The notes under the pieces were generated by a model, which worked only from the letters and a program-made list of their open reading frames with translations, was not told the origin of the DNA and did not search any database. Below, piece after piece: positions 1 through 64,000 of a stretch of 64,000 nucleotides of DNA. Positions within the stretch are counted from its first letter, which is position 1, and every line of letters begins with the position of its first letter. The stretch is taken from the NCBI GenBank assembly GCA_000004985.1, contig GG738914.1; one strand, written 5' to 3'. A program made the position numbers and the translations under genes. This stretch comes from Naegleria gruberi (lineage: Eukaryota).

Positions 1-285
1 GAAGAAAAAACAAGCAAAAAGACTAAACATTGCACAGTAGAAGGATCTTCAGTTTTACAACCAGAATTTTTCAAAGAATGTGAAGGAAGAACTTTGAAGA
101 AATACAGACAAGAGGGTAAAGAATCCAGAGCTAAGAAACACGAAGATGAATTAATTGCAAAATTGAAGGAAGCCAAAGAGAAAATGGATGCTTTCAATCA
201 ACAAAGAAAATTCAAACATGTTGTTACTGAGAAGAGAAAGGTTCAACAAAACAAGGTCAAAGTTTATAGAGATTTTGAAGATTAA
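1..285 (+). CDS. 3' end of an upstream gene; its body lies before the window start. Lys/Glu-rich C-terminus, product not identified
   Basis: The frame is open from nt 1 (EEKTSKKTKHCTVEGSSVLQPEFFKECEGRTLKKYRQEGKESRAKKHEDELIAKL...VYRDFED) and ends at TAA at 283-285. The listed ORF start at 94 is a TTG alternative start. Confidence 0.3.
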   Translation, partial: EEKTSKKTKHCTVEGSSVLQPEFFKECEGRTLKKYRQEGKESRAKKHEDELIAKLKEAKEKMDAFNQQRKFKHVVTEKRKVQQNKVKVYRDFED

Positions 286-288
286 TAT

Positions 289-2187
289 TTATGAAATATT
301 TGACATTGGATGCTGTTTGAAAATCAGCCTTTCAGCTCCTTGCTCTTGATATTCATCAAGTTTCATCCAATACGTACTATTATTATAATTATTGATTAAG
401 AGAGATTTTCCACCCATCCAAGCAGAGTTCTCATGATTACTTTCACCAGTAACATTAATTAATGAGCCTGAAGGTGAAATTTTTCTAATTTCATTTTCGA
501 GTCTTGTGTTGAATCCTTTAAATAAAGTATTTCCACCACAAACAAACACATTACTTATTAATTCTGCTTGTTGCTCTTTGGAAAATTCCTGTAATGTGTT
601 TTCCAATATCTCAGCAAGACCTATTTGATCTCTTCCAGCAATTAATGGTTGGAAAACAATTTCTGGAATACGAATTCTTTCAACTGTCAATCTTAACCCA
701 GTATTATCTGACATGTTCTTACTTTTCTTATATTGAGAAATGAAATGTGACTTGACATAGTCAGTCCTCTTCTCACCGAAATGTTTCATTTCTACTTTGT
801 GGATGAGATTTGTTAAATCATTAACTTCAGAAGTAGCTTTCTTTACCTTCTTGGCATCAACAACTTCTTCCTTAGTGGAGGATTTCTTCTTTTTTTTCTT
901 CTTTTTCTTATCAGTATCGTATAAACTCCAATCATCAAAGGTTTCATCTTCTGCATCATGAATTTCAGCTGCAATTTTGGATTTTTGTCTTTGCTTTGAG
1001 GCAGCTGATCTTTTGCTCTTAAGGGTGTGATCTTTGCTTTGTGAAGAAAGTTCAAATTGCATTTTTTGTAATTTGAATTGAAGTTGAGCCAATTCGTTCC
1101 TCTTGGTTTCTAACCATTTTTCACACTCAGATAAGTTTTTAAACTCAGGAATTGGGTGTTCATCAGGTTTAATTTCTGCTGTTAATTGTGCTGCAGCTTC
1201 TTTTGCTTTTAAAAATTCCTCATATTGCAACTTATTGTTGAAAATTCTAACAGTGCTATTTTCATAAAATTCCTTGTCTTCTGATAGTTTTTGCAATACA
1301 GAATGATAATCATCAGAAACCTGACAATAGTTGACTTTTAAGAATTCTGCCTTTGTTACAGACAAGGAAGGTATTCCCAAAACGTCATAAATAGGAATAA
1401 AATATTTAGAATCTGTCCCAATATTTGGATATTTCAATTGCATTGTCTTTAAGAGTAAATCAGTGGCATGAAAACCTCCTAAATTTAATCTTTTACAACT
1501 ATTCCACTGGACTGTACCATTTAGTATTGGTATCACGTGAGTAGAGTGAAAACCAGATCTAATAATTAATGAATTTACATTGGAATAATTCAATGATTTT
1601 TCTGTACAAGATTGATGCAAACTTAATAAAGCATCAATAGATAAATTAATAGCAGGTATTCCATAACATTCGAATAATATTTCAAGAGTAGATTGTCTTG
1701 TAAATGCAGGATTTAAAATAGATTCAGTAATTACTAATGGAATATCTTTTAAACTAATGTCACTAGCTGTTGAAAATCCCAATTTATAGAATATATAATC
1801 CATCACTTGTTCAAAATATTCAAAACTTGTTACTAAATCATTATCAAAAGGAGATCTTGCATTATATCTTAAATAATCAAAAGGATGTAAATCATTTCCA
1901 ACTAAATATCCTCCATTATGAAGTACTAATTTATCATCATCGGAAACAAAATCCAAATTTTTAATCTCACTCGCTTTTAACTTGGCACACAATGGCCTAA
2001 AATTGAGAACAGGTTCATCCATTGAAGACCAACCAGCCCTACAATGATAACTTCCATTATCAATAATAATTCCTAAAGGATGATTTTCATCGGTACTCAT
2101 TGATGGCACCGGATGAATCTTTTCAATTTTATGCAAGTCTTCATCTTCCTCTATGGTTTCAAAGTAATTTTTCATTTGCATCATCAT
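289..2187 (-). CDS. Actin-related protein, most likely Arp5-like: actin fold with long inserts and a Lys-rich stretch
   Basis: N-terminal IIIDNGSYHCRAGWSSMDEP resembles the actin [12 protein letters not shown] motif. C-terminal ...VCGGNTLFKGFNTRLENEI...AWMGGKSLL is typical of the actin family. The 630-aa length, poly-K/acidic insert and coiled-coil insert are Arp5-like. First ATG at 2187; the track start at 2190 is GTG. Confidence 0.5.
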   Translation of the reverse strand: MMMQMKNYFETIEEDEDLHKIEKIHPVPSMSTDENHPLGIIIDNGSYHCRAGWSSMDEPVLNFRPLCAKLKASEIKNLDFVSDDDKLVLHNGGYLVGNDLHPFDYLRYNARSPFDNDLVTSFEYFEQVMDYIFYKLGFSTASDISLKDIPLVITESILNPAFTRQSTLEILFECYGIPAINLSIDALLSLHQSCTEKSLNYSNVNSLIIRSGFHSTHVIPILNGTVQWNSCKRLNLGGFHATDLLLKTMQLKYPNIGTDSKYFIPIYDVLGIPSLSVTKAEFLKVNYCQVSDDYHSVLQKLSEDKEFYENSTVRIFNNKLQYEEFLKAKEAAAQLTAEIKPDEHPIPEFKNLSECEKWLETKRNELAQLQFKLQKMQFELSSQSKDHTLKSKRSAASKQRQKSKIAAEIHDAEDETFDDWSLYDTDKKKKKKKKKSSTKEEVVDAKKVKKATSEVNDLTNLIHKVEMKHFGEKRTDYVKSHFISQYKKSKNMSDNTGLRLTVERIRIPEIVFQPLIAGRDQIGLAEILENTLQEFSKEQQAELISNVFVCGGNTLFKGFNTRLENEIRKISPSGSLINVTGESNHENSAWMGGKSLLINNYNNSTYWMKLDEYQEQGAERLIFKQHPMSNIS

Positions 2188-2405
2188 CACGGAACAGCAA
2201 ATTTGCTACAGTGTAATTGGAGGAGATGATGTACAGATAAATTTTTTAATTTGGTTTTTCCGAATCAAAATGTTGTTAAACTTTTAATATTTAATATTTT
2301 AATTTAATACAATGGATAATACTCTTATAATATTGTTATCTTACAATTTCTTCAGGAAATATTTAATGTTTTTTTATGGATAACTGCAAATTCAAAATTT
2401 AAAAA

Positions 2406-3084
2406 ATGTCTACAAACCAAAATCAATCACTCAACCAATATGATGGTCATATTGTTGTTTTCGGAGCTTCTGCACCAAAGCCTGGTGAACCATTATATGA
2501 ATTGAGTGTAGAACTTGGTGATAAATTGGGAAGAGAAGGTTATTCTGTTTGCACTGGAGGGTAAATTTCGTCACAATCAATTTTATTCTAACATTTCATA
2601 TGCTAATATTAATTTAAATTGATAATGTAATGACAATATGTATTGATAATATAGATATGGTGGAACTATGGAAGGAGTTTCTAAAGGAGCTGCTTCTCAT
2701 CCAGTTGATGTAAAGGGTGTCATTAGTAGTAAAACATTCTACAAGAGAACTGAACAGGGAAATAAATACTTGACCACCACTCAAGATACCAATGATTTGT
2801 ATGGAAGAATTAAGGGATTGACTGATTCTGGAAGTTATATAGTAGTTCTTCCAGGAAGTCTTGGAACAGCTGCTGAATTGATGATTGCTTGGAATTTGTA
2901 CTATATCAATGAACATTTCCCTGCTACTGAAGATCCAGTGAAGAAGATTTTCGTCTTTAGAGGTAAGGATATTGAATTAAAACTTGGAAAACTTAATGTA
3001 TTCATATTTACAGACCCATGGGAAAAGATTATCAAATTTATTTCAACTGAATTGAATTCATCACCTAAATATTTGAAATGGTAA
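2406..3084 (+). CDS. LOG-family protein (TIGR00730 Rossmann-fold nucleotide-binding, cytokinin riboside 5'-monophosphate phosphoribohydrolase-like), spliced
   Basis: Exon 1 (2406..2560) encodes MSTNQNQSLNQYDGHIVVFGASAPKPGEPLYELSVELGDKLGREGYSVCTGG. Intron 2561..2654 (GTAAAT...ATAG) is phase-consistent with exon 2 from 2655 (YGGTMEGVSKGAASHP...), and the joined protein carries the LOG hallmark GGGYGG. A second candidate intron at 2963..3013 (GTAAGG..TTTACAG, 51 nt) is in frame either way. The TAA at 3082 overlaps a perfect GTAAGT donor, so one more 3' exon is possible. Confidence 0.55.
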
Positions 3085-3217
3085 GTTGTATATTATTTGA
3101 AAAGGATGATAACTTGCATTAGTTTCCATTTTGTTGATACTGTTGATGAAATTATTCAAGCATTGAATCAGAAATAAACCAATCTTCAAATAGATCAGTA
3201 AATTTTGTAAAACCATG

Positions 3218-4393
3218 TTAATAGTTTAGGTTGTAACCTGCTTTCTCGGCCTTCTTCAACCAACGTTCACTCTCTGATGCATTCTTTGGAACTCCTTTAC
3301 AACCATCACGTAACATTTCACCAACTAAGTGCATTGCATTTGCTTCATTTTGATTGGCAGCTTTTAGTAAGTATTCATAAGCTTTCGAGTATTCCTTATT
3401 TTCTAATAGTATTAATCCAGTCATATATTGAGCTGATTTGTGTCCCATATCTGCTGCTTTAGTAAACCATTCCAAAGCTTTCTCTTTATCGATTGGCACT
3501 CCCAATCCCATTTCATATATGGACCCAAGTCTGAAACAAGATTCAGAATTCTGTGATAATTCGAAAAGTTCCCTTGCTTTCTTATAATTCTGAACTACTC
3601 CTGTGCCATTAAGATACATCCAACCAAGCCAATGTCTTGATTCCGGAAGATTATACTCACTTGCCTTAGTCAACCATTCCAAACTCTTTTCATAATCTTT
3701 CTGAAAGAGGTAAATCTTTCCTACCATTTCTTTTGCTCGTGGAATATCTCTTTCAACACTTGATGCAGCTTTGAGAGCCCATTGTAAAGCCTCCATAACA
3801 TTTAGCTCACATCCTTGACCTGCAATATACAGACTGGCAACTTCAAATGCAGAGAGAGGAATTCCACTATTGGCTGCATCAACAAACCATTCCATTGATT
3901 TTTTGTAATCAATGTCAACTCCAAGACCTTCTTTATAACAATATCCAACCAAATGTTTCCCCTTATTGTAACCCAATTTTGCTGATTTCAAATAACAATC
4001 AAATGCTTCTTTGTGATTGATTCTTCCACCAAGACCTAATACTAAGAATTCTCCCAAATTGAAAAGGGCTCTCGGATTTTCATTCATTGCTTCTTGTTTA
4101 ATATGATCTATGATGAGTGGAGGTATGACAACAGTGTCTCCTTTTTTCCTAAGAGTAATGAGTCTTTCAGCAAAGGTTAGCTCGTCTTCAAATTTCAAAT
4201 TTGTTTGAAGGATGGTTATTTCATCATGATTATTAGTACTGCAAATCCGACTGGCTGTACTGAACACCCTTAATGAAGAATTAGTGGCCGATATTGTTCT
4301 ATAATTTTTCCTTATACTTGGAAAGGTCGTCGGTAATTTGATACTTTTTGAAATAATACTATTCAAGTGCTTGAAGAATGTTTGTTGTTTCAT
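3218..4393 (-). CDS. Sel1-like (SLR/TPR-type) repeat protein
   Basis: Repeated ~36-aa units with A..W..KAA..G...A...LG..Y..G.GV periodicity, for example AFDCYLKSAKLGYNKGKHLVGYCYKEGLGVDIDYKKSMEWF. ATG at 4393 confirmed. Confidence 0.6.
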   Translation of the reverse strand: MKQQTFFKHLNSIISKSIKLPTTFPSIRKNYRTISATNSSLRVFSTASRICSTNNHDEITILQTNLKFEDELTFAERLITLRKKGDTVVIPPLIIDHIKQEAMNENPRALFNLGEFLVLGLGGRINHKEAFDCYLKSAKLGYNKGKHLVGYCYKEGLGVDIDYKKSMEWFVDAANSGIPLSAFEVASLYIAGQGCELNVMEALQWALKAASSVERDIPRAKEMVGKIYLFQKDYEKSLEWLTKASEYNLPESRHWLGWMYLNGTGVVQNYKKARELFELSQNSESCFRLGSIYEMGLGVPIDKEKALEWFTKAADMGHKSAQYMTGLILLENKEYSKAYEYLLKAANQNEANAMHLVGEMLRDGCKGVPKNASESERWLKKAEKAGYNLNY

Positions 4394-4609
4394 TTTTTAT
4401 ATGTTAATAATAGATATTGACAACACTATTTATTCAATTTATTGTTTTTTTATTATTGATGTACATCATCCTTAATATGTAAATATGGAAGCTCCCTTTT
4501 ATGGACGAATAGGTGAATGCATCAGACAAATACAAAGGGGCCTAACTTTTTATCTCATCTAGATGATGGATGTGGAAAACAGAGAACCATTTTATAAGTT
4601 TAATATTAT

Positions 4610-6721
4610 TTAAATGTGCTTTACAGCCTTTATGATGAGCAAGTAAAGTCCAGATGCATTGATTCTTATATGACAATCTCCAGTAAGATTTTTTGGAACC
4701 TCTTTCATAGCTGTAACAAGACTTCCTTTAGCACTATCTGTAGGTTCTTTAACACACTCTACCAAAGAAAGGTATTCCATTAGGGAAACAACTTTGATAT
4801 TTGAGAAGGTATGAAGAACTCTCAAATTATAGTCAGTACATTGATTCGTTGCAGTGAAACACATTGGTGCATAGATTACTAATGCTCTTGGGTTATACAT
4901 GAACAATGAATAGTAAGAGTCTAATCCTTGATTAGTTATGAATACATCCATTACTGTGAAAAGTCTTATTTGCTGAACAACAGTCATATCGTCCAATTTC
5001 AAGTTCAAAATTCTAATACTTTCATATCTGTCATCAGGAATTCTGTGAGAGTTGACTTGCTGTAAAATGTCCTTGGCCAATCCACTTAAGTAGTCAGTCA
5101 ATTTATCAGCATTCACAATACTTTCTTTCTTGGAAGAATTAAGTATACCAATAATCAAAATCTTCTTTCTTCCTTCAAAGTAGCTTCTTGGAGGTACATA
5201 TCCCATTCCATTCAAAACGTAATCTCTGAAAACTGGAATCAAGTGATGTCTCTTTTCAGGTGATAGGAAATAAGAGTCAGGAGAACCTACAACCAAACTT
5301 GAAAAACAAGTGTCCAATTCCTCACCTTCCTTATCCAACGGTTTGGATTGAGCATTTCTCAATTGTCTACATGGAGCAAAATCAACATAGGTACCCTTCT
5401 CGTCATTATCACAAACTTGAAGAGGAAGACTAGATGAAACAAATGATCCAAAATCAATTGAAAGGTCTTCAGCCATAGATGCCTTTTCTAATTGTGCTCT
5501 AGAGAATTTACCAGTTCCATCATTGTGAACATCATCTAGGAACAAAATATTATTGTCATAATTTACAAACTCGTAATCGGCCATCTGATTAAACATTGGC
5601 AAGTAGTTGTTCATAACAAGTGATCCAACTTCTTCAGCATTATGTCTGAAAAATCCAAATGTTGGAGTGGAGACCCATTTGAAATTCTTGGCTAATGTAA
5701 TTGTGGTTGGATGAATTTTCTCAGGAGTCAAGTTTTCAGAGCCCTTATATAAAACAGATTTTGGAGGTGGTGCTATCTTTAACTTGAATTTGGCTGGAGA
5801 AAACTCTTCATTGTAAACAGAAGATGTAAAAACCCAAGGCCTTTCATTTGTTTCCAAAGGTTTGTTTGTGTAAATAATCCACTCTCCTTTTCTATTCAAA
5901 CAGATATTTTCAAATCTGCAGGTTGTAAATTGAACATCAGTCTTTTTAACACTATCCATATCCACATCATTCCTGATGCAATTGTCTTTACTCTCAAACA
6001 TGTAACTAATAGCAGATAGAGTTGATTTAGGAATTGTTGATACATCAATTCTTGCCTTAATTTCATTTTCCTTGTCAATGTAAAATCCAGGTTCACTCTT
6101 TTCTGGGCCCCTAGAAATAGATATCAAAGGTTGTGATATATCTGACTCTGATACACTAGTTAATCTCTTGTCGGAAGTAAATGTTTCCATAATCGAAGGA
6201 ACTTTGGGAGGATTATATCTGCTCAAAAGAGGGAAGGCAGTTTTACTAGAACCTGATTTCAAGCCACCAAAGAACACTCCCTTGATTTTAGATAAGGCTG
6301 TTGTTGGTTGAATGGTGTTCTTTCTCAACAAGGACAGCTTTTCCTTTGAATCTGATAATTCCTTATTAATGGATTCTTGGAATTGAGAATGATGGTGTTG
6401 GTCCAAATGCTCAAAAGAAGAACTAATATCCCTTTCAAAATCCTGTCTTTCAGCAACGCTACTGAAAAAGTACAGCAACATATTTAAGAAGAAAATCAAC
6501 AATGAAATATAAAAAACAACCTTGATGAAGAATACGATGGATCGTTTAGGTTGTAGGGCCTTAAATGTTTGTCCATTGTGATTAGCATTTGATGAATTGA
6601 GGGACTGGAAATGCAGTGATGACGTATGATTTGGTAGCGAATGATTAAGGGTTACACCAAATGGTGTTGAGGTGGATGGTTTGTTACTTGAATCAAGCAG
6701 AGGTCCCTCCGAAGAGAACAT
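4610..6721 (-). CDS. Type II membrane protein with a luminal glycosyltransferase-like domain (GT61/DUF563-like, EOGT/POMGNT2-type)
   Basis: N-terminal cytoplasmic tail, one TM (IVFFIKVVFYISLLIFFLNMLLYFF), then a large domain beginning C-R-F-E-N-I-C and containing GFFRHNAEEVGSLVMNNYLP, which recalls GT61 motifs. True ATG at 6721 (MFSSEG...); the track start at 6784 is TTG. Confidence 0.4.
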   Translation of the reverse strand: MFSSEGPLLDSSNKPSTSTPFGVTLNHSLPNHTSSLHFQSLNSSNANHNGQTFKALQPKRSIVFFIKVVFYISLLIFFLNMLLYFFSSVAERQDFERDISSSFEHLDQHHHSQFQESINKELSDSKEKLSLLRKNTIQPTTALSKIKGVFFGGLKSGSSKTAFPLLSRYNPPKVPSIMETFTSDKRLTSVSESDISQPLISISRGPEKSEPGFYIDKENEIKARIDVSTIPKSTLSAISYMFESKDNCIRNDVDMDSVKKTDVQFTTCRFENICLNRKGEWIIYTNKPLETNERPWVFTSSVYNEEFSPAKFKLKIAPPPKSVLYKGSENLTPEKIHPTTITLAKNFKWVSTPTFGFFRHNAEEVGSLVMNNYLPMFNQMADYEFVNYDNNILFLDDVHNDGTGKFSRAQLEKASMAEDLSIDFGSFVSSSLPLQVCDNDEKGTYVDFAPCRQLRNAQSKPLDKEGEELDTCFSSLVVGSPDSYFLSPEKRHHLIPVFRDYVLNGMGYVPPRSYFEGRKKILIIGILNSSKKESIVNADKLTDYLSGLAKDILQQVNSHRIPDDRYESIRILNLKLDDMTVVQQIRLFTVMDVFITNQGLDSYYSLFMYNPRALVIYAPMCFTATNQCTDYNLRVLHTFSNIKVVSLMEYLSLVECVKEPTDSAKGSLVTAMKEVPKNLTGDCHIRINASGLYLLIIKAVKHI

Positions 6722-6913
6722 TTTTTTTAATATTGATATCTTAAACGAATATCTAGCATCGCTCTCTCTATTGTTCTGGAGCAACTTACTTGAAATTACG
6801 TCATTTCCGTAATATCACCAATATGGTTATTAGAAAAAGCAAAAACCAAAGCATTAATCACATACTGTTACAATGAATTTCCTCTTAAAAGTGGATTTAG
6901 TAATTTGAAAAAA

Positions 6914-7469
6914 ATGTCAGAAAGTGAAGAGCCAACAGCATTTTGCATTTTAGATGATCACATCAAGTCGGAAGAACTAATACAAAACTATACAACTATT
7001 CGAAATGAAATGTTGGAAATTGAGAGGAATAAGCTTTTGCTTGTTGTGATTGGTTGCTTGAGAGATACAAATAATAACTTTACAAGATTTCAAATGGCAT
7101 GTTATGACAAGTCGTGTGGGAAATTCGTCACTGTTTGCTCTTTATCAGTCGGATTTACACAAGAACTAAAACAAGAGATCTCAGAAAGATTATCCAAACT
7201 CATAATACCAAGTCCAAGTGCTAATGTTATTTTCAATGAAAAACAGCCAGCTCAGGTTTGGTTTGCCAATTACAGTTTGGGAAGTAAAAGCTGCTGATGT
7301 TGGGTTATCAACTGTTCATATGGCTGGACATGGATTGATAAAGGAGGGAGCAGGCTTTGCACTTAGATTTCCAATGTTTAACAAAGAGAGGCCATTCAGG
7401 AAACCAAAGGATATTACCACTGTTGATGATATAATTAAAATGTATCATCGACAAGCTATACTATTCTAA
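6914..7469 (+). pseudogene. ATP-dependent DNA ligase I C-terminal (OB-fold) fragment, frameshifted; lacks the adenylation domain
   Basis: Frame A (6914..7297) LLLVVIGCLRDTNNNFTRFQMACYDKSCGKFVTVCSLSVGFTQELKQE...PAQVWF and frame B (7218..7469) TVWEVKAADVGLS...GFALRFPMFNKERPFRKPKDITTVDDIIKMY together match the last ~170 aa of DNA ligase I (LDLVVIGAY..FLLASYDE..ICKLGTGFSDE..AVWEVKCADLS..ISLRFPRFIRVREDK). The frames are separated by a 19-nt segment (about 7256..7274) flanked by a direct GTTTGG repeat. No room exists upstream for the ~500-aa catalytic part, because the GT61-like gene ends at 6721. Confidence 0.5.
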
Positions 7470-8797
7470 ACTTCCTCTTCATAATCAGTTTCTTCGCTTA
7501 TTTCAATATAATCATTTTGAACAGATCGTATTTCTTCTCTACATTGTGTGAATTCTATTTCTTCTGCTCCTTCCTCAAGATACCTGTGTACGAATGATCT
7601 TTCAGAGTATAATTCATCAAAATTTTTCTCGATTCTGGAAAAAGTTTGGCTTATGCTGGTGGAGTTTGACAACATGTTAACATCCCTATCTCTGTAACAA
7701 ATATTTCCACCAGGAATATTCGACAGAGGACCATCATGAATTCCACATTTAAAACCAGCTGGGCACCAGTCAACAAATTTAATTTCTCTGGATGTCTTGA
7801 TCTTGGCTATGGCAGAGCTAACATGTCTAATGCAAATATCCCCTCTGTATTGGACAGTGCACACCATGAATTTGCCGTCCATTAAATTGCAATTAGTCAT
7901 CACTGAATATTTATCCATAAAACAACTTTCAGTAAGCTCAGTAATAGTTGGTTTCTCATAACTACAGAAAACAAATTCCTTAGGGTACAAAGGACTCATT
8001 GAATTGATAAGATATTTAACAGGCGGGTACGGGACAAGATTTGTCATTATTTCAGAAATAGATGAATTCAAACTTCCTTCTCTCCTTACTGATATTGTAG
8101 CCGAGGAGATTGCATTTGCAATAATTTCATTCAAATCTGTCATCTTTGGGTGCTCTACATTCAGCTTGTTTTTACAAATGTCAATTAAAGCTTCATTTTC
8201 CACAATAACTGAAGCATCCGAATACTCACGAATGGAATTCATTCCAAATAGGACATTGTATGATTCCACACATGAAGATACAGAACTTGGTGAAGCTAAA
8301 ATATCAAAACTTAATTTACACTTTTTCTCAAACCCTGGTGCTAGTCTCTCCATCAATAAATCTCTAAAACCAGAGCCAGTTCCTCCATTAAGAGATGAGG
8401 TTATTAAGAAACCCTGTAATGCGTCACATTCTTCAACCATTTTCTCAATTCTTTCCAAACAATTTTCCAAAACTAAATTTCCTCCAACTCCTCTTCCTTT
8501 AGCAAAATTATTGGCCGTATTTTCATTGCCACTAATTAAACTCTCACCATCATAAATATTATTATTTCCTGATCTGATTTTATCAATAATTTCAGAATCC
8601 AAATCAACGAATAATGCTCTTGCTCTCATCGTTCCGTCCATTGACTCGGAAAAGAAATATTTATCAGCTGCAGAATGATTGTGAATTTTAGCACCAGTTG
8701 AAGAATCAATTCCATGTTCCAAACACAATAAATCCCAACAAGTGTTTCCGATCTGAGAGCCTGCTTGTCCAATATGAATAGAAATTATTTCTCTCAT
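7466..8797 (-). CDS. Divergent alpha-tubulin-family protein
   Basis: [30 protein letters not shown] aligns to the alpha-tubulin [51 protein letters not shown], and an acidic C-terminal tail (EETDYEEEV) are present. Roughly 40-50% identity to canonical alpha-tubulin. ATG at 8797. Confidence 0.75.
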   Translation of the reverse strand: [443 protein letters not shown]

Positions 8798-9120
8798 TTT
8801 CTTGGTTGGCTTATTTTTTGTCAATTTTTAATTGAAAATTCAGGATTGTTTTACAATGATATTTCTGAATCATTTATTTTACATTCATTATTATTGTAAA
8901 CATAAGTAAATTATTTTCATTTTCTTTGGAGCTCCGATATATCTTAATATGAGATAATTCCGTCGGGATTTATCAGTAATCAACTCCAGAACTCCAGATG
9001 CTTACGTTTATTACTACTGTGAGTACAACTTGATATCAAGGTGGAAATTGAAATCAATTCACAACACCTTTAAAATCTTTCAAATTCGAGAACAACACAA
9101 AGCAATTTAAAATCAAAAAA

Positions 9121-10248
9121 ATGTCTTCAAATACTTGTTCCCTCTCACAAAATTCCATCAATACGATCAATAAATTGTGGGGGTTTGAAAGCTCAACACA
9201 AACTGTGATTAAACAATCGGAAAATCATACCTATTTGGTGAAGGATAATTCCGAACAATCCTATATTTTGAGACTCACTCCTAAACATCATCGTTCAGTG
9301 AAGAGTATTTGGGCTGAATTGGAATATTTGAATTTAATTCATGATCAAGCTAAATTACATAGTCAAGATGAGAAGTATGCTCTCAATGTTTGCCCACCAA
9401 TTGCTAAGAAGGTGAATGAAAATGGAGAATTTCTGCTCATTGCTGAATTGGAAGAACCATACGAAACTGATAAGGAAAAGGTTTGGTATGGAGTCTTGTT
9501 TGAATATGCTCAAGGTAATTCTGTTGTTGATAAATGGATTGGTTTGACTGATGATTCAATGATTGTTGCAATTGGAGATGCTATGGGAAGATTACACAAG
9601 ATTATTTCTGAAAAGGCTGGAAATCCTGAAAGATGGGACGAAATGGCTAAATATATTCCAGAAATTTCAGGCACTCATAATGGAGCTTGTGATTTGAATC
9701 GTATTAGAGAAAGAGCTCAAAAGGATCATGAAATCTCAAAGACTTTAATTCAAATATATGATGCAGAATTGGCTGAATTTTTGAAATCTCACCCAATTGA
9801 CTCTGAAAATTATGGTATTGTACATGGTGATATCAATGTCAGTAATTACTTTGCCAAGGTTCAACCAGAAGGAACCAAGCTGTGGATTTTCGATTTTGAT
9901 CAAGTTCATAATAATTACTTTGGACATGAGCTTGGTGTCGTACTTCATACAGTTACTTTCTTTGAAAACGATGGTCTTGGAATTGGTAAAATTGAAGGTT
10001 TCGATGGTGATAGATTTAGAGAACTATTCCTCAATGCCTACAAAAATGCCTATCCACCTATGGCAAAATATTTGGATGTTGAATCATTGAAAAAGTTTGA
10101 ACTCCTTCGTGCTTTCTATCACACATCTATTGCTGCCGATATTTTGTACCTCAAGACTGAAAATCCTGAATCAAAAAATTTCGAAGAAGCAATTATTGGA
10201 TTTTGCCAAATTGTTGTTGACAAGTTTATTAAGATCCACACTCAATAA
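9121..10248 (+). CDS. Aminoglycoside-phosphotransferase / choline-kinase-fold (APH/ChoK/EcKL-like) small-molecule kinase
   Basis: Catalytic-loop motif VHGDINVSNYF (HGDxxxxN) and Mg-binding WIFDFDQV (DFD) at canonical spacing. ATG at 9121. Confidence 0.5.
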   Translation: MSSNTCSLSQNSINTINKLWGFESSTQTVIKQSENHTYLVKDNSEQSYILRLTPKHHRSVKSIWAELEYLNLIHDQAKLHSQDEKYALNVCPPIAKKVNENGEFLLIAELEEPYETDKEKVWYGVLFEYAQGNSVVDKWIGLTDDSMIVAIGDAMGRLHKIISEKAGNPERWDEMAKYIPEISGTHNGACDLNRIRERAQKDHEISKTLIQIYDAELAEFLKSHPIDSENYGIVHGDINVSNYFAKVQPEGTKLWIFDFDQVHNNYFGHELGVVLHTVTFFENDGLGIGKIEGFDGDRFRELFLNAYKNAYPPMAKYLDVESLKKFELLRAFYHTSIAADILYLKTENPESKNFEEAIIGFCQIVVDKFIKIHTQ

Positions 10249-10619
10249 AGTCTACAAAATATTTTTGAGTTAAATATTTCTTGGAATAGAATTTTCAAGC
10301 AGTTCATCACTTTCGAATACACTTCATCTCCTATTACTGAGTTTGATACTTGCTCTGTTCAGAATCGTCCAAAATTATCAAACGAAACTTGTTTCAATAA
10401 TACGATGCACCCAAAATCGCATTTGTCTTAAAAATATTGAAAAAATCTTTAAAAAAATTTAATTGAAAAAAAATAGGGCCGAAACTGTGGACTCTTTCTC
10501 GATCGATATTGCTTTTGGAGTTGTAATTTTTCGACCATACGTAGATATTAATGTCTAGTTTTAGTGGTTAAAAATTGCAAAAGGTAGAATGCAAATTGAT
10601 CAAGAAAAAAGATAATGAC

Positions 10620-10690
10620 TGCGTCGACCGGGAATTGAACCCGGGTCACGGCGATGGCAACGCCGTATTCTACCACTAAACCATCGACGC
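10620..10690 (-). tRNA. tRNA-Gly (GCC), 71 nt, no intron
   Basis: Reverse complement is GCGTCGATGGTTTAGTGGTAGAATACGGCGTTGCCATCGCCGTGACCCGGGTTCAATTCCCGGTCGACGCA. Acceptor GCGTCGA/TCGACGC; D-arm GTTT/GAAT; anticodon stem CGGCG/CGCCG with loop TTGCCAT (anticodon GCC); T-arm CCGGG-TTCAATT-CCCGG; discriminator A. Confidence 0.85.
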
Positions 10691-10754
10691 TTCTTATAGT
10701 TACTCTAAAATGTTCAATATGGTCTGATTGGAAAGAACCGGATGGAGTTTGCTT

Positions 10755-11006
10755 TTATTTCTTTGCTGCTTGCATATCCTTTCTATATCTAGCACTAAAA
10801 ATCTCTGTTGTAATATCAAATGCTTGCGTGTAATTTGTTGCACAATTCATTAAACAATCCTTGTCGTTAGAGCCTAATTCCACACTTTTAAAATATCCTT
10901 TAAAACATTTATCAAAACAAACATCTATACTATCAAATCGGAATGTAAGAGCGAGGTTCTTCTCCACAGCATCTTGTCTTTTTGCAAACTCGCTGTTTTT
11001 AGACAT
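10755..11006 (-). CDS. Small Tim family (Tim9/Tim10-like) mitochondrial intermembrane-space chaperone
   Basis: 83 aa carrying twin CX3C motifs (CFDKC ... CLMNC) at the expected spacing, with a basic C-terminal tail. ATG at 11006. Confidence 0.7.
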   Translation of the reverse strand: MSKNSEFAKRQDAVEKNLALTFRFDSIDVCFDKCFKGYFKSVELGSNDKDCLMNCATNYTQAFDITTEIFSARYRKDMQAAKK

Positions 11007-11553
11007 TTTTTATTATTAATATTAATTTTAATTAAATAATTTTGATTAAATACAGTTATCACAATAAGCAAATAAATTGACTTTAGAATATTGAAAATAA
11101 TTTAATTAGATTGAACTGTATTATGAATTTATTCAATTATTAATAATATTCCGAAGAATGAAATTTGACATTAACCACAAATGAAACGACCCATTCATAA
11201 TCATGTATCAAATAGTATCTTACTTCAAACACAGTTGAAATTCAAAAAACAATTCAAGAACCTGAAACAGGTGAATTTTCAAAATATTTTGTAAACTCAA
11301 TTCCAAAACTAGCCAATCACTTGAAAAATATCCATTCATCAGCATTTAGCCACATTTCCATTGGTTGGGCGCTGTTAATCACTAAGAATCTCTCAAAACC
11401 AAGCCAATGTCACCCTCCTACTATCCTCCATGATGCAAGTATTAGTTTCATCCATCTACCAATATCTAGTCCTTCGGGAAACAAGAACAAAAATTATTTA
11501 CTCCGAATTCAAAAATTGCAAAAAACAGTTTTTTATATGAAATTTAAAAAAAA

Positions 11554-12892
11554 ATGCTCAAATCAAGAGTCATTGCCTCACGTGTTTTAAAGAATAATAA
11601 TCAAAAATGCATCAAATTGATGGCCGGAACACAAAGATGTGTCTCCAGATCACCATTATTTGATTTTACCGAAGAAGAAGTCATGATGCGTAATCTTGTT
11701 CAAGACTTTTGTAAACAATCACTTCCGTGGGAGCTTGTTTCCAAGATGGACAAGGAATCAAAACTTGACCCAAAATTGTTGGATTCATTGTTTGAAGTTG
11801 GATTAATGGGTATTGAAATTCCAGAGGAATTTGGTGGCAGTGGAGCTAATTTTACTTCTTCAATTATTGCAATTGAAGAATTGGCCAAAGTTGATCCTTC
11901 AATTTCTGTCATTGTTGACGTTCAAAATACTTTGGTTAATAATTTGGTTCGTAATTATGGTAATAAGGAACAACAAGAAAAGTATTTGACTCTTCTTGCT
12001 ACTAAAGGTCTTGGATCTTTCTGTTTATCTGAAGCAAGCTCAGGTTCTGATGCATTCTCATTAAAGACCAAGGCTGAACTCCAATCTGATGGATCCTATG
12101 TTTTGAATGGTACCAAATGTTGGATTACCTCTTCACAAGAAGCATCTTTCTATATCGTTATGGCCAATACTGATTTCTCTAAGGGATACAAGGGTATTAC
12201 TGCCTTTTTGGTTGACAAGACTAATCCTGGTGTCAAGATTGGTAAGAAGGAAGATAAGCTCGGTATTAGGTATGTGTGTAATTTATTATTGAACTTGTTT
12301 TCTTAACACTTTTATTAGAGCTTCATCAACATGTGAAGTTATTTTGGAAGATTGTAAAGTTGGCCCAGAATCAATTCTTGGAGGTGTTGGTAAGGGTTAC
12401 AAGATTGCTATTGAAATGCTCAATGAAGGTAGAATTGGTATTGCTGCTCAAGTATGTATTTTATGATTTTGATTGTTGACATTTAATAAGATGATTGGTT
12501 TGGCTCAAGGTGTCTTTGATTACACAATGCCATACTTAAAGTCTCGTAAGCAATTTGGTACTCCAATTGCTGATTTCCAAATGATGGAATATCATTACAG
12601 TAAACTTGCTACTGAAATTGAAGCTGGTAGATTAATGGTTTATAATGCTGCCAGAATGAAGGAAGCTGGACAAGTATTTACTAAGGAAGCTGCTATGGCC
12701 AAGTTTTACACCTCAGAAGTTGCTGGAAATGTTGCAACCAAGTGTATTGAAATGTTGGGTGGTGTGGGATTCTGTCGTGATTTCAGTGCTGAGAAATATT
12801 ATAGAGATTGTATTATTGGTAAGATTTATGAAGGTACCAGTAATATCAACTTGGTCACCATTGCCAAACATGTAAAAAAGCAATACGATTAA
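11554..12892 (+). CDS. Short/branched-chain acyl-CoA dehydrogenase (ACADSB-like), mitochondrial; 3 exons
   Basis: Exons 11554..12269, 12319..12451 and 12491..12892. Introns 12270..12318 and 12452..12490 both begin GTATGT and end AG. The joined protein ...KEDKLGIR|[44 protein letters not shown]|[30 protein letters not shown]... aligns colinearly with human ACADSB through the C-terminal [18 protein letters not shown]. Confidence 0.85.
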
Positions 12893-12927
12893 TTTCTTAA
12901 TAAATTAATTTATTTTAATAAGTCAAT

Positions 12928-15900
12928 TTAAAACTTTGAGCTTCTACCAACCCAAATACCAATCAAGAAACAAATCAAACCCACAGCAACACTTCTACCA
13001 TCAAGAAGAGCCCTCATAAAGCCCATTCTACTGACAAATACCAAGAATGTGAATACAGTGGCAATACCGCTAAGAGTCATAATGGTGACTGCTCCAATAA
13101 CTGGAATACCACTTAATATTTTGATCAATAAAGAAAAGGCAATTACTGGCAATACTCTCATATGGGGAGTGTGAGAAAACTTGACAAATTCAACAACGAG
13201 CTTGCTAAATTCCAATTCCTTAAGCTTTGAAATTGAATTTTCAATGTGAGGCAAGTCATGAACAAAACACTTGAACAAGTATATGGCTGGGTATCCAAGA
13301 GTTGGAATTATAACGGAGAGTGCTGTAAATTTGGTAATTTGGTCTTCAACTCGTTTGTTAATGAATAATGAAATAGCAAAGGTTGCAACAGCACAGAAAA
13401 TAGAAAGGTAGAGACGAGAATAACTGATCTTAGTTGTTCTTTTTGGAGATGCTGCAATATCTGATGAATTCTTGAACTTGTCAAGCTGATTTTGGAAAGT
13501 TATAACCTCCTCATCATCACTCCAAGTATTGGTAGTCAAATATAAATAAATAGTAATACCAACAGCTTGAGAAACTTGAACATAAGCACCAAAATGACCT
13601 GATGTGGCACTAGGGAAGAACCATCTAATAATCCAATCAGTAAACATGGCTGTCATGGATGCACCAAATACCCAACGTAAGAATGCTCTCATACTCATCA
13701 TATTTGTCTTTTTGAATTGAGAAAAATCAGAAACGAGATCACTTGATACGTGACTAGCAATTTGTCCAAATACTACACCATTGAACACTAACATAAGCAT
13801 TGGATCTGTTGGATCCTTTGGATAGAGAGGGAATCCTTGGAAAATCAAATCACTCCACAATGCTAGGGCAAAGCACCAATGTTTCCAGAAAGTGGCCTTA
13901 ACCATGGTGCTAAGCATAATTGCTTTTTCTAAACCGTCCTTTGCTAATAAATCCAAAACTGGCTCCCATTCTGTACTCCAAATATCAGCTTGTTTACAAA
14001 CGTCTTCAGTTTCTCCAGACTTGACACCATAACTGATATCACAAGCTCTTAACATTTGAAGATCATTGGTACCATCACCCATGGCAAGAACATAATTTCT
14101 TCTGTGGAAGAACTTTTCATATAATGTTCTTGAGTGATAATGCTGAAGTAGTTTGACACACCACAATTTGAGACCTGGTGTAGATCTACAAAATACAATC
14201 GAGTTGACAAACTTGTTCTTCTTGTTCTTCATATTGATGAGGTCAAGCAACTTTTCAAATACAGGTCCCTTGAAATTGGATCCTTGAGAGGCATAGAGTG
14301 TTCTCATATATTCCATGCAAGATCTATCAAAAAAGAATGTAGATGGACCATTCATGGTTTCTTCATCAGCATTTTCAAGAGATTCCAATAATTCCCTTTC
14401 ATTAGATCCGCAAATATTAATATGGTTTGGCAGTGATAGATGGGTTGCAATTAGTTTAGCATTCTTATAAGAGTCTCCTGTACAGATGCAGAATTGTTTA
14501 CCGGCATGGGTCAATTGTTTGATGCCTTCTTTGACACCATCTCTATAACGATCGACCATGTAAGTAATGGAAGTCATTTTAATGTTCTTAAGAGCATCCT
14601 TAACAATTTCTAATTGTGTTTCAGTTTTCTTTTCATTATCCTTAATCATGAAACTGTCTCTCCAAGATGTCATGATTGTTTTAGCTTCTGACTCTGTAAT
14701 TTTCTTGATACCATGACTCCATGTTCTTGGAGCTCCCAATCCTAATTGGTCATCATTATCTTGAGATTGATGCATACTAGTCCACTTTTCAATTTTGTGA
14801 ATGGAAGATGGATGAGTTGTAATACCAGTTTCTCCTCTCCAAAACAATTCATCACCAGCTTGAACACTGACATAATATTCTCCAGTGTTAGCATCTTGAA
14901 CAAGACATGACTTGCACAAATATTCACGAGTGAATCCAAAGAATGAAATAATCTTTAAGTGATGTTTTTCTCTCTTTTCTGAGCATAAAGTTTCAAATTC
15001 CACAAAACCTGGTTCAATATCTTGAGAATCAATAGGCCAATGGGAAACAAGATTAGAGTATGGAGAGACCATTTTTCTGATAGCTCTTTCTTCTGGTTCT
15101 ACACCTGTAGTACTGAAAATAGCAAAGCAATTGTCCTTATGACATTTGGTAACCTCCATTTCACATTTTACATCATGTTCATAAATAATGTGATGTTCAT
15201 CAAAGTTGATTATATTATCTTCTTCATCAAGGAATAACATGGCATATTTTGGTTGCATCAAGTTGACTGTAAGAGTTCCTGTCTTGTCTGAAATGATACG
15301 ATTCACATAGGCAATTACATCAGATGCCAATGAATTGTTACACTTGACTCCACTTCTAAAGTTGAAAGATAATAAGTGACATACGGTGGTTCTTAATTGT
15401 TCCAAACCTTGAGGGACCATCATGTTAATGTACATAATTTGAGTAATCAAGACTTTTCCAAATGAATGTTCCTCATTACCTTCAACACCAAAGAATGAAC
15501 TGGCAATTGTGTTAACAATTGATAAGAAGAGCATGAGGGCTAAACTGATAAAGAATCCCTTTTGAGTATACTCTTGGAAAGGAGTTGCTTGTTTTGATGT
15601 GGTAGCTCCACTAGAGTGCAAAGCTTTTGTTTCAGTACCAGACCAAGCAACAATGCCTCTAATGGTAATCTTTTGATCTACAGAGGCAATCATGGAGTTG
15701 GCAAATACAATATAAGACTCATCCAGAATATATTTAGAGTTGACTGTAGCACTTCTTATAAGCAAGTTATCAATTTTGATTGTGTGTACAGATTCTGGAA
15801 GTAAGCATTTCTTAACTGGATCATTTTCACCAGTGACTGTAACTTCATTCATGTAGAGAATAGGCTTTCTTGAAGTTTTGAATTGAACATCAGTGTCTTC

Positions 15901-16818
15901 TACAATAATATCAGTCAAAATAAGGTCGGCAGGTAACTCTTCACCAATTCCAATTAAAACTTCATCACCACATTTTAATTGACCTCTTTGTTTCTCTCCA
16001 CCTGTTGCCATTCTTACTCTTCTCTCATTCTTTTCCTTATCAGTCTTCCACTTTGTCAATTGACTCTTAGTTTCAACAATTGCAATGAACAATGTAAAAA
16101 CTGCAAGTGGATAAAATGATTTACCAGTGTGAAAGACAAATAATTGAACAAAACTAATAATCAAGCACCAAATTTGAATTGGCTGAGAAAGGTAAACAAA
16201 GGTTGCATAAATAAAGCTGACAATGGTAATAGTTTGTGAATTTTGAATATCAAAGGTTGTTGTTGAAATGTAATTGGAATCTTCCGAAACTTGAGATGAA
16301 GATTTAGAATGAGTTTTACAACTATATCTTCTTCCACTACTTGTAGGAGAATCCAATATTTCAATTTCTCTACTTTTGTTTTGTAATTCATCCTTCTCTG
16401 TGTGATTCTTTCTCCAATCCAAAATGACCCAATAATTCAATAGGATCGGAATTAAGTGATTCATCACAATATAAGTCAAAATTGCAATAATTAAAGAAGC
16501 AAAGACAACAGGACCTCGTACAGTCTTGGTCTTTTCTGCTAACTTTCCTAAAGCTGGTTTGAAGGCTGTTTCAATGTGTCGACTCGAGTTTTTAAAAACA
16601 TTACTTTCCAATTGATTAACTGAAATCAAACTTGATATTTGGAAATCATCCAATTGAATGTAATAAAAGCAAGTGCATATGATGATAATATATACAACAA
16701 TGATTAGATAATATTGTGATTTGATGAAGGGAAAATTTGAGGAAGCATGAAATCCTCCCTTTCCAGTTGGACCCATCTGAGAGGGTGAGGAGAGTATCTC
16801 CTGATGATGAGTATGCAT
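12928..16818 (-). CDS. P4-type ATPase (phospholipid-transporting flippase)
   Basis: 1296 aa with the phosphorylation motif DKTGTLT, hinge motif GDGTNDLQML, and an N-terminal actuator region (CGDEVLIGIGEELPADLILT). The arrangement of ten predicted TM segments is typical of P4-ATPases. ATG at 16818. Confidence 0.85.
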   Translation of the reverse strand: MHTHHQEILSSPSQMGPTGKGGFHASSNFPFIKSQYYLIIVVYIIIICTCFYYIQLDDFQISSLISVNQLESNVFKNSSRHIETAFKPALGKLAEKTKTVRGPVVFASLIIAILTYIVMNHLIPILLNYWVILDWRKNHTEKDELQNKSREIEILDSPTSSGRRYSCKTHSKSSSQVSEDSNYISTTTFDIQNSQTITIVSFIYATFVYLSQPIQIWCLIISFVQLFVFHTGKSFYPLAVFTLFIAIVETKSQLTKWKTDKEKNERRVRMATGGEKQRGQLKCGDEVLIGIGEELPADLILTDIIVEDTDVQFKTSRKPILYMNEVTVTGENDPVKKCLLPESVHTIKIDNLLIRSATVNSKYILDESYIVFANSMIASVDQKITIRGIVAWSGTETKALHSSGATTSKQATPFQEYTQKGFFISLALMLFLSIVNTIASSFFGVEGNEEHSFGKVLITQIMYINMMVPQGLEQLRTTVCHLLSFNFRSGVKCNNSLASDVIAYVNRIISDKTGTLTVNLMQPKYAMLFLDEEDNIINFDEHHIIYEHDVKCEMEVTKCHKDNCFAIFSTTGVEPEERAIRKMVSPYSNLVSHWPIDSQDIEPGFVEFETLCSEKREKHHLKIISFFGFTREYLCKSCLVQDANTGEYYVSVQAGDELFWRGETGITTHPSSIHKIEKWTSMHQSQDNDDQLGLGAPRTWSHGIKKITESEAKTIMTSWRDSFMIKDNEKKTETQLEIVKDALKNIKMTSITYMVDRYRDGVKEGIKQLTHAGKQFCICTGDSYKNAKLIATHLSLPNHINICGSNERELLESLENADEETMNGPSTFFFDRSCMEYMRTLYASQGSNFKGPVFEKLLDLINMKNKKNKFVNSIVFCRSTPGLKLWCVKLLQHYHSRTLYEKFFHRRNYVLAMGDGTNDLQMLRACDISYGVKSGETEDVCKQADIWSTEWEPVLDLLAKDGLEKAIMLSTMVKATFWKHWCFALALWSDLIFQGFPLYPKDPTDPMLMLVFNGVVFGQIASHVSSDLVSDFSQFKKTNMMSMRAFLRWVFGASMTAMFTDWIIRWFFPSATSGHFGAYVQVSQAVGITIYLYLTTNTWSDDEEVITFQNQLDKFKNSSDIAASPKRTTKISYSRLYLSIFCAVATFAISLFINKRVEDQITKFTALSVIIPTLGYPAIYLFKCFVHDLPHIENSISKLKELEFSKLVVEFVKFSHTPHMRVLPVIAFSLLIKILSGIPVIGAVTIMTLSGIATVFTFLVFVSRMGFMRALLDGRSVAVGLICFLIGIWVGRSSKF

Positions 16819-17131
16819 GAATGATTTTGGTGTTTTAATCCTACAAAAGATGGTTCAAGGAAGATGTGTTGAATGAATGGATAATCTTTTTTTAATTTGT
16901 TTTATTAATAAATGTTGTATTAATAATACTGAGTAACAAATTGCGTGTAAAACGTGTTCGGATGCTACTGTTCAATCACGTTCAATTTGTAGAATATCGG
17001 AGAAGAACAGATGATGACGATAATTTCAACGAACGAGGTTAAGAATTAACGACTTAAATTGTGTCATTAGACATGGCAAAACAAAAGGAATAATATTTAG
17101 AATTTTTGAATAGTTTAGTTTTTTAAATTAT

Positions 17132-17533
17132 TTAATCAGATTCAGATTCTTGCACAACAGCAGTATGGAGACCCTTGAAGGTTGGAACAATCTTGAAACC
17201 AACAATAACTTGGAACTTGTTGACCTTATCCCAGTCTTCGTGATTTGGGTTAGCCATTCTTCTCAAAATAAGTCTGACCTTCTTTGGTGGATTGTGGATA
17301 CCTTGATTCCAGACATACTTGTTCAATTCTGGGTCCAACTTGACTCTGGAGCAGTTCATGACCTTTCTGGCGTGGGACTTGATAGCACGGACAGCTCTAG
17401 CAGCTCTTCTTTGGATTGGCTTACCAACCAATTCTCTATGGAGATTGAAAGTGGATTCCAAAGCAACTTCGGATGGGAGCTTCTTCTTTGGTACGAAGGC
17501 CTTTCTCTTTGGCTTTTCAACAATGTTTGACAT
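17132..17533 (-). CDS. RPL31: 60S ribosomal protein eL31
   Basis: ...EVALESTFNLHRELVGKPIQRRAARAVRAIKSHARKVM...VKLDPELNKYVWNQGIHNPPKKVRLILRR aligns to the eL31 consensus ([28 protein letters not shown]...). ATG at 17533; the track start at 17554 is TTG. Confidence 0.85.
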   Translation of the reverse strand: MSNIVEKPKRKAFVPKKKLPSEVALESTFNLHRELVGKPIQRRAARAVRAIKSHARKVMNCSRVKLDPELNKYVWNQGIHNPPKKVRLILRRMANPNHEDWDKVNKFQVIVGFKIVPTFKGLHTAVVQESESD

Positions 17534-17572
17534 ACTGACTTTTTTTTTCAACAAATTTTTTCAGAATTTTGG

Positions 17573-19303
17573 ATGACTACCAGGTATTGTTGTTTTACAA
17601 TGAGATTTTTTTCAGTCATTCTACGCAGCAAGTCAAAAAGAAAGCCATGTTGCCACATATTAATCCATCAACACATGACGGAAATTGTTCAACAACATTC
17701 TCTAGATAATAATCATGATGAAGTGATCAAATTCTACTCCATGAGTGGGTATCTTCTTTTAGTAGAACATCTTCTCTATATTGAACAAGAACAGGAACGA
17801 GAGGAAATTAAAAAGACTTCCCTCACAACAACAAACTTTCTCGAAACATCTAATACCAACAACAAACAATTAATAGATGAACACAAAAACATTCAAGCTT
17901 CCGAAACAACAGAGGACTTGCTAATAAGAATTGATTTAAGAGCAGAGAGAAATTCGCTTCCTAAATTTCTTCATCACTTTGAAGAGAATTGCTTGTTTGA
18001 TGGTTTTGAGTGGTTTCACCACTCTTTCCAGCCTTCTCCAACAATAACCTCGAATTCAAATAGGACGATGGATCCCATCAGTACCATCTTTTGTAGAAAT
18101 CCATCAAAGGAAGCTTTTCTAATGTTCCTACAGGAAAGAATTCATCAACATACCTACTCATCATCTTCAAACGGTTTGTTTAGTAAGAGATTGGACGTGG
18201 ACTCTATCAGAGAGTTACGAAACAAGTTTATAGAAAAGACTTTCCTCAAAGCTTCCTCATCGTCATCTTTAGAAGGTGGTGCTCGTGTTACCTTTCCATC
18301 ATCATTGAAAACAAGAGAAAAGAAGACTGACTTTCTCCTTCAAATTTGCAACATGACTATTGAGAATAATTTAAAGGATGAGAATGTAGCCAATTATTCG
18401 GACAAGTTTTTTGGTTCCTTTCTGAAATGTTCGTTGGCAACTCTTGAAGCTGCTGATAAAGTGTCTTTACCACTCTCCATTCAAGAAACTTCTGTGGAGA
18501 AGGATATTACCATTGCAAAGAGGATTATCGGAGCATGTTATAGAAATGTTCTAATTCTCTACTTTATTCAAATTATATTTGCTTCTGGTGTATCATCCAT
18601 TAGTCAGCAACAACAAGTGGAGAATCCTGACTCTTCATCCAGTTCAATTTTTCACTTCTCTAAAGAGTATAATATTCTGATGAAACAGATACTTTATGTG
18701 ACCTCCTTGATGAATGTAATTGTGAAAGAGTATGAACAAACAGATCAATCAAATGCTAATTATTCAAATTATAGGAATGTAGCTTTGAGAAATATTGTTT
18801 TGGAAATTTATGAAGAACAGGAGAGACAACACAAAACAAAAGTTAGGCAACCCTTGGAAAAATTGTTTCATCAACTTGTACATGAAAATTTGATGGAGAG
18901 TTATCTTTTCTTGTGCAAACAAGTTAAAAGACAAATGGAACTTCATGGATATGGTTCTAGTGGTGTGGAAATATTAACCAGAGATGTCTTGTGGTGGATT
19001 TTCAAAGTTTTCAATGCCATTAAAGTAATGGAAAAGAATGAAAAGGAAAAAATTTCCAAAGAGCAAGAACGAGCTGAGCTTTATCACCAAGTGAACTCAC
19101 CAATTCTCAATGACCAAAAAAGACTAAAGCTTATTGAGCTTATCTCACAAACAGAACCACCCAAAAGTATAGAACAAGTATTGGATAATCAAAAACTGGT
19201 TACTTTTTATTCAAGTCCAGAGTTTGAAGAAGATTTTCCTTTCGATCAAATTCTTTCCAATTATGAGGAAAATAAGAAGAAATCTAAGATTTCATTTCTT
19301 TAA
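17573..19303 (+). CDS. Hypothetical protein, 576 aa, no recognisable domain
   Basis: Long uninterrupted ORF with coding-like composition. ATG at 17573, only 40 bp from the divergently transcribed RPL31 start; an internal Met at about 17675 is an alternative start. Confidence 0.3.
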   Translation: MTTRYCCFTMRFFSVILRSKSKRKPCCHILIHQHMTEIVQQHSLDNNHDEVIKFYSMSGYLLLVEHLLYIEQEQEREEIKKTSLTTTNFLETSNTNNKQLIDEHKNIQASETTEDLLIRIDLRAERNSLPKFLHHFEENCLFDGFEWFHHSFQPSPTITSNSNRTMDPISTIFCRNPSKEAFLMFLQERIHQHTYSSSSNGLFSKRLDVDSIRELRNKFIEKTFLKASSSSSLEGGARVTFPSSLKTREKKTDFLLQICNMTIENNLKDENVANYSDKFFGSFLKCSLATLEAADKVSLPLSIQETSVEKDITIAKRIIGACYRNVLILYFIQIIFASGVSSISQQQQVENPDSSSSSIFHFSKEYNILMKQILYVTSLMNVIVKEYEQTDQSNANYSNYRNVALRNIVLEIYEEQERQHKTKVRQPLEKLFHQLVHENLMESYLFLCKQVKRQMELHGYGSSGVEILTRDVLWWIFKVFNAIKVMEKNEKEKISKEQERAELYHQVNSPILNDQKRLKLIELISQTEPPKSIEQVLDNQKLVTFYSSPEFEEDFPFDQILSNYEENKKKSKISFL

Positions 19304-19307
19304 TAAA

Positions 19308-20783
19308 TTATTTCTTTGTGATACGATAGGATGAGCTTTCTTGTTTGATAATGGATTGGGTTGGAATATCAGCGAATCCAGCTTCTTTCAGAGCTTTCTT
19401 CATTGTGGTTGTAACACCAACTGGTAGATTGATGGGATTGACTTTTACCTTGGTTGTGGATCTTTGGTTAGCGATGTGTTCAACCAAGAGATGGAGTGGA
19501 ACTTGTTGAGTAGCTCTTTTGGAGGATGAGAGTTTGAAGAATCTTGTATCAGTAATATTCTCTCGAATCATTACTTGTTTAATTCTGTCTTGCAGGGTTG
19601 ACATTTTAGATTCTAAAAGTTTGTATTCGTCCTCAATTTCCTTTATAGAATCCTCAATATCAGTAATGTCTTTAGAGCTATCAGAAAATTCAGCTAGTGG
19701 AAGAAGGTATTCATTCTTACTGTCCTCTTCTTCAAGATCCTGTGGAGATTCCTCTGAATCTGCAGATCTGGCATTATACAAATATTTGAAATAGGACTGC
19801 AAGTGGAATGAATTGTCTTGATGAACAAGAATATTAATTAATAATTGATGCACTCCAAATAATGTAATGACATCTTGGGTTGCATATTCAACTTGAGTAG
19901 GTGACAGTGGTCTTTCGAACCAATCAGATTCTTGTAATTCCTTCTTGTTGGAGTATGTCAATAATTCCTTGATTTCCTCCAAGTTTCCAATGTCATTACT
20001 TGTCTGGGAGACATTATTGATATGGGAAATAATTCTACTTGTAAGATAATGAGAAAGAGTATCAAGCTTATAATTGGAAATTGGTAAAAGATGGTATGGA
20101 ATGTATTTGCTAGAAATTTCATGAGTACAGGATACATTTTTACAATAGGAAGCTCCTCCAAGGAATTTCAAATCAAAAGTCTTGTAGTGAAACACCTTTT
20201 CACATCTCTCATCAAACATAATATTATCTTCAAAGTAATCTAAAAGATCATCAGACATATCCAAAACATCTAAAATTACAATTTTCCCATTCGGCAGAGC
20301 ATCTCTAATTAATACACTTTCAATTTCTCGAATTACCTTATTATCAATGAATTGATCTACATTTTCCTCCTCAACATTTTCCACAGGTTTTAAAGTGTAT
20401 TCTCTCTTTTCCTCTAATAAATGTGAAATTGAAGGTGGAACAATCAAAGGATTGAATAATCTCAAAATTTGATCATTTACACGAGGACTAGAAACCACCA
20501 AACATTGAATACAGGAGAGACGTTCCGAGTTTGTTTTAAATCCACCAACTTCAGTATCCAAATAAAAGACAGTATGAACATTCGGATCATTTATCATTTC
20601 TTTCCATTCATCTATTTTCGCCTTGGCCTGTTTTTCATTGCTGATTAATTCCACAAATTTCTTCTTGTTGGATTTTGGAGGAGAAACATTGTCATTAATT
20701 AATTCTTCTTTGGAGGCAGAAGATAAATTATCTGATGATGGTGAAGAAATTTCTTCATTTTGATGGAAGATGGCTACTTTCAT
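19308..20783 (-). CDS. 3'-5' exonuclease-domain (DEDDy, RNase D/WRN-exo/Mut-7-like) protein with a C-terminal coiled coil
   Basis: VFYLDTEVGGF (Exo I, DxE), ILDVLDMSDDL (Exo II) and YATQDVITLFGVHQLL (Exo III, YxxxD) at canonical spacing. ATG at 20783; the track start at 20816 is TTG. Confidence 0.5.
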   Translation of the reverse strand: MKVAIFHQNEEISSPSSDNLSSASKEELINDNVSPPKSNKKKFVELISNEKQAKAKIDEWKEMINDPNVHTVFYLDTEVGGFKTNSERLSCIQCLVVSSPRVNDQILRLFNPLIVPPSISHLLEEKREYTLKPVENVEEENVDQFIDNKVIREIESVLIRDALPNGKIVILDVLDMSDDLLDYFEDNIMFDERCEKVFHYKTFDLKFLGGASYCKNVSCTHEISSKYIPYHLLPISNYKLDTLSHYLTSRIISHINNVSQTSNDIGNLEEIKELLTYSNKKELQESDWFERPLSPTQVEYATQDVITLFGVHQLLINILVHQDNSFHLQSYFKYLYNARSADSEESPQDLEEEDSKNEYLLPLAEFSDSSKDITDIEDSIKEIEDEYKLLESKMSTLQDRIKQVMIRENITDTRFFKLSSSKRATQQVPLHLLVEHIANQRSTTKVKVNPINLPVGVTTTMKKALKEAGFADIPTQSIIKQESSSYRITKK

Positions 20784-20846
20784 TTTTTTGTTATTTAAAT
20801 TTTGGCGGCAACCCAATTTTTTAACTCCAAGAAATGATTAAAAAGA

Positions 20847-20920
20847 TGGGGTCAGTGAGGATCGAACTCACTACCTTAGGATTATGAGATATACGGGTAG
20901 CCATTATTTTTCCATTGGGG
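20847..20920 (-). tRNA. tRNA-like 3' half (anticodon-stem 3' strand, variable loop, T-arm, acceptor 3' strand); probable tRNA pseudogene or fragment
   Basis: The reverse complement ends ...AATCCTAAGGTAGTGAGTTCGATCCTCACTGACCCCA, a canonical T-arm GTGAG-TTCGATC-CTCAC plus acceptor 3' strand TGACCCC-A, and resembles eukaryotic tRNA-Tyr 3' exons. No matching 5' acceptor strand (GGGGTCA) lies within 150 nt. Confidence 0.25.
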
Positions 20921-21346
20921 ATATTTATATTTGCCAGCAATGTTGGAAAGTTCATTGGAAATTATGTGTTGGATTTAGGAAATCCTCCTGACAGAGATTT
21001 ATTTTGAGCACTATTTATTGATTATAGCTATCAATACATCACCAAAGATTATCAAGATAGGATGGAGAGATCATTGTTGATAAAAATGTTGGAAAGATTT
21101 GTTAAAGAAGAGTATGGTTTTTCAATGGAGAATATCATCATGTTTGGTGATGATGAAACAAAAGGAAAATTACAAAAGAGAATCGAGACAAATTCTTTAA
21201 CAAAATACAATGACATTGAAGATTGGAATTCTCAAATATTAAAATGATTATTATATATCTTCATCATCTAATTATGATAAGAAGAGAGACCGAAAGAATT
21301 ATGAGAATACTAGCAATAATAATAGATCTTCATATGAAATCTTCAT

Positions 21347-21703
21347 ATGAGTCATCACGAAAGACCTACCAGATTTAGCTTCTTTTTAGTTGCCTTATTT
21401 GTTGTTATTATTACAATTCTCACCATTACATGTGTTGGAATGAGTGGATATTTAATATTTTATGATAAGTGTCTTGATGATGCCAATGTATTGAACTTAT
21501 TTCCTTACAATGACCCAATGGCAATCATTGCAAGAATTATTATTTCACTCAATATTATAAAGTCAATTCCATATGCTTTATTTATGCCAAGAGATTGTTT
21601 ACATACATTGCTAAAGACAATTTTACCAGAATTATACAACCAAATTCAAAGGTCAAAAGTTAGAAACAATATTCTTCTTAGCTTGCATTTTTGGTTGTTG
21701 TAA
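21347..21703 (+). pseudogene. C-terminal fragment of an amino-acid transporter (Aa_trans/SLC38/AVT-like), last ~3 TM helices only
   Basis: FLVALFVVIITILTITCVGMSGYLIFYDKCLDDANVLNLFPYNDPMAIIARIIISLNI matches the conserved C-terminal region of AVT/SLC38 transporters (GYLMFG....N.L.NFP..D.L..IAR...). No upstream coding capacity exists for the N-terminal ~350 aa. Confidence 0.3.
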
Positions 21704-21938
21704 ATGCGTGTAATTGCAAAACACCTCAAAATCAATTTTCTCATTAAAAACAAATCGAAATGATGAATAAAAAAGAGAGTATCATGTCCACATCCATTGA
21801 GTTTTAATTTGTCATTTTTTGTGTTCTTCCACAAAGTAAACCTGCCAATCTTTTAGTATTTTATTAAAAATACCTTTAAAAAAAATCAACACCACAAACT
21901 CACAATACGGGTAGTGTCAAGAATCATCATATTATCAA

Positions 21939-22916
21939 ATGCTCTCTAAAATTCTTTTGTGGTGTTTGGCTTCCTTTTGCTTTGGAGGTTTACTTGGTTC
22001 CCTGATTGTCATTCAACACCGAAACTATAGTGTTCATGAATCTCAATTGACTTCTGGTAGCCTTCGACCTCCCTCTTCATACAAAACAAATCTACCTACG
22101 GCTTGTACTCCTCTTCCTTCGGCAACAGCAACAATATCCACCCCACAGTCCTCTTCTTCACTTCAATCAAAAGAACAAAAACTACGCGATATTTGTATCA
22201 TCCAATACGAATCAAGAAAACTGAAATCTATACAAAGTGCAAATTTAGAGGATGGCCAGAAGGGTTATTTCATTAGAGACTTGTCTATTTATGTGAACCA
22301 GAGATATGCCAAAAGACATGGCTATCCCTATGAATTTATTATTGCAGAGGAGAATGGAAGAAACGTTACTAGACATGCCGCTTGGTACAAATTAAAACTC
22401 ATTGAGAGGTATTTGATTGAGAATGAAAAAAAGTGTCAATTTGTTCTATTTATTGACAGTGATTGTTATTTCAGAATTATGAGTGCGACCATTGAGAGTG
22501 AAATAATTGATCTATATGATATGAATCAGGAAAATGGAACAAAGTTTTTTCTAGCTCCAAAGGATGAATATGGAGATTTTTTAAATTCTGGAACGTTGTT
22601 TTTCAGAAATAATGTCCAATCAATTCGATTCCTCAGAGAGTGGTGGGATGAAGGAGAGAAATCTCCCCAATATTTCTTCAGTCATCCATGGGAACAAAAG
22701 ATATTAGAAATTATGAGAGCAAGATATTTTGACTATATCATTACAGCTGGTAGTTACCACATAACATCTCCGAAAGGAACGTTCATTAGGCATTTGTATG
22801 GACGACCTGATGGAATAGCTCAGAGAGACAATTTCTTGGCCTCAGTAGGAATTAGTTTTGCTCAAGAGTATGAAGCAGAAGCTTTTAAAAGTGTCAAAGT
22901 AGTTCATTTAGGTTGA
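21939..22916 (+). CDS. Type II membrane nucleotide-diphospho-sugar transferase (GT34/GMA12-MNN10-like or DUF273-like)
   Basis: N-terminal signal anchor (ILLWCLASFCFGGLLGSLIVI), a DxD motif in FVLFIDSDCYF, then NSGTLFFRNN and WWDEGEK motifs typical of GT34-type transferases. Confidence 0.5.
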   Translation: MLSKILLWCLASFCFGGLLGSLIVIQHRNYSVHESQLTSGSLRPPSSYKTNLPTACTPLPSATATISTPQSSSSLQSKEQKLRDICIIQYESRKLKSIQSANLEDGQKGYFIRDLSIYVNQRYAKRHGYPYEFIIAEENGRNVTRHAAWYKLKLIERYLIENEKKCQFVLFIDSDCYFRIMSATIESEIIDLYDMNQENGTKFFLAPKDEYGDFLNSGTLFFRNNVQSIRFLREWWDEGEKSPQYFFSHPWEQKILEIMRARYFDYIITAGSYHITSPKGTFIRHLYGRPDGIAQRDNFLASVGISFAQEYEAEAFKSVKVVHLG

Positions 22917-23103
22917 ATTTTCATTTGTTATTAGAAAATAGGTTAAACCATAATTTGAATGATTAATACGTAGTTTGTTTATGTTCTTTATTGACACTTC
23001 GATGTTAATCTTCGAAAACACACCAGCAGCTTTTTCTGAGTGAAAAGCGAAATTGCAGTAAAGATTGAGTGTTCACTTCAATATTATTACCAAAAATAAG
23101 TTA

Positions 23104-24300
23104 TTAATAAAAAGAATGTTTAATTATTATAGATTTTCCTAAATCCTTATTATTTTCATATGGTCTACTAAACCAATCCCATCTATACCAAATTAAATAT
23201 TCTTTTACCCATTCCCATCCTTTCCAGTCATCATATGTATTACCAGCACAATTGAAATGTATTGCTCCCATAAAATGTGTTGTTCTATCAGCTGAACGTG
23301 AACGTGATGGTACTCCAAAGAAATTTTGACAATTTGCCAAATTCCAAGATGGATCCAATTCATTAAAAAAATTTGGTTTCATCTTATTTAGGGCAAATAA
23401 AAAATCTTGATCACTTCCATTTCTCTTTTCTTTAGATATTTGTTGTGTTTTTTCATCAAATCCAAATATTTCAATAGAAGCAGGAATTGCAAATTCTTTT
23501 AAGTAATTTACCTTTCTGGTCTTTTTCATATCCCATAAAAAAATACATGAGCATACATGGTTAGGCCCTTTACTTTCCCAATTAGGTTCTCTTGTCCATG
23601 AAAATAATGTTTCTTCTTTAAATTTATCAAATTCCGAAAATAATAAATCAGGATTTGTTCCAAATACCATATCTGTATCAACAAATATTGTTCTTTTAAC
23701 AGTATCAAATACTTTATCAAGAAATAATTTTACCATTCCCCATTTTCCTTTTGTAAATTAAATATTTAAATAATCTAAATATTACAATAATTTAAATATT
23801 AACATACCTGAATGATGTACAATAGGTATTTTTAATTCATTACATTCTTCATCAATTCTAGTTAAATTTACAATTTTAAAATTAACATTCAATTGTGTTC
23901 TATAAACTTTAATTCTATTAAAAACATTTTCTATTAGAAAATTCATATTATATAAATCGGTAGCAATATTTAATTCAATTTGAGTGTTTCCAACATGATT
24001 TAATAATATAGATTTTATCAATAGTGTAGTTTCATCACTTGTTGTTCTATTTCCACCAGAAACAATGGTAATTGATAGAGTTTTATCATTATCTTTGTTA
24101 ATTAATGTTGTTGCTGGTAAAGTTTGCGATGATGACAATAAAGGTGTAGGAGTGGTAATACAACTATTATGTGATATTGTTGTACTTTCGTTTTGTGGGG
24201 ATGTTCTTGTGGTTGTTTGTATTTGTAGGAAGAAGAATAGTATGGTAGGGATGGAAATAATTGTCAAAATAATGAGAGATTTGTGTTTTGTTAGCAGCAT
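23104..24300 (-). CDS. GT8-like glycosyltransferase (glycogenin/LARGE/GLT8D-type), type II membrane protein, 2 exons
   Basis: Exons 24300..23808 and 23747..23104 on the minus strand. The 60-nt intron (plus coordinates 23748..23807) begins GTATGT and ends AAG and is phase-consistent with both ORF frames. The joined protein ...IVHHSG|KWGMVKLFLDKVFDTVKRTIFVDTDMVF... has a DxD motif. N-terminal TM anchor; ATG at 24300. Confidence 0.5.
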
Positions 24301-24702
24301 TTTTTTAATATCAATAAGTGGGAAAATAACTTTTGACAGGGGTCTTGTTGTGGGTTGCCAGACATCAAAAACCAAGAAAACAGTGAAACATCTTCATATT
24401 TTGCATTTCACTGTTATGACTATATAATAGTAGTTCAGCAAGGTAAGATGTCTCAATTAGTTGTTGTGGAAGAAGAGGTAGTCTCACACTGAATTTTCTC
24501 TTTGTGAGGTTGTTTTAATTTTTGATGAAATTGATTCCATTACAGAATTGATGTCGACTGCGCCATGGCCCTACACATTGAGTTTAAAAACAAATGATGA
24601 ACAAGCATATTTAAGGGAAGATGAACGTGTCTTGAGACCTAGTGACACTAGGAAAAACTTCGGAATTCATAATTTTTTATTTCCTTAAAACAGGTAAAAG
24701 GA

Positions 24703-24791
24703 AGGGTGGTACGTGGATCGAACACGTGACCATCGGATGTCTGCTGCAATTAACTTTGCAATCCGGTGCTCTACCGCTGAGCTAACCGCCC
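24703..24791 (-). tRNA. tRNA-Cys (GCA) with a 17-nt intron
   Basis: Reverse complement is GGGCGGTTAGCTCAGCGGTAGAGCACCGGATTGCAA[AGTTAATTGCAGCAGAC]ATCCGATGGTCACGTGTTCGATCCACGTACCACCCT. D-arm GCTC/GAGC; anticodon loop TTGCAAA; intron after position 37; T-arm ACGTG-TTCGATC-CACGT; discriminator U73, as expected for Cys. One C4:A69 and one C27:A43 mismatch. Confidence 0.55.
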
Positions 24792-24809
24792 TGTTGATTA
24801 CATCCTTAA

Positions 24810-25154
24810 CTATTGAACGTCTTCCCTAAAGGAGTTCCAATCCACTCTAAGGACTGGATCTTTTGAATGGAACAAAGTTCTGCTATAATTAGTATGATAA
24901 GGAGGTTGCAAACCTTGAAATTTTGATTCCTTATAACTATTATACTTTTCTTTGTTCAAATTGTAATTGTATCGATTGGCTTCAAAAAGAGAAAAGTACA
25001 AAACTACTTGAAGAGAAAGGCCTGCCATGATTGGCCATTTCCACTTCTTCATCAAGTCAGTGGACATGCCATGGAAATGCATCTTGTGATTATTAGTTGT
25101 TGTTACCATTTTTTTAAAGTTTGGTTTAATTGAATGTTTTACAATGATAATCAT
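24810..25154 (-). CDS. Small single-pass membrane protein, hypothetical; an internal Met (MVTTTNN... or MHFHGM...) is the likely start
   Basis: ORF with one hydrophobic helix (WPIMAGLSLQVVLYFSLF) and no recognised family. Lies immediately adjacent to tRNA-Cys. Confidence 0.2.
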   Translation of the reverse strand: MIIIVKHSIKPNFKKMVTTTNNHKMHFHGMSTDLMKKWKWPIMAGLSLQVVLYFSLFEANRYNYNLNKEKYNSYKESKFQGLQPPYHTNYSRTLFHSKDPVLRVDWNSFREDVQ

Positions 25155-25168
25155 TCAAAATGGAAAAT

Positions 25169-26461
25169 TTACAAATCTGGTATGGTTTTGCAGCATTGAC
25201 CATACATGTGCTCTACTTTATCAATGCTCAATCGTCGATTAAATCTTTGTTCCTCTATTTTGAGTTTAGGGAAGCATTTACAAAGCAATAGAGCAGTTGT
25301 TTCATCCACCTTATTTCCTCCAAATCGGAAAGTTGTCAACTCGGGGAGGTTAGCTTTGGTGAGTGGCATTAATTTACAAGATTCAAGTCTGTTCTTGGAC
25401 ATATCCAAGTGCTTTAGTTTGGGTAAATTGATTGATGGCATGAATTCCAAAAATTCTAATGAGTTAAATAGTTCAATATTATTGGATAATTTCAACTTTC
25501 GCAGTTCTTTCAAATCATTCAGACCAGTAAGCTTGCTGATCATTGTGCTCGATATGTCCAACTTTCTCAATCTTACCAGATTAGAAAGATCAATAGAAGT
25601 AATACATGGGTTATCGGAAATGTTCAATTTTTCCAATTTTCTTAATTTTGTGAGAGGTATCTGGCTGATTACTGTTAGTGAAAGATTGAGTTGTCTCAAT
25701 TCTTTCAGATTCGAAATGAATGAAATGGCATCACCAACAGGAGTAAAACTCAGATCAAGTGTTGTCAAGGTAGTTAATTTTGGTAGATATTTGAAAGCCT
25801 CGTCAGTATTTACCCTTGCTTTCAATTTTCTTAGTTTCAGATCTTTCAATGCAGTTATATTACAAATATTTTGTATTCCAAGCTCACAAACACAGCTGTC
25901 CATAATTTCCACACATTTCAACTTCATGCTGCCAAATAACTGATAATCAGCAAGTGTCAATTTTACATTTCGCAAACTAATCTTTGTCAACTCTTTCAAA
26001 TTACCTAATTCTTTCAAACAATTATTATCAAACTTGATTTTAGATTCATTATCAAATTTAAATCCTCTCAAATTACTATGTATTATCAACCGTTTGATTT
26101 CATCATCATTTTCCACTTTTTTAAATTTAATTTTCGTTCCGAGATGAGAAATTAATTTCAAACCTCCCTTCTCAGCTAATTTCCTCCATCTTTCATACTT
26201 TTTCATGCAATCAAACACAATATTAATCTGAACATTACTTTCCTGTACATATCTGTACCATTTCCTCGATACCAAAGCACACTTTATCACCTCTCTATTA
26301 TGCAAATAGGTAAAAATCACTTTCGATATCACTTCCGAACCCAAAGTTTCGATCAGTGGCTCTTCCTCATCAGCATCATCACCAACACCTCCTCCCAATA
26401 ATAAGCCCTGTTCTCTCGGCTGACTCGTGCTACTACTAAAAAACGTTCGAAAGAATTGCAT
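25169..26461 (-). CDS. F-box/LRR-repeat protein
   Basis: N-terminal F-box-like segment (VISKVIFTYLHNREVIKCALVSRKWYRYV) followed by about 12 leucine-rich repeats (LxxLxLSxNxI...). ATG at 26461. Confidence 0.6.
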   Translation of the reverse strand: MQFFRTFFSSSTSQPREQGLLLGGGVGDDADEEEPLIETLGSEVISKVIFTYLHNREVIKCALVSRKWYRYVQESNVQINIVFDCMKKYERWRKLAEKGGLKLISHLGTKIKFKKVENDDEIKRLIIHSNLRGFKFDNESKIKFDNNCLKELGNLKELTKISLRNVKLTLADYQLFGSMKLKCVEIMDSCVCELGIQNICNITALKDLKLRKLKARVNTDEAFKYLPKLTTLTTLDLSFTPVGDAISFISNLKELRQLNLSLTVISQIPLTKLRKLEKLNISDNPCITSIDLSNLVRLRKLDISSTMISKLTGLNDLKELRKLKLSNNIELFNSLEFLEFMPSINLPKLKHLDMSKNRLESCKLMPLTKANLPELTTFRFGGNKVDETTALLLCKCFPKLKIEEQRFNRRLSIDKVEHMYGQCCKTIPDL

Positions 26462-26671
26462 CGTTGATTGGCGCTTATTTTTTTCTTAAAGTTTTACAGT
26501 AGCAACAATAATGTGGAATGTTAGTGGAATGGAGGCAAGGCAATAGTATGTGAAATCTGGAATTGTTGGAAACTAGTGGTTACTTATCTACAATGGTAGA
26601 TATTCTTGAGGATTCAAAGAGAGTGAGAATGAATTGTGAAAGAGGAAAGTTTGGTTTTCATTGTTGGATGA

Positions 26672-28033
26672 TTAGGGATATTGGACTCGATTTCCTAAGG
26701 TGATGTTTTGATAGGCTTCCTTCATGCGAATGTCAAATAATTCTTTCGAGTATTGTACATAGAATCCATTGGATTTAACTGCTTCGATCTGAAGTAGCAA
26801 GTTGTTCTTTCTGTTTTGTCCGTTTAATAAATAACCCAAATTTGTTCCATCCATTCTGATATTTCTTTGAGGATCATATAGAGATGAAATATTGCTATTT
26901 GGTGGAGAACTCTGATAAAGATGTTGTTGAATTTCAGTATCTTTCTGTAGAGATAGGGGAATTAAGGAAGTAAGAAATCGATTCTTTGAAATTGCAAGCA
27001 AAGCCAATGTCTTGTCATGTTTCAATTCTGTGGAGCAGAATTCGTATGCTTCTGGATTCTTTTGAATAGCTATCATGACCAGCTCTCTATCATTTTTCAA
27101 TTCATTGGAGGCATATTTGAGAGCTGCACCATTTTGATTCACTGCTTGGAGCACTATTTCTCTATCATTCCTTAGTGAATCGTCCAAATATTGAAGAGCT
27201 GCTCCGTAGCGAGTGACACTTTTCATGACAATGTTTCTGTCTTTTTTGAGAGTTGTTGATGCATATTGGATGCAAGAACCTTGGCTTTTGATTGCTTCCA
27301 TTACTAATTCAAAGTCATTTTGTAAATTGGAATTTACATATTTAAGAATCTCAGGATGAGTATTGACAGCTGTTATCACAATTTCCCTATCATTTCGAAA
27401 TGAAAATGTGTATTCCAATGCTCTTCCGTTTCGTTTCACAGCCTCAAATACCAATTCTCTATCATTCTGTAATGATTTATCAGCAAACTTGATAGATAAT
27501 GGCTCGTTTTTCACTGCCTCCATCATTAATTCCCTGTCCTTTCTTAATTGTTGCGAAACATGCGAAAGAATTTCTGAATCTCCATTTCTTACACATTCCA
27601 ATAGTACATTCCTACAATTTATCCATTTCACTAACTCCTTTTTTACTGATCCAATCTTAATAATATCACTAAATTGGTATCTTTTAGCTAATTTTACAAC
27701 CATTTCCTCAGTCAATCGATCTTGCAATTTTTTCCCTTGTTTACAAAAGCTTACAAAAAATTCAACGAAAATGTCTTCATCTTGTTGTAGGCTCGGAGGA
27801 ATCTGTTCAAATATCGAAATGGCCTTTGGAAAATCCCTTCCACAATTTTCTCTTCTAATAAACTTGAGTAGAAAATTCTTATCATGAGAAAATTCTATCG
27901 GAATGTATTGATAATTGTCTTCTCTGCGCTCCAGCCATAATTTTCTAAATTTCCTATCAATAGAATAGTGGTTTTTCAGGAGAGAACTTGGTGCCGAGTC
28001 GGAGAGCATAATTATAACATGTTGTTGATTCAT
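26672..28033 (-). CDS. DUF4116-repeat protein
   Basis: At least eight tandem ~30-aa repeats of the form NDRE(I/L)V(L/M)xAVxxNGxALxYAS..L+ (for example DREIVLQAVNQNGAALKYASNELKNDRELVMIAIQKN), characteristic of DUF4116. ATG at 28033. Confidence 0.55.
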   Translation of the reverse strand: MNQQHVIIMLSDSAPSSLLKNHYSIDRKFRKLWLERREDNYQYIPIEFSHDKNFLLKFIRRENCGRDFPKAISIFEQIPPSLQQDEDIFVEFFVSFCKQGKKLQDRLTEEMVVKLAKRYQFSDIIKIGSVKKELVKWINCRNVLLECVRNGDSEILSHVSQQLRKDRELMMEAVKNEPLSIKFADKSLQNDRELVFEAVKRNGRALEYTFSFRNDREIVITAVNTHPEILKYVNSNLQNDFELVMEAIKSQGSCIQYASTTLKKDRNIVMKSVTRYGAALQYLDDSLRNDREIVLQAVNQNGAALKYASNELKNDRELVMIAIQKNPEAYEFCSTELKHDKTLALLAISKNRFLTSLIPLSLQKDTEIQQHLYQSSPPNSNISSLYDPQRNIRMDGTNLGYLLNGQNRKNNLLLQIEAVKSNGFYVQYSKELFDIRMKEAYQNITLGNRVQYP

Positions 28034-28331
28034 TTTTTTTGATCTATTACAATGAAATGAAGTTATTGTAAACTTTCACAACCTTCTTTACATGTCTTTC
28101 TTGAAGTACTTGATTTTGAATTTATCTCATATCAAGAATCATTGATTTTCTTCTTTTGGTTTTGAATTCGTCCAGTTTGAGTTAATCAAGGTCAATAAAA
28201 GCTTGTTTACAGGTCTTCAACATTATTTCTTATACAATGAAAATATTCGAAAGTACAATTAAGATTTATTCAAAAAGATAATTCCAGATGTCAAAATCTT
28301 CAACACGTCAATTACAAAACCCAAACAATTC

Positions 28332-29231
28332 ATGACTCAAAAAAAAATGACCAAACGTGTATTAATTTTTGGTCAATCAGGTGTAGGTAAATCCTCCATG
28401 ATCAATGCTCTCGCCAATAGCAAACTCCCAGTTTTGGATGGAGCAGTTGGAACCACCTTTGAAAGCGAAGAAGTTTCGTTTAAAGATTCGTCCAATCAAG
28501 AAATACTTCTCATCGATACAGTAGGTCTCAGCGAATCAGCAACTGGCACCTCCTCTTCAATCGATTCTTTCATCAAACTCAAAAATCTATTGAAAAAATC
28601 AACTTGCGGTTTCAATTTAATGATCTTTGTAACAACCAAAGATCGAATCACAGGTAATGATAAAGCCAATATCGAACTATTCAAGACTATTCTTGGTGAT
28701 GACAAAGTGCCAGTAATCATGGTGGTTAATAAGAGTGAAAATCTTGAAGATTGTGAGAATATGGTATTAGATTTGGAGAGTAATCAGTGGGTTACTAAAA
28801 ATCTTTTGTATATTGAACAAGTTTATGGAAAGGATTGTTTTGCTTGTATTAAATCGACTTCTTTCCCATGTACGAAAGGAGACGATTTGACATTCTCTGA
28901 AGAGGAAAAGAAGTTGGTTAGTGAAGCTTCGAGAAGGATTGTTCTCGCAATGATTAACAAGTACTCTTCCAAGGAAAGTGTAGTACTTATCAGATCTAGT
29001 CAAGATTTATTTTCGAAACTCGTTCGAATGTGGAATTTGTTTCTTTTTAAAACTGGAGAGACAGCTTTCAAGATTGGAATTGATTTACAATCATTCTCAA
29101 GTGTTGGAAAGTTGGCAGAGAAACTAAAGGTGATCTTTAAGGCAGATATTAATTTTCTTGAACTGGCTATGGATCTTTATGGAATTGGTGTCAATAACAA
29201 TGAACATGATGTTGCTTGTAATAAAAAATAA
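28332..29231 (+). CDS. P-loop GTPase, AIG1/GIMAP-like (TRAFAC class), paralog A
   Basis: G1 FGQSGVGKSS; switch-I Thr in VGTTF; G3 DTVGL; G4 variant VVNKSE; a C-terminal ~150-aa helical extension. ATG at 28332. Confidence 0.55.
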   Translation: MTQKKMTKRVLIFGQSGVGKSSMINALANSKLPVLDGAVGTTFESEEVSFKDSSNQEILLIDTVGLSESATGTSSSIDSFIKLKNLLKKSTCGFNLMIFVTTKDRITGNDKANIELFKTILGDDKVPVIMVVNKSENLEDCENMVLDLESNQWVTKNLLYIEQVYGKDCFACIKSTSFPCTKGDDLTFSEEEKKLVSEASRRIVLAMINKYSSKESVVLIRSSQDLFSKLVRMWNLFLFKTGETAFKIGIDLQSFSSVGKLAEKLKVIFKADINFLELAMDLYGIGVNNNEHDVACNKK

Positions 29232-29283
29232 ATCTATCAAAGTAATGGACGAAACTGAAAAGTAATACTTTCGAATAAATTTA

Positions 29284-30177
29284 TTAGAATCCCAAAATAT
29301 CCTTAGCAACTTCTTGTGCCTTCTCCTTACTAACACCAAAGTTAATCATTAGCGCTTGAGTAACATTTTCCAACTTTTCTTCAAGCTCATCACGAACATT
29401 GAAAACATCCTTATGACCAAATATTCCAGCAATAGCATTTCCAATACTTGCAAAGGTCTTTTTCGTATTAATATAGAACCAATTCAATACTCTTGTGAGG
29501 ACTGTCATGAAATTTTCCTTCGTTACAATAAAAATACTTTCATCAGAAGCATGTTGGTCAATCAGATCAAACAATAGTTTTCTTGAGGTGTTGCATAATA
29601 AATTGATACTTTCATTGTTGCTAGTAAAGGAAGGTTGTGGGAAGGCAACTGTTTGTTTTGCACAGAAGGTTTGCTCACCGAAAGCACTTGCCAATTGAGA
29701 TTCGTTTTGTTTAATCCAAGTATTATTGGTTAAATCATCGAGAGATTTCAAACCGTTATCTGTGTCAGCTTTGGAAACAACCATAAGTGTTGGAACTTTG
29801 TTTTGGCCAAGGATTTGAGAGAATAATTGAACATTCTTTACATCACTACTTGTGATTCGTCCCTTTTCGAATACATAGATGAATAGGTTGAAACCTGTCA
29901 AGGAATCTTTCAAAAAGTCTTTCAACTTTACAAAGGCGGTAAAGTTATCAACTGTGCCAGATTCACATTCATTCAAACCTACTGTATCATCAAAACGATA
30001 GATTTTACCATTGATCTCTGTTCCCTGTTTGTTGATTGGTGGAATAATTGTCATTTGAAAAGTGACACCAACAGCACTGTCGTCAGTATTAAAGTTTTCA
30101 CCAGTCAAATTGTTTAAAATTGTGGTTTTGCCTGATCCTGAACATCCATAGATTAACACACGTCTTTCTGTTTTCAT
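29284..30177 (-). CDS. P-loop GTPase, AIG1/GIMAP-like, paralog B
   Basis: G1 YGCSGSGKTT; VGVTF; G3 DDTVGL; G4 variant VVSKAD. Colinear with paralog A over its whole length. ATG at 30177. Confidence 0.55.
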   Translation of the reverse strand: MKTERRVLIYGCSGSGKTTILNNLTGENFNTDDSAVGVTFQMTIIPPINKQGTEINGKIYRFDDTVGLNECESGTVDNFTAFVKLKDFLKDSLTGFNLFIYVFEKGRITSSDVKNVQLFSQILGQNKVPTLMVVSKADTDNGLKSLDDLTNNTWIKQNESQLASAFGEQTFCAKQTVAFPQPSFTSNNESINLLCNTSRKLLFDLIDQHASDESIFIVTKENFMTVLTRVLNWFYINTKKTFASIGNAIAGIFGHKDVFNVRDELEEKLENVTQALMINFGVSKEKAQEVAKDILGF

Positions 30178-30346
30178 TTTTTGTTTTTTATAATTCTTAT
30201 TCGAATCCTTCTAATTGTTTGCAATGTCCATTTTCCAGTGTTGTGAGAATTACAAAAACCTAATTTGAAAATTAAATACTTTTTTGAACCCTAGTCTGCC
30301 CATTTTCTGAACCAAATGAATACTTTCCAATAAATCAAAAAGAAAA

Positions 30347-31492
30347 ATGAAACCACCAAGTTTCGAATCACAAGTCATAAATTCTTCCAACTCTAAAACA
30401 CAACAAATAACTGCCTTCAACAGTGTTACCTACAATACCGACAATACCATTGCTATCAAATATCTAAACCAATCGAATGGTGACGTTTCCAAAGCCATTG
30501 AAAATTATTTTGATGAACAGGAACAACAGTCAACTGATTCAGATCGATCAAGTATTTCAAATCCTTCCAGTGATGTAATTCGCATTTTGGTTGTTGGTAT
30601 TACAGGTTCTGGTAAATCATCCCTTGTCAATGGAGTTACTGGAAGTACATTAGCAACAAGTGACAATGCCAATGGATGTACCTGTGGATATAAACGACAG
30701 GAATGTGAATACGAAAGTCAAAAATTCGAATTAATCGATACAGCTGGATTTGGTGAAGTTTCTGAAGTTGGAACTGTAAAACCAGATGTTGCTTTCAAAT
30801 CTATTCAAAAATTGGTCAGATATTCATACTCTGGTTACAATTTGATCGTATTTGTGACAACAAAGAAAAAAATTACTCAAACTGATGTTGATCATGTCAA
30901 GCTAATCACAGAGATACTTTGTAAAAACTCCATTCCAACAGTATTACTTGTTAACAAGTCTGAATCTGGTGCTAACAAAATTGATGACATCTGTCAAAAT
31001 AAGTGGCTCAATGATAATAATGGAGCAAATCTGAATGAATTCTACAAAGCTTTTGGAAAGGACACCTTTCGAGCCATTCAACAAATTGCTTTTCCAAAAG
31101 GTGAAAAATCAATCCTTCAACAAATTAGAGAAGCATCCAAAAGGATATTCTTCGAGAAGGTTATTCCCTATGCTTCCCCAACAAGAATTGTCATGAAACA
31201 CACAGTATCTCAATTTCTATCGGATTGTTACAGAACTGAGACAAGTGGTGTAGATGGTACCTCAAAGCATAATTTCATTGTTGGAACCATACTATTGCCC
31301 TTCCTTCCACTCATGTTATGGGCGGAGAGTTTTGAAAAAACCATGAAAAAGAGGGAAATTAAAGAGTTGGAAGAAGAGCACAGTAATTTTTTGGTTTCAA
31401 CCTTATCAATCAGTAAGAAACAGGCAGTACAAATTGCCAAAGAGAGCGTCACCTATGAATTTTCTGAATTGGGATCAGGTTCATGGGAATAA
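30347..31492 (+). CDS. P-loop GTPase, AIG1/GIMAP-like, paralog C, with an N-terminal UBA-like domain and a C-terminal hydrophobic segment
   Basis: N-terminal TIAIKYLNQSNGDVSKAIENYF is UBA/CUE-like. G1 VGITGSGKSS; G3 DTAGFG; G4 LVNKSE. C-terminal FIVGTILLPFLPLMLWAESF is a possible membrane anchor. ATG at 30347. Confidence 0.5.
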   Translation: MKPPSFESQVINSSNSKTQQITAFNSVTYNTDNTIAIKYLNQSNGDVSKAIENYFDEQEQQSTDSDRSSISNPSSDVIRILVVGITGSGKSSLVNGVTGSTLATSDNANGCTCGYKRQECEYESQKFELIDTAGFGEVSEVGTVKPDVAFKSIQKLVRYSYSGYNLIVFVTTKKKITQTDVDHVKLITEILCKNSIPTVLLVNKSESGANKIDDICQNKWLNDNNGANLNEFYKAFGKDTFRAIQQIAFPKGEKSILQQIREASKRIFFEKVIPYASPTRIVMKHTVSQFLSDCYRTETSGVDGTSKHNFIVGTILLPFLPLMLWAESFEKTMKKREIKELEEEHSNFLVSTLSISKKQAVQIAKESVTYEFSELGSGSWE

Positions 31493-31719
31493 CGAGTTGA
31501 CTTGTAAATCCTAACACACGCTCATGCTCTTTCACTCTGTACCTATACCAACCTACCGTGTAACATTCTTGTTAAATTTGCTTTCAATTCCGTTGATTAC
31601 GATCAATCAACATTTTCAAACACAAAACATAAAAGCTTGTTTGTTGTTCAACAATTTTTGCTTTTACAAAATCTGCTCAAAAGTCTGACCTAAATATTTG
31701 AATTCTACAAATCAAAAAA

Positions 31720-32751
31720 ATGTTGTTAGCATCTGTCCTTCTTTCAATCTTTGCAATCTGCTTCACTATTGTGTTGATCATTCTCTGTAAAACTGAATTT
31801 GATTCTGATGAAATTTATGTTTTTCCTTCGGTAAGCATTGACGGAAAGGAAGAAGACAACACGTCATCAATTTTTGAACCATTGCCAACATGCAGTAGTG
31901 CTCCTCTATCATCAACTCATGAAGAAGTGGACGAAAGTGTTCCATTGATCATTGACTTGGGATTATTTGATTGTTATTATGGGAGACCAAAGAATAGTGA
32001 CGGAGTGTCAAGTCCTATGTACATGTTGTCTACTGTTGGGTTCAGATCTGATTTTTCAACTCTAGACTTTGGAAATTGTCAAGAATATTCCAAGTGTGGT
32101 TTCGAATACAAATTTTTGATGGCCAACGTAGAGAATGTTGAAAGATATTTCATTGATTTTGTTACCAATATTATCAACAAGTCAGATCTTGGCAATAAGA
32201 AGATTAGATTGTTGATTGTTGGACCAGAATTAGATTATGATAACGAAATTAGAAAGAAAATGACTCAATTACTATTCGAATGTTCGAATGTTACTCATCT
32301 CTGTATCACTAAACCTTCCGAAATGGCAGCTTTCGCGTTAGAGAAGAAAAATGCAATTATCATTCACTCTGATGGCATCTCAACTAATATTGTTCCTGTT
32401 ATTGAAGGCGAATCTTCTGATTACTTATTGAGATTTGAAAATTCATTGGTTGACTATAAGAATTTAACAAAATTCTACATGAAGAATCAAACAAAACTTG
32501 GAGAAACAGTGAATGCTTCCTCTACTGGAATTTCAAAGCTTGTAATTGAACTCCTTTCTGATCTTGGAGATGATTACAATTTCACAGATACAATAGTTTC
32601 AGGTCGCTCACTTTCGTTTAAAAGAATGAAAGAATGGAAATCAATTCCAAACATATCTAAGAGTGAATACAAACCAGAAGAATTAGTTTGGATGGGTGCA
32701 TGTAAATTCGCAACTTATAGCTCAAACCAAAGATGGGTTTCACTTCAATAA
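31720..32751 (+). CDS. Highly divergent minimal actin-fold (Arp-like) protein with an N-terminal hydrophobic anchor
   Basis: PLIIDLGLFDCYYG recalls the actin phosphate-1 motif [45 protein letters not shown]...IIIHSDGISTNIVPVIEGES aligns to the actin [55 protein letters not shown], and C-terminal ...TIVSGRSL...VWMGACKFA to VLSGGTTM...[10 protein letters not shown]. Subdomain 4 is shortened. N-terminal MLLASVLLSIFAICFTIVLIILC is TM-like. Confidence 0.45.
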   Translation: MLLASVLLSIFAICFTIVLIILCKTEFDSDEIYVFPSVSIDGKEEDNTSSIFEPLPTCSSAPLSSTHEEVDESVPLIIDLGLFDCYYGRPKNSDGVSSPMYMLSTVGFRSDFSTLDFGNCQEYSKCGFEYKFLMANVENVERYFIDFVTNIINKSDLGNKKIRLLIVGPELDYDNEIRKKMTQLLFECSNVTHLCITKPSEMAAFALEKKNAIIIHSDGISTNIVPVIEGESSDYLLRFENSLVDYKNLTKFYMKNQTKLGETVNASSTGISKLVIELLSDLGDDYNFTDTIVSGRSLSFKRMKEWKSIPNISKSEYKPEELVWMGACKFATYSSNQRWVSLQ

Positions 32752-33261
32752 ATTGATTATTTTTTCCTTAATTCCAAAACATGCAGCAATTTCAGAGCTT
32801 ACAATGCTATATTAGTTATGGTATTGAATCTTGGGCGGCATGAGAAAGCATTCAACGTTTGGTTTGATAACTAACCTTAATCCAAAAGAAACAATTTCCA
32901 CAGACAATTGAAAATGATTCGCCCTTACTCAAATAATCTCTGATGGCACCACAACAGCAGCGATCAATCATCTACTGATCCAAATTATGGGAATGAGAAG
33001 CAGCAGCAATTGAGGAGATGCAAAATGTCCCCTCGTGTTAAATTCATTATTTTTTACACATTTTGAATCTTTGTTATTTGCGCGGGAGGAAAGGATGCGA
33101 ATGTTTTTGGTCTTAATGTCCAAAAAGGAAACACGCTTGCTGAATATAAAGAGGCAGAAAAGTTCTGAAAAAGATAAGGCTGTCTTGTGGCCTGCTTCGT
33201 TATAGTTGAAACCATACCAAGTGTTCCCCTTTTTTTGTGTGAAGTTCAGAACTGAAGGAGG

Positions 33262-36200
33262 ATGATGTTGTTGATTAAGGTAAACATGACTTTTAATGGA
33301 CCCTCCTCACCTATCAATTCGCCTTAAAGAATCCCTTCTATTTTGTAACTTGCATTTGATTCCATGTGTATGCATATGGATACATTGAAACGACCAAAAA
33401 AAACCCCTCAACTTGGCTGTGCACACAAACAGAGTTGCACCACACGCTTAACCTTAAAGAATTCATCGAAAAACAGTTCATTGTATAGGGTACGAAATGA
33501 ATAACTATCACTCTCTTGTTAAATTAGCTGATAGCCGTCATTTACTTGATGGTTGGAAGGTCTTTTATTGTTAAAGGAACTACCACTTGTTTTGGAGAAG
33601 ACAGTACCAGCTCTACCTCTTGTGGTGCTTTTGGAAAATGTGTAGGGAATGATACTTGCTCATGTGACCCCAACGTAGCAATAGGTTAGTAGTGCTTGTC
33701 AAACTTTTGCTTATGGTAATCACTTTTATTAAGGAACCAAATGCGAAACACAATTGTGTGGAGGTAAATTACCAACAGATCCGAAAGTTTGTGGAGGAAG
33801 GGGTGTATGTTATAATGGAGATTGTGCGTGCACTTTGGATGAAAGATTTGGTTCAACCCAACACGTTGGACTCACTTGTGAAATACCAGTTTGTTTCCCA
33901 CTCCTTGTAGATCCGTACAGACGTGAATACGAATGTGGAGGACATGGCACATGTGTAGAAACCAATATCTGTGATTGCCATGTTGGATATGGTGGTTATG
34001 ATTGTACCAAGACTGGTTTCAAATGTAGTGGAATCAATGCAACAAATTCCAAGGTGTGTTCTGGGCGTGGACAATGCATCGATCAAGATTATTGTCTTTG
34101 TCAATCGGATGATTATGGTGGAGTTGACTGTTCGACACCCAAGTGCAATGGTTTTCTAGCAACAGAAGAGGGAGTGTGCAATGGACGAGGTCAATGTCTG
34201 CAACCAAATAATTGTACTTGTACTTCTGGATTTAGTGGAACAAATTGTGAACTTGATGCCAGTAATCAACAAGTTGAGAGAATAGTGACTTGTTATGGAG
34301 TGCTTTCAAATGATTCTGTGAATGTATGCTCTGGTAAAGGATCTTGTTTTGGAAATGATTATTGCAGCTGTCAGATAGGTTATACAGGTGCTCGGTGTAA
34401 TGAAACATTTTGCTTTGGAGTTTTACAAACAAGTGACAAGACATGCTCTGGAAATGGTGTTTGTTCATCATTGAATACTTGTTCATGCAATAATAATTCA
34501 CCCTTTTTGAGATATGTGGGTGAGGAGTGTGGAATTCTTCAATGTCGAGGAGTTGACTTGGAATTTTACAACTCCACCGATGTGAGAGTATGTTCAGGGA
34601 GAGGAGCATGCATAGATCATTTAGGATGTGTTTGTAATGAGGGTTATTATGGAGAATCTTGCCAAATCTCTTCATGTTTTTCAGTTTTATCAAATAGTTC
34701 ACAAGTTTGTAATGGTCATGGAATTTGTCAAGATTTGGACAATTGTGAATGTTATTCAAATTCTACAAATGGATACTGGTATGGAGATGATTGTTCGGTG
34801 TGTGCTAATTCCTATGAAGGAAATCTCTGTAATCTAAAGAAATCTTGCAACTCTTCCACTACTTGTATGAGCTTGGGTGAGTGTTCAAACAATGATTTAT
34901 GTCGTTGTGAAAGCTCTTTTGATGGAGAGAATTGTGAAGAATGTGCTCTTGGTTATTATGGCCCTTTGTGTGAAATATTTTGCTCTGCAGAATTGAATTG
35001 TTCTTCGAATGGAGTGTGCTCAAGAGATGGATTTTGTGATTGCTATCAATCGAGAGAATTGGGTTATTTCCAATCAGAAAACTGTTCCAAATGCTCGCCA
35101 GGATACTTTGGTAATGACTGCTCAACGTTTGTTGGATCAAATTTCACTTTTAACAATTATGGAAATGAGCTAATTTTGAGAATAATTCCTCCTCTCAATA
35201 TTGACAAGATTCAAACTGAAAATGAATGCAAAACTTTCTTCCCCCCTAGATCTAGATTAAAACTGGGTGGAGAATTCACTTGTCATTGGATAGACGTTTA
35301 CAACGGATATCTTTCAGTGCTGATTCCTCAAAACGCAACAATTATACCAGGAGATTTCTTAGAGTTTAATGTTTATTCATTTGAACAATATGCAAAACCA
35401 GCTCAGTATCGAAATATCACGTCATTTGCAAGTGATGTGAACAAGATTATCACGCAACATGCTGACATTGAAACTGCAACAAGTTTCCAGAAAGGAACAA
35501 CCTTAACCATCAGGGGAAAGAGTTTGATAAGTATTGAAAGAGAAAGAGAATTGTATTATGAGTGGAGTATTGTAAATTCTAACCCTACTATGAATTCACT
35601 AAATAGTCATGTCAGCTCTCAGTCAGGATGGGGTAAATCAGTCATTTCCATTCCAAGTTCTTTCACATCAAGTGTGAACCTTATCAATCTCAAACTAAGA
35701 ATTGCAAATTATTATCAACAATTTGGATCTGAAAAGCAAGTTATCTTACAAGATTTGTCAACTGCCAGCTCATCAGTCAATCAAGTACAAATCAAAATTA
35801 CAACAGCAAGAAATAGATTATACATACTCAATGATATACTTCCTTACAAAATCAATTGCAAATTGACCGTAAACGGTGTGCAAGTCACCAACATTATATC
35901 GAGCGGATACTCAATTGAATGGAGTCTAAGTCCTGATCTTGGAATAGGTTTAGCAAATCTCACCCTTATTACATTGAAACCATATACAAGTGACAATAGC
36001 ACTGTTTTGTTTACATCTGAAGATACTCTGTATTATGATTTCTACAATGTACCTTATACAGTCTTTAATGTGTCAGCTGTTGTTAAGAAAAATGGAACTG
36101 TCGTCTCTAGTGACAGTTTACAAATTCATTTCAATTTATTTGAGCAAAAGCAGTATGGTATTACACTGTCTCGAACACCTACTGATATGACCATTGATGC

Positions 36201-37308
36201 TCAATATCCAGCTGTCATATCATTATCCATTCCACCAGAAGTAACAATTTTATCAGTTGAGTGGGCATGTTTTGCCTATCACATGTATAAGGGAAAGTGT
36301 CACGATCAATATCAAGCAATTATTGCTCAAAGTGGAAACAAGACAAGAATTGAACTTCCAAAGAGTGCCATTTTCCTTCATTATAACACTGTAAAATTCT
36401 CTGTAAAAATTACAACCACTTCAGGAGTTGAGTATCGAGATACAAGTTTTTCACCAAGTGCCTCCTATCAAATTCCATATGCAGTCACAGAGACTGCCTT
36501 CTTCAGTTCTGGCTATAGAGGACCATTTAGATTGTATTCTCTTCATGGAACTAAATTCTCTTTCGAATATCGTTTATTTGATAGCACAGAACCATCCATA
36601 GCATCAGCAGGTGATGCTCCAGCCACAACTGGAACAGTTACAGCATATAACGTTTACAGTAACAATCAAATTACATTAAGTGCCGCCAATGGAATAACTA
36701 CCTACACAGACACTTACTACAGTGGTCCAAATTTGGCTAAATTAGTTAAAGTTGACATGACAAAATTTTCATCTCCAATTTATTTCCAAGTGAAATTTAC
36801 TTACAAAACTTTGGAGATGAATGTTAGACAATATTTAATTATTGGAACAGTTCCAAGAGAAAGGGTGGATATTAATGTGAAAGTTGTTCCATTCGTTCAA
36901 AATCCAGAGTTCAGCAATTACATTTTTCAAGTTTCGAATGATGTAGCAAATTCATTCTATGAAGTAACTGTTTCTCTTTCTCTGAGATATAAGAATGACA
37001 CTAGCATGTCCTACTCATTTGGTTCTCTGTCCATGTTTAGTTTAAATAGAGAGGTAAAAATTGCCTTTCCACCTCTCTTGGATTCGTTTACAATCTATAA
37101 GAAAGTAACCTATTATACGGATTCCTGGGTTGGGTACGAACATGAAGAATCACTTTATATCTACGAAGAAGAAGTTGCCTCATTCCCTGCCTCTCCACAC
37201 AGTTCTGATCCATTCATTAAGGCGATGCAATCAAAAATTAAGATTGCATTCGAAAAGGGATCGAATTATCTTTCTTCAGCTTCATCCATTATGAATTCAT
37301 ACTATTAA
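33262..37308 (+). CDS. Large secreted EGF-repeat glycoprotein (about 16 laminin/tenascin-type EGF modules plus a Cys-poor C-terminal domain of ~800 aa); 3 exons, first exon inferred
   Basis: Exon 3 (33734..37308) and exon 2 (33528..33684) are joined by a 49-nt GTTAGT..AAG intron (33685..33733) in phase 1: ...NVAIG|TKCETQLCGG.... A candidate exon 1 at 33262..33279 (ATGATGTTGTTGATTAAG + GTAAAC donor) with an AG acceptor at 33527 would give the signal-peptide-like N-terminus MMLLIKLIAVIYLMVGRSF. EGF modules such as CSGRGQCIDQDYCLCQSDDYGGVDCSTPKC repeat. Many NxS/T sequons. Confidence 0.6.
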
Positions 37309-37505
37309 ATCAACAATTATTGTCCCTGGAAATAGTCAACTCGTTCTGAATACTTACAAACTGGTTAACAAAAAAAACCGCCAAAAATAAATTTAAAAAA
37401 ATAACGCAAACCATAACTGCATGGATGACCTTTTGTGGTGAATGGAATTTTGAGCGAAAAGAATAACCTTCATAGCTTGTTATTGCCTTGAGCGATAATT
37501 TAATA

Positions 37506-37602
37506 TTCAAGCTGATGAGTAAGACACGGCGTCGGGTTACTCCTTCGCGCTCAATCATACATGTGGAAATAACATCTTCCGGGCGTTTTAACCCTGATTG
37601 AA
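37506..37602 (+). ncRNA. Candidate box C/D snoRNA
   Basis: A 5' terminal stem half TTCAA is followed by box C TGATGA (37513..37518). Box D CTGA (37594..37597) is followed by the complementary 3' stem half TTGAA. Spacing is about 97 nt, in an intergenic region with a locally GC-rich core. The guide target is not identifiable here. Confidence 0.3.
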
Positions 37603-37675
37603 TATATAGAAAACAGAATAACAATTTTATGCTTTTGAATTTCTCATTAATTCTTTACATCAATTTGAAAGAAAA

Positions 37676-38752
37676 ATGGACAGATTTCTCACTAGTTCTG
37701 GTCACGAAAAGCATTTTTCTGGTGAGTTTTTTATTTTGAATTTTTGTGATGCTATTCCATTATATTAAAATCATCGGATCTAACAAATAGCTGAGGATAC
37801 AATATTTACTGATGATATCTGTGAGGAAATTTCATCATTTCTTGAATCTTTTTTCCTTCTAAATAATTGTTTATTAATTTCAAAACAATGGTTTCGAATA
37901 ATTAAAGAAAATGTGAAACATTCACTCAGTTTTGAGAAACAGATGAATTATCAAGCAAGTGAACAATTATTACAAAGTCAATTTTTAGGAAACATTATTG
38001 AATTGAGTTTTTCTAATCAGACTTTGACTCAAAGTGGTGTTTTGTCAAATGTTATCAAATCTCTAATTTTAATGAAAGAATTAATTACGTTGGATATTTC
38101 TTACCAAAAAATAGGTGATGCAGGATCGAATACAATTGGTCAATTGATCAAATTGACAAAACTTTATGTTTGTGGAAATGAAATCAGTAGTGAAGGAGCC
38201 AAGTCAATTGGTCAATTAAAAAATCTTACCTATCTCAGTGTCAGAATTAATCATCTTGGATCTGAAGGAGCCAAATCAATTGGTCAACTTGAAAAATTAA
38301 GAACACTTTACATTGCGCACAATCAAATTGGAGATGAAGGAATCAAATCAATTAGTCAATTGAAGGAATTAACAACATTATATACAGACTACAATCAAAT
38401 TGGAAGTGGAGGAGCCAAATCAATTGGTGAAATGAAACAATTAACAGAACTTGGCATTTCTGAAAATAATATTGAAGACGAAGGGGCAAAATCAATTGGT
38501 CAACTAATATATCTTAGAAAACTCTCAGCATCTCGATGCAGAATTGGTGATGAAGGGGCTGAATCAATTAGTAAATTGATTAATTTAACAAAACTCAGTA
38601 TTAACACAAATCCAATCAAAGATGAAGGAGCCCTCCACATTATTAAATTACCCCAACTGAAAAAGCTTGACATCACTCGGTGTAGTATTAAAAGTGAAGG
38701 GAAAAAAGTGCTCACCGAAATGAAACTAGTATTCAAAACTCTCTATCACTAA
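37676..38752 (+). CDS. F-box/LRR-repeat protein (RNI-like 24-aa repeats), 2 exons
   Basis: Exon 1 (37676..37721) is MDRFLTSSGHEKHFS. A 69-nt intron (37722..37790, GTGAGT..ATAG) leads to exon 2 from 37791, AEDTIFTDDICEEISSFLESFFLLNNCLLISKQWFRII (F-box-like). About 10 repeats follow of the form NLTxLxxxxNxIGDEGAKSIGQLK. The track ORF at 37913 starts on GTG. Confidence 0.6.
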
Positions 38753-38759
38753 AAAAGAA

Positions 38760-41223
38760 TATTTTACGGTTTTATGTTACTCTTTAGGATGGAAGGAAAT
38801 ATTGAGATACCTTCCAATAAATTTTCTTGATTACTTAATTTTTTGTTAAGAAAAAATACCCGCCAAATATTCCTTCCAGTTTTGCACAGAATTCCAACTT
38901 TTATTGGAAAATTAAAAAAGATTAAAATAAATTTGAAAAATGTTTATTTTTTATTAAAAAAATTTAAACGTTTATTAATCGAATGAACCCGACGGGTTCG
39001 TCCATTTGGAACGTCTTATTGAATTTTTAAGATTTTGTTGTATTGTTTTTGTACTCTTCCTCCAAAAAGTGAGAGGCCTCCTTGTATCTTGGGCCATTGT
39101 TCTTTGATAATACCTTGAATAGGTTCTGTCAGAATACCAAAGATATTCAGTTGGAATGAGTTTGGTGTTAATGTTTCTGTCCTCTCTGTGCTTAGTACTG
39201 GTTCGAGATTGGTATTTTTTTTGATTTCTTCAATCATCCAGTTTCTAGCTGAATTCATTTCTGGGCATTCTATGAAGAGGTGTTCTGTGTCAAGGTTTTT
39301 GTTACATGTTGGGCATTGTGGGTTGTCTACTATGAGGCTTCTTAAGTGTCCATTTATCATGAGCCTCCAGATTGAGTATTTGTGAGTTGGGGTGGTATGT
39401 TCTTTGAGGTACTTGAGATTTGTTCTGTTGATGAGTTCGGATGTTCCTTGATCGTAGAGCTTTTCACTAAGTACTCCTTTGATTCTACTTTTCCAAACTT
39501 TTTTCGAATTGGTGATAATTAATTGCCCTTGAGTTAGTAGATGTTGGGGTGTAATTCGATGTCCTATTCTTGAGGCTTGTTTGGCTTTCTTATCAGCGTA
39601 GTTATTTCCATCTGTTATTCCTGTATGAGCTTTTGTCCATTCGATGGATGCTTGAAGTTTTTTAGTGCTGATGAGGTTGGTAATTTCATCTTTGATTTGC
39701 TTAAATTGACCTTTGTAATTTGTGTTGTTAATTATTTTGACTGCTATTTCACTGTCAGTGAGTACCTTTGCATTGCTGTTTGGTGGTATGATGTGTAGTG
39801 CTGTTGTAATTGCTGATAATTCAGCCATGTTGTTTGAGTGGTATGAGTGGAGCTTGTATTTGTATCCTTTTGTAAATTCGTTGTTCTGAATGATTACACT
39901 GAATCCTACTTTGTTTTCTGATTTGGATCCATCAGTCCATATTGTGAATTCTGAGTAGGAGTATTGTTCATCTTTTTCCTTTTCCAGAAGTTGATGATTG
40001 GTGTTACATTTTGTTGTGGTAAGTTTGTGTTGTTTTAGGATGTAGTGGAATTTCTCAAATATGTTGTGTAGTTTTGTTTTGTTCGTGTTACAGTTATTAA
40101 TTCCGTACTGTACTGCTTCTCTGACAAGTGGGTTACTTGAGTGGAATTTGTTGATTAAGTTATTGCAAAGGATTGAGTTGGCTATGTATTCGAGGTTTGG
40201 AATTTCTAGTCCTTTTCTTTCGAATTGTGCATACATTATGGATGGTTTTACCTTTGCATCGATCTTCAGTGATCTTTTTAGGTTACCCCTTATTGTTGAG
40301 TCAATTGTTTGTAGGCGAGGATTGGAAATTGAATTTCCTCCTGCTAGATGGATAAAACTACTAATTGTCTTGCCCATTATGATTCTTTTGAGATTTTCTG
40401 GTTCTATCAAATGGATTGGAAGTATTTTTAGTATTTGTGTTACTCTAGCTTCTCTTTTGTCAATTTCTTTTGTGAAGAGATGGTCTTCTGTGATGTAGTT
40501 TCCTAATGTTCTTTGATTGGTTTGTCTTGGTATTAACGTATCGTCAAGCTTAACTGTGAAGTCTTTAAGGGCTATTCTTTCCGGTGTGACAGAAGTTATT
40601 GATTTAGAAGCATTGATTTTCATTTTGAGATTCCCTATCCATTTGTTCAGTTGTTTGAGTTTGGTATTGTGTTTCTTGTTGGGTTGTGTTACTAATGAGC
40701 AGTCATCAGCAAAATTAAGAGTTCCTATTTCTTCAATTTTGAATGATGGTGTGACAGGTATTTTCCAATTCTCGATTTGGTAATCTATTATAATTTGGGT
40801 GATTGTGTTATACATTAGTGGTGCTAGTGGACATCCTTGTGGAACACCTCTTGTTTTGGTGAGAGGGTTAATTAATATGTCATTCCATTCTATATATGCT
40901 TTGTGATTGCTGTATGCATTGATTATGAATGTAGTGAGATTTGGTGGGAATTTACAATGTTTCATAGCTAATCTAAGGACACAATGTTCTACACCGTCAT
41001 ATGCATTTTCTATGTCCAAGTTGGTGATTACAAATGCATTTGTTTTCTTGTATTTGACTCTTAATGCTTGGATTACTAGAATATGGTTGTTAACTTCTCT
41101 GTTGGATGTGAATGCTTGTTGTCTAATATTGATGTTATCTTTTGCCCATTTACCTATTTTCCTTGCTATGATGTTAAATAATAGTCTATATAGTGTACTA
41201 TTTTTTATTAAAAAAATGATCAA
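38760..41223 (-). mobile_element. 5'-truncated non-LTR (LINE) retrotransposon: RT, RNase H and a CCHC zinc knuckle, with a structured 3' UTR
   Basis: Minus-strand ORF 39016..41223 has RT motifs 0-C (…AFTSNRE…, DIENAYDGVEH, RGVPQGCPLAPLMYN, FADD), an RNase H block (TDGSKSENKVGFSVII...DSEIAV...KAHTG...NNYADKKAK), and a C-terminal Cys/His knuckle (CPTCNKNLDTEHLFIECPEM). There is no endonuclease or ORF1 part, and the RT fingers start at the ORF edge. The 3' UTR contains a perfect hairpin GAACCCG-A-CGGGTTC (38985..38999). The 3' boundary is not precisely defined. Confidence 0.75.
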
Positions 41224-42271
41224 TCAACAAGACAACATTTCTGCATCACCTTCTCTCACTAGCAATAACAATCATCAGAGACCAATCAGCACACCCGATG
41301 ATCGTCCAACAACTGTTAACATTCCATCACAAATTAGTCAAAATTCTAACCGACCAGTGGTTGCCCCAATTTCTTCCCAACAGCACAAGGATACAAAGTA
41401 TATTATGGTGGCTGATATTGCCTCTGCAAAGATTTTTGCAAATATTATGCACTGTATTTGTTCCGATAAGAAGAAGGAAGATGCTTGGGTGATTTGCGAA
41501 ATTATGGAGGAAGGAATTAAATTCTACATTCAAGACAAATCAATTCAAGGAGTTGCTAGTATGAAGAGGGATATTTTCCAAAATTATATTTATAATGGTG
41601 CAGCACATGCAAAATATTCATTCGAAATTAATGTACAAATCTTGATTCAATGTTTGATTTTATACGGAGCTAATTCATCACAAGGAACAATTGTGAAACT
41701 TTGTTATCCTGGTGTTGAAAATACATTATCATTACTTTTGGGAGAAGAACGTGTAGTAACAGATTGTAATATTAAGATTAGGCATGGAGCAGAACCTTTA
41801 GATTTTGAATTCAAAGGTTCTGAAGAAACATGTAAAATTGTTTTAAAGAGTGAAGTTATGACTGATGCTCTTTCAGAAATTGATTGGCTTGCAAAGACTA
41901 TGGAAATAGGTGTTGAAATGGATGTCCAAGAGCAAGGTGAGGACCAAGTTGCCATAACTTTACCAAAAGGAAAATTATTTTTCAAAACAGTTGATAATGT
42001 GATTGGATCTATGGATATTATTATTCCAAGTACAAATGAGGGTGTATGTTCCTTTGAGGTAAATCACACCCAAATGAGCGTATTTAAATTATCTCATATT
42101 CAACAAGCTTTAAAGGCTTTACCACATTCTGATAGAGTTTGTATTAGAATGAATGAACAAGGTTTACTACAATGGCAATTCATGGTTCGTGCAACTGAAC
42201 CAATAACCTATGTAGATTACACAATGCTACCAATTGATGCAGAATTAGAAGATACAGATTCCACCTTCTAA
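41216..42271 (+). CDS. RAD1: RAD1 (Rad1/Rec1/Rad17 family) checkpoint clamp subunit of the 9-1-1 complex
   Basis: YIMVADIASAKIFANIMHCI aligns to human YSLVASLDNVRNLSTILKAIHF. NVQILIQCLILYGANSSQGTIVKLCYPGVENTLSLLLGEERVVTDCNIKIRHGAEPLDFEF aligns to human NLTVLLDCLSIFGSS..GTLTALRMCYQGYGYPLMLFLEEGGVVTVCKINTQEPEETLDFDF. C-terminal RMNEQGLLQWQFMVRATEPITYVDYTMLPIDAE aligns to RTDNRGFLSLQYMIRNEDGQICFVEYYCCPDEE. The first in-frame ATG is at 41216; the track ORF extends 5' through LINE antisense sequence. Confidence 0.7.
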   Translation: MINQQDNISASPSLTSNNNHQRPISTPDDRPTTVNIPSQISQNSNRPVVAPISSQQHKDTKYIMVADIASAKIFANIMHCICSDKKKEDAWVICEIMEEGIKFYIQDKSIQGVASMKRDIFQNYIYNGAAHAKYSFEINVQILIQCLILYGANSSQGTIVKLCYPGVENTLSLLLGEERVVTDCNIKIRHGAEPLDFEFKGSEETCKIVLKSEVMTDALSEIDWLAKTMEIGVEMDVQEQGEDQVAITLPKGKLFFKTVDNVIGSMDIIIPSTNEGVCSFEVNHTQMSVFKLSHIQQALKALPHSDRVCIRMNEQGLLQWQFMVRATEPITYVDYTMLPIDAELEDTDSTF

Positions 42272-42834
42272 AATTGGAAATTAATGAATTATATCATTTA
42301 GATCATGTACGAATTAGTATGAAAATATCTTTTTTCAGCAACCATCTTTTTATTTTCATTGATAATGTCTAAATGAAAGGTGAAAGTAGAATTGAAATTG
42401 AATTGTGCAAACAATAGCAGTAGAAGCATTAATAGAATAGTATCATCAAACACACTACAGCAAACAATAAATAGTATGATAAATAAATAAACATCTAAAA
42501 AGTATTGGTTAATATTTCCACACAATGGTTGGTAATTCTTTTGTTGATAAAATGAATTGGAGAATAGGAAAGAAATTATTGGATGAAAAGAGTAGTAGTT
42601 GGGAATTTTGGTAGTGGTGGTATTAAAATTACTTCCAAACTTGTTGGAATTTTGGATGAAATATCGATTATTGGAGGATGAAAATAGGGAAGTGAACGGA
42701 AAGGTGGAGGAATTATGGTGTTGATTTGCAGAGTCGTGTATTCTCTCCTCTAATTGTTGTTGTTGATGATAATGATGACAATTATTGTCATCCATAAAAT
42801 TATTAGAGAGTGTAAACTTTCGCCTTTGCGTGAT

Positions 42835-43341
42835 TCAACAGATAATGCAAGACTTCTTTTGCTTGTAGAATTTGTCAATAAAATCAAGTTGGTTCTTGTT
42901 GATGGCTCCTCTTCTCTTCTTTCGGAGGAATTGAACTGCTTCTAATCCTGTCATGTTGCATCGTTTAATAAGTGCCAAAGCTACAAGAATAGGAGCTCTA
43001 CCAAGACCAGCAACACAGTGAACAGCAATACAAGGAAGATCATCGGAATCTCCTTCTTTTGGTGGGAATACTTTATCAACAAGATCCAACCAATCTTGGA
43101 TAACGTGCTTTGGTGGAGAAGAACCATCATCAAAAGCCCAATCAAAGAATTTAATACCTGCTCGTTCAACTACTTCCTTATCATAGGTTGCTTGGCAAAC
43201 TCTGACACAGTGAGTCACATTATTTTGTTTAAATTCCTTAACGTAAAGATGAATATTAGTATCGGATGGAGCATCAGAAATTAAAAACTTGATACCACCA
43301 TGTTCGATGAGAGATGGAGCGTTTGTGAGAGTTACTGCCAT
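42835..43341 (-). CDS. PRL / PTP4A-family protein tyrosine phosphatase with a C-terminal prenylation-type Cys motif
   Basis: Near-colinear with human PRL-1: FLISDAP..VRVCQATYDKEVVERAGIKFFDWAFDDGSSPP; CX5R active site VHCVAGLGRAP; ILVALALI; FLRKKRRGAINKNQL; polybasic region plus C-terminal SCIIC. ATG at 43341. Confidence 0.9.
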   Translation of the reverse strand: MAVTLTNAPSLIEHGGIKFLISDAPSDTNIHLYVKEFKQNNVTHCVRVCQATYDKEVVERAGIKFFDWAFDDGSSPPKHVIQDWLDLVDKVFPPKEGDSDDLPCIAVHCVAGLGRAPILVALALIKRCNMTGLEAVQFLRKKRRGAINKNQLDFIDKFYKQKKSCIIC

Positions 43342-44368
43342 TTGTATTGTTGTTGTTGTGTTCCAATTACTTGTTGAGAGTAGTCGTTGTTGTTTTTTTT
43401 AAAATGTACGGGAAAATTCAAATGTTTGCTATTTGTTGTTCCAAGTTGTTTTCTATTGTTATTGTTGTTGTTAGAAAACACTGACTGTATATTGGATGAT
43501 GATGAGGTAAATAGGGTTGGAGTGTGGGAAGAGAGGGGATTGATGGAAGGTTGTTTTTTCAAAATTGAATAAATACTTGTCGTTTTGGATGAAATATTAA
43601 TAGTTTTCTCACTGTTGTTAGCGTCGAGTTTCTATTCGTTGTGTTGTTGTCTATTATTAACACCAGATGATGGTTTCGGAAGGAGGTTTGTATTAATTGG
43701 ATTTTTAGAAGTTGGGAAAACTATCTTGGTTTGGGTGTCAATTAATCCAAAAGTTTGTGTATTGATGGTGGTAGTAAGGATTTGGTGTTAATTTTTTCTT
43801 CTTCGTTCGCTTTTGAGAATCTTTACTCAGGCGCCAAAAAATTCTGTCAAATTAATAAAAATCTAAAAAATCCAAAGTTTGAGTTTGAGGGTTGACAGTT
43901 TTAAGAGTTGAAAAAAAGAACATTACAATAAGGATTGAGGTTGTATTTTTAAACAATTACTTTAATTAATGTCTGTTAGAAATGATCGAATTTCAGCTGC
44001 TCATTCCAATTCCTTTGAATATTTGCTAATTAGTTTGAAACTCCAAGATATTTTGCTTCCATTTTCAATTCAATTTTTGTAACACCACTTGTTGATATCC
44101 ATTCACCTCCTTCCAACCCAACACTCTATTATACAATCACATCAGTCCCAAAAACCATTGAATCATTTCAAAACGTGAAAACTCTCATCACGATTCAACA
44201 TAAAAAGGTAACAAAAACTTTGTAAAATTAAAAATAGACCGGAATTTGAAGAACGGTTGATGAAACCTTCTAAAACAAAAAGCCACAACAACAACATCAT
44301 CGAGTGCTTGTGTTCTTCATCATCAGAGATTGCAATTTAATCAGTTGAGATTTATTCCGGATTTAAAA

Positions 44369-47044
44369 ATGGTGGAAAAGCAAAGTTTTGATTTACCTGT
44401 TTTTTGTGCCATCACTGGTAAATTGTTATCGAATAGTGCCAATCAATTGGAGAACAAATCATCAAACCAATACGGAACTTTTGTTTTGAAAAATCAGATC
44501 AAGAATTGTTATTACTTTTACGATCCGTCCATATCAATTGAATCAGTGAATGATCTTTTTAATAGATTTGAGAAAAAGACGTTAAATAATTTGCCAAACG
44601 ATGTAGATGATATGCAAGATACAAAGGGAAGAGTTTTTATTAAAGCTTCCCATTTGAAACATGCTGTTCAAGTTTTAGATGAAGTGTTCAATCAATGTAG
44701 TGAATTGTACAATAATATTAGCCATAGAAAGGATGCTATGCATACTTGTTTGAACAATTTATTGGATCAAAAGTTGGGAGATTTGTCAGACAGTTCAAAG
44801 AAGGAGTTGGAAGAAATTGGTGAAGAATTTAGAGAATTCCAAAAGAAATTCAGTTCAGCCGACGATATTATTCAATTGATGAGATCAACCAAAGACAATG
44901 CTCTCTTAAAAGTTACCAATGAAGATGAACAAAAGATAAAGGAAAAGTATGAAGTTGTAATTGAATGTTTGAAAATTGAAAAGTACATCTTGAAGGCAGT
45001 CAAATCATCTGAAGAAAAAGTACAAACAATTCAAAAGTCAGAAGAATCAGAAAAATTACTCCACCTCTATGAGAGTATTGTAGAAGTTTGGGAAAAGATT
45101 GAAACTTGGACACCACTTAAGGAACAAATCGTAGAAACCATTGGTAAGACATCATCAGTGAGTGGAGAGTTGCCATTATCAAATTTTGAAATTACTCTTG
45201 ACACTTTGATTGAAAAGGCCCACATCAAGTACAACCTTCTCCAAAATTCAATGAATGAGTTGATGGGATACTGTATTGATTGTAATATTCCACTTTCATC
45301 ACTCATGAAAGAACTCAATACTCTCAATCTTACCATTGAGACATGCTTACACTCTGTAAATACCTACAAGGAAGGAGTTAATTTGCTAAGAAGACTCAGA
45401 TTCCTTTCTACATTACCTAACCTCTATCAAATCTCAATGCATGAAGTTGTTAGAAGAAAGCAACAATTCAAAGCACAAAAGCTTGAAAATGACACTATGA
45501 ATACTGTTGAACAAATTATTTGGATTAACTGCCAACTCGAAAATGAGAAGAGAGAAGAATTTGAAGAACAAGTTCGTAGATTGGCTCCTGATCCAAAATA
45601 CATCAAGGAACTTAACAAGTTGGTACCTGGATTGATTGGTGAGAGAGTGAGTAGTAAGGTTCTCGTCTCGAGAGTTCAACAATTCATGACTAGTATGCTC
45701 AGATCCGTTGACTCAGGGTTGCCAGACATTACTAAATTGGAGGATATTGAATTCTTTGTTTCTTCTCCAAATACTGAAAAGAATAATGCTCTTGGTGATA
45801 CTGTCATTATTGATAATGATTTTACACAAAGTATGCTTGCATCAACCATGACTAGAAGTACCCTCATCACTCATGTAGTTAATAAGCTCCCAGAGGTAAA
45901 TAGACACATTGATGAACAACTCGAGCACATCAAACAATTGGAAACTCCTCCAAAGGAAGAAGTTGTAGTTGAAGAAACTCCAATTCAAAAGAAGCACCAA
46001 GAAATTTCTGAATTCTACTCTGGTCTTATGGCAGCTGCTGCCAACATTCCAACCTGTATCAAGACTAAGGGTAGAGAAGTAGAATTGGAAGCTGAAATTC
46101 TCAAACTCAGAAATGAGCTTGACTCTCATAGAAATTTATTCGAAAGTCTCAAATATCAACTCAAAGAGGAACAAAGAAGTTATCAAGAACAATTGAACAG
46201 CAAGACTATTGCCTACAACAAGATTGAAAAGGATTATGAGTTGTTAAAGAGTAAATATCAAGAAATGGATAAGCAAATGAGCACCCTCAGTATCAAATTA
46301 ATTGACCAAGACCAGAAAATGAGAGAAATTAGAGAAAAGGCAAACTCTGCCGAAACTTTGTCTCTTGAATTGGATCAAGCCAGAAAGGAACTTCAATCCA
46401 TGAAAGACTTACGTATCAAACAAGGCAATGATGAGGTAAGACACCTTGCTACTCTGAATGATCAGTTACAACAAGCTGTCAAGCAATTGCAAACCAAGCT
46501 CACCAGTACTGAGGAACAAGCAGCCCAATCTAAAAAGATGTTTAACAAGAAGATTGAAGAGCTACAGGCCAGTATTGACAATTCGAGTGAGACCTCAGTC
46601 ATTCAACTCAAGGTTATTGCAACTTTGAAGGACAGTTTGGAATCTGAAAAGAAGAAACTTAAGAAGGCTGAACAAGACAAGGCAACCCTAAAGACTGAAT
46701 TGGAGAAGCTCAAGGAACAAATAATGAAAGAACAAAGCTCCAAGACAAGCAGCAGTGGATCTTCTTCGAACAAGCAAGAAATATCTATTGGAGATTCGGC
46801 CCAATTCTCACCAGTCAAGATTGGTGGAAAGATCTATTGGCAAGCAGCCACTAGAACCAACAAGTACTTCCTCTCTCCAGAAACCATTGAAGCACTTCAA
46901 TCATACTATCAAGACAATTTCCAAAACCAACATACCCTTGTTGTGAATGTTATCGAGCTTAATGCAGTGAACTCTATGAATGAGCAAGAAAATCCATACC
47001 AATTCAATTTCCCTCACTCACTAGTTACTGGGTATATTTTGTAG
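44369..47044 (+). CDS. Large coiled-coil protein, possibly an Atg11/FIP200 (RB1CC1)-family autophagy scaffold
   Basis: About 890 aa, mostly heptad-rich coiled coil. The C-terminal ~90 aa (ISIGDSAQFSPVKIGGKIYWQAATRTNKYFLSPETIEALQ) resembles the Atg11/FIP200 C-terminal claw pattern (GD.vlF...W.AF.....YFL..E...L). ATG at 44369; the track start at 44330 is TTG. Confidence 0.35.
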   Translation: MVEKQSFDLPVFCAITGKLLSNSANQLENKSSNQYGTFVLKNQIKNCYYFYDPSISIESVNDLFNRFEKKTLNNLPNDVDDMQDTKGRVFIKASHLKHAVQVLDEVFNQCSELYNNISHRKDAMHTCLNNLLDQKLGDLSDSSKKELEEIGEEFREFQKKFSSADDIIQLMRSTKDNALLKVTNEDEQKIKEKYEVVIECLKIEKYILKAVKSSEEKVQTIQKSEESEKLLHLYESIVEVWEKIETWTPLKEQIVETIGKTSSVSGELPLSNFEITLDTLIEKAHIKYNLLQNSMNELMGYCIDCNIPLSSLMKELNTLNLTIETCLHSVNTYKEGVNLLRRLRFLSTLPNLYQISMHEVVRRKQQFKAQKLENDTMNTVEQIIWINCQLENEKREEFEEQVRRLAPDPKYIKELNKLVPGLIGERVSSKVLVSRVQQFMTSMLRSVDSGLPDITKLEDIEFFVSSPNTEKNNALGDTVIIDNDFTQSMLASTMTRSTLITHVVNKLPEVNRHIDEQLEHIKQLETPPKEEVVVEETPIQKKHQEISEFYSGLMAAAANIPTCIKTKGREVELEAEILKLRNELDSHRNLFESLKYQLKEEQRSYQEQLNSKTIAYNKIEKDYELLKSKYQEMDKQMSTLSIKLIDQDQKMREIREKANSAETLSLELDQARKELQSMKDLRIKQGNDEVRHLATLNDQLQQAVKQLQTKLTSTEEQAAQSKKMFNKKIEELQASIDNSSETSVIQLKVIATLKDSLESEKKKLKKAEQDKATLKTELEKLKEQIMKEQSSKTSSSGSSSNKQEISIGDSAQFSPVKIGGKIYWQAATRTNKYFLSPETIEALQSYYQDNFQNQHTLVVNVIELNAVNSMNEQENPYQFNFPHSLVTGYIL

Positions 47045-49263
47045 AGTGTATAAAACTAACAACTACGTATTAATAGTAAACTGAAATATCTACTCTTGTG
47101 GATTTGTTTAGCTAAACACAACCCCTTGTTGGGCTGCTACAGTAATGAGAGACAAATAAGATGCTCAACCCGAAAGCTGAATTATGGAATAATTGATTCA
47201 AGTCTAGTTTTTCCACATCAAGGAGCAAAATTTGTCCTTCACTTGGCCTTGGAAACTTCCACAGTTTTAAATGGCCAGCACCACAAGATGCACATCATCG
47301 TTAAAAACTAGGATTCAATTGTTGAATATTGATATTGTATCGCTTAATTACGGTGCGTTGAACAGTCCTTCTATAAACCAATTACCCTTAAAGGAAGGAA
47401 TTGGTCCCTTAAGGAATTGTCATTGAGAGAACATTTGGATATGCGTATTTATTGAGAGGTTTTAGTGAAATCAAACACATTATTAAGGTTCGTTATTGTT
47501 TTATTTATCCACCAAGTCGCACCACTCGCTATTTGGAGATTTTTCATAAGAAGCCATGTGCCCCTTACTTTTTTGAATCCCAAGCAGCAGCTGATTATTC
47601 CTCACTCGTTTAACGGGTTGTTTTCTTTATTTGCATGCATTTTGGAGAACCTTTCCCGCCTTAGCCCAGAGATGTTGTTCATGCTTAAGAAGCGAATAAG
47701 AGCCAAACAAAAACCTCAACAAGAAGAACGACAACAACAACATAATTTCAGCATCACCACAACCACATATTGCATCACAAGTAGAATTGCTTTTTGCCTT
47801 ATAAAAAAGAGCAACGACGACTACGACCCTATAACAACGATACGTCGTCTTCTTTTCTGAGCATAAAACAAGAGGAACAACGACGTAACACACACATACT
47901 AAGCATATTCAACACAAGCAGCATCATCATCAACATTCTCTCATCAATTCTCTAAAATTGTTGTTGAGGAGCACTACGAATATACGAATAATATAACATT
48001 TGGTTACAAACTGCAAAAAGCACGTGATAACCATCTTCAACAACAGACAATATCTTTGCATTACTTGTATTTCGTAACATACTTGCTACATCAATATAAG
48101 GCAAGAAACACAGGAATCCTATTTTTAAAATATACTTACTGAGACACTATCATTTAAACACACGATACAAGTGGCAATTTCATACTCTCTGCAAATTTAC
48201 TTTCCATATTGAAGAACACTTCCCAATAATACTGTAAAGGCAAGTTTTCGAAGGACCATCGCCGACTGAATCTCTTATTGAATACAAGCATAATTAGACT
48301 GACAACTGACACTGGCAACAAACACCATTGCATTTGCTCAATTATCCAGCCTGTCCTACCATAAAGAATAAGAGTTAAACGACAAATCACCGAACACAGC
48401 AAGAAATTGTGATATGCAGGTCCTCTTTAGACATTGTTGAGTAATTGAAAAAAAGGTGAGTACACTAACCATTTGTTTTATTCATGTCACGACAATGCAA
48501 CATTTGGCATTCATCTCCACCATGTTGGGAATTTTCATTTGTAATTTTACTTTCTGTTTCATGAACACAAATCTCTGGAATTTGAAAAAAAGAATCGGAA
48601 CACTAAGTTTCTCTAGTAACAATATTTACATTTAAAAGAAGAATTAATAGTTGAATAGCTAGTAGTAGTACATCACAACATTAATAGCAGCAGTAGTAGT
48701 AGTAGAAACAATTTATAAGGACTATGAAAGGGGGAAAAGCTAATGCCTCTTTCTCTTCATCGAACATCAACTCTACATGTTGTATTCTTAATTGCAACAA
48801 ACCTTCCTCTATAAGAAATTTTAGTTGTTTGCAAGGGTAAGTAATTTCTAGTGTGGTAGTGTTCACATGTTACATCATGTTCTTTATTCACTGTTTTGCT
48901 AAACCTTCTTGATGGTATGTGTTTTGAATGCAAACTATTTGCTGCCATGCCCACATATTCACTGTCTTTCATGTAATGGTTGAAACATGTTGTTGTGTTG
49001 AAAAAACATACGGAAAATGAATTTGGTAAACCCGGCAATTGATGCCTATTTTGAAAATGGGATGATTTGTTTGGTACTCCTACCGTATCTGTAAAACTAA
49101 TTAATTTGTTAAATTGCTACTTCAAATGTAAATGGGTAGTATTTGGAAATTAAAATTAGAGCATGCTCAAAGCACGAATATAGAAGGACTTAAAATTTGC
49201 ACAAGTATGTGTTTTTACTGTTTTCAAATTAAATAACAATCACAAGCTCACTACAATGAGGAT

Positions 49264-50274
49264 TTGAGACAACATCCAAGAGTTGGAGGACAAGGAAATA
49301 ACCATCACACAACAAGGAAGGATAAACAGAGAAAACGAAGATTACAAGAGGAGAAGAAGAGACTGCTGACTGAGGCAGTAAAAAAGAATGGAGGAGAAAC
49401 ACCTCAAGAGTTGGAGGAAGAATTAAACAAATTATCTGCACAAATTGATGAACAGTCTGATTCTGGAGAGGAAGTGGAAAATAATTCATCACCTTCCAGT
49501 AATAATATAACACCAAGAACAGTTCGGAAACGAAAAACATCATCACAAAAAAGAAAGTTTAAGGAAGATGAAGCTAGGGAGGATTATTCTAGTGATGATG
49601 ACGATGATTACAGTGGTGCTTCTTCCGCATCCAACAACTCTCCTAAAATGCCTAGATTCGAAACAGTAAATACTGTAGAGATTGTGGAAGAAACAGTTCA
49701 ACAACAGGTGATTGAACAACAACCAAACTCACCACCACATGTTTCTAACAGTAAGAGAAAACGAAATTTTGTCAGAAATAACGAGCAAGAAATGATGAAT
49801 TATGGAAATAGGTATTATGAGTTACTAAGTGGAGTCAAATTTGCCGAATTTGCACCTCATATTTCAATGGTGCACAATTTATCGAATAATCTATCTTTGA
49901 AATATGACTTGACATTATTTAGAGAGATGATCAAGTTATTCCCTCCTAACAAGTATTTTGTTCACATTGAGGATAATGCACAGAGATACGTACTGAAATT
50001 ACATTTACCAGAAAGTGCAGATTCCAACCCATCACTAGACCTCAAACCTATTTCGCTTCTTTTCTCTCTCTCTTCCCTAAGTGTAAATGAGGACCATATG
50101 AGTCACTCTCCCTTACCTCATCTGAATGACCAATCAACAGTCAAGGAAAGTTTTCAACCAACAATTTTGCATGACAATATTATGTGGAAAGAATTAAGAT
50201 GGGGTTTACAATCTTTAAAAATTAGAGACTGCGAATACCAATTAAGATGCTTTCAATTTATTCCAATATCATAA
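49264..50274 (+). CDS. Hypothetical nuclear-type protein (Lys/Arg-rich and acidic Ser-rich N-terminus, C-terminal globular part); terminal exon of a probably multi-exon gene
   Basis: The frame is open from 49237 with no in-frame ATG until about 49647. An intron-like GTATGT...CACAAG (49206..49246) lies immediately upstream, with further splice-motif-bounded mini-exons in 48.4-49.2 kb. Product unrecognised. Confidence 0.3.
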   Translation: MRQHPRVGGQGNNHHTTRKDKQRKRRLQEEKKRLLTEAVKKNGGETPQELEEELNKLSAQIDEQSDSGEEVENNSSPSSNNITPRTVRKRKTSSQKRKFKEDEAREDYSSDDDDDYSGASSASNNSPKMPRFETVNTVEIVEETVQQQVIEQQPNSPPHVSNSKRKRNFVRNNEQEMMNYGNRYYELLSGVKFAEFAPHISMVHNLSNNLSLKYDLTLFREMIKLFPPNKYFVHIEDNAQRYVLKLHLPESADSNPSLDLKPISLLFSLSSLSVNEDHMSHSPLPHLNDQSTVKESFQPTILHDNIMWKELRWGLQSLKIRDCEYQLRCFQFIPIS

Positions 50275-50277
50275 GAT

Positions 50278-51437
50278 TTATTCCAAATGTCTATTTACAG
50301 ATGCTCTATTATGTACATGGGAAGAATTGGAGGAGATCGATGCCTGAGATCCACCTGTGAGCAAGCTTCTTCTTTCCATTGAGTGCATGGCACCTTGCAT
50401 TGATGCATACAAGCTCGATAATGATGGATTCAGTGGACCCCAAACAATTATAAGGCAAACACAGAGGAAGGCCAAAACAGCGTCACCAGCTAGGGTGAAG
50501 AATGGCAATGACTCTTTCAAAACATTTTGAAAATCAAGTGTATGAATTGTTAATATAGTTGACATGAAAACAACCATGGCAGCTGAGATACCAACACAAG
50601 ATCCAAGGAACTATAAAAATTATTAAATAGAGTTTGTCAATGAAACTTACTGAACGAGTACATTTTCTTGCAATATAATCATCCAAAAGAATATATCTTC
50701 CATTGAAAATGTGGAATGCAATTCCATAAAGTCCAACACAAACTTGAATTAAAAATTGCCATGCATAGCATCCAATAAATACATAAAAGGTAACTTCAGT
50801 AAGAACTGCTGGTTCCAACTCTTTGAAAAATACATCAATAGTATGTTGAGCAATTGATAATCCAAATGACCCAGCTAATAATAGGGCATTAAATCCAACA
50901 ATTAGTGTGAAAATAATTTTGTAAACCAATAGTCCTGTATTAGAAACCACATAACCATTCACTGTATATTGCTTAATAGCATAATAGAGAGTAACCAATG
51001 ACACTGAGAATAATAAAATTGTTGTAAAATAGAGAGTGACATATTGAACAATTGTCAATACAAAGGTTGCAATCTTATTATCCAACAATTCAAAAATCGG
51101 ACACACCACATGAATTGATTTCACTATTTTTGATCATCAATATATTCCATCACATTTTCCACTTACCCAAACAAAATACCAACATGACAATAGAAATACT
51201 TGGTACAATACTATCCATAAGGAATCTCTTTGTCAAACTACTTCTCTTTGTTACAAATAAAATTACATAAAACAATGCACACAACAAAAATACAATTGCC
51301 AAACAACCATCAATAATATAAAACACCAATTCGGTTGTTCTTTCATCACTCTCCGCATCCCTCACATAGCCATCATTTTCCTGTTGTAATCTTACAAAAT
51401 TATAAAGCCATCCACTTAATTCCGAAAAATTCATCAT
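50278..51437 (-). CDS. Multi-pass (about 7-TM) membrane protein, 3 exons; family unassigned
   Basis: Exons (minus strand) 51437..51167, 51123..50651 and 50610..50278. Introns at plus 51124..51166 (GTAAGT..ATAG, 43 nt) and 50611..50650 (GTAAGT..TATAG, 40 nt) are phase-consistent and join the three track ORFs: ...MLVFCLG|VKSIHVV... and ...CTRS|FLGSCVGISAAMVVF.... About 359 aa with seven or more hydrophobic helices and a Ser-rich C-terminal tail. Confidence 0.4.
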
Positions 51438-51912
51438 TTGTGATGTCCTCCTCTATCCTAGTCTTCTACTATTACAAAACACAAAATACACAATATATAT
51501 GAAGAATAAATTTTCGTTCCGAAATCTTTGATGATTTTGTGTTCAGAAAAATGATGAAAAAATTCCTCGCCCACAAAAAGATATTTTTTTTTAGTGTTGT
51601 GCCTTGTTTCGCAATTTCGGAGAGTTTGAGGAGTTTGAAAAAAGAACCCCGAAATGGGTTTTTTAAAAGTGTTGTTACAATATTTACAATTCATTTGAAC
51701 GTGCTGAGAGAATTGGATTAAGTTTTTTAAGAAAATCAAACTAGTACCAGTATAATAATTTTGTAAACTGTGAACAGATATTGAACAAGTGGCAATTTAT
51801 TGGTCAATAATTATTATCACAGTGGGCGTTCTTTCAAATAATACCCAAAATCTATTTAAATATCTTTTCAAAAAACAAATCAAAACAAAATATCCAAAAA
51901 TCTACTAAGAAA

Positions 51913-52074
51913 ATGTGTAAATGGGGATGCTCCACTGCTAACATGATGTTTAAATGCAAGTTCTGTGGTACTGGATATTGCAGCAGCTGTTCAAAAGGTG
52001 ATTTTGGAAAGATGAAAGCTGCCAATGTTTGTGGATCTTGTGGTAAATCCAATCACAGAGGAGACAAGTTGTAA
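51913..52074 (+). CDS. Small (53-aa) Cys-rich zinc-ribbon-like protein with 4 CxxC pairs
   Basis: MCKWGCSTANMMFKCKFCGTGYCSSCSKGDFGKMKAANVCGSCGKSNHRGDKL; ATG...TAA in frame. Below the track's 60-aa cutoff. Sits in an intergenic gap with AT-rich flanks. Confidence 0.3.
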   Translation: MCKWGCSTANMMFKCKFCGTGYCSSCSKGDFGKMKAANVCGSCGKSNHRGDKL

Positions 52075-52254
52075 TATGGCCACATCAATTTCGATTCGTA
52101 TAATAAAAATTATCGTTTTTCATTTCATCTACTGATAATTCATTTCTCTTAAATGTTTCCTTTACAATTTCCTTTACATTTTCCAATTTCTTTCAAAGTT
52201 TAAAAATCAAAATGCAAAATGTAAAATAAATTCAAATAAATTTACAAAAAAAAA

Positions 52255-53478
52255 ATGCAACTTGATGATCTTCCAGATGAGAATATTTCTTTTATTTTTC
52301 AATATTTAAATACAAGTACCATTCTACTGCAATGTTCTCTGGTTTCTCATCGATGGTTAATTATCGCATCGGAGGTAGATCTTCATGTTGTCATTCAAAA
52401 TAATTTCAGGAAGGCTAATTGTTTTCTTTCTCTTCTAGATGATCAAATGTTGCAGGTGAAGAGTTTGAGTTTGAGTAAAAATCATCTCAATACAAAACAC
52501 GTAGAAATGATAATCTGTTCAAAATATTTGCAAAATATTTCTGATTTGGATTTGAGTTATAATAATATTGGAACTGATTACTTGTGTAGGAGAATGATGA
52601 AATGTTTGGGGAATTTGAGAGCTTTGAATTTGAGATATAGTGGATTTGGTGGAATTTTGATTAAATTGGATGGGTTTTCGTCCAATTCAACTCTTAGCAA
52701 TTTGACAAGTTTGGATTTGAGTTATGAGAGAGTTGAGGAGCATGGTGCAGAATATATTTCGAATAATTTAAAAAAGTTACAGATATTAAAGTTGAGAGGA
52801 TGCTTTATTCAAGATGTGGGTGTTAAGCATATTTGCAATTTGGAACAATTGACCTCTTTGGATTTGAGTTTTAATAACATTGGAAGGGAAGGTTGTGCCT
52901 TTATCAGTAATGGTAAATTAATGAAAAATTTGAAAACATTAGATATCAGTAACAACTTTTTATTTAGTCATTTGGCACTGCCTTTGTTATTCTCTGGTGA
53001 AAATGGTAAAAATTTGACAAGTTTGAATATGAGTGGTCTTTACATAAGTATGGGTAATGAACTTGTCAGTTTGAACAATTTAAGAGAATTGAATTTATCA
53101 AAGTGTAAATCAATGGGATGTTTAAACCGTTTAAACTCGTGTGATTTACTTTCGAAATTGACCATTTTGAATATTGATTGTAACATGATTGGAAATGTAA
53201 ACTTGAACAAACTTCAAAAATGTAAAAATCTGAAAGAATTGAATATTTCAAGAAATAACATTACATGCTCTGGTGCCTATGAATTAAGTCAATTTGATCT
53301 ACCTAATTTAACCACTCTCATACTAGATGGAAATGATATCCAATATTATGGAATCCTTTCAATATTGAATAGCAAGACACTTCCAAATCCTAAACAACTT
53401 CTTTCCAAAAACAAATCAGCTGTAATTCAAGGATTGTTAGCCACCGTCATGAAAACATCCCTTGTTGAAGATCAATAG
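52255..53478 (+). CDS. F-box/LRR-repeat protein
   Basis: N-terminal F-box (LPDENISFIFQYLNTSTILLQCSLVSHRWLIIAS) plus about 14 LRRs (LxxLDLSxNNIG...). ATG at 52255. Confidence 0.6.
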   Translation: MQLDDLPDENISFIFQYLNTSTILLQCSLVSHRWLIIASEVDLHVVIQNNFRKANCFLSLLDDQMLQVKSLSLSKNHLNTKHVEMIICSKYLQNISDLDLSYNNIGTDYLCRRMMKCLGNLRALNLRYSGFGGILIKLDGFSSNSTLSNLTSLDLSYERVEEHGAEYISNNLKKLQILKLRGCFIQDVGVKHICNLEQLTSLDLSFNNIGREGCAFISNGKLMKNLKTLDISNNFLFSHLALPLLFSGENGKNLTSLNMSGLYISMGNELVSLNNLRELNLSKCKSMGCLNRLNSCDLLSKLTILNIDCNMIGNVNLNKLQKCKNLKELNISRNNITCSGAYELSQFDLPNLTTLILDGNDIQYYGILSILNSKTLPNPKQLLSKNKSAVIQGLLATVMKTSLVEDQ

Positions 53479-53701
53479 GTAAGAATACTTACCACCAAAT
53501 GATTTCGAATTAATTTCCATTCATGCGGATTAATCTCATCAAGTACTTAGTTTATTCTTCTGAGATATTCAAGTTTGAGATGCGTAATAATTGTGCCATC
53601 TCATCTATAAACAAAATGGTTCCAAAACTGTTAACCGTTGATTGTCTCACTCGAATATATTTACAGAACTCATACATACTGAGAAAACATAAAAATTATC
53701 A

Positions 53702-53772
53702 TGCGTCGACCGGGAATTGAACCCGGGTCACGGCGATGGCAACGCCGTATTCTACCACTAAACCATCGACGC
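53702..53772 (-). tRNA. tRNA-Gly (GCC), second copy identical to the one at 10620..10690
   Basis: Identical 71-nt sequence on the same strand with different flanks. Confidence 0.85.
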
Positions 53773-53878
53773 CTTCATATTCATCAAGAATGCATTCTTC
53801 CAAAGTAACAACGAATTAGGTTTGGTCAATTTACAACATTTGTTGAAAAGATCAATTCTGAATAAAACCTTTTAAAAA

Positions 53879-55033
53879 ATGTCACTGATCACACCATCGA
53901 CCAATCCAACTCGGAATGCAATATTTTCTGATGATACTTGCCATGAAATTCTCTCCTTCATTGATTGGAAATTCATATCCACTTGCTCACTCATTTCCAA
54001 ACAATGGAATAGTATCGTATTAAATTATTCGAAATTGGCCATCAATTTTCAGAAAAGAAGTGAATTTTCAGGCTTTATCAAAAGTAAATTTTTACACTGT
54101 GCCACAACCATCGAACTAGCTAATAACGTGTTAGCTAAAAATCAGATTCACACCTTGCTAGAATTGAAAAATGTGAAAAAACTGTTCATTCCACAAAATT
54201 CACTTTGTTTGGAGGGAGCAACGATAATTGGTGAAATGAAGCAATTGACTGCTTTGGATATTTCATCAAATAGGATTGGAGATGGAGGTGCAATGTTAAT
54301 TGGTGGACTGAAGAATTTGATTACATTGCAAATTTATGAGAATCATTTAGGTCCTAATGGTGCCAAGTCAATTAGTGAATTGAAACAATTGACTATACTT
54401 GATATTTCTCATAATAGAATTAGAGATGAAGGGGTCAAATCAATTAGTGAGAAGATGGATCAATTGACTAATCTTGATATTAGTTTTGTTGGAATTAGTG
54501 AGAAGGGTCTTGTTCCTTTAGTTGAAATGAAAAATCTCAAAATTTTGGCATTTTACGATTGCCAACTTTCTACAAAGCAAGCAGAAACTATCAGCAAAAT
54601 GAAACAAATAACTGAGCTTGATATTTCGTATAATCTAACAAATAATGAAATATTGAAATCAATTGGTGAGATGAAGCAGCTTATCAAACTGTATCTTGTC
54701 AAGAATGGAATTACCTCTCACCAAGTAGAAATTATTAGTCAATTGAAACAATTGACAGTTCTTAATATTTCAGAAAATGAAATTAGAAATGAAGGAGTTG
54801 TATATATAAGTGGATTGAAACAATTGACAGAACTTGATATTTCAAATAATGGAATTGGATATGAAGGAGTTTTATCAATTTGTAAAATGACTCAATTGAC
54901 CAAACTCTCAATTTATAATAATCCAATTCCTGAAGAAGCACTTAGAATACTTGATGGAATGAAACAATTTAGACAATTAGTGACGGGAATATCTGCCTCT
55001 TACTATTTGAGCAGTATAGTTTCGATAAGGTAA
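53879..55033 (+). CDS. F-box/LRR-repeat protein (RNI-like repeats; same subfamily as the gene at 37676..38752)
   Basis: F-box-like CHEILSFIDWKFISTCSLISKQWNSIV; repeats of the form LTxLDISxNRIGDGGAMLIGGLKNL and IRDEGVKSIS. ATG at 53879. Confidence 0.6.
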   Translation: MSLITPSTNPTRNAIFSDDTCHEILSFIDWKFISTCSLISKQWNSIVLNYSKLAINFQKRSEFSGFIKSKFLHCATTIELANNVLAKNQIHTLLELKNVKKLFIPQNSLCLEGATIIGEMKQLTALDISSNRIGDGGAMLIGGLKNLITLQIYENHLGPNGAKSISELKQLTILDISHNRIRDEGVKSISEKMDQLTNLDISFVGISEKGLVPLVEMKNLKILAFYDCQLSTKQAETISKMKQITELDISYNLTNNEILKSIGEMKQLIKLYLVKNGITSHQVEIISQLKQLTVLNISENEIRNEGVVYISGLKQLTELDISNNGIGYEGVLSICKMTQLTKLSIYNNPIPEEALRILDGMKQFRQLVTGISASYYLSSIVSIR

Positions 55034-55220
55034 CATACATAATTTTTATGTATTTTGATTATGTATTTTTTGCAATAAAGTTTAAAATCTTGAAATGTTC
55101 AGAATATGTAAAACAATCATCCAGGTTCAACTCTAATACCACATCTATTTAGAAAATTATTTTTTCTATTCTGCGAAAATTTTTTGAAATTGTTTATTTT
55201 AACAGAGCTGTTCAACCAAT

Positions 55221-56354
55221 TTAGAAACACTTTCTATGAATAAAACCAGGACCAGCATCATCATATTCTTCTTTCGATATCCACATCTGCTGAAAGGTTG
55301 CAAGGCTCGCAAGGATACTGCCTCCAATCCACACTGAATACTTTCTTTCAGGTGGAGCAACAACCTTAACCTTCATTGAGGCTGGAGCCATGGCTGTCAA
55401 TTCCTTGGTCATTCTGTCAGCAATACCTTCGAACATGGTAGTACCACCAGACAAGACCACATTACCGTACAAATCCTTTCTAATGTCAATGTCACATTTA
55501 CCAATTGAGTTGAAGGCTGTTTCATGAACACCTGCAGCTTCCATACCAATGAAATTAGGTTGGAATAAAACTTCTGGACATCTGAATCTTTCATTACCAA
55601 CAGTGATAACATTTCCATCTGGCAATTCATATGACTTTTCAACTGAGGATGATTCAGCAGCAACTTTCATTTCAGATTCGAAATCCAAAGCAACATAACA
55701 GAGCTTTTCCTTGATATCTCTGACAATTTCTCTTTCAGCAGTAGTGTTGAATGAGTAACCTCTTTCCATCAAAATCTTCATCAAGTATTCAGTCAAGTCA
55801 CGACCAGCCAAATCCAATCTCAAAATGGCATGTGGCAAGGAATAACCTTCATAAATTGGAACAGTGTGTGAAACACCATCACCAGAGTCCAAAACAATAC
55901 CAGTAGTTCTACCAGAAGCATACAAGGACAAGACAGCTTGAATGGAAACATACATGGCTGGAACTGTGAAGGTTTCAAACATGATTTGAGTCATCTTTTC
56001 TCTGTTGGCCTTTGGATTCAAAGGAGCTTCAGTCAACAAGACTGGATGTTCCTCAGGAGCAACTTTCAATTCATTGTAGAAAGTATGATGCCAAATCTTT
56101 TCCATATCATCCCAATTAGTTACAATACCGTGTTCAATTGGATACTTCAGAGTCAAGATACCTCTCTTAGATTGAGCTTCATCACCAACATAGGCATCCT
56201 TATTACCCATTCCAACCATGATTGATTTTTGCTTTGGTCTACCAATAATTGAGGGAAAGACAGCTCTTGGAGCATCATCACCAGCAAAACCAGCTTTACA
56301 CATACCAGAACCATTGTCAACAACTAGAGCTTGAACATCTTCACAGAATGACAT
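55221..56354 (-). CDS. Actin (conventional), single exon
   Basis: 377 aa and ≥90% identical by eye to conventional actin throughout ([36 protein letters not shown]...[39 protein letters not shown]). Confidence 0.95.
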
Positions 56355-56560
56355 TTTTAATTTGTTTTTTTTGAAGTTTGAAATTCGAGTTTTTTCATTC
56401 AGGTGTTAATACAGATGGTGGATGGATAAATGTCACAACATTTCAATGTGAAGTTGACCGTTGTTCAATACATCAGACCTTGTCGTCAAGTCAATGAAAA
56501 CTGAACTTGTAAATTTGGCTAGTTCCTAAATTTAGAAAAATAGATTTAGTATTTGAAATG

Positions 56561-59500
56561 TTAGACGGTCATCAGTTCTACATCTTGTGGTTTTGATTTT
56601 TCAAATGTTCGTTTCTTCCTTCTTAAACATCTGACAATTAAAATTGAAATAATAACAATCATGATTCCACAACAGCAGACAACTAATAATCCAAATAATC
56701 CAAACAGACCATACAATGCCAGATTTGAACTCGTTCTTGGTGAAATACTTGTTTCATGTTCTAGTTGTGTTATGGTTGAGTTGGAAATTGTCTTTTCAAC
56801 AACTATGAGTGAAGTGACAGATTTCGAACAATTACAGTAAATTACTGGTGCTGATATTGTCGTGGAACAAGTGTGATTGGACGTAAGAGAGATGATATTG
56901 TCAATTAGAACACATTCAATAGTTGAAAAGACACTTGTTCTTTGTTCAATATTGTCGCTTGTACTTTCAAAAGTATTTTTCACATTGATATTTGAAAAGT
57001 TATACTCATTTCCAAGATTGAATGAGAATGTAATATCTGCAGTAAACTTCTTTTCAACAGAAACAATCTTACTGAGTGACTTGAAAGTTGTTTTAGTCTC
57101 AATTTCTTCCAAATCTGAAATTTTGATTGTTTGAACATTTGATACTTGTTTCAAAGAATAATAAACTCCCAAATGGTCAGTAACTGAGAAGAATGATGCT
57201 TCCAAAACAAGTCTATTAGAAACACTTGTATCAATAGCATCAAATACAAGTGAGCTATTTCCACCATCAGATGTCATTAATTTCTTCACTTGTTGATTCT
57301 TATAACTCAACAGAGAAACAGTTGAATAATGAGAAAGGTTTACACTATAATCTTTCTGACCTACGTAATAACTTCTCATCAACACATTGCTGAATATCTT
57401 AATTGAATCTAACACTCTATACGTGTCTTGCAGTTTACTGTCACCAGTTAATCTAATAATATTGTTAAATAAGCTGCTACATAACTTTTCTACACCCTCA
57501 GCAACTCTGAATTTCGTGTTTTTGGCAGCCATTACCATCAATTTTTCAGTCAAGTTGAATAACTTTTCGAATGGAAGTGAATTAATTGAATCACAATTTG
57601 AAGCCAAAGATTCCAACCCAAAAGAATAAACTCTAAAGTGAATGTCTGAAATCAATTCTAGAGGATTTCTCTGATTTAATCCAAGTATCATACTGTCAAG
57701 CATTTCATCTCTCAATTCATAAGCAATACCCGCTTCGTTTTCAGCCAATTTTCTTGATGTTATCAAATTGGAAATCATTAACTCTGATGTTCTTGAAATA
57801 GTTGCAGAATTGAAAACCAACTTGGCACTATCACTTGGCAGAAGAGATGCAGCCTTTAATTGCCAAACTTTCACTTTGTTTTTGATTTGTAACATTGAAG
57901 AGGCAGTGGGTGTTTTAACTTCCACTGATTTGATAAACTCAACTGATGCACCAGTATCCAAATCAACAATATCCACAAATGTATCCATAACATTTGAACT
58001 AAATGGAGAAGGAAGATAGGAAGCAAACTTCTCACCCAAATTGTAAAGTGGAATTTTAGTTCCTGACTTGTCATCAATGAACCCAAATACAAAATCAATT
58101 GATTGTTCAGCATTTTGGCATCCAGGACATGAGAACGAGAATTCAGTTTCCAATGCATAACCATATGATGGATTAATATAACACAAACATGATTTTGGTG
58201 ATTTGACAATTTTGAATTTGTACGAGAATCTTGATGAAAGATTATTTCTCCTGTCTGAAACTTGGAATTCAATTTCATACTCTCCATCTTCCAGTAACTC
58301 AAGAAGCGACAGAATTAATGATGAAGATTTAGATGGTTGAGTAGACATTTTAGAGATCATTGAATTAGTCAATGAATTACCATTAATTGACCACTCTCTG
58401 ATCATATCCTCTTCATCAGTTTGTTTTTCATCTCCTCCCAAAATAACTGATAATTGTAAACTCAATACTTCATCTTTGAGAACTTTGAATCTGTTTGGAT
58501 AAACAGAAATTAAACTTATCACTGGTGGAATTAACAATTCAGTGTTTGGATAATCAATGTCAAGAGATTTAGAAATGGAACGTAGTCCTTTCTGAATGCT
58601 CAATGTCAGAGAAACTTTTGAAAGACTTCCTTTAGGAATTTGACATGTCGATGATTTGGTAATGGCATAATGTGTTAAAATATTGGAAATTGTTGAATCT
58701 TGACATGCTTGATTTGAAACTCTATCAAAACATGACCAATTCCATGAATCTGAAACTGAATCTATATTATCAGGATCTGAATTCTCAACTATCACATCAG
58801 CTTGATTGGTATTCAAACTAGAAACATAAATATTTAGTAATAAATCTCTTGATTTGCTTGAAAGTGGAATTAAAAGTGTTGCGTTCGAATTTGGATTGAA
58901 TTTTGAAATTGCTTTTACACCAAATGAATAAGATTCATCCCCATTTGATAATATTTCTGTAATAACCAAATCATTATTTGAATCTATTTGATAATTAATA
59001 GTGGATGGACCTGAGAGTTTCTCCCAAATATAGTCAAATTCCCTGTTATCAAAATAACATGAAGGTAATTCAATAGATTTCTTAACAATTATTGGGAGCG
59101 AACCCTTTTCAATATTGGTGAGTGACATTTTGTTTGTAAGCAATGAAAGAGTAGGATTTGGAACAATTGATTTGATAATTTCAATAAATTTCTTTTCACT
59201 CCTTGCGCCACTGAGAGAACTTTCAGCAATCAAGCCAAAGACATAGCTTCCTGAAATCGAAATACTATTTGAGGTCAAAGTTGAATTGAAATCACCAAAA
59301 GAAACCTGTTGCAAGTTGAAATTTGAATCAGGAGATGATTCAATAGACCAAATAAATTTCACAGGTTTCAAATCACCACAATATGATCCAGAAGCATCAA
59401 TTGCAATTTGTTCACATGGACTAATTGTATTCTTAAATGAAATATTGATTATTGGTTTCACAGGGTTGTTGGAGGGAAGCAGTAACAGTGAGATATATCT

Positions 59501-62500
59501 TGGAATTGGGGTGTAAATAATGTCCAAACCATTAATAATTAAAGAAATATTAGAATATGGAATTATAGAATATTGACCTCCAAGTTCAATAAAGAAATTT
59601 CCGTCTTTCCAATAACAAGATGGATTTTTACCCAATTGAGAAAAACTTTTCTCATTCACTACCTTGCTACACTCTAAAACTCCATTGGATATGACAATAG
59701 AAGTGTTAAAATGAAATTCCAAAGTATTCCCCAAAGAGTTGAATTTTGGTTGAGATGAAACAGATAAAAAACATCTACTTCCAAAATAACCAGACTCACA
59801 TTGACAATAATCTTCACTCAAACAAGAGCCATGTCCGGAACAAACGATAGCATTGGATTGCAATATGCCAAAACAAGAAACTTTCTTATTTTCACAACTT
59901 ACCCCTTCATAAAGAGAATTACACTGACACGAATCATTTGAAAAACAATTTCCATGTCCACTACAAACTCTGGAATCATTTGCTTCATGCCCAAAACAAA
60001 AACTGATTGGTGGAGATGTGGAAATAGTACTAGTTGAGTTAGTTGTACTAGTAGTGCTATTATTTACATTACTACTCGTGGAATTATTAATTGTACTGTT
60101 GACCGAACTAGTCGAGTTTTTGTTTAAAGTTGAATTGTTAGAAATTGTACTATTGAAAACTGTTGAATTAGCAATAGTGTTATTATTATTGTAAACAGTT
60201 GAATTAGTTGACATTGTATTGTTAAGATTTGTACCATTAACATTTGAATTTGTGACATTATTAATAGTGTTATTCCAAACAGTAGTTGAATTACTTGCAT
60301 CCACAGTAGTATTAGAAATGCTTGTTGAATTATTATCAATGCCTGTTGTGGCATTATTATATGAATTATTAAAATTAGTTGTATTTGTAAATGTAGAATT
60401 GTCAACCGATCTATTGTTACTAACTGTTCCATTGCTACTACCAATAGTATTATTACAATAAACACCAATGGTACAATTGGAAGTTGAATTAAATGCTGTG
60501 TTATTGCTTAAATTGGTAAAGTTAGAAGAATTGTCAACATTTGTGGTATTACTTAATATGGAACTATTTTGGTTTGTTGAATTATTCAAATCTAGTGATG
60601 AATTATTGAAAATTGTTAAATTGCTATTGGTAGAATTATCAAAACTGGTGTAATTATTGGCTGATGAATTATTAGAAATTGATGTATCGTTACCAAAATT
60701 TGAAACATTCAAATTTTGATTATTACCTGCTGTTTCATTACAATTCACACCAAAGTAATTTTGATTGCAATCACATAAATCCTTGCCAACACATGTTCCA
60801 TTTCCATTACAAACATTAGCGTCAGTAGAAGGGAAATCAAAACAGCTAATCACACTGCAATCTTCACCATAGTGATTATCTTTACATTTACAACTATTAA
60901 AATCAACACATTCTCCGTGTCCATTACAAACATTAGACTGATTTGACATTATTCCAAAACAAGTAGTAAGAGAGCAATCTTCAGCATAATAATTATCATA
61001 ACATTCACAAAAATCATTCAATGTACAATCACCTCTACCAGAGCATGAAGCATCATTATTGTAAAAAATACCAAAACATGTAAAATTTTGTAAACAATAC
61101 CCATATCTGTCTCTTTCACACACAACATTGTAAATATAAATACCATTAGAATTTGAAAAAAGTATATCTTCATCCTTAGTAAAACTGGAAGTTCCAATAG
61201 AAAAGGATTTTAAATTTGAATTTGTAAAATACTTGTCCTCGCTTGGCGAATACCAAAAATATGGTACAACCTCACCGTAATAACTCCCACCAACAAAGTC
61301 TGAAAGATGAGAGTTTGATGAAGTAGTAAAAGCAGTTTCACTGTCAACAGTTCCATTTCCAATGACGTCAATAACAAAGCCATCTGCACGAACTGCCTTC
61401 TTAATTAAATTTCGGTTAGACAGTTTTACAAAGTAAATATCTCCATTTGAATCAATTGTCCAACCATTAGTACTGATAGGATGATTTTCTATTGGAATTT
61501 TCTTTGCCTTACCTGCAATTAGAGTTGTGTTTGTTTTGTAAACTCCTTGATTACTTGATATTATTAACGTTCCATTTCGTAAGGTTATTGATAATGGCTT
61601 AAACGGCATTTCATAGATTGGTTTGAATATATTTGAAGAACTGACTTGTAAAATACCATATGCTGTACTAACACCTCCCTTTCTTTCAAAGGCTACTAAT
61701 ATTTCATTATTTTCAGTGCATAAAATAGCTTGCACCAAGAATGTATATGTAAAGGTCCCAGGAGGGGGTATTAATGATAAACTTATGCTAGTTGTTAGCC
61801 TGGTGACTAGATTATATTTTGTAAGTCTGTAGGAATCCTTAACTGAATATGCTATTGTGGTGTCATCACTCATCATACATAGATACATGGTTCCACTCTC
61901 TGTCAATACTTTCAAGTTACTATCTGTTTGTGGGTCGTAATCAAATATGGAATAACCACTAGAGTAATAAATATGACCAGTGGATTTTCTGAAAGTGATA
62001 TCATCTATAGTGTTTGTTGTATTTAAAACTTTTCTAACAAATGTTGAATTAACATATTCAAGTAAATAGTTTTTGTAAACAAAAAAAAGGTTGTTTGAGA
62101 TTGGATGAAATCCCATAGGTTGATCTTCTAATCCAGTGACAATATCGTCTGCAGGCGCAGGAAAATCAGTAAAATCAGGGCTATCTTCTTTTTTTCCAAC
62201 GAGTGGTCTAACCTTGTTTTGATTGTCAATATAAGAAATCAAATATTTGGTTCTTAATATCAAATTTCCATTTTTAGGATTTGATGTGATTTGATGTAAT
62301 GAGTCGAATTCAACATTCATTGCATCTGAATTCAAACCAGAAAGACTCATTCCTTGACTATACCCAACACCCAGGACACATTTAATTGTCAGATCAGATA
62401 AACTAACTTGTATAATTCTAAACTTATTGTCACTGTAATAGATAGAGTTGTTCAAATACTGAATATACATTAAATTGATAATAGAGATATCCAATGAAGA

Positions 62501-63973
62501 TTGCCCATCATATTGATAGCCATTTGTTCCTGAAATATTGCCCGCAATTAGTTTTAAAGATTTTGTGTAAATATTAAACTTGTTAATAAAGCAATTAGCA
62601 TTACCATTAGCGTCTGCTACAGAATTAACAATATATAAATCCTCCCATGTTTTTTTATCAGTAACTACTTCAGAAATTGGCATTTCAAAAGTTATTAAGG
62701 GATTCAAAAGTCCAGTCCTTTCAGACAATCTGAATATTGATTTTTTATCAGTTGAAAATAGGATAATGTCTCCATTTCTATATGTTTTGATTGGTTTCAG
62801 TCCTAATACAAACTGAAAACCGTATGAGTAAGTCGAATACGAAAAATCAATTGCTAATTTTCCAACAATAGTTTTGATTTTTGAATCCTGATTGGCCTTT
62901 ACAATATTCCCACTGAATGAAATGTAATAAGTAAAGTAATTCTCCTTTGGAACGATTTTCATTCCCTTAATAGAAGGTAATGAAACATTTTGCAAAGTTT
63001 GGTCAGTTCTTGTAAAATCGAGAGACTCTCCAACTCCAAACAATAACACAATTCTTCCATCTTTTGAAATCTTTCTAATAATGGTATCATCACTGAAATA
63101 AATTTCACTATCAATAACAGCCATCAACTTGGGAGAATTAAGACATGCGTTTGTGGCAAACCCGTCATAAGTTACGTTAAACGTGCAACTGTCTTTCAAA
63201 CCAGATACCTTGTAAAATCTACCATTCTCAATCTTCATAATTACATATATATTATTAATAGAAATAGTAAAATAAACGGTACCATTGCTTGCAAGAATGG
63301 AAGTTGGTGTCTTAATGTCGGTTGAACTCGCAATGGATCCATCAACAGGTATGGTCGTTGATACAGCATTAGATCCTGCAATTGTAACAATACTTCCTGT
63401 TGTATTCAGCTTTCTAATCTTGTTGACTTCAATAGTGTACACGTTACCCATTTCATCGTAGGTAAAGCTAACTACTGAGAATTGAAAAGAAGCAACTGTT
63501 CTCACTCTATTATCAACCTTGGAAATTACTCTCAATTTAAACGAGGAATCAACATAGGTACATTCTCCTGTTAAGGATGTTGTAAGATACTTGACCGTGG
63601 CCGAAACTTGTGTAGTATCAACTCCATCACTTGATGATGTTCCCTTACCCAAGTAAATACTCACAGTCTTATTTGCCTCGAAATATCTTCTTAAAATTGT
63701 TCCATCACGGAAAACAACGTCTCCACCCTCCATAATACATATTTCGGTGGGTGTTATTGATACCAAGTTATAAGGAAGTGGTGAGGCTGTTTTAAAATCA
63801 ACAGGATTTACAATTGCTTTCTTCGTAGACAAGTAATTCGGAATAGCCTCAACCATACAAGTCTGAAGAAGAAGAATACAACAACAACACAAACTTGCAG
63901 CCACCGCAACAAGAAGCGCCTTAAAAAACAATGGTGATGGCGCACAAAGGGAAGGAGCCTTAATCATCATCAT
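56561..63973 (-). CDS. Giant (2470-aa) type I membrane glycoprotein: signal peptide, beta-propeller-like repeats, two EGF clusters split by an N/S/T-rich sequon stalk, large extracellular region, C-terminal TM and short basic tail
   Basis: N-terminal MMMIKAPSLCAPSPLFFKALLVAVAASLCCCCILLL is a signal peptide. EGF modules (CSGRGDCTLNDFCECYDNYYAEDC..., CSGHGNCFSNDSCQCNSLYEGVSC...) flank about 330 aa of N/S/T low complexity. C-terminal LALYGLFGLFGLLVVCCCGIMIVIISILIV is a TM helix, followed by RCLRRKKRTF. ATG at 63973. Confidence 0.7.
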   Translation of the reverse strand: MMMIKAPSLCAPSPLFFKALLVAVAASLCCCCILLLQTCMVEAIPNYLSTKKAIVNPVDFKTASPLPYNLVSITPTEICIMEGGDVVFRDGTILRRYFEANKTVSIYLGKGTSSSDGVDTTQVSATVKYLTTSLTGECTYVDSSFKLRVISKVDNRVRTVASFQFSVVSFTYDEMGNVYTIEVNKIRKLNTTGSIVTIAGSNAVSTTIPVDGSIASSTDIKTPTSILASNGTVYFTISINNIYVIMKIENGRFYKVSGLKDSCTFNVTYDGFATNACLNSPKLMAVIDSEIYFSDDTIIRKISKDGRIVLLFGVGESLDFTRTDQTLQNVSLPSIKGMKIVPKENYFTYYISFSGNIVKANQDSKIKTIVGKLAIDFSYSTYSYGFQFVLGLKPIKTYRNGDIILFSTDKKSIFRLSERTGLLNPLITFEMPISEVVTDKKTWEDLYIVNSVADANGNANCFINKFNIYTKSLKLIAGNISGTNGYQYDGQSSLDISIINLMYIQYLNNSIYYSDNKFRIIQVSLSDLTIKCVLGVGYSQGMSLSGLNSDAMNVEFDSLHQITSNPKNGNLILRTKYLISYIDNQNKVRPLVGKKEDSPDFTDFPAPADDIVTGLEDQPMGFHPISNNLFFVYKNYLLEYVNSTFVRKVLNTTNTIDDITFRKSTGHIYYSSGYSIFDYDPQTDSNLKVLTESGTMYLCMMSDDTTIAYSVKDSYRLTKYNLVTRLTTSISLSLIPPPGTFTYTFLVQAILCTENNEILVAFERKGGVSTAYGILQVSSSNIFKPIYEMPFKPLSITLRNGTLIISSNQGVYKTNTTLIAGKAKKIPIENHPISTNGWTIDSNGDIYFVKLSNRNLIKKAVRADGFVIDVIGNGTVDSETAFTTSSNSHLSDFVGGSYYGEVVPYFWYSPSEDKYFTNSNLKSFSIGTSSFTKDEDILFSNSNGIYIYNVVCERDRYGYCLQNFTCFGIFYNNDASCSGRGDCTLNDFCECYDNYYAEDCSLTTCFGIMSNQSNVCNGHGECVDFNSCKCKDNHYGEDCSVISCFDFPSTDANVCNGNGTCVGKDLCDCNQNYFGVNCNETAGNNQNLNVSNFGNDTSISNNSSANNYTSFDNSTNSNLTIFNNSSLDLNNSTNQNSSILSNTTNVDNSSNFTNLSNNTAFNSTSNCTIGVYCNNTIGSSNGTVSNNRSVDNSTFTNTTNFNNSYNNATTGIDNNSTSISNTTVDASNSTTVWNNTINNVTNSNVNGTNLNNTMSTNSTVYNNNNTIANSTVFNSTISNNSTLNKNSTSSVNSTINNSTSSNVNNSTTSTTNSTSTISTSPPISFCFGHEANDSRVCSGHGNCFSNDSCQCNSLYEGVSCENKKVSCFGILQSNAIVCSGHGSCLSEDYCQCESGYFGSRCFLSVSSQPKFNSLGNTLEFHFNTSIVISNGVLECSKVVNEKSFSQLGKNPSCYWKDGNFFIELGGQYSIIPYSNISLIINGLDIIYTPIPRYISLLLLPSNNPVKPIINISFKNTISPCEQIAIDASGSYCGDLKPVKFIWSIESSPDSNFNLQQVSFGDFNSTLTSNSISISGSYVFGLIAESSLSGARSEKKFIEIIKSIVPNPTLSLLTNKMSLTNIEKGSLPIIVKKSIELPSCYFDNREFDYIWEKLSGPSTINYQIDSNNDLVITEILSNGDESYSFGVKAISKFNPNSNATLLIPLSSKSRDLLLNIYVSSLNTNQADVIVENSDPDNIDSVSDSWNWSCFDRVSNQACQDSTISNILTHYAITKSSTCQIPKGSLSKVSLTLSIQKGLRSISKSLDIDYPNTELLIPPVISLISVYPNRFKVLKDEVLSLQLSVILGGDEKQTDEEDMIREWSINGNSLTNSMISKMSTQPSKSSSLILSLLELLEDGEYEIEFQVSDRRNNLSSRFSYKFKIVKSPKSCLCYINPSYGYALETEFSFSCPGCQNAEQSIDFVFGFIDDKSGTKIPLYNLGEKFASYLPSPFSSNVMDTFVDIVDLDTGASVEFIKSVEVKTPTASSMLQIKNKVKVWQLKAASLLPSDSAKLVFNSATISRTSELMISNLITSRKLAENEAGIAYELRDEMLDSMILGLNQRNPLELISDIHFRVYSFGLESLASNCDSINSLPFEKLFNLTEKLMVMAAKNTKFRVAEGVEKLCSSLFNNIIRLTGDSKLQDTYRVLDSIKIFSNVLMRSYYVGQKDYSVNLSHYSTVSLLSYKNQQVKKLMTSDGGNSSLVFDAIDTSVSNRLVLEASFFSVTDHLGVYYSLKQVSNVQTIKISDLEEIETKTTFKSLSKIVSVEKKFTADITFSFNLGNEYNFSNINVKNTFESTSDNIEQRTSVFSTIECVLIDNIISLTSNHTCSTTISAPVIYCNCSKSVTSLIVVEKTISNSTITQLEHETSISPRTSSNLALYGLFGLFGLLVVCCCGIMIVIISILIVRCLRRKKRTFEKSKPQDVELMTV
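60014..60745 (-). repeat. Low-complexity coding repeat: Asn/Ser/Thr-rich, N-glycosylation-sequon-dense mucin-like stalk inside the giant glycoprotein gene
   Basis: About 730 nt of AAT/AGT/ACT-rich imperfect repeats encoding ...NVSNFGNDTSISNNSSANNYTSFDNSTNSNLTIFNNSS...NSTSTISTSPP. Both strands throw spurious ORFs here (60124..60468, 60219..60461, 60468..60653). Confidence 0.6.
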
Positions 63974-64000
63974 GTGCCGGTATTATTTTTAAGAGTTAGT

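What the first reader, a model, noticed from the sequence alone, without database searches (positions are those of the whole stretch)
6914..7469. Orphan C-terminal fragment of DNA ligase I with a 19-nt insertion flanked by a 6-bp direct repeat
Two overlapping frames together reconstruct only the last ~170 aa (OB-fold plus C-terminal tail) of an ATP-dependent DNA ligase I. No space exists for the adenylation domain, since the neighbouring glycosyltransferase gene ends 190 bp upstream. The frame switch happens exactly where the conserved AVWEVKAADL motif begins. Deleting GTTTGGTTTGCCAATTACA (about 7256..7274), which is bounded by GTTTGG direct repeats, restores PAQVWEVKAADV. The fragment is also internally degenerate relative to ligase consensus. 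This looks like a decaying duplicate or retro-copy of the C-terminal exon(s) of LIG1, not a functional gene. Sequencing error is the alternative explanation.
Basis: seen in the sequence. Interest (0 to 1): 0.5.

Follow-up and report, generated by a model that had tools for sequence, protein, structure and literature searches.

The report
Frameshifted stand-alone ligase OB-domain gene
This is a small Naegleria gruberi gene that encodes only the C-terminal OB-fold domain of a DNA-ligase-I-type protein; it has an intact sister gene elsewhere in the genome and is broken here by a two-base loss, not a 19-base insertion, so it is either a very young pseudogene or an assembly error and is fairly ordinary.

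Summary
The window is from Naegleria gruberi. Region 6914-7469 (+) is the annotated gene NAEGRDRAFT_74433, modelled as 127 aa. The ligase I similarity is real: Pfam PF04679, human LIG1 E=1e-19, and a predicted fold 1.4 A from the LIG1 OB domain.

It is not an orphan scrap. N. gruberi has an intact 184-aa paralogue, NAEGRDRAFT_66795, which is 51% identical and colinear from Met1 to the C-terminus. Both copies have lost motif VI RxDK and the GxGKR loop. The "degeneracy" is therefore a family trait. The broken copy keeps more ligase-conserved residues (28/41) than the intact one (24/41).

The "19-nt insertion" reading is wrong. Those bases encode V-W-F-(x)-P-I-T of the conserved WF-x4-VWEV motif, and 152 of 155 homologues have that spacing. 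The GTTTGG repeats are two Val-Trp codon pairs and occur at chance frequency. The actual lesion is at base G7265, the remnant of one codon that has lost 2 nt. Repair there scores 141.7 bits; excising the 19 nt scores 121.0.

There is no support for an intron or programmed frameshift. A real, recent frameshift (about 0.5) and two bases dropped in the assembly (about 0.4) cannot be told apart here. The family's function is unknown; a non-catalytic nucleic-acid-binding or ligase-accessory role is inferred.

The parts
6722..6913 (.). 192-bp spacer between two divergently oriented start codons: the minus-strand 703-aa ORF (ATG at 6719-6721) and the OB-domain gene (ATG at 6914). Presumed shared promoter region.
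   Evidence: The nearest in-frame upstream stop for the OB gene is TGA at 6791. No ligase-like coding sequence lies upstream.
6914..7264 (+). Coding part 1 (frame 2), residues 1-117: MSESEE...PAQVWF. It comprises a disordered acidic N-terminus, a helix corresponding to the LIG1 interdomain linker, and the first strands and helix of the OB fold.
   Evidence: Identical to residues 1-117 of GenBank model NAEGRDRAFT_74433. tblastn with paralogue P0002 covers 6914-7264. Codon-usage score is 0.456, against -0.11 and -0.18 in the other frames.
7265..7265 (+). The frameshift site. A single G is left from codon 118, the 'x' of WF-x-P-I-T-VWEV. Two bases are missing relative to all homologues.
   Evidence: Frame 2 homology ends at 7264 and frame 0 homology starts at 7266. 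152 of 155 homologues have exactly 4 residues between W[F/L] and VWEV. Profile scores: 2-nt repair here 141.7 bits, 1-nt-insertion model 134.3, 19-nt excision 121.0.
7266..7466 (+). Coding part 2 (frame 0), residues 119-185: PITVWEVKAADV...LRFPMFNKERPFRKP...KMYHRQAILF. [quoted passage not shown]
   Evidence: 58% identical to the paralogue over this part. Codon-usage score is 0.31, against -0.27 and -0.32 in the other frames. The chance of 67 open codons at this base composition is 0.006.
7467..7469 (+). TAA stop of the restored reading frame. It overlaps the TAG stop (7466-7468, minus strand) of the convergent tubulin-family gene.
7295..7297 (+). Premature TGA reached in frame 2 after the frameshift. 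It terminates the 127-aa product of the annotated gene model.
7256..7280 (+). GTTTGG (7256-7261) encodes Val115-Trp116, and GTTTGG (7275-7280) encodes Val122-Trp123, within the conserved VWF-x-P-x-x-VWEV motif.
   Evidence: The alignment to human LIG1 (HWLDPSAVWEV) and to the paralogue (VWFRPVTIFEI) is gapless across this stretch.
7362..7403 (+). Motif VI region, LRFPMFNKERPFRK. The RxDK core reads RPFR (7389-7400). Asp (96% conserved) is replaced by Phe, Lys (96%) by Arg, and the Arg of RFPRF (98%) by Met.
   Evidence: The paralogue has RKFM. 167 of 172 homologues keep the canonical Asp-Lys.

Best explanation
Region 6914-7469 is a complete small gene of Naegleria gruberi (NAEGRDRAFT_74433), not a leftover exon. 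It has its own start codon and a 192-bp promoter spacer, and it encodes a stand-alone OB-fold domain of about 185 aa descended from a ligase-I-type ATP-dependent DNA ligase.

It belongs to a two-member N. gruberi family with the intact 184-aa NAEGRDRAFT_66795. The common ancestor had already lost the adenylation domain, the RxDK core of motif VI and the GxGKR loop. The family therefore cannot ligate or promote adenylylation in the canonical way.

The family keeps the OB core. It also keeps the DNA-contacting Phe equivalent to human F872 and, in this copy, the Lys equivalent to K845. From this I infer that it acts as a non-catalytic nucleic-acid-binding module, or as an accessory module that docks onto a ligase.

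In this assembly the copy is broken by the loss of two bases from codon 118, of which only G7265 remains. Translation from ATG 6914 runs into TGA 7295-7297 and gives a 127-aa product that lacks the last OB strands and motif VI, which is most likely inactive. The downstream 67 codons are still open, have gene-like codon usage and are well conserved. If the lesion is real it is therefore very recent: a young pseudogene or a null allele.

Shown: identity, family membership, fold, and the position and size of the lesion. Inferred: function of the family, and that the lesion is biological.
For: - Organism and gene: (XP_002670507.1, 127 aa).
- Ligase OB domain: Pfam PF04679 E=3e-13; human LIG1 E=1.4e-19; AlphaFold model with pLDDT 86.9, superposing on the human LIG1 OB domain at 1.4 A over 146 columns, E=1.6e-15.
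- Intact paralogue: P0002/XP_002677864.1, 184 aa, E=2e-47, aligned 2-179 to 2-178 with conserved Met-Ser-x-x-Glu-Glu start. Its own model has pLDDT 86.9 and the same topology.
- Lesion at 7265.
- Shared derived losses (D to F, K to R/M, GxGKR loop, and the Asp of DLVxIG). Canonical Asp-Lys is present in 167 of 172 homologues, including all short metagenomic fragments.
- This copy keeps 28 of 41 highly conserved columns, against 24 of 41 for the intact paralogue. Repaired, it scores 141.7 bits against 143.1.
- Coding signal in both halves.
- No adenylation domain in the window.
- Role of motif VI Arg/Lys in step 1: PMC4609770.
Against: - No read-level, transcript or second-assembly evidence was available, so the 2-nt loss could be an assembly error.
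- The complete lack of further decay fits an intact gene equally well.
- No orthologue was found in any other species, so long-term purifying selection is inferred only from the two paralogues. Ka/Ks could not be computed because the paralogue's DNA was not retrievable.
- The proposed binding or accessory function is untested.
- The paralogue's genomic context could not be inspected, so its stand-alone status rests on the gene model and on colinearity with this locus.
Confidence: 0.5

Rival explanations
1. It is the same gene and family, but intact in the organism. The draft assembly dropped two bases at codon 118, for example TTT-GNN-CCA read as TTT-G-CCA, possibly by contraction of a short G or C run. 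The real product would be a 185-aa stand-alone OB-fold protein like its paralogue.
For: Apart from this one site the gene looks fully functional. Both halves are open and have gene-like codon usage. It keeps more ligase-conserved residues than the intact paralogue. The repaired protein scores as well as the paralogue and folds confidently. The only public model is from the draft assembly.
Against: The missing bases are not in an obvious homopolymer in the sequence as it stands (TGGTTTGCCAATT). A 2-nt consensus error is rarer than a 1-nt error. No independent sequence could be obtained, and a screen for other unexplained frame breaks in the window was too noisy to estimate the assembly's indel error rate.
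Confidence: 0.4
2. One reading: a 19-nt insertion (7256-7274) with a 6-bp GTTTGG target-site-like duplication disrupted an orphan, decaying copy or retro-copy of the LIG1 C-terminal exon(s).
For: Deleting 7256-7274 restores a frame reading PAQVWEVKAADV. The GTTTGG repeats exist.
Against: - The excised bases encode VWF.PIT, which aligns without a gap to HWLDPSA of human LIG1 and VWFRPVT of the paralogue.
- None of 155 homologues lacks this segment.
- The excision model scores 20.7 bits below the 2-nt repair.
- 6-bp repeats at this spacing occur 11 times per kb here.
- There is no poly(A) tract after the stop, the start codon is conserved, and an intact paralogue exists.
- The sequence is at most about 41% identical to any full-length ligase, so it is not a recent copy.
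Confidence: 0.02
3. Programmed +1 ribosomal frameshifting at UUU-G-CCA skips G7265 and produces a 184-aa protein from the sequence as written.
For: A +1 shift at this point yields a continuous OB-fold protein (ins1 model, 134.3 bits).
Against: - The product would have 3 rather than 4 residues in a spacer that is 4 residues long in 152 of 155 homologues.
- There is no stop codon or rare codon at the site: GCC is 8.6 per 1000 codons, about 21% of Ala codons.
- There is no downstream RNA structure (z = 0.46).
- The paralogue needs no frameshift.
Confidence: 0.02
4. The 19-20 nt segment is a tiny spliceosomal intron.
For: It begins with GT, and an AG lies at 7274-7275.
Against: - GT(7256)...AG(7275) is 20 nt, which does not restore the frame. 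The frame-restoring 19-mer ends in CA.
- Both flanks and the segment itself are homologous coding sequence.
- The real introns seen in this window are 49 and 39 nt long and start with GTATGT (12270-12318 and 12452-12490).
Confidence: 0.01

Closest known systems
NAEGRDRAFT_66795 (XP_002677864.1, UniProt D2VDC5), an uncharacterised N. gruberi 'predicted protein' of 184 aa
   Same: Same architecture: an OB-fold/C-terminal ligase domain only. It is colinear from Met1 to the C-terminus at 51% identity. It shares the same derived losses (motif VI Asp to Phe, GxGKR loop) and the same predicted topology.
   Different: Its reading frame is intact. It is somewhat more diverged from the ligase consensus (IFEIQ instead of VWEVK; RKFM against RPFR). 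It lies on a different scaffold.
Eukaryotic DNA ligase I (for example human LIG1, PDB 1X9N/7QNZ; Tieghemostelium lacteum LIG1), OB-fold domain, Pfam PF04679
   Same: Homologous OB fold plus C-terminal helix, 32-35% identical, 1.4 A rmsd. It keeps the conserved GF, WF-x4-VWE, S and LRFP.F elements, including the equivalents of human F872 and K845.
   Different: It has no DNA-binding domain, no adenylation domain and no motif I lysine. Motif VI RxDK is degenerate and the GxGKR loop is deleted. It is a separate small gene, so it cannot be a ligase on its own.
KREPA1/KREPA2 of kinetoplastid editosomes (OB fold supplied in trans to RNA editing ligases REL2/REL1)
   Same: This is a precedent, in another Discoba lineage, for a ligase OB fold residing on a separate polypeptide and stimulating a ligase that has only an NTase domain (PMC4366279). 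N. gruberi encodes 13 canonical RNA ligases (PMC6052137).
   Different: There is no sequence relationship. The KREPA proteins carry zinc fingers and are not derived from LIG1. No partner ligase has been identified for the Naegleria proteins. This is an analogy only and is untested.

Membership tests
ATP-dependent DNA ligase I (functional enzyme) | Nucleotidyltransferase (adenylation) domain with the motif I lysine KxDGxR | tested here: not met
   tblastn with full-length LIG1 proteins finds only the OB region (6986-7460) in the 64-kb window. The protein starts at the interdomain linker. A divergent gene starts 192 bp upstream.
ATP-dependent DNA ligase I (functional enzyme) | C-terminal OB-fold domain (Pfam PF04679) | tested here: met
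   PF04679 E=3e-13, 50.3 bits against a cut-off of 27.5. Foldseek top hits are human LIG1, rmsd 1.4 A.
ATP-dependent DNA ligase I (functional enzyme) | Motif VI RxDK in the OB domain (needed for step 1 adenylylation) | tested here: not met
   It reads RPFR at 7389-7400. Asp (96% conserved) is replaced by Phe and Lys (96%) by Arg. 167 of 172 homologues keep Asp-Lys. The role of the motif is taken from PMC4609770.
ATP-dependent DNA ligase I (functional enzyme) | N-terminal DNA-binding domain | tested here: not met
   No match in the window.
N. gruberi stand-alone ligase-type OB-domain family (with NAEGRDRAFT_66795) | Colinear end-to-end homology, including a shared start and shared derived substitutions | tested here: met
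   E=2e-47, 51% identity, residues 2-179 aligned to 2-178. Shared losses are shown.
N. gruberi stand-alone ligase-type OB-domain family (with NAEGRDRAFT_66795) | Uninterrupted reading frame | tested here: not met
   Frame break at 7265 and premature TGA at 7295-7297. Whether this is biological or an assembly error is not testable here.
   The segment is homologous coding sequence. The repeat frequency is at chance level.
Processed retro-copy | Poly(A) tract at the 3' end, flanking duplications, and loss of parental introns | tested here: inconclusive
   There is no poly(A) tract after the stop; the stop overlaps the convergent tubulin gene's stop. The parent gene and its intron positions could not be retrieved.
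Spliceosomal intron of N. gruberi | GT...AG boundaries in a frame-restoring register, and a length like that of other local introns | tested here: not met
   The 19-mer ends in CA, and the 20-nt GT..AG segment does not restore the frame. Local introns are 39 and 49 nt and start with GTATGT.
Programmed +1 frameshift site | A slippery P-site codon followed by a stop or rare codon, and/or a stimulatory RNA structure | tested here: not met
   The following codon, GCC, is not rare. The fold z-score is 0.46. The predicted product has a spacer length seen in none of 155 homologues.

The most novel reading that the evidence does not exclude
The two N. gruberi OB-only proteins form a previously unrecognised class of LIG1-derived, catalytically 'dead' OB modules. 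They would act in trans, as accessory or regulatory subunits for one or more of the many NTase-type ligases of this organism or as autonomous nick or duplex binders. This would be functionally analogous to KREPA1/2 in kinetoplastids. On this reading the window copy is actually intact and expressed, and the frameshift is an assembly error.
Probability: 0.1. Interest if true: 0.55.

Novelty: new member of a known kind. Interest (0 to 1): 0.22.

Why it matters
The main value is corrective. An apparent insertion with a target-site duplication turns out to be an artefact of two conserved Val-Trp codon pairs, and an apparent dead fragment turns out to be one of two paralogous stand-alone genes.

If the family is functional, it would be a eukaryotic example of a DNA-ligase OB domain living on as a separate non-catalytic protein. 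That would be of modest interest for ligase evolution and for the unusually rich nucleic-acid repair repertoire of Naegleria. For annotation, NAEGRDRAFT_74433 should be flagged either as frameshifted (pseudogene) or as needing sequence correction to about 185 aa.

Tried and rejected
- Exact look-ups of window proteins, P0001 and P0002 in the contig index all failed. There was therefore no DNA for the paralogue, no Ka/Ks and no view of its context.
- I tried to identify the full-length N. gruberi LIG1 by naming 27 of the best hits. None was from Naegleria; they were a dictyostelid, insects, Plasmodium, Emiliania huxleyi virus, fungi, algae and unnamed metagenomic proteins. The look-ups are exhausted.
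- The metagenome scan for close relatives returned only generic ligase I at 40% identity or less.
- Literature searches for the locus tags and accessions found nothing. Searches for Naegleria LIG1 were uninformative.
I used the fusion, which differs at 4 residues, and also modelled the paralogue.
- A codon-score screen for other unexplained frame breaks in the window, meant to estimate the assembly's indel error rate, was too noisy to interpret.
- The intron, +1 frameshift and 19-nt insertion models were considered and rejected, as set out under the rival explanations.

Full report
**Identity of the window and the locus.** The window is AT-rich (about 34% GC) and densely packed with eukaryotic genes: tubulin, an actin-related protein, a Sel1-repeat protein, an APH-family kinase and an acyl-CoA dehydrogenase. 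A protein search with the fused ORFs returned one near-identical hit, a 127-aa 'predicted protein' of Naegleria gruberi. This is NAEGRDRAFT_74433 / XP_002670507.1 / D2VZB6. It equals the first ORF from ATG 6914 to TGA 7295-7297. The finding therefore sits on an already annotated but uncharacterised gene model of the N. gruberi draft genome.

**Checking the observation.**
- The two ORFs exist as described: 6905/6914..7297 in frame 2 and 7218..7469 in frame 0.
- The ligase similarity is real. The first ORF alone passes the Pfam PF04679 (DNA_ligase_A_C) threshold, and the fusion gives E=3e-13.
- phmmer against PDB sequences gives human LIG1 at E=1.4e-19, covering LIG1 residues 740-901 of the 919-aa chain. 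That is from the WLKLKKDY linker to the end.
- An AlphaFold model of the fusion has mean pLDDT 86.9, and above 90 from residue 40 onwards. Foldseek places it on the human LIG1 OB domain at 1.4 A rmsd over 146 columns.
- tblastn with full-length ligases finds nothing else ligase-like in the 64 kb.
- The neighbouring 703-aa ORF is on the opposite strand and starts, rather than ends, 192 bp upstream. It has no Pfam match at all.

**The '19-nt insertion' is coding sequence.**
- The alignment to human LIG1 runs without a gap through the disputed segment: HWLDPSAVWEV against VWF....VWEV.
- tblastn with the paralogue (see below) shows frame 2 homology ending at 7264 (..VWF) and frame 0 homology starting at 7266 (PITVWEV, against PVTIFEI in the paralogue).
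- The only unaccounted base is G7265. The locus reads V-W-F-[G..]-P-I-T-V-W-E-V, which is the conserved WF-x4-VWEV motif with one codon reduced to a single base.
- In a census of the retrieved homologues, 152 of 155 have exactly four residues in this spacer. None has three or zero.
- I scored four reconstructions against a profile built from 169 ligase OB domains, excluding the Naegleria proteins:

| Reconstruction | Score (bits) |
|---|---|
| 2-nt repair at 7265 | 141.7 |
| Frame switch at 7274 | 139.5 |
| 1-nt-insertion model | 134.3 |
| Intact paralogue, for reference | 143.1 |

- The two GTTTGG hexamers are simply the Val-Trp codons of VWF and VWEV. Exact 6-bp direct repeats at offsets of 10-30 nt occur 11 times per kb in this window, and this gene has 4 where 6.2 are expected.

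**It is not an orphan.**
- An exhaustive HMMER search of 1.84 billion representatives found only two proteins below 1e-30. One is the gene model itself. The other is P0002, which is N. gruberi NAEGRDRAFT_66795 / XP_002677864.1, 184 aa, on a different scaffold.
- P0002 is colinear with the repaired window protein from the initiator (MSQDEE against MSESEE) to the C-terminus at 51% identity, with no gap at the lesion. It contains only PF04679 and is predicted to have the same fold.
- The next best hits are full-length ligases of scattered taxonomy at 28-41% identity. Because the N. gruberi proteome is in that library, the organism's own LIG1 cannot be much more similar than that. The copy is therefore ancient, not recent.
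- No orthologue was detected in any other species or in metagenomes.

**The degeneracy is a family trait.**
- Forty-one columns are at least 80% conserved in ligase OB domains. The window copy keeps 28 of them and the intact paralogue keeps 24.
- Both copies share several losses: the GxGKR loop, the Asp of DLVxIG, and the Asp-Lys of motif VI RxDK (RPFR here, RKFM in the paralogue). That Asp-Lys pair is canonical in 167 of 172 homologues, including all the short metagenomic fragments.
- According to the literature read here, the motif VI Arg and Lys orient the pyrophosphate leaving group during ligase adenylylation (PMC4609770). The family has therefore probably abandoned the catalytic role of the OB domain.
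- The family retains the structural core and the residues equivalent to human R871-F872-P873. This copy also keeps K845. The numbering is derived from the alignment to chain 7qnz_A.

**State of this copy.** As written, translation ends at TGA 7295-7297 after 127 aa, removing the last OB strands and motif VI. Yet the 67 codons after the lesion remain open (chance 0.006). They have gene-like codon usage, 0.31 against -0.27 and -0.32 in the other frames, where real genes here score 0.30-0.60. They are the best conserved part relative to the paralogue, at 58%. The lesion is therefore either very recent or not real.

**Alternatives tested.**
- Intron: the frame-restoring 19-mer ends in CA, and the GT..AG version is 20 nt and does not restore the frame. 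The genuine introns in the adjacent acyl-CoA dehydrogenase gene are 49 and 39 nt long and begin with GTATGT.
- Programmed +1 frameshift: there is no rare or stop codon at the site and no downstream structure (z = 0.46). The product would also have a spacer length seen in no homologue.
- Retro-copy: there is no poly(A) tract, since the stop codon overlaps that of the convergent tubulin gene. The parental intron positions were not testable.

**Mechanism (inferred).** The family most plausibly acts as a non-catalytic OB module, binding nicked or duplex nucleic acid or docking onto a ligase NTase domain. A conceptual precedent is the OB fold supplied in trans by KREPA1/2 to the kinetoplastid RNA editing ligases (PMC4366279), and N. 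gruberi is unusually rich in ligases (PMC6052137). This is an analogy, not homology, and it is untested.

**Verdict.** The ORFs and the ligase similarity are confirmed. The insertion, direct-repeat and orphan-fragment reading is not. The locus is a frameshifted member of a two-gene, N. gruberi-specific family of stand-alone ligase-I-type OB-domain proteins. A real and recent 2-nt deletion (about 0.5) and an assembly error (about 0.4) cannot be separated with the available tools. Interest is low to modest.

Noticed in passing
window 7466-8824 (-), likely ATG near 8797: A divergent tubulin-family gene (Pfam Tubulin E=2e-49 and Tubulin_C E=9e-26) converges on the OB-domain gene. Its TAG stop (7466-7468) overlaps the OB gene's TAA stop (7467-7469), so the two 3' ends must overlap.
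   Followed up: partly
window 4610-6721 (-): A 703-aa ORF transcribed divergently from the OB gene has no Pfam match even at E<=10. It has gene-like codon usage.
   Followed up: partly
window 11554-12892 (+): An acyl-CoA dehydrogenase gene is split by two short canonical introns, 12270-12318 (49 nt) and 12452-12490 (39 nt). Both start with GTATGT and end in AG. They are useful as local intron references.
   Followed up: yes
window 38000-44000: There is a strongly positive GC skew (0.15-0.23) and negative AT skew. Long ORFs overlap on opposite strands (39016-41223 minus and 40907-42271 plus), and closely spaced minus-strand ORFs lie at 42298-42795 and 42835-43341. This could be biased-composition or repetitive coding sequence, or a split gene.
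   Followed up: no
window 289-2190 (-): A 633-aa ORF matches the Pfam Actin family (E=1e-53) in two separate stretches. This suggests an actin-related protein with a large insertion.
   Followed up: no
window 56561-63973 (-): A single 2470-aa open reading frame runs almost to the end of the window. It was not characterised.
   Followed up: no
P0009, P0066, P0072, P0097, P0107 and other short hits: Many proteins of 150-230 aa in metagenome-derived collections contain only the ligase OB domain, but all of them keep the canonical RxDK. They look like terminal exons or contig-end fragments of ordinary ligases, not true stand-alone proteins.
   Followed up: partly

Follow-up and report, generated by a model that had tools for sequence, protein, structure and literature searches.

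Three GTPase genes lie side by side on alternating strands (+/-/+) at positions 28332-31492 of the analysed window, a stretch of 64,000 nt of Naegleria gruberi NEG-M contig GG738914.1. These genes raise the question of which GTPase family they belong to, and whether together they form a module of a new kind, as the initial annotation of this DNA had suggested. GIMAP/AIG1 GTPases, to which they had been assigned, are important for the survival of vertebrate lymphocytes, for defence in plants and for the virulence of Entamoeba. In protists, the distribution of GIMAP/AIG1 proteins has been described as largely unexplored (PMC8857920). Nothing relevant was found in the literature on Naegleria and AIG1 or on the accessions of these genes. 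In the following, the gene models, motifs, predicted folds and relatives of the three proteins are described, and the possible explanations for the cluster are discussed.

Locus and gene models

The three genes, referred to here as A, B and C, are intact open reading frames, and their previously given coordinates and strands (Table 1) match the ORF list exactly. According to our own calculation, based on about 33% GC and stops making up about 7% of random codons, a 300-codon open frame would arise by chance with a probability of about 1e-10. All three are already present in the NCBI annotation as "GTP-binding protein" or "predicted protein", and the NCBI gene model of A begins at the second ATG (28347), resulting in a protein of 294 aa. 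The spacer between the divergently transcribed genes B and C is a possible shared promoter region. The cluster is flanked, as described earlier, by a gene for a DUF4116-repeat protein, in which six repeats are detected by Pfam, and by a gene for a membrane-anchored actin-fold protein, which has a hydrophobic N-terminus and matches the Pfam actin model weakly and in part (28 bits against a cutoff of 27). No fourth paralog was found within the 64,000-nt window.

Table 1. Positions of the three genes and of their main features in the window.
Feature	Position	Strand	Description
Paralog A	28332..29231	+	299 aa; GIMAP-like G domain and helical C-terminal extension; no hydrophobic segment
A G1/P-loop GQSGVGKS	28371..28394	+	aa 14-21
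A conserved box STCGFNLMIFVTTKDRIT	28599..28652	+	aa 90-107; AIG1-type; alignment partners human GIMAP7/2, fish GIMAP8-like protein
A G4 NKSE	28728..28739	+	aa 133-136
Paralog B	29284..30177	-	297 aa; most divergent G domain of the three and helical extension
B/C spacer	30178..30346	.	169 bp between divergently transcribed B and C; from ORF coordinates
Paralog C	30347..31492	+	381 aa; UBA-like domain, GIMAP-like G domain and helical extension with hydrophobic segment
C UBA-like domain, Dcn1 UBA type	30401..30520	+	aa 19-58; Pfam PF14555 UBA_4
C conserved box SYSGYNLIVFVTTKKKIT	30824..30877	+	aa 160-177; Lys175 in place of Arg
C hydrophobic segment NFIVGTILLPFLPLMLWAESF	31271..31333	+	aa 309-329; contains two prolines and might insert into a membrane as a helix or hairpin
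C terminal amphipathic helix SKKQAVQIAKESVTYEF	31412..31462	+	common to B and to bacterial and rotifer family members (alignment)

Relationships among the three genes

The proposed paralogy of A, B and C is clear from pairwise BLASTP, in which A and B share 33% identity (E 4e-45), A and C 31% (E 1e-33) and B and C 31% (E 3e-33). The A/B and A/C alignments span the G domain and reach far into the C-terminal extension, and the B/C alignment stops at residue 217 of B. Local duplication with inversion, which had been proposed as the origin of the cluster, stands less firmly. It agrees with the adjacency of the genes, and of the sequence comparisons only the BLASTP reciprocal best hits favour duplication in situ, by narrow margins, whereas a bootstrapped NJ tree of 65 taxa recovered A, B and C as a clade in 2/100 replicates. 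In an earlier NJ tree, the three grouped together with long-branch outgroups; NJ trees of this family are without resolution.

The term "undescribed module" is overstated. Tandem arrays of AIG/GIMAP genes in parallel, convergent and divergent orientations are usual (PMC7053062), and the bacterial relatives are without a conserved partner gene. Mixed-strand tandem clusters are typical of AIG1/GIMAP genes, and the arrangement seen here therefore does not count as a new module. The AIG1/GiMAP expansions of corals and molluscs likewise consist of mixed-strand tandem arrays with lineage-specific gain and loss, and, as in the Naegleria-type subfamily, some of their proteins have two G domains or are fused to other domains (PMC3723955, PMC7053062).

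Nucleotide-binding motifs

The previously noted G1, G3 and variant G4 boxes are present in all three paralogs. The G1 motif reads GQSGVGKS in A, GCSGSGKT in B and GITGSGKS in C, the G3 motif is DTVG in A and B and DTAG in C, and the G4 motif is NKSE in A and C and SKAD in B. The AIG1-type G1 (GxxxxGK[ST]), G2 Thr and G3 (DxxG) are satisfied by each protein, and all three G4 motifs fall within the NKxD / TxGD / TxC(D/E) type allowed for AIG1/GIMAP proteins. The NKSE of A stands in gapless register with TRKE of human GIMAP7 and THKE of human GIMAP2, so that A and C have a G4 ending in Glu in common with these proteins. The subfamily to which the three proteins belong has the G4 consensus T[GHK]CE, with Glu in 47/57 aligned sequences. 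This TxCE consensus equals the coral variant TxC(D/E), one of the accepted AIG1/GIMAP G4 types (PMC7053062); the G4 motifs of A, B and C themselves are NKSE or SKAD.

Between G3 and G4, AIG1/GIMAP proteins contain a conserved box, which in mouse reads LSxPGPHALLLVxQLGR[F/Y]TxE[D/E] (PMC7053062, PMC3100574). A box of the form S..G(F/Y)NL.(I/V)(F/Y)V....(R/K)IT..D is found in A, B and C and aligns column for column with the boxes of GIMAP7, GIMAP2 and a fish GIMAP8-like protein, the human GIMAP7/2 counterpart being S..GPHA..LV.QLGRYT. R105 of A aligns with the Arg of QLGRYT, and B also keeps this Arg (R107, within KGRIT). The aligned residue is presumably the R103 finger of GIMAP7, to which the residue numbering of 3zjc is also an indirect fit. 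R103 is reportedly a catalytic finger that is supplied in trans to stimulate hydrolysis. GIMAP2 has the conserved-box Arg as well, yet is inactive alone. The G5/IAN motif RxxxFNN is not kept in A, B and C, where Phe alone remains (SFP, AFP and AFP, respectively; CF[G/A] in the subfamily).

Membership of the AIG1/GIMAP family

Against the Pfam AIG1 model (PF04548), A (36.4 bits) and C (45.8 bits) score above the gathering cutoff of 27, and B (24.2 bits) scores below it. The matches of A and C run from model position 2 to approximately 133-139 of 212, and the generic MMR_HSR1 model slightly outscores AIG1 for all three proteins (for A, 49.8 vs 36.4 bits). In an alignment of 57 sequences, made up of A, B and C and 54 family members, 47 match AIG1 at E<=0.001, and the best 150 matches of a three-paralog profile include a bona fide 6xAIG1 protein. 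Profile-profile comparison by hhalign hardly separates AIG1 (109) from the EngA G domains (104-105). The top 17 Foldseek matches are GIMAP7/2/5/1 or Toc34 throughout. Among solved structures, a GIMAP comes closest in fold, also over the helices that follow the G domain, and the predicted fold of B has GIMAP7 and GIMAP4 as its best matches.

Because MMR_HSR1 outscores AIG1, B remains below the cutoff, coverage ends near model position 135-140 of 212 and the G5/IAN motif is lost, the three proteins are divergent relatives of AIG1 and not core members. Their earlier classification as AIG1/GIMAP-type septin-like GTPases is supported by the Pfam scores of A and C and by the conserved box, but is weakened by the score of B, the partial coverage and the lost IAN motif. 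Septin identity (PF00735) was rejected, with Pfam scores of 13.7 bits for A and 17.3 bits for C against a cutoff of 26.2 and no listed match for B; the fold ranking also argues against it.

Human GIMAP7 and GIMAP2 (PF04548; 3zjc, 2xtm) resemble the Naegleria proteins in G1-G3 and in the conserved box, whose Arg is kept in A and B, although identity is only 16-20%. Further similarities to human GIMAPs are a predicted helical extension after the G domain and clustered genes that encode soluble members and members with a hydrophobic segment. Unlike human GIMAPs, the Naegleria proteins are covered by the AIG1 HMM over the first two thirds of the domain only and have lost RxxxFNN, and the C-terminal helices of their subfamily carry RxWN and S..EA..IA.E. 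Coral and mollusc AIG1 proteins have strong, full-length PF04548 scores, whereas those of the Naegleria proteins are borderline. The chloroplast import GTPases Toc33/Toc34 are less similar to A, B and C than GIMAPs are, and Naegleria is without a plastid.

The helical C-terminal extension had been estimated at about 150 aa; its predicted length is about 110-130 aa. AlphaFold2 (AF2) models place 4-5 helices downstream of the G domain, some at low confidence. Alignment of the extension revealed the family-specific motif 'RxWN ... S..EA..IA.E', and in B the extension ends in the family-wide terminal helix SKEKAQEVAKDILGF.

Additional domains of C

The UBA-like N-terminus assigned to C is supported by a UBA_4 match of 35.3 bits (E 9.8e-9, Pfam cutoff 21.8). 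AF2 places helices at residues 16-28, 33-42 and 47-67, with a pLDDT of 74-87 over aa 21-50. The domain aligns with the UBA of yeast Dcn1 (2l4e), a weak match (E 0.1). UBX-family adaptors such as UBXD8/FAF2 also carry a UBA-like domain, which in UBXD8 is accompanied by a hydrophobic hairpin that sits in the membrane. Downstream of the UBA-like domain, C has a GTPase, whereas Dcn1/UBXD8-type proteins have a UBX or PONY domain. To our knowledge, no human GIMAP has a UBA-like domain.

The hydrophobic segment of C comprises 17-21 residues and is not a terminal tail anchor, because 52 more residues follow to the C-terminus. In the membrane GIMAPs GIMAP1/2/5 the hydrophobic segment is located at the extreme C-terminus, whereas in C it is internal. 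Its Kyte-Doolittle 19-mer mean is 1.68, but in this family buried beta-strands, too, have means >=1.6, making this value a poor transmembrane test alone. On the summed Hessa scale, aa 310-326 of C reach +1.1 kcal/mol, compared with at least +7 for the best segment of A or B, and AF2 predicts a helix over residues 309-332 with a pLDDT of about 60. What had been called a C-terminal membrane anchor is therefore a hydrophobic segment that is not found in A or B, but it is internal and marginal as an anchor.

Relatives and alternative explanations

Proteins of this subfamily have a size of about 250-300 aa and are patchily distributed across cyanobacteria, Burkholderiales, Bacteroidota, fungi, rotifers and other eukaryotes. 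Word-indexed searches with C alone or with the three-paralog profile returned N. gruberi proteins and distant Der-like GTPases only, and no orthologue from other Naegleria species.

This distribution would also suit a separate, undescribed and mainly bacterial GTPase family that resembles GIMAPs and was horizontally transferred to Naegleria, fungi and rotifers, its members being stand-alone, conflict- or toxin-associated NTPases without paralog heterodimers. Bacterial members occur in Dolichospermum, Saprospiraceae, Rhodoferax, Rubrivivax, Polaromonas, Spirosoma and Corallococcus and eukaryotic members in Jaapia, Rotaria, Adineta and a eukaryotic contig, and members fused to MACPF and to ADP-ribosyltransferase domains are present. 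Also, bacterial GIMAP-like effectors are on record (PMC3417536). The search result for other Naegleria species, the absent IAN motif and the subfamily's own C-terminal extension point in the same direction. However, the conserved box, the G4 type and the best fold match are GIMAP-like, and the mechanism is therefore likely shared whatever the family label. The PADLOC defence models matched at 16-22 bits only (mad8, LeoBC) and in the P-loop region alone, tblastn gave zero matches in phage and plasmid collections, and no conserved neighbour or operon partner was observed around the bacterial homologues. A separate family is unlikely on balance, though it is an alternative to be taken seriously; horizontal transfer is putative and could have gone in either direction.

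A comparison of gene A between N. gruberi and an environmental strain (98% identical) gave 7 nonsynonymous and 4 synonymous substitutions, these eleven being too few for measuring selection, and a deletion of 9 bp within the helix that carries the conserved RxWN motif. Because of these changes, constraint on gene A may be weak. A, B and C are also as distant from one another as from bacterial members, and orthologues from other Naegleria species were not detected in the word-indexed searches. The genes could accordingly be decaying or functionally relaxed duplicates without a coordinated role, with the UBA fusion and the hydrophobic stretch being incidental. This is improbable, as the three frames are intact, every nucleotide-binding motif has been kept although the sequences have drifted apart to about 31% identity, the 9-bp deletion preserves the reading frame and the UBA_4 score of C is far over the Pfam cutoff.

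Ribosome-assembly GTPases of the Era/EngA(Der)/YihA type have the TrmE-Era-EngA-YihA-septin-like superfamily in common with A, B and C and give comparable profile scores over G1-G3. The top Pfam rank of MMR_HSR1, the NCBIfam Der scores (46.8 bits for A, 54.9 for C), the EngA/Der chains that lead PDB sequence searches and the close hhalign values would agree with such an identity. EngA ranks first only through two summed G domains, however; per domain, GIMAP7 is best (46.8 bits, positions 7-218), and EngA matches are mostly confined to G1-G3. Best matches to unrelated GTPases, together with the lack of a UBA hit and of a predicted TM in C, had been named beforehand as evidence against a GIMAP-like assignment. 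This combination was not seen: the Der/EngA, Era and YihA models, with cutoffs of 116-950 bits, are matched at 14-55 bits, and C does have a UBA match. With scores of 14-55 vs 306.7 bits for Der, 14-39 vs 116-237 for Era and 25-29 vs 124 for YihA (NCBIfam equivalog cutoffs), no KH or other RNA-binding domain in Pfam, no AIG1-type conserved box in these GTPases, a structural ranking lower than that of GIMAPs, and a patchy, multi-copy, fast-evolving spread unlike that of universal housekeeping GTPases, this identity is very improbable.

Proposed mechanism

The preferred explanation, with an estimated probability of about 60%, is that A, B and C are diverged GIMAP/AIG1-like ('paraseptin') paralogs that would form nucleotide-dependent homo- or heterodimers, in which C would be the partner with links to membrane and ubiquitin. 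Judging from the motifs, each paralog most likely binds GTP via the intact P-loop, the G2 Thr, DTxG and the [N/S]K-x-[E/D] G4. The G interface, to which the conserved box belongs in GIMAPs, would most likely be the contact surface of the nucleotide-dependent homo- or heterodimers, and oligomerisation or membrane contact may be controlled by the helical C-terminal extension. C would act as the localised partner, held on a membrane by its proline-containing hydrophobic segment, and its UBA-like domain is a putative binding site for ubiquitin or a ubiquitin-like protein. The other two paralogs would be soluble and carry the conserved-box Arg. Because C has Lys where A and B keep the trans-acting-type Arg, A and/or B may regulate the GTP turnover of C, which would be analogous to GIMAP7 acting on membrane-bound GIMAP2. 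For GIMAPs, heterodimers, activation of GIMAP2 by GIMAP7 and a division of labour between membrane-bound and soluble members are on record (PMC9111091, PMC8201404). In addition, GIMAP6 binds the ubiquitin-like protein GABARAPL2 (PMC9111091). A role in stress, defence or organelle-surface scaffolding in this bacterivorous amoeba is a guess.

A more far-reaching and quite unlikely version is that the cluster encodes a self-contained GIMAP-type switch of a free-living amoeboflagellate, in which C is a membrane-embedded, ubiquitin-reading scaffold without the trans-acting Arg that is assembled or switched off by A and B. If true, ubiquitin marks on membranes, such as those of bacteria-containing phagosomes or damaged organelles, would be linked to GTP-driven scaffold formation. 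The cluster would then correspond, as an ancient equivalent, to the GIMAP2/GIMAP7 and GIMAP6-GABARAPL2 circuits of vertebrate immunity, possibly seeded by bacterial gene transfer.

Significance

Although the three-gene cluster is unstudied, it is of a known and fairly ordinary kind and holds no new principle; its modest value lies in comparison. It places in Naegleria a divergent GIMAP-like subfamily that is common to scattered bacteria, fungi and rotifers, with one member having a ubiquitin-binding-type domain. The three genes form a small, intron-free and tractable set for testing paralog trans-activation and the link to ubiquitin.

Three GTPase Paralogs at One Locus

The window comes from the nuclear genome of Naegleria gruberi NEG-M, and its three paralogous GTPase genes, A, B and C, are confirmed: each of the open reading frames proposed in the initial annotation was recovered exactly, the chance of a 300-codon open frame at 33% GC is about 1e-10 (own estimate), and the proteins share 31-33% pairwise identity (E 4e-45 to 1e-33). 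For A/B and A/C, the alignment covers the G domain and reaches on into the C-terminal extension; for B/C, it stops at B residue 217. C is 100% identical to XP_002670513.1 (D2VZD0), annotated as "GTP-binding protein", and B is XP_002670569.1 (D2VZC9), annotated as "predicted protein"; the NCBI model of A starts at its second ATG (28347). A and B are convergent, with stop codons 52 bp apart. The flanking DUF4116 (D2VZC7) and actin-like (D2VZD1) genes lie on the same 233-kb contig, and no further copy of the GTPase was found within the window. The description of the cluster as an undescribed module is not supported: tandem arrays in mixed orientation are the usual arrangement of AIG/GIMAP genes (PMC7053062), and these genes already carry annotations.

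Features of the three-gene locus and of the surrounding window
Feature	Position	Strand	Description
A	28332-29231	+	uninterrupted ORF, 299 aa
B	29284-30177	-	uninterrupted ORF, 297 aa
B-C spacer			169 bp; B and C divergent from it
C	30347-31492	+	uninterrupted ORF, 381 aa
D2VZD1	31720-32751	+	343 aa; strongly hydrophobic N-terminus MLLASVLLSIFAICFTIVLIILC
Six-DUF4116-repeat protein	26672-28033	-	258 bits; directly upstream of A
F-box + LRR protein	25169-26461	-	upstream of A, alongside DUF4116 gene
Retroelement ORF	39016-41223	-	reverse transcriptase and RNase H domains
Very large protein	33754-37308	+	teneurin-type EGF array
Very large protein	56561-63973	-	teneurin-type EGF array
633-aa ORF	289-2190	-	matches Actin strongly (182.6 bits, in two stretches)
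1296-aa ORF	12928-16818	-	E1-E2 (P-type) ATPase and HAD-hydrolase matches

Resemblance to the GIMAP/AIG1 Family

Other GTPase families, including Der (EngA), Era, YihA and HydF, were considered using NCBIfam models and rejected, with scores for A, B and C of only 14-55 bits against cutoffs of 116-950. In Pfam, the generic MMR_HSR1 model ranks first (A 49.8, B 25.8, C 50.1 bits) and AIG1 second (36.4, 24.2 and 45.8 bits, cutoff 27), the latter match spanning only model positions 2 to ~135-140 of 212. EngA/Der is first-ranked in PDB sequence searches only because the scores of its two G domains are summed; the best and longest per-domain match is GIMAP7 (46.8 bits, profile positions 7-218). With hhalign, AIG1 (109, 191 columns) and the EngA G domains (104-105, 131-156 columns) are not separated. 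In the AlphaFold model of C (pLDDT 79.7 overall, >90 across most of the G domain), the first 17 Foldseek matches are all GIMAP7, GIMAP2, GIMAP5, GIMAP1 or Toc34 chains, and the assignment emerges more clearly from this predicted structure than from sequence models.

A, B and C were explicitly aligned with human GIMAP7, GIMAP2 and a fish GIMAP8-like protein. The conserved box between G3 and G4, the hallmark of AIG1, is found in all three as S..G(F/Y)NL.(I/V)(F/Y)V....(R/K)IT..D versus S..GPHA..LV.QLGRYT (published consensus: PMC7053062). The variant G4 noticed initially (NKSE, SKAD) is in keeping with the family, as GIMAP7 has TRKE and GIMAP2 THKE at the same register; in the wider subfamily, G4 is T[GHK]CE, the same as the coral AIG1 variant TxC(D/E). 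The G5-region IAN signature RxxxFNN is lost, with a Phe as its sole remnant. The conserved-box arginine is R105 in A and R107 in B and is replaced by K175 in C. In the GIMAP7 structure 3zjc, the L100Q substitution sits three residues ahead of this arginine, which is therefore R103 of GIMAP7; Schwefel et al. reportedly described R103 in 2013 as a trans-acting catalytic arginine. Taken together, the fold and conserved box make A, B and C GIMAP/AIG1-like, as first proposed, and the HMM coverage, the IAN motif and the score of B below the AIG1 cutoff make them divergent rather than core members.

The UBA-Like Domain and Hydrophobic Segment of C

The proposed UBA-like N-terminus of C is essentially right: residues 19-60 exceed the Pfam UBA_4 cutoff (35.3 vs 21.8 bits), AF2 predicts three helices, and the region can be aligned to the UBA of yeast Dcn1. 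None of ~190 sampled family members shares this domain. The hydrophobic segment NFIVGTILLPFLPLMLWAESF (aa 309-329) also exists, without a counterpart in A and B; the Hessa sum is +1.1 kcal/mol for aa 310-326, compared with +7 or more for the most favorable segment of A or B. It is short, contains two prolines, has a pLDDT of ~60 and is followed by 52 residues that include the family terminal helix, so the segment is a candidate for a helix or hairpin that inserts into a membrane, not a demonstrated tail anchor. The combination of UBA-like domain, GIMAP-like domain and hydrophobic segment is a modest novelty, observed among the sampled proteins only in C.

Origin of the Cluster

In BLASTP against ~200 family members, each paralog scores highest with another of the Naegleria paralogs, but only by small margins (142 vs 126, 142 vs 120 and 114 vs 102 bits). 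Common to all three are an "FP" following beta-6 and a Lys in G4, and A and B share an insertion after G4; a bootstrapped NJ tree did not recover an A+B+C clade. The simplest reading, not a proven one, is that the genes duplicated locally and then diverged over a long time. An environmental contig (ENA ERZ929261, 1574 bp) is 98.2% identical to positions 27868-29448. Its copy of gene A carries seven nonsynonymous and four synonymous differences and an in-frame 9-bp deletion, so that W-N-L is missing from the RxWN helix, which is otherwise conserved across the family; these very few events suggest fast or relaxed evolution.

Neighboring Genes

The actin match of D2VZD1 is partial and borderline (28 bits vs cutoff 27; aa 159-230 on model positions 92-162 of 410), and the protein may be a membrane-tethered fragment of an actin/ASKHA fold. 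The F-box + LRR protein could act as a substrate adaptor in ubiquitin ligation. Two ubiquitin-system-type domains, the F-box and the UBA-like domain of C, thus lie within 6 kb, which may well be coincidence. The retroelement is recognized by its domains, and it coincides with a marked GC-skew and AT-skew excursion (38-44 kb). The 2470-aa one of the two EGF-array proteins contains an REJ domain (62 bits).

Distribution of the Subfamily

A profile built from the three paralogs returned 716 proteins at E<=1e-10 in an exhaustive HMMER search. The top matches are single-domain proteins of 250-300 aa, in which the alignment takes in the G domain and a large part of the extension; two-domain forms (450-680 aa) also occur, and the top 150 include one true 6xAIG1 protein. 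Named members are found in many scattered taxa, in bacteria (Spirosoma, Polaromonas, Accumulibacter, Dolichospermum, Saprospiraceae, Rhodoferax, Rubrivivax, Pseudaquabacterium and Corallococcus), the fungus Jaapia, the rotifers Rotaria and Adineta, and on a eukaryote-like 263-kb metagenomic contig. Family-wide motifs of the C-terminal extension are the helix R(V/M)WN.F and the terminal helix S..EA..IA.E. Hydrophobic C-terminal segments occur in some members, and in some the GTPase is joined to a MACPF, ADP-ribosyltransferase, LIM or DnaJ domain. A 795-aa metagenomic protein (P0117) combines the G domain with a MACPF/perforin domain, and a 434-aa protein of Adineta steineri (P0091) with an NAD:arginine ADP-ribosyltransferase domain.

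Bacterial copies are mostly solitary, and no conserved neighbor gene was found around them. The sole other multi-copy array seen consists of four tandem same-strand paralogs (273, 279, 241 and 284 aa) in GCA_002796835.1 (LUGL01000192.1, 1771-5436), adjoining an IS630-type transposase. Searches of known defence-system models, phages and plasmids with the subfamily gave no meaningful match. This divergent, patchily distributed GIMAP-like subfamily is new to a modest degree, no description having been found in the searchable literature.

Possible Mode of Action

GIMAPs dimerize via the G interface, of which the conserved box is part; membrane-bound GIMAP2 is activated by GIMAP7, and the ubiquitin-like GABARAPL2 is a binding partner of GIMAP6 (PMC9111091, PMC8201404). 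By analogy, it is proposed that A, B and C form GTP-dependent homo- and heterodimers, in which C would serve as a scaffold linked to membrane and ubiquitin, and A and B as soluble regulators. The paralogy, motifs, fold and domains are results of the present analysis; dimerization, binding to membranes and ubiquitin, and any defence role are inferences. The MACPF and ADP-ribosyltransferase fusions are a hint that the subfamily may have uses related to toxins or immunity.

What the first reader, a model, noticed from the sequence alone, without database searches (positions are those of the whole stretch)
31720..32751. Membrane-anchored minimal actin-fold protein
The 343-aa protein shows clear but very divergent actin-family colinearity: a phosphate-1-like IIDLGLFDCYYG, the KMTQ block, the DSGDG-equivalent HSDGIS, and a C-terminal ...VWMGACKFA. 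It lacks most of subdomain 4. It begins with a strongly hydrophobic segment (MLLASVLLSIFAICFTIVLIILC) and carries several NxS/T sequons. Actin-related proteins are normally soluble cytoplasmic or nuclear factors. An Arp-like fold behind a signal anchor is either a novel lineage-specific family or a mis-modelled N-terminus.
Basis: partly seen in the sequence, partly recalled or inferred. Interest (0 to 1): 0.5.

Follow-up and report, generated by a model that had tools for sequence, protein, structure and literature searches.

The report
Membrane-anchored degenerate actin paralog in Naegleria
A gene seen only in the amoeba Naegleria gruberi encodes a shortened relative of actin that has probably lost ATP binding and starts with a membrane-inserting segment, an unusual combination that is conserved between strains but has not been tested in the laboratory.

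Summary
The ORF is real: window 31720-32751 (+), 343 aa, identical to N. gruberi XP_002670514.1 / D2VZD1, annotated only as "predicted protein".

- **Actin homology, solid part.** Residues ~134-268 match actin ~76-205: Pfam Actin 28.0 bits against a cutoff of 27, PDB actins E 4.5e-5, hhalign E 1e-11 to 1e-13.
- **Actin homology, weak parts.** The C-terminal 288-343 is collinear but marginal (E~0.03). The N-terminal 72-133 is not significant on its own and holds two rival phosphate-1 candidates.
- **ATPase residues.** In the alignments, Ser14/Gly15, Gln137, Asp154 and His161 are all replaced.
- **Size.** About 100 residues are missing, mainly in the subdomain 3/4 half.
- **Structure.** AlphaFold2 failed to fold it (pLDDT 34-35), so an intact actin fold is not shown.
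- **Membrane segment.** Residues 2-23 are 22 uninterrupted apolar residues. An in-frame stop lies 6 codons upstream and the next Met is residue 100.
- **Constraint.** Two metagenome alleles keep the whole ORF (pN/pS 0.07), while the upstream spacer diverges and carries indels.
- **Sequons.** N-x-S/T sites are enriched 2.5-fold (P~0.007), hinting at luminal or extracellular exposure. Orientation remains unresolved.
- **Distribution.** No ortholog was found anywhere, including N. fowleri and N. lovaniensis.

Verdict: a lineage-specific, membrane-anchored, degenerate actin paralog. It is a new variant of a known kind and of moderate interest.

The parts
31720..32751 (+). Complete single-exon CDS of 343 aa plus TAA. 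It equals N. gruberi NEG-M XP_002670514.1 / EFC37770.1 / D2VZD1 (NAEGRDRAFT_74447), annotated 'predicted protein'.
   Evidence: ORF listing. Exact-sequence look-up. Against metagenome allele L001: 11 synonymous and 3 nonsynonymous differences, pN/pS 0.07, binomial P 6e-6.
31493..31719 (+). Non-coding spacer between the upstream AIG1-like GTPase gene and the ATG. It contains the in-frame TGA at 31699-31701, and the ATG context is A-rich (aaaaaaATG).
   Evidence: In-frame translation of the upstream sequence. 88.7-89.5% identity to the two alleles, with 10-nt and 4-nt indels.
31720..31788 (+). N-terminal hydrophobic segment, residues 1-23 (M + LLASVLLSIFAICFTIVLIILC). Predicted signal anchor or transmembrane helix.
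   Evidence: Kyte-Doolittle 19-mer mean up to 2.96. AlphaFold2 single-sequence helix 2-27 with pLDDT 86-90. The only allelic change is the conservative L3F.
31789..31932 (+). Acidic, Ser/Thr/Pro-rich linker or 'stalk', residues 24-71. Residues 24-75 have net charge -11. Contains sequon N47.
   Evidence: Charge count. pLDDT 22-30 and no secondary structure. Allele L002 carries an in-frame 6-nt deletion here, and its 3 substitutions in codons 1-72 (nt 9, 174, 186) are all at third codon positions.
31933..32118 (+). Residues 72-133: the presumed N-terminal strands and subdomain-2 equivalent, with unresolved homology. It holds two rival phosphate-1 candidates: IIDLGLFDCYYG (31948-31983) and TLDFGNCQEYSKCGF (32059-32103).
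   Evidence: hhalign global and MAFFT A3 choose the first. MAFFT A2 and hhalign restricted to actin 1-85 choose the second. The segment alone gives no significant collinear hit.
32119..32523 (+). Residues 134-268: the robustly actin-homologous core, equal to actin ~76-205. It includes RKKMTQLLFE (32251-32280), the degenerate phosphate-2 HSDGIS (32365-32382) and IVPVIEGE (32389-32412).
   Evidence: Pfam Actin covers 159-230. PDB actins cover 175-279. hhalign of the core: E 1.8e-13, with 0 of 150 shuffles reaching its score. phmmer hits P0005 and P0006 span 134-267.
32581..32748 (+). Residues 288-343: C-terminal part collinear with actin ~292-358. IVSGRSLSF (32593-32619) corresponds to the adenosine motif VLSGGTTMF, and VWMGACKFA (32686-32712) to VWIGGSILA.
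   Evidence: hhalign: query 288-343 on actin 292-358, E 0.028, with 5 of 150 shuffles reaching it. MAFFT A3 gives invariant columns S294, G295, V323, W324, G326 and W339.

Best explanation
This is a real protein-coding gene restricted to the N. gruberi lineage. It most likely arose from a duplicate of conventional actin and was remodelled into a single-pass secretory-pathway protein.

**Proposed anatomy.**
- An uncleaved N-terminal signal anchor (residues 2-23).
- An acidic, disordered stalk of about 50 residues, rich in Ser, Thr and Pro.
- A shortened actin-derived domain of about 230-270 residues. It has lost the phosphate-binding and catalytic residues, so it is probably nucleotide-free. 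It has also lost much of the subdomain 3/4 half and the C-terminal end, so it is probably unable to polymerise.

**Proposed mechanism.** SRP recognises the hydrophobic N-terminus and the segment inserts into the ER membrane. With modest preference for this orientation, the actin-derived domain is translocated to the luminal or extracellular side and N-glycosylated. There it would act as a structural or binding module, not as a cytoskeletal ATPase.

**Shown.**
- The ORF exists and is under purifying selection.
- The core is homologous to actin.
- ATPase residues are replaced in the alignments.
- The N-terminus is hydrophobic and conserved between alleles.
- Sequons are enriched.
- No orthologs were found.

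**Inferred.** Origin from conventional actin, membrane insertion, orientation, glycosylation, loss of nucleotide binding and polymerisation, and any function.
For: **Real and constrained.**
- pN/pS is 0.07: 11 synonymous against 3 nonsynonymous differences, P 6e-6.
- 16 of 17 substitutions in the second allele fall on third codon positions, and its only indel is in frame.
- The CDS is 98.4-99.5% identical to allele L001, against 88.7% for the upstream spacer and 94.6% for the downstream sequence.

**Actin-derived.** all support this. The 60 best PDB hits listed are all conventional actins, with no Arp among them.

**Degenerate active site (alignments).**
- Phosphate-1 Ser14-Gly15 becomes Leu-Phe, or Asn-Cys in the rival candidate.
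- Lys18 becomes Tyr in the first candidate.
- Gln137 becomes Pro199.
- Asp154 becomes His216.
- His161 becomes Asn223.
- Gly302 becomes Arg296.

**Shortened.** The actin-like part is 272 residues or fewer, against 375-377 in actin. The largest gap lies in the subdomain 3/4 half.

**Anchor.**
- 22 uninterrupted apolar residues.
- A confident helix in AlphaFold2.
- No way to start the protein elsewhere without losing residues 72-99.

**Luminal lean.**
- Sequons: 8 observed against 3.2 expected, ratio 2.5. This is the highest of 15 window ORFs and exceeds the two EGF-rich surface proteins.
- The C-terminal flank of the segment is net negative (K, then E, D, D, E). By the charge-difference rule this keeps the N-terminus cytosolic (own knowledge: Hartmann, Rapoport and Lodish 1989; von Heijne's positive-inside rule).
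- The Ser/Thr/Pro-rich acidic stalk and two close Cys pairs (C120/C126 and C188/C195) fit an exoplasmic domain.
Against: - No expression or localisation data could be found.
- AlphaFold2 does not give a confident fold even with an actin alignment (pLDDT 34, pTM 0.33), so an intact actin fold is unproven.
- The N-terminal third of the putative domain has no independent similarity to actin.
- Orientation is ambiguous. There is no positive charge N-terminal to the segment, and a very long, very hydrophobic core favours the N-out / C-cytosolic orientation (own knowledge: Wahlberg and Spiess 1997; Goder and Spiess 2003).
- Conventional actin needs the cytosolic chaperonin CCT to fold, which is absent from the ER lumen (own knowledge).
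- The sequon enrichment is a single statistic, P about 0.007, on a feature that was picked out beforehand.
- One sequon (N287) is lost in both alleles.
Confidence: 0.4

Rival explanations
1. Same gene and same anchor, but in the opposite orientation (type III, N-out / C-in). The degenerate actin-like domain would sit on the cytosolic face of an endomembrane or the plasma membrane. There it would act as a membrane-bound actin mimic or adaptor, recruiting actin-binding proteins or capping or docking filaments.
For: - No positive residue precedes the hydrophobic core, and the core is 22 residues long with KD about 2.9. Both features favour translocation of the N-terminus (own knowledge: Wahlberg and Spiess 1997).
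- All known members of the eukaryotic actin/Arp family are cytosolic or nuclear, and actin folding depends on cytosolic CCT (own knowledge).
- N. gruberi has a hugely expanded actin/Arp repertoire, 78 genes, linked to its amoeboid lifestyle (PMC7594500).
Against: - The C-terminal flank is net negative: +1 and -4 within 8 residues, and -11 over residues 24-75. This is the opposite of P450-type N-out anchors.
- The 2.5-fold sequon enrichment is unexplained on the cytosolic side.
- Surfaces used by actin-binding proteins cannot be recognised, because the N- and C-terminal parts are so divergent.
Confidence: 0.3
2. Chimeric orphan. Only an actin-derived fragment (residues ~134-268, perhaps plus the C-terminal motifs) survives inside a lineage-specific membrane or secreted protein. 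The complete actin (ASKHA) fold is no longer formed.
For: - Only residues 134-268 are independently significant. The N-terminal segment gives chance-level, non-collinear hits.
- There are two equally poor phosphate-1 candidates.
- AlphaFold2 gave pLDDT 34-35 in both runs.
- Foldseek TM-scores to actin were 0.34 or less, with rmsd 10-15 Å.
- The gene sits in a region of expanded families next to a retroelement ORF.
Against: - Global hhalign is collinear from residue 63 to 343, at 98.4% probability.
- The C-terminal block aligns in the right order and with roughly the right spacing: SG at 294-295 and VW.G at 323-326.
- The predicted secondary-structure elements follow the order of the actin core: H137-154, E162-167, H175-188, E191-197, H199-206, E212-217, E222-227, H246-259, H268-280, E290-294.
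- An actin fold without subdomain IIB exists in AlfA (10.1101/190744).
Confidence: 0.15
3. Gene-model artefact. The hydrophobic N-terminus is not part of the protein, either because translation starts at Met100/102 or because an unrecognised upstream exon or intron changes the 5' end.
For: - No transcript evidence was available.
- About a third of N. gruberi genes have introns (own knowledge).
- A GTAAGC sequence occurs at 31832-31837.
Against: - An in-frame stop lies 6 codons upstream, and there is no other ATG before codon 100.
- Starting at Met100 would remove residues 72-99 of the collinear alignment.
- The 227-nt upstream spacer has frame-breaking indels between alleles, so it holds no coding exon.
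- Codons 1-72 are as conserved as the rest of the CDS, with third-position changes and an in-frame indel.
- The ATG has A at position -3.
Confidence: 0.07
4. Non-functional relic: a decaying actin duplicate that merely retains an open frame.
For: - Extreme divergence, loss of catalytic residues and deletions.
- No orthologs.
- Poor structure prediction.
Against: - pN/pS of 0.07 with P 6e-6.
- The frame is intact in three independent alleles, including across an in-frame deletion.
- The CDS is clearly more conserved than both flanks.
Confidence: 0.05

Closest known systems
Conventional actin (Pfam PF00022), for example the N. gruberi actin NAEGRDRAFT_55489 encoded at window 55221-56354 (-)
   Same: - Homologous core with the RxKMTQ(I/L)(M/L)FE helix and the (V/I)VP(I/V)xEG strand.
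- Collinear SG and VW(I/M)G motifs near the C-terminus.
- 29% identity over 93 aa.
- Best PDB hits are all actins.
   Different: - About 100 residues shorter in the actin-like part.
- Phosphate-1, phosphate-2 and catalytic residues are replaced.
- It carries an N-terminal transmembrane segment and an acidic linker.
- There are no orthologs, and it is not confidently foldable by AlphaFold2.
Lineage-specific 'orphan' Arps and actin-like proteins: Drosophila Arp53D and testis Arps (PMC7038667, PMC8291977), apicomplexan Alps (PMC13644374), ciliate tArp (PMC13589156)
   Same: Divergent actin-family paralogs restricted to one lineage, arising by duplication of actin or Arp genes.
   Different: - From what I know of those proteins and the titles and abstracts listed, they are soluble cytosolic or nuclear proteins of roughly full actin length. 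I did not read these papers in full.
- Those proteins are conserved across a clade. This one has a membrane anchor and large deletions, and is confined to N. gruberi-like strains.
AlfA of Bacillus subtilis pLS32, a minimal bacterial actin-like protein (10.1101/190744)
   Same: Precedent that the actin fold tolerates loss of subdomain IIB (subdomain 4) and a size near 275 aa.
   Different: AlfA is a bacterial, ATP-binding, filament-forming plasmid-segregation protein with no membrane anchor. No specific sequence relationship to AlfA appeared: every significant sequence hit was a eukaryotic-type actin. The exact position of the deletion here is uncertain.
GDA1/CD39 NTPDases and ER-luminal Hsp70 (BiP): actin-superfamily (ASKHA) proteins that work in the secretory pathway (own knowledge)
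   Same: They show that an ASKHA-fold domain can sit behind an N-terminal signal or anchor and function on the luminal or extracellular side, glycosylated.
   Different: They belong to different families. At E up to 1, Pfam detects only PF00022 Actin in this protein, with no GDA1_CD39 or HSP70 hit. Those enzymes keep their phosphate-binding motifs, and this protein does not.
Membrane-bound prokaryotic actin homologs FtsA and MreB (own knowledge; MreB membrane binding in PMC4051119)
   Same: An actin-fold protein attached directly to a membrane.
   Different: They attach through amphipathic helices or loops on the cytoplasmic face, bind ATP and polymerise. This protein has a full-length hydrophobic transmembrane segment and a degenerate nucleotide site.

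Membership tests
Actin family (Pfam PF00022) | Sequence match to the family profile at or above the curated gathering score | tested here: met
   28.0 bits against a cutoff of 27, E 1e-6, covering only residues 159-230. This is a marginal pass. It is reinforced by hhalign at 97-98% probability and by PDB actins at E 4.5e-5.
Actin family (Pfam PF00022) | Collinear homology over the whole domain (subdomains 1-4) | tested here: inconclusive
   Global hhalign aligns query 63-343 to actin 1-358. Taken separately, though, the N-terminal segment is not significant and the C-terminal segment is marginal (E 0.028). About 100 residues are missing.
Actin family (Pfam PF00022) | Phosphate-1 loop D11-x-G13-S14-G15 ... 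K18 | tested here: not met
   Candidate 1 is D79-L-G81-L82-F83 ... Y86. Candidate 2 is D116-F-G118-N119-C120 ... K125. Ser-Gly is replaced in both.
Actin family (Pfam PF00022) | Phosphate-2 loop D154-S-G-D-G-V and the catalytic residues Gln137 and His161 | tested here: not met
   The loop reads H216-S-D-G-I-S, one residue shorter in the HMMER alignment. Gln137 becomes Pro199 and His161 becomes Asn223.
Actin family (Pfam PF00022) | Adenosine-binding motif (L-S-G-G-T-T) and the C-terminal hinge V-W-I-G-G | tested here: inconclusive
   V-S-G295-R296-S-L and V-W-M-G326-A are present in collinear order, but the alignment is only marginally significant. Gly302 becomes Arg.
Actin family (Pfam PF00022) | Three-dimensional actin (ASKHA) fold | tested here: inconclusive
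   AlphaFold2 gave pLDDT 35 (single sequence) and 34 with pTM 0.33 (43-row actin alignment). Foldseek top hits are all actin or Arp, but with TM 0.34 or less and rmsd 10-15 Å. That result is also partly circular, because the alignment was built from actins.
Conserved Arp classes (Arp1-Arp10) | Orthologs across eukaryotes and closer similarity to an Arp class than to actin | tested here: not met
   No ortholog appears among 5.8 billion or 1.84 billion clustered proteins, although Naegleria fowleri and N. lovaniensis proteins are present. The 60 best PDB hits listed are all actins, with no Arp.
Signal-anchored single-pass membrane protein | N-terminal uninterrupted hydrophobic segment of at least 19 residues, with no other hydrophobic segment | tested here: met
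   Residues 2-23, Kyte-Doolittle mean up to 2.96, and nothing else above 1.2. Helix with pLDDT 86-90. The 22-residue core is longer than the 7-15 typical of cleaved signal peptides (own knowledge).
Signal-anchored single-pass membrane protein | Experimental membrane integration and defined topology | not testable with these tools
   There is only indirect evidence. Sequon enrichment and flank charges lean towards N-in / C-out. Core length and the lack of N-terminal positive charge lean the other way.
GDA1/CD39 NTPDases (membrane-anchored ASKHA ecto-enzymes) | Match to the GDA1_CD39 profile and conserved apyrase regions | tested here: not met
   A Pfam scan at E up to 1 returned only PF00022 Actin.

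The most novel reading that the evidence does not exclude
The actin-derived domain is translocated into the secretory pathway and displayed as an N-glycosylated luminal or cell-surface module. That would be the first member of the eukaryotic actin/Arp family proper to fold and work outside the cytosol and nucleus, without nucleotide and without CCT.
Probability: 0.3. Interest if true: 0.75.

Novelty: new variant of a known kind. Interest (0 to 1): 0.45.

Why it matters
Actin and the Arps are regarded as strictly cytosolic or nuclear, nucleotide-dependent proteins that need a dedicated cytosolic chaperonin to fold.

An actin paralog that is under purifying selection, has shed its ATPase residues and about a quarter of its length, and has gained a membrane anchor would be a clear case of the fold being exapted for a non-cytoskeletal, membrane-associated role. 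This is especially so if the domain faces the lumen or the outside of the cell. It would also extend the known plasticity of the very large N. gruberi actin repertoire (78 genes, PMC7594500).

The limits are considerable. It is a single-species orphan, its fold is unconfirmed, and no expression data were found. For now it is a lead for a simple tagging and glycosidase experiment, not an established novelty.

Tried and rejected
1. **AlphaFold2, single sequence** and **with a 43-row actin alignment**. Both gave pLDDT about 34-35 and are unusable. Foldseek of the second model against the PDB gave only low-TM actin hits. I treat this as inconclusive and partly circular.
2. **Ortholog searches.** I ran a word-seeded search, exhaustive HMMER, JGI metagenome contigs and IMG/VR viral contigs. 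They returned only two near-identical alleles from one metagenome run and four weak actin-like hits.
3. **Giant-virus origin.** I considered this because the weak relatives P0006 and P0008 lie on gene-dense, intron-less contigs, and because a Naegleria giant virus and viral gene transfer in eukaryotes have been reported (PMC11043551; PMC12344493, which I did not read for N. gruberi detail). I set it aside for three reasons. There was no viral hit. Composition is uniform, GC 0.31-0.38 across the window. The neighbours include a canonical actin gene and gene families (AIG1-like GTPases, LRR, EGF-rich proteins) that fit a cellular locus.
4. **Synteny test in N. fowleri or N. lovaniensis.** Abandoned because all neighbours within about 10 kb belong to multi-copy families or are retroelement ORFs, so no reliable anchor exists.
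5. **Expression evidence.** Identifier searches and supplements of three Naegleria papers yielded nothing. A search for the sample accessions also found nothing.
6. **Independent significance of the N- and C-terminal motifs.** Segment-wise hhalign with shuffles showed the phosphate-1 assignment is not significant and is ambiguous.
7. **MAFFT alignment A4.** Adding the weak relatives moved the C-terminal alignment away from the SG motif, so I did not use it for folding.
Full report
**Observation.**
- An in-frame TGA lies six codons upstream of the ATG, and the next Met is residue 100.

**Source and annotation.**
- An exact-sequence look-up identifies the protein as Naegleria gruberi NEG-M XP_002670514.1 / EFC37770.1 / UniProt D2VZD1 (NAEGRDRAFT_74447), named only 'predicted protein'. 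The deposited model is this same single-exon ORF.
- Window GC of 0.31-0.38 fits that genome.
- I found no paper mentioning the gene.

**Is it a real gene?** Two near-identical alleles (343 and 341 aa) occur on two contigs from one metagenome run, ERR1078381.
- Against the window, allele L001 has 11 synonymous and 3 nonsynonymous differences: pN/pS 0.07, binomial P 6e-6.
- In allele L002, 16 of 17 substitutions are at third codon positions, and its only indel is an in-frame 6-nt deletion in the linker.
- The CDS is 98.4-99.5% identical to allele L001. The 227-nt upstream spacer is 88.7% identical, with 10- and 4-nt indels, and the downstream flank is 94.6%.
- The ORF, including its first 72 codons, is therefore under coding constraint. 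I could not obtain transcript evidence.

**Actin homology: the solid part.**
- Pfam reports only PF00022 Actin: E 1e-6, 28.0 bits against a gathering score of 27, residues 159-230.
- phmmer against all PDB sequences returns actins only among the 60 best hits listed. The best is E 4.5e-5, with residues 175-268 on actin 113-204.
- BLASTP against the canonical actin gene of the same window (55221-56354, minus strand) gives 29% identity over 93 aa, E 6e-8.
- Profile comparison gives 97.4% probability for query 72-261 on actin 6-199. In global mode it gives 98.4% for query 63-343 on actin 1-358.

**Actin homology: segment tests with shuffles.**
- Core, 176-265: E 1.8e-13, and 0 of 150 shuffles reach its score.
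- C-terminal 288-343: aligns collinearly with actin 292-358 but only marginally. E is 0.028 and 5 of 150 shuffles reach it.
- N-terminal segment alone: gives a non-collinear, chance-level hit.
It is NCQEYSKCGF (119-128) against [10 protein letters not shown], and 8 of 200 shuffles reach it.
- MAFFT switches between the two candidates depending on the sequence set.
- So the actin-like part starts at residue ~72 or ~112, and the phosphate-1 claim is plausible but unproven.

**State of the active site and size.** In the alignments:
- Ser14-Gly15 become Leu-Phe, or Asn-Cys in the rival hairpin.
- Lys18 becomes Tyr in the first candidate.
- Gln137 becomes Pro199, Asp154 becomes His216, His161 becomes Asn223 and Gly302 becomes Arg296.
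- The actin-like part is at most 272 residues, against 375-377 in actin.
- The largest gap (46-73 residues) falls at about actin 222/246-291/294, covering distal subdomain 4 plus the first helices of subdomain 3.
- Smaller losses lie in subdomain 2 and at the C-terminal end. An alternative alignment places the large gap elsewhere in the C-terminal half.

From established knowledge of actin's nucleotide site and filament contacts, I infer that the protein neither hydrolyses ATP nor polymerises. This is inference, not a result.

**Structure prediction.**
- AlphaFold2 gave mean pLDDT 35.1 with a single sequence. Only helix 2-27 was confident.
- With a 43-row alignment of the protein, its allele and 41 actins, it gave pLDDT 34.4 and pTM 0.33.
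- The predicted secondary-structure elements follow the order of the actin core.
- Foldseek hits are all actin or Arp, but with TM 0.34 or less.
- The fold is therefore not confirmed.

**N-terminal anchor and topology.**
- Residues 2-23 are 22 uninterrupted apolar residues, with Kyte-Doolittle mean up to 2.96. This is longer than the core of a typical cleaved signal peptide (own knowledge), so an uncleaved signal anchor is the likeliest reading.
- The segment is followed by K, then E, D, D, E. The linker is acidic and rich in Ser, Thr and Pro (net charge -11 over residues 24-75) and is predicted disordered.
- The flanks point in opposite directions. The negative C-flank favours N-in / C-out. 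The very long core with no N-terminal positive charge favours N-out / C-in (own knowledge of the charge-difference rule and of Spiess's work).
- An independent hint comes from the sequons: 8 N-x-S/T against 3.2 expected from composition (P about 0.007). The observed/expected ratio of 2.5 is the highest of 15 long ORFs in the window. Presumably cytosolic proteins range from 0.33 to 1.73, and the two EGF-rich surface proteins score 1.3 and 1.6.
- I therefore lean modestly, about 55-60%, towards a luminal or extracellular domain.

**Distribution.**
- The word-seeded search found only the protein's own cluster.
- Exhaustive HMMER over 1.84 billion cluster representatives found four further hits at E 1.6e-5 to 2.9e-4. 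All are divergent actin-likes from metagenomes or a EukProt genome.
- JGI metagenome contigs and IMG/VR gave nothing.
- N. fowleri and N. lovaniensis actins are in the database, so the absence of an ortholog there is meaningful.
- The gene lies among expanded families: three AIG1-like GTPases, LRR/F-box, DUF4116, EGF-rich giants and a retroelement ORF.

**Most likely mechanism and rivals.**
- Best reading (0.4): a lineage-specific actin duplicate remodelled into a signal-anchored secretory-pathway protein. Its dead, shortened actin-derived domain is exposed luminally or extracellularly and glycosylated.
- Rival 1 (0.3): the same protein facing the cytosol, as a membrane-bound actin mimic or adaptor.
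- Rival 2 (0.15): only an actin fragment survives inside a chimeric orphan, without an intact fold.
- Rival 3 (0.07): a mis-modelled 5' end.
- Rival 4 (0.05): a non-functional relic.
- The last two are disfavoured by the allele data.

**Comparison with known systems.**
- By homology it belongs to the actin family. It marginally passes the Pfam threshold but fails the family's functional signatures (phosphate-1, phosphate-2 and the catalytic residues).
- It is not a member of any conserved Arp class.
- Analogies, not memberships:
  - lineage-specific orphan Arps (PMC7038667, PMC8291977, PMC13644374);
  - AlfA, which shows the fold tolerates deletion of subdomain IIB (10.1101/190744);
  - GDA1/CD39 NTPDases and BiP, which are ASKHA folds working in the secretory pathway (own knowledge);
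  - FtsA and MreB, which are membrane-bound actin homologs.
- I found no report of a eukaryotic actin or Arp family member with an N-terminal transmembrane segment. That search covers open-access literature only.

**Verdict.** This is a new variant of a known kind with interest 0.45. It could be settled by a transcript check plus a tagging and glycosidase experiment.

Noticed in passing
window 55221-56354 (-): A canonical 377-aa actin gene (NAEGRDRAFT_55489, P0088) lies 23 kb from the divergent actin-like gene, in the same window. It is a possible donor or sister of the duplication.
   Followed up: partly
window 28332-29231 (+), 29284-30177 (-), 30347-31492 (+): A cluster of three AIG1/MMR_HSR1-type GTPase genes sits directly upstream. 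The nearest one (381 aa) also has an N-terminal UBA-like domain.
   Followed up: partly
window 39016-41223 (-): A 735-aa ORF with reverse transcriptase and RNase H domains (a retroelement) lies 6 kb downstream of the gene. It overlaps a 454-aa ORF on the other strand (40907-42271).
   Followed up: no
window 33754-37308 (+) and 56561-63973 (-): Two giant EGF/teneurin-like repeat proteins. The second has a signal peptide, an Asn/Ser/Thr-rich region very dense in sequons, and a C-terminal transmembrane segment. The first ORF starts at TTG and is probably part of a larger spliced gene.
   Followed up: no
window 26672-28033 (-) ; L005:2886-3902: A DUF4116-repeat protein in the window (five repeats, E 2e-78). 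By eye, a similar 'NG.AL.FAS' repeat protein lies next to the weak actin-like relative P0008 on a metagenome contig. I did not scan that neighbour against Pfam.
   Followed up: no
L003:6782-9332 (and L004): A gene-dense, intron-less 13.9-kb metagenome contig carries two tandem divergent actin-likes. In one (339 aa) the middle is replaced by 'ALI(D/N)PANKALI' repeats. The other is P0006. P0006 and P0008 share the Asp154-to-His ('HS') change with the N. gruberi protein. The contig could come from a giant virus or a compact protist genome.
   Followed up: partly
L001:1 and L002:1 (= window 31486): Both metagenome contigs start at the same base, 6 nt before the end of the upstream GTPase ORF. L001 ends 4 nt into the next ORF. 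These look like assembly breaks at multi-copy flanking genes. Two alleles coexist in one sample.
   Followed up: no

Follow-up and report, generated by a model that had tools for sequence, protein, structure and literature searches.

The window analysed here, a stretch of 64,000 nucleotides on contig GG738914.1 of Naegleria gruberi NEG-M, raises the question of how a LINE came to lie antisense against the start codon of RAD1, which encodes a subunit of the 9-1-1 clamp, and of what this position means for the gene. An antisense, 5'-truncated LINE with RT, RNase H and CCHC elements abutting the RAD1 ATG had been described from the sequence, and both Pfam matches and alignment to a full-length relative (contig L002) bear this out. 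The remnant of this non-LTR retrotransposon is 2,236 nt long, lies on the minus strand at 38964-41199 and retains the remainder of the RT domain (with a FADD motif), RNase H, a CCHC motif and a 52-nt 3' UTR. We consider it very probable that a young LINE with a preference for A7(T) targets put this truncated copy into the RAD1 start codon by target-primed reverse transcription.

The ORF2 remnant is uninterrupted from 39016 to 41199 (minus strand; stop codon at 39016-39018) and corresponds to aa 501-1227 of full-length ORF2 (1227 aa). On this strand, the RT remainder occupies 40591-41199 (FADD active site at 40702-40713), RNase H 39571-39951 and the CCHC motif (CX2CX7HX4C, CPTCNKNLDTEHLFIEC) 39265-39315. 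The 3' UTR (38964..39015) ends in ...AATAAACGTTTAA, has no poly(A) and carries an AATAAA signal (reverse complement of 38971-38976). The preliminary description had followed the minus-strand RT ORF to 41223, and the ORF list does contain it (39016..41223, 735 aa; Pfam RVT_1 at aa 9-211, E 1.5e-21; Pfam RNase_H at aa 425-551, E 4e-17), but its final 24 nt (41200-41223) are target-site duplication and antisense RAD1 codons rather than LINE. Homology between the window copy and L002 ends at 41199, and the 5' truncation point at 41198/41199 corresponds to position 3331/3332 of L002. Over the shared part, window 41199-38957 aligns to L002 3331-5573 without gaps at 99.3% identity, with 16 mismatches in 2243 nt (9 synonymous and 7 nonsynonymous). 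The span of 38760..41240 first given for the element thus has to be narrowed to 38964..41198/41199, its 3' boundary having been placed about 200 nt too far out, in ancestral intergenic DNA rather than 3' UTR. In the reference annotation the remnant appears as NAEGRDRAFT_53468, 'ribonuclease H', and P0035 is 100% identical to aa 283-735 of the 735-aa ORF. A repeat search found no long direct or inverted repeats flanking the element.

On the plus strand, the RAD1 coding sequence (41216..42271) is intact, as had been claimed, and its 351-aa product is 100% identical to NAEGRDRAFT_53469, for which the same ATG is used. The match to Pfam Rad1 (PF02144) covers profile positions 2-257 of 257 (E 1.1e-43) and orthologues at 51-65% identity occur in N. 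lovaniensis, Willaertia magna and two further assemblies, which together predict membership of the RAD1 / Rad17 / Rec1 family. The identification of 41216 as the first RAD1 ATG agrees with the reference model, but the frame extends without a stop through the antisense of the LINE as far as 40907 and holds five earlier in-frame ATGs (40925, 41012, 41132, 41168 and 41171). The LINE is rich in A (43.5%), so that few stop codons arise on its antisense strand, and several further ORFs of 60-145 aa are likewise present there; we therefore attach no meaning to this 103-codon open frame. The N-terminal extension, initially put at about 55 low-complexity residues, exists but comprises 63 aa before the Rad1 domain and is partly conserved. 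In particular, the motif PSQISQxSNR upstream of Met64 is conserved in four orthologues, including those of N. lovaniensis and Willaertia, which argues against Met64 as the start and supports a predicted start at or near the ATG at 41216 rather than one much further downstream.

The element is flanked by a perfect 19-nt target-site duplication, TATTTTTTATTAAAAAAAT. The left copy (38945..38963) adjoins the element's 3' end, and the right copy (41199..41217) supplies a 17-nt native leader together with the first two bases of the RAD1 ATG. The unambiguous core of the duplication is 17 nt (38946-38962), and the outer base on each side could be the element's own. Apart from two identical tRNA genes, the duplication is essentially the sole exact repeated 19-mer in the window. 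A metagenome contig that is 99.2% identical (L001) encodes the same 351-aa RAD1 but has one copy of TATTTTTTATTAAAAAAAT and no LINE. Positions 1-76 of L001 align to window 38889-38962 at 92% and continue straight into RAD1, and its two matches to the window (upstream region and RAD1) overlap by 17 nt. L001 therefore represents an empty site, which makes the insertion a recent one, with the proviso that a metagenome contig could stem from a sister lineage rather than from the same population. Duplications and an empty site in a related strain were the traces that the preliminary description had suggested looking for, and of the two alternatives that it gave, expression of RAD1 from within the element or by read-through and a recent, possibly disruptive insertion, the second is supported; we infer that the insertion may indeed be disruptive to RAD1. 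The RAD1 alleles with and without the insertion differ by 4 synonymous and 0 nonsynonymous changes, too few to demonstrate continued constraint.

Other copies in the genome allowed the full-length element to be defined. It measures at least 5.2 kb and consists of ORF1 followed by an ORF2 with the order APE-RT-RNH-CCHC. Contigs L002 and L004 each carry the 1227-aa ORF2 (with APE, RT and RNase H) and an upstream ORF1, which is 462 aa long in the full-length relative P0001/L002; both contigs were assembled from short reads, so that several copies may be merged in them, and their flanks cannot be paired into one duplication. P0001 has the domains Exo_endo_phos, RVT_1 (E 5e-26) and RNase_H, its match to PF03372 at aa 27-221 being weak (25.0 bits against a cut-off of 24.5), and relatives have the endonuclease domain PF14529. 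The window copy is without an endonuclease because of its 5' truncation. At least three NEG-M gene models (NAEGRDRAFT_47408, NAEGRDRAFT_48056 and NAEGRDRAFT_53468) are copies, at 98.5-99.3% identity, and with the two 1227-aa copies included the range of amino acid identity is 98.5-99.8%. The residues of the CCHC motif are invariant in four Naegleria elements. The family is young and probably still active.

By these sequence features, the RT, the APE domain of full-length copies, the duplication with its empty site, the multi-copy state and the lack of terminal repeats point to an APE-type non-LTR retrotransposon, and an RNase H downstream of RT together with a C-terminal CCHC motif suggests that it is an RNase H-bearing LINE. 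Outside Naegleria, the best named matches are arthropod proteins (about 22% identity, E 1e-11 to 1e-14). A profile scan of metagenomes with the LINE recovered two loci only, at 22% identity, an exact-pattern scan of JGI metagenomes with its 3' UTR gave 0 matches, and the element was not found in bacterial or archaeal genomes or in viral contigs. A poly(A) or simple-repeat tail at the 3' end is typical of LINEs, if not universal. Here such tails are absent, as all eight LINE 3' ends read ...AATAAA(N8-15) and then pass into a target-derived A+T-run.

One might take the RT/RNase H ORF for a host gene, given the protein-coding annotation of NAEGRDRAFT_53468 and its 735 uninterrupted codons, or the junction for an assembly artefact. 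Both ideas can be set aside for practical purposes. The ORF has no endonuclease and no N-terminal part of the RT domain, yet it matches, at 99.3% identity, the 3' part of a longer element with an endonuclease and ORF1, and several near-identical copies exist elsewhere, in keeping with the original view of the ORF as a repeat. The perfect duplication and the empty site argue against either idea, and a chimeric join would not yield a duplication that matches the empty allele. NAEGRDRAFT_53468 is a dead LINE fragment rather than a host 'ribonuclease H'.

As to why the LINE lies exactly at the RAD1 ATG, for which the preliminary description gave no reason, the 3' flanks of its relatives are informative. 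Directly after the 3' junction, A+T7 is found in six of eight related Naegleria copies (the window copy, L004, L005, L006, L009 from N. fowleri and L010 from N. lovaniensis), while the remaining two have T5 (L011) and ATATTTT (L003). In three of the four copies with verifiable duplications, the nick lies in a host start codon, at AAAAAAAT^G. Besides the RAD1 copy, these are L009, in which a 13-nt duplication (ATTTTTTTCATGC) overlaps the start codon of a host gene annotated at 1923 aa, and L006, in which a 15-nt duplication (ATTTTTTTGTTTTAA) abuts the ATG of an ORF of at least 74 aa. The fourth, L010, has a 15-nt duplication at an A7 run not belonging to an ATG and lies about 40-55 nt upstream of a gene. 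In a further copy, L002, a reverse-complement ATG that follows A10 lies about 15-17 nt from the 5' end; the ORF flanking this end has no detectable homologue and L002 is therefore not counted as a verified start-codon insertion. A literature search on Naegleria LINE target sites found nothing. Within the window, ATTTTTTT/AAAAAAAT occurs only 24 times on both strands. Counting the starts of ORFs of at least 99 aa, start codons account for 12 of 39 runs of at least seven A's (31%) and for 12 of 22 native A7T sites (55%).

The position of the element at the RAD1 ATG is probably not due to chance. We propose that it lies there because the family prefers A7(T) targets, which are largely the A-rich context 5' of N. 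gruberi start codons; from the geometry of a nick at an A-run it also follows that the element is antisense to the gene it enters. This target rule draws on four insertions with both ends resolved, one of which (L010) is not at a start codon, and the T-runs of L011 (shorter) and L003 (interrupted) speak against it. Near-random insertion into the AT-rich intergenic DNA of a compact genome could bring an element close to a gene, given spacers of about 200 nt (209 nt between the ancestral neighbours here), and both the location of L010 and the small number of resolved copies leave some room for it. However, it would not readily produce exactly A+T7 after six of eight junctions when in the window this 8-mer occurs about 2e-4 times per position, nor three independent duplications that all end on one pair of start-codon bases, and we regard it as highly improbable. 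Alternatively, the family might recognise translation start regions themselves, through chromatin or an initiation-associated factor, beyond any preference for A-runs. The three A7-ATG insertions among four resolved copies and the probable fourth case of L002 would fit such recognition, but three of four is also what a choice of A-runs alone could give (binomial P(>=3/4) of about 0.09 with p = 0.31, the share for runs of at least seven A's, and about 0.39 with p = 0.55, that for A7T sites), and L010 chose an A-run without an ATG. Recognition of start regions as such therefore seems unlikely, and a preference for A7(T) would account for the observed positions.

Under this A7(T) preference, the RAD1 copy would have been dead on arrival, 5'-truncated in the course of target-primed reverse transcription. 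The priming nick would fall in the RAD1 sense strand right after the A-run (...TTATTAAAAAAA(T)^G), inside the start codon, and the second-strand nick 17-19 nt upstream of it. Duplication of the intervening bases would rebuild the ATG on the RAD1 side, and the RAD1 reading frame would therefore remain untouched. The preference for A-runs may originate from the specificity of the endonuclease or from annealing of an A-run primer to a U-run in the transcript, two origins that the copies examined here do not tell apart. Such a U-run could come from read-through into the T-run flanking the donor, because the AAUAAA lies only 8-15 nt before the element's end.

Several known systems share parts of this scheme. 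Human L1 inserts by target-primed reverse transcription after its APE endonuclease nicks 5'-TTTT/AA-3'. Like L1, the Naegleria LINE combines an APE endonuclease with RT, is often truncated at the 5' end, is flanked by duplications of 13-19 nt and takes its primer from a short, homopolymer-rich nick site. In contrast to L1, the Naegleria primer strand ends in an A-run instead of a T-run, genomic copies have no poly(A), ORF2 includes RNase H, and the family favours a longer site (about 7-8 nt) that matches the context of host start codons. In its APE-RT-RNase H order, C-terminal CCHC-type motif, separate ORF1 and lack of a long poly(A), the element resembles I factor, LOA, Tad1 and ingi/L1Tc, the last of which also occur in Discoba and have insertion-site sequence preferences. 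However, I factor ends in TAA repeats whereas the Naegleria element ends in ...AATAAA(N8-15) directly against the target T-run, and the best named non-Naegleria matches are only about 22% identical. In the site-specific LINEs R2 and R1, reverse transcription is positioned with the help of target sequence that the transcript carries from the 3' flank. They share with the Naegleria LINE precise, poly(A)-free 3' junctions, which in six of eight Naegleria copies are followed by the same short sequence, and possibly also, as a hypothesis in Naegleria, the annealing of read-through flank RNA to the nicked target; they differ in that the Naegleria target is a generic A-run, present thousands of times per genome, rather than a site in a single gene, and its endonuclease is APE-type rather than restriction-like as in R2. 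Finally, TRE5 and TRE3 of Dictyostelium insert position-specifically near tRNA genes in a compact genome, which are regarded as safe sites. Both they and the Naegleria LINE occupy gene-dense protist genomes at non-random positions relative to genes, but the Naegleria family, with an A-run primer and no poly(A), tends to land between promoter and start codon. This is seemingly hazardous, and the opposite of the safe-site strategies known in other compact protist genomes.

At RAD1, the insertion has displaced nearly all of the native upstream sequence. The neighbouring plus-strand ORF (37913..38752; its listed GTG start was assigned mechanically) encodes a leucine-rich-repeat (LRR_6/RNI-like) protein with 72-nt periodic repeats (LRR_6 E 1.6e-31), and its stop codon marks the beginning of the ancestral intergenic region. 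The DNA at 38753..38944 is the former RAD1 5' flank and presumed promoter region, and about 209 nt separated the LRR stop codon from the RAD1 ATG before the insertion. This native upstream region now lies 2.2 kb from RAD1, leaving only the 17-nt native leader. 5mC is reported on young transposable elements of N. gruberi, and H3K9me3/H3K27me3 on regions rich in 5mC (PMC12344493), marks that would tend to silence the neighbourhood of RAD1. RAD1 of this haplotype may be weakened or silenced unless transcription starts in the A-rich leader or in the LINE antisense.

Normal expression of RAD1, from a start or core promoter in the 17-nt leader or the initial codons, or from cryptic promoter activity of the LINE antisense, and hence a nearly neutral insertion, is plausible although not the outcome we would favour. 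The intact ORF with its unchanged protein relative to the empty allele and the comparable insertion at the intact 1923-aa gene of N. fowleri speak for it, and with no AATAAA on the plus strand across the element, transcription could also read through. On the other hand, read-through mRNAs would be burdened by 53 upstream ATGs, the reported methylation and histone marks (PMC12344493) would tend towards silencing, and after so recent an insertion RAD1 would not yet be expected to show decay. Literature searches with the locus tags NAEGRDRAFT_53468 and NAEGRDRAFT_53469, PRJEB11402 and ERR1078381, and on Naegleria 5' UTR lengths, found nothing, and the supplements of the N. gruberi methylation paper have no entry for either gene. 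A broader scheme, in which the LINEs of Naegleria constitute a clade that homes to the A-run immediately 5' of start codons, nicks in the ATG, rebuilds it by duplication and primes via a flank-derived read-through U-run instead of poly(A), with hosts surviving because the core promoter or transcription start lies in the preserved leader of about 11-17 nt, is speculative and we hold it to be rather doubtful as a whole.

The reference RAD1 allele thus bears an insertion that is missing from a near-identical strain, and insertions of this family amount to a natural experiment in how much upstream sequence a Naegleria gene can do without. Should this RAD1 allele be silenced, the strain in standard laboratory use may be hemizygous for, or deficient in, one subunit of the checkpoint clamp.

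A minor feature of the element is the hairpin noted earlier in its 3' UTR (38985-38999; GAACCC-GUC-GGGUUC, with a 6-bp stem and a 3-nt loop). The palindrome gaacccgacgggttc is present in the sequence, yet it folds with unremarkable energy (-14 kcal/mol, z -1.5; 14 of 200 shuffles were as stable) and covariation is absent, and we therefore reject it as a statistically supported structure. The 3' UTR of the window copy is identical to the 3' ends of L002 and L004, and the stem is preserved, with one loop base different, in the 70%-identical L003.

The element antisense to RAD1 (38964-41199, minus strand) is flanked by a target-site duplication, one copy of the 19-mer TATTTTTTATTAAAAAAAT lying against the LINE 3' end (38945-38963) and the other against its 5' end (41199-41217), with the right copy ending in the first two bases (A and T) of the RAD1 ATG. 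Two identical tRNA genes aside, the window has essentially no exact 19-mer other than TATTTTTTATTAAAAAAAT that occurs more than once. An uninterrupted version of the locus is found in a 1,887-nt metagenome contig (L001; ENA ERZ929261) that encodes an identical RAD1 protein. Positions 60-1887 of L001 match 41201-43026 at 99.2% identity and positions 1-76 match 38889-38962, which lies beyond the LINE as seen from RAD1, at 92% identity; the two matches overlap by 17 nt, and in L001 the duplicated sequence is present once, in slightly altered form, with ATGATCAATC immediately after it. L001 is thus a classic empty site, of the kind that the preliminary description had proposed to seek in related strains together with target-site duplications, and the insertion is therefore absent from a lineage differing from NEG-M by 0.4-1% in the RAD1 region (four synonymous and no nonsynonymous differences in the RAD1 CDS, eight differences in the 755 nt downstream). 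The same sample also contains the full-length LINE. We conclude that the insertion is recent and strain-polymorphic. The outer base on either side can also be assigned to the element, giving a duplication of 17-19 nt, and throughout this range the priming nick lies inside the RAD1 ATG (A^TG or AT^G). The truncated antisense LINE described at the RAD1 start is thereby borne out, and its position is sharpened to a nick within the start codon itself.

The remaining LINE ORF (39016..41223, minus strand, 735 aa) has the reverse transcriptase (RT), RNase H and CCHC features first noted by eye: RVT_1 (Pfam, aa 9-211), RNase_H (Pfam, aa 425-551), the RT active site FADD (40702-40713) and a CX2CX7HX4C motif (39265-39315) whose residues are invariant across four Naegleria elements. 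The RVT_1 match begins at profile position 16, and the N-terminal part of the RT is therefore missing. The 3' UTR hairpin is likewise present as a palindrome at 38985-38999. An AT skew of -0.32 to -0.38 over 39-41 kb makes the LINE region compositionally distinct within the gene-dense window (~33% G+C); A accounts for 43.5% of the LINE sense strand, and A-rich sense strands are common among LINEs.

We used a protein search to find relatives of this ORF and recovered a 1227-aa ORF2 protein (P0001) that is 99% identical to it. Its source, contig L002 (5,573 nt), contains an ORF1 of 462 aa with no significant Pfam match and an ORF2 with an endonuclease/exonuclease/phosphatase domain, RVT_1 and RNase_H; another assembly of that sequencing run yielded the same element (L004, 99.9% identical to L002). 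BLASTN aligned L002 3327-5573 with window 41202-38957, and inspection of the junction showed that homology truly begins at L002 3331 (window 41199), with 16 mismatches (in coding sequence, 9 synonymous and 7 nonsynonymous) and no gaps over 2,243 nt. Because homology begins only at 3331, the window copy lacks the first 3.3 kb, and with it ORF1, the endonuclease and the beginning of the RT, in agreement with the 5' truncation originally proposed. This copy was dead on arrival, and its still uninterrupted ORF fits a young age. L002 also has a 132-codon ORF (3-398, minus strand) open to the contig end and head-to-head with the element, with A10 just before its ATG; the protein collection searched, NEG-M included, yielded no homologue, and this ORF may be a strain-specific gene or no gene.

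We compared the 3' ends of all retrievable related elements (eight copies). All end in AATAAA plus 8-15 nt, and none has poly(A). The sequence that follows is A+T7 in the window LINE, L004, L005 and L006 (35% and 52% identical in aa sequence, respectively, to the window ORF), L009 (N. fowleri, 41% aa identity) and L010 (N. lovaniensis, 39% aa identity), A+T5 in L011 (N. fowleri) and ATATTTT in L003 (70% nt identity). At RAD1 the T-run is part of the target, as the empty site shows; the 8-mer ATTTTTTT/AAAAAAAT occurs only 24 times on both strands of the 64-kb window. Three further insertions have resolved duplications. That of L009 (13 nt, ATTTTTTTCATGC, at 4549 and 8341) overlaps, in its 5' copy, the start codon (4548-4550, CAT as reverse complement) of a host gene annotated with a 1923-aa product; that of L006 (15 nt, ATTTTTTTGTTTTAA, at 223 and 2741) lies directly against the ATG of an ORF whose frame is still open after 74 codons, where the contig ends; and that of L010 (15 nt, TTTTTTTGTTCTATT, at 4180 and 8618) marks an A7 run without a start codon, 40-55 nt 5' of a mitofilin gene. 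The L002 element has its 5' end ~15-17 nt from the reverse-complement ATG preceded by A10, and was kept outside these four resolved insertions as its duplication is not checkable and the flanking ORF has no homologue.

Runs of at least seven A are often start codons in the window: outside the element, 12 of 39 are followed by TG, all 12 opening ORFs of at least 99 aa, and among native A7T sites 12 of 22 are such ORF starts. Both the position of the RAD1 insertion and its forced antisense orientation are therefore explained by a preference, seen in few copies, for nicks after A7(T). The share of resolved copies that lie at ATGs (three of four) fits A-run preference alone (binomial P ~0.09-0.39 from window A-run counts), and special recognition of start codons is not needed. 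A7-10 directly precedes the ATG of many N. gruberi ORFs (e.g. window 6721(-), 9121, 11554, 20783(-), 28033(-), 28347, 31720 and 52255), where it might serve as translation context or as an initiator-like promoter element.

The insertion bears the hallmarks of target-primed reverse transcription, and the comparison also establishes the nick position, the A-run rule and the lack of poly(A). The primer strand is the sense strand of the hit gene and the duplication is the stretch 5' of the nick, so that the ATG is rebuilt on the gene side. A primer ending in an A-run would be unable to base-pair with poly(A). Since AATAAA is only 8-15 nt from the element end, transcripts probably run on into the flanking T-run; if so, the resulting U-run could base-pair with the A-run at a new target and so fix where reverse transcription starts. 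Alternatively, the endonuclease itself might equally be specific for A7. The conserved 3' UTR stem GAACCC-N3-GGGUUC, identical in L002 and L004 and recurring with another loop base in L003, may be an RT recognition element. Its folding energy is unexceptional (z -1.5), and there is no covariation.

The frame of RAD1 (41216..42271, plus strand) is intact as first described, and its product covers the full length of the Pfam Rad1 profile (E 1.1e-43). We aligned its N-terminus with four orthologues (N. lovaniensis, Willaertia magna and two further assemblies), all of which have 50-100 residues before the Rad1 domain and share PSQ(I/T)SQxS(N/T)R together with other residues that precede the second methionine. 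Translation therefore begins upstream of codon 37, and this conservation rules out Met64, and with it the later ATG that the preliminary description had named as a refuting case. Upstream of codon 37, ATG 41216 is the only in-frame ATG outside the LINE antisense and is also the start of the reference model. The frame also extends upstream without a stop, over 103 codons, into the LINE antisense (40907-41215, plus strand), with in-frame ATGs at 40925, 41012, 41132, 41168 and 41171, from which an N-terminally extended RAD1 could arise only if transcription starts inside the element; the T richness of the antisense strand is the probable reason for this open frame.

The ancestral spacer between the stop of the upstream LRR gene (38752) and the RAD1 ATG was 209 nt; it now lies 2.2 kb upstream, leaving only 17 nt of native leader. 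A read-through leader from the displaced spacer would hold 53 upstream ATGs, and there is no AATAAA on the read-through (plus) strand across the element. N. gruberi repeats are reported to gather 5mC, more so in younger than in older transposable-element insertions, and 5mC-rich regions to coincide with H3K9me3 and H3K27me3 (PMC12344493). Normal expression of the allele carrying the LINE seems possible but somewhat doubtful. An intact homologue in NEG-M is plausible, given the description of Naegleria as for the most part a heterozygous diploid (PMC9928731).

The family belongs to the true APE-type LINEs, carries RNase H and CCHC, and resembles the I/LOA/Tad1/ingi group in its architecture; the nearest named matches outside Naegleria in the protein search are ~22% identical. 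It differs from L1 in its A-run rather than T-run primer, its lack of poly(A) and its longer preferred site, and from classical site-specific LINEs in that its target is a generic motif. In R2, a role has been proposed for downstream flank RNA, which resembles the U-run annealing considered here. A search of a limited set of published papers found no description of this Naegleria family or its target preference. The RAD1 insertion per se is an ordinary kind of event; the novelty lies in the target rule of the family and in its overlap with start codons, both known from few copies.

The RAD1 product (351 aa) is 100% identical to NAEGRDRAFT_53469 on a 233,110-nt N. gruberi scaffold, and the adjoining NAEGRDRAFT_53468 ('ribonuclease H') is residues 283-735 of the LINE ORF at 100% identity; these matches place the window in the NEG-M reference genome. 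LINE ORF2 fragments are called host genes both there (39016-40377) and in N. fowleri (FDP41_003890, L009 5001-8459), the latter model overshooting the true 3' end of its element (8340) by ~120 nt into the flank. The spacer upstream of RAD1 differs between NEG-M and L001 by indels in A/T runs as well, and its lower identity than that of RAD1 and the region downstream suggests, in this small sample, that homopolymer-rich spacers may turn over fast. Nearly all exact long repeats in the window come from two tRNA-Gly(GCC) genes (10620-10690 and 53702-53772, minus strand), 100% identical and 43 kb apart. Two arrays of a 72-nt (24-aa) periodic repeat (38051-38649, within the gene directly upstream of the LINE, and 54215-54960) code for LRR_6/RNI-like leucine-rich-repeat proteins. 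Downstream of RAD1 are a 165-aa low-complexity ORF with no Pfam match (42298-42795, minus strand), gene-called on L001 too, and a PRL-like dual-specificity phosphatase (42835-43341, minus strand) with a C-terminal CAAX-like CIIC.
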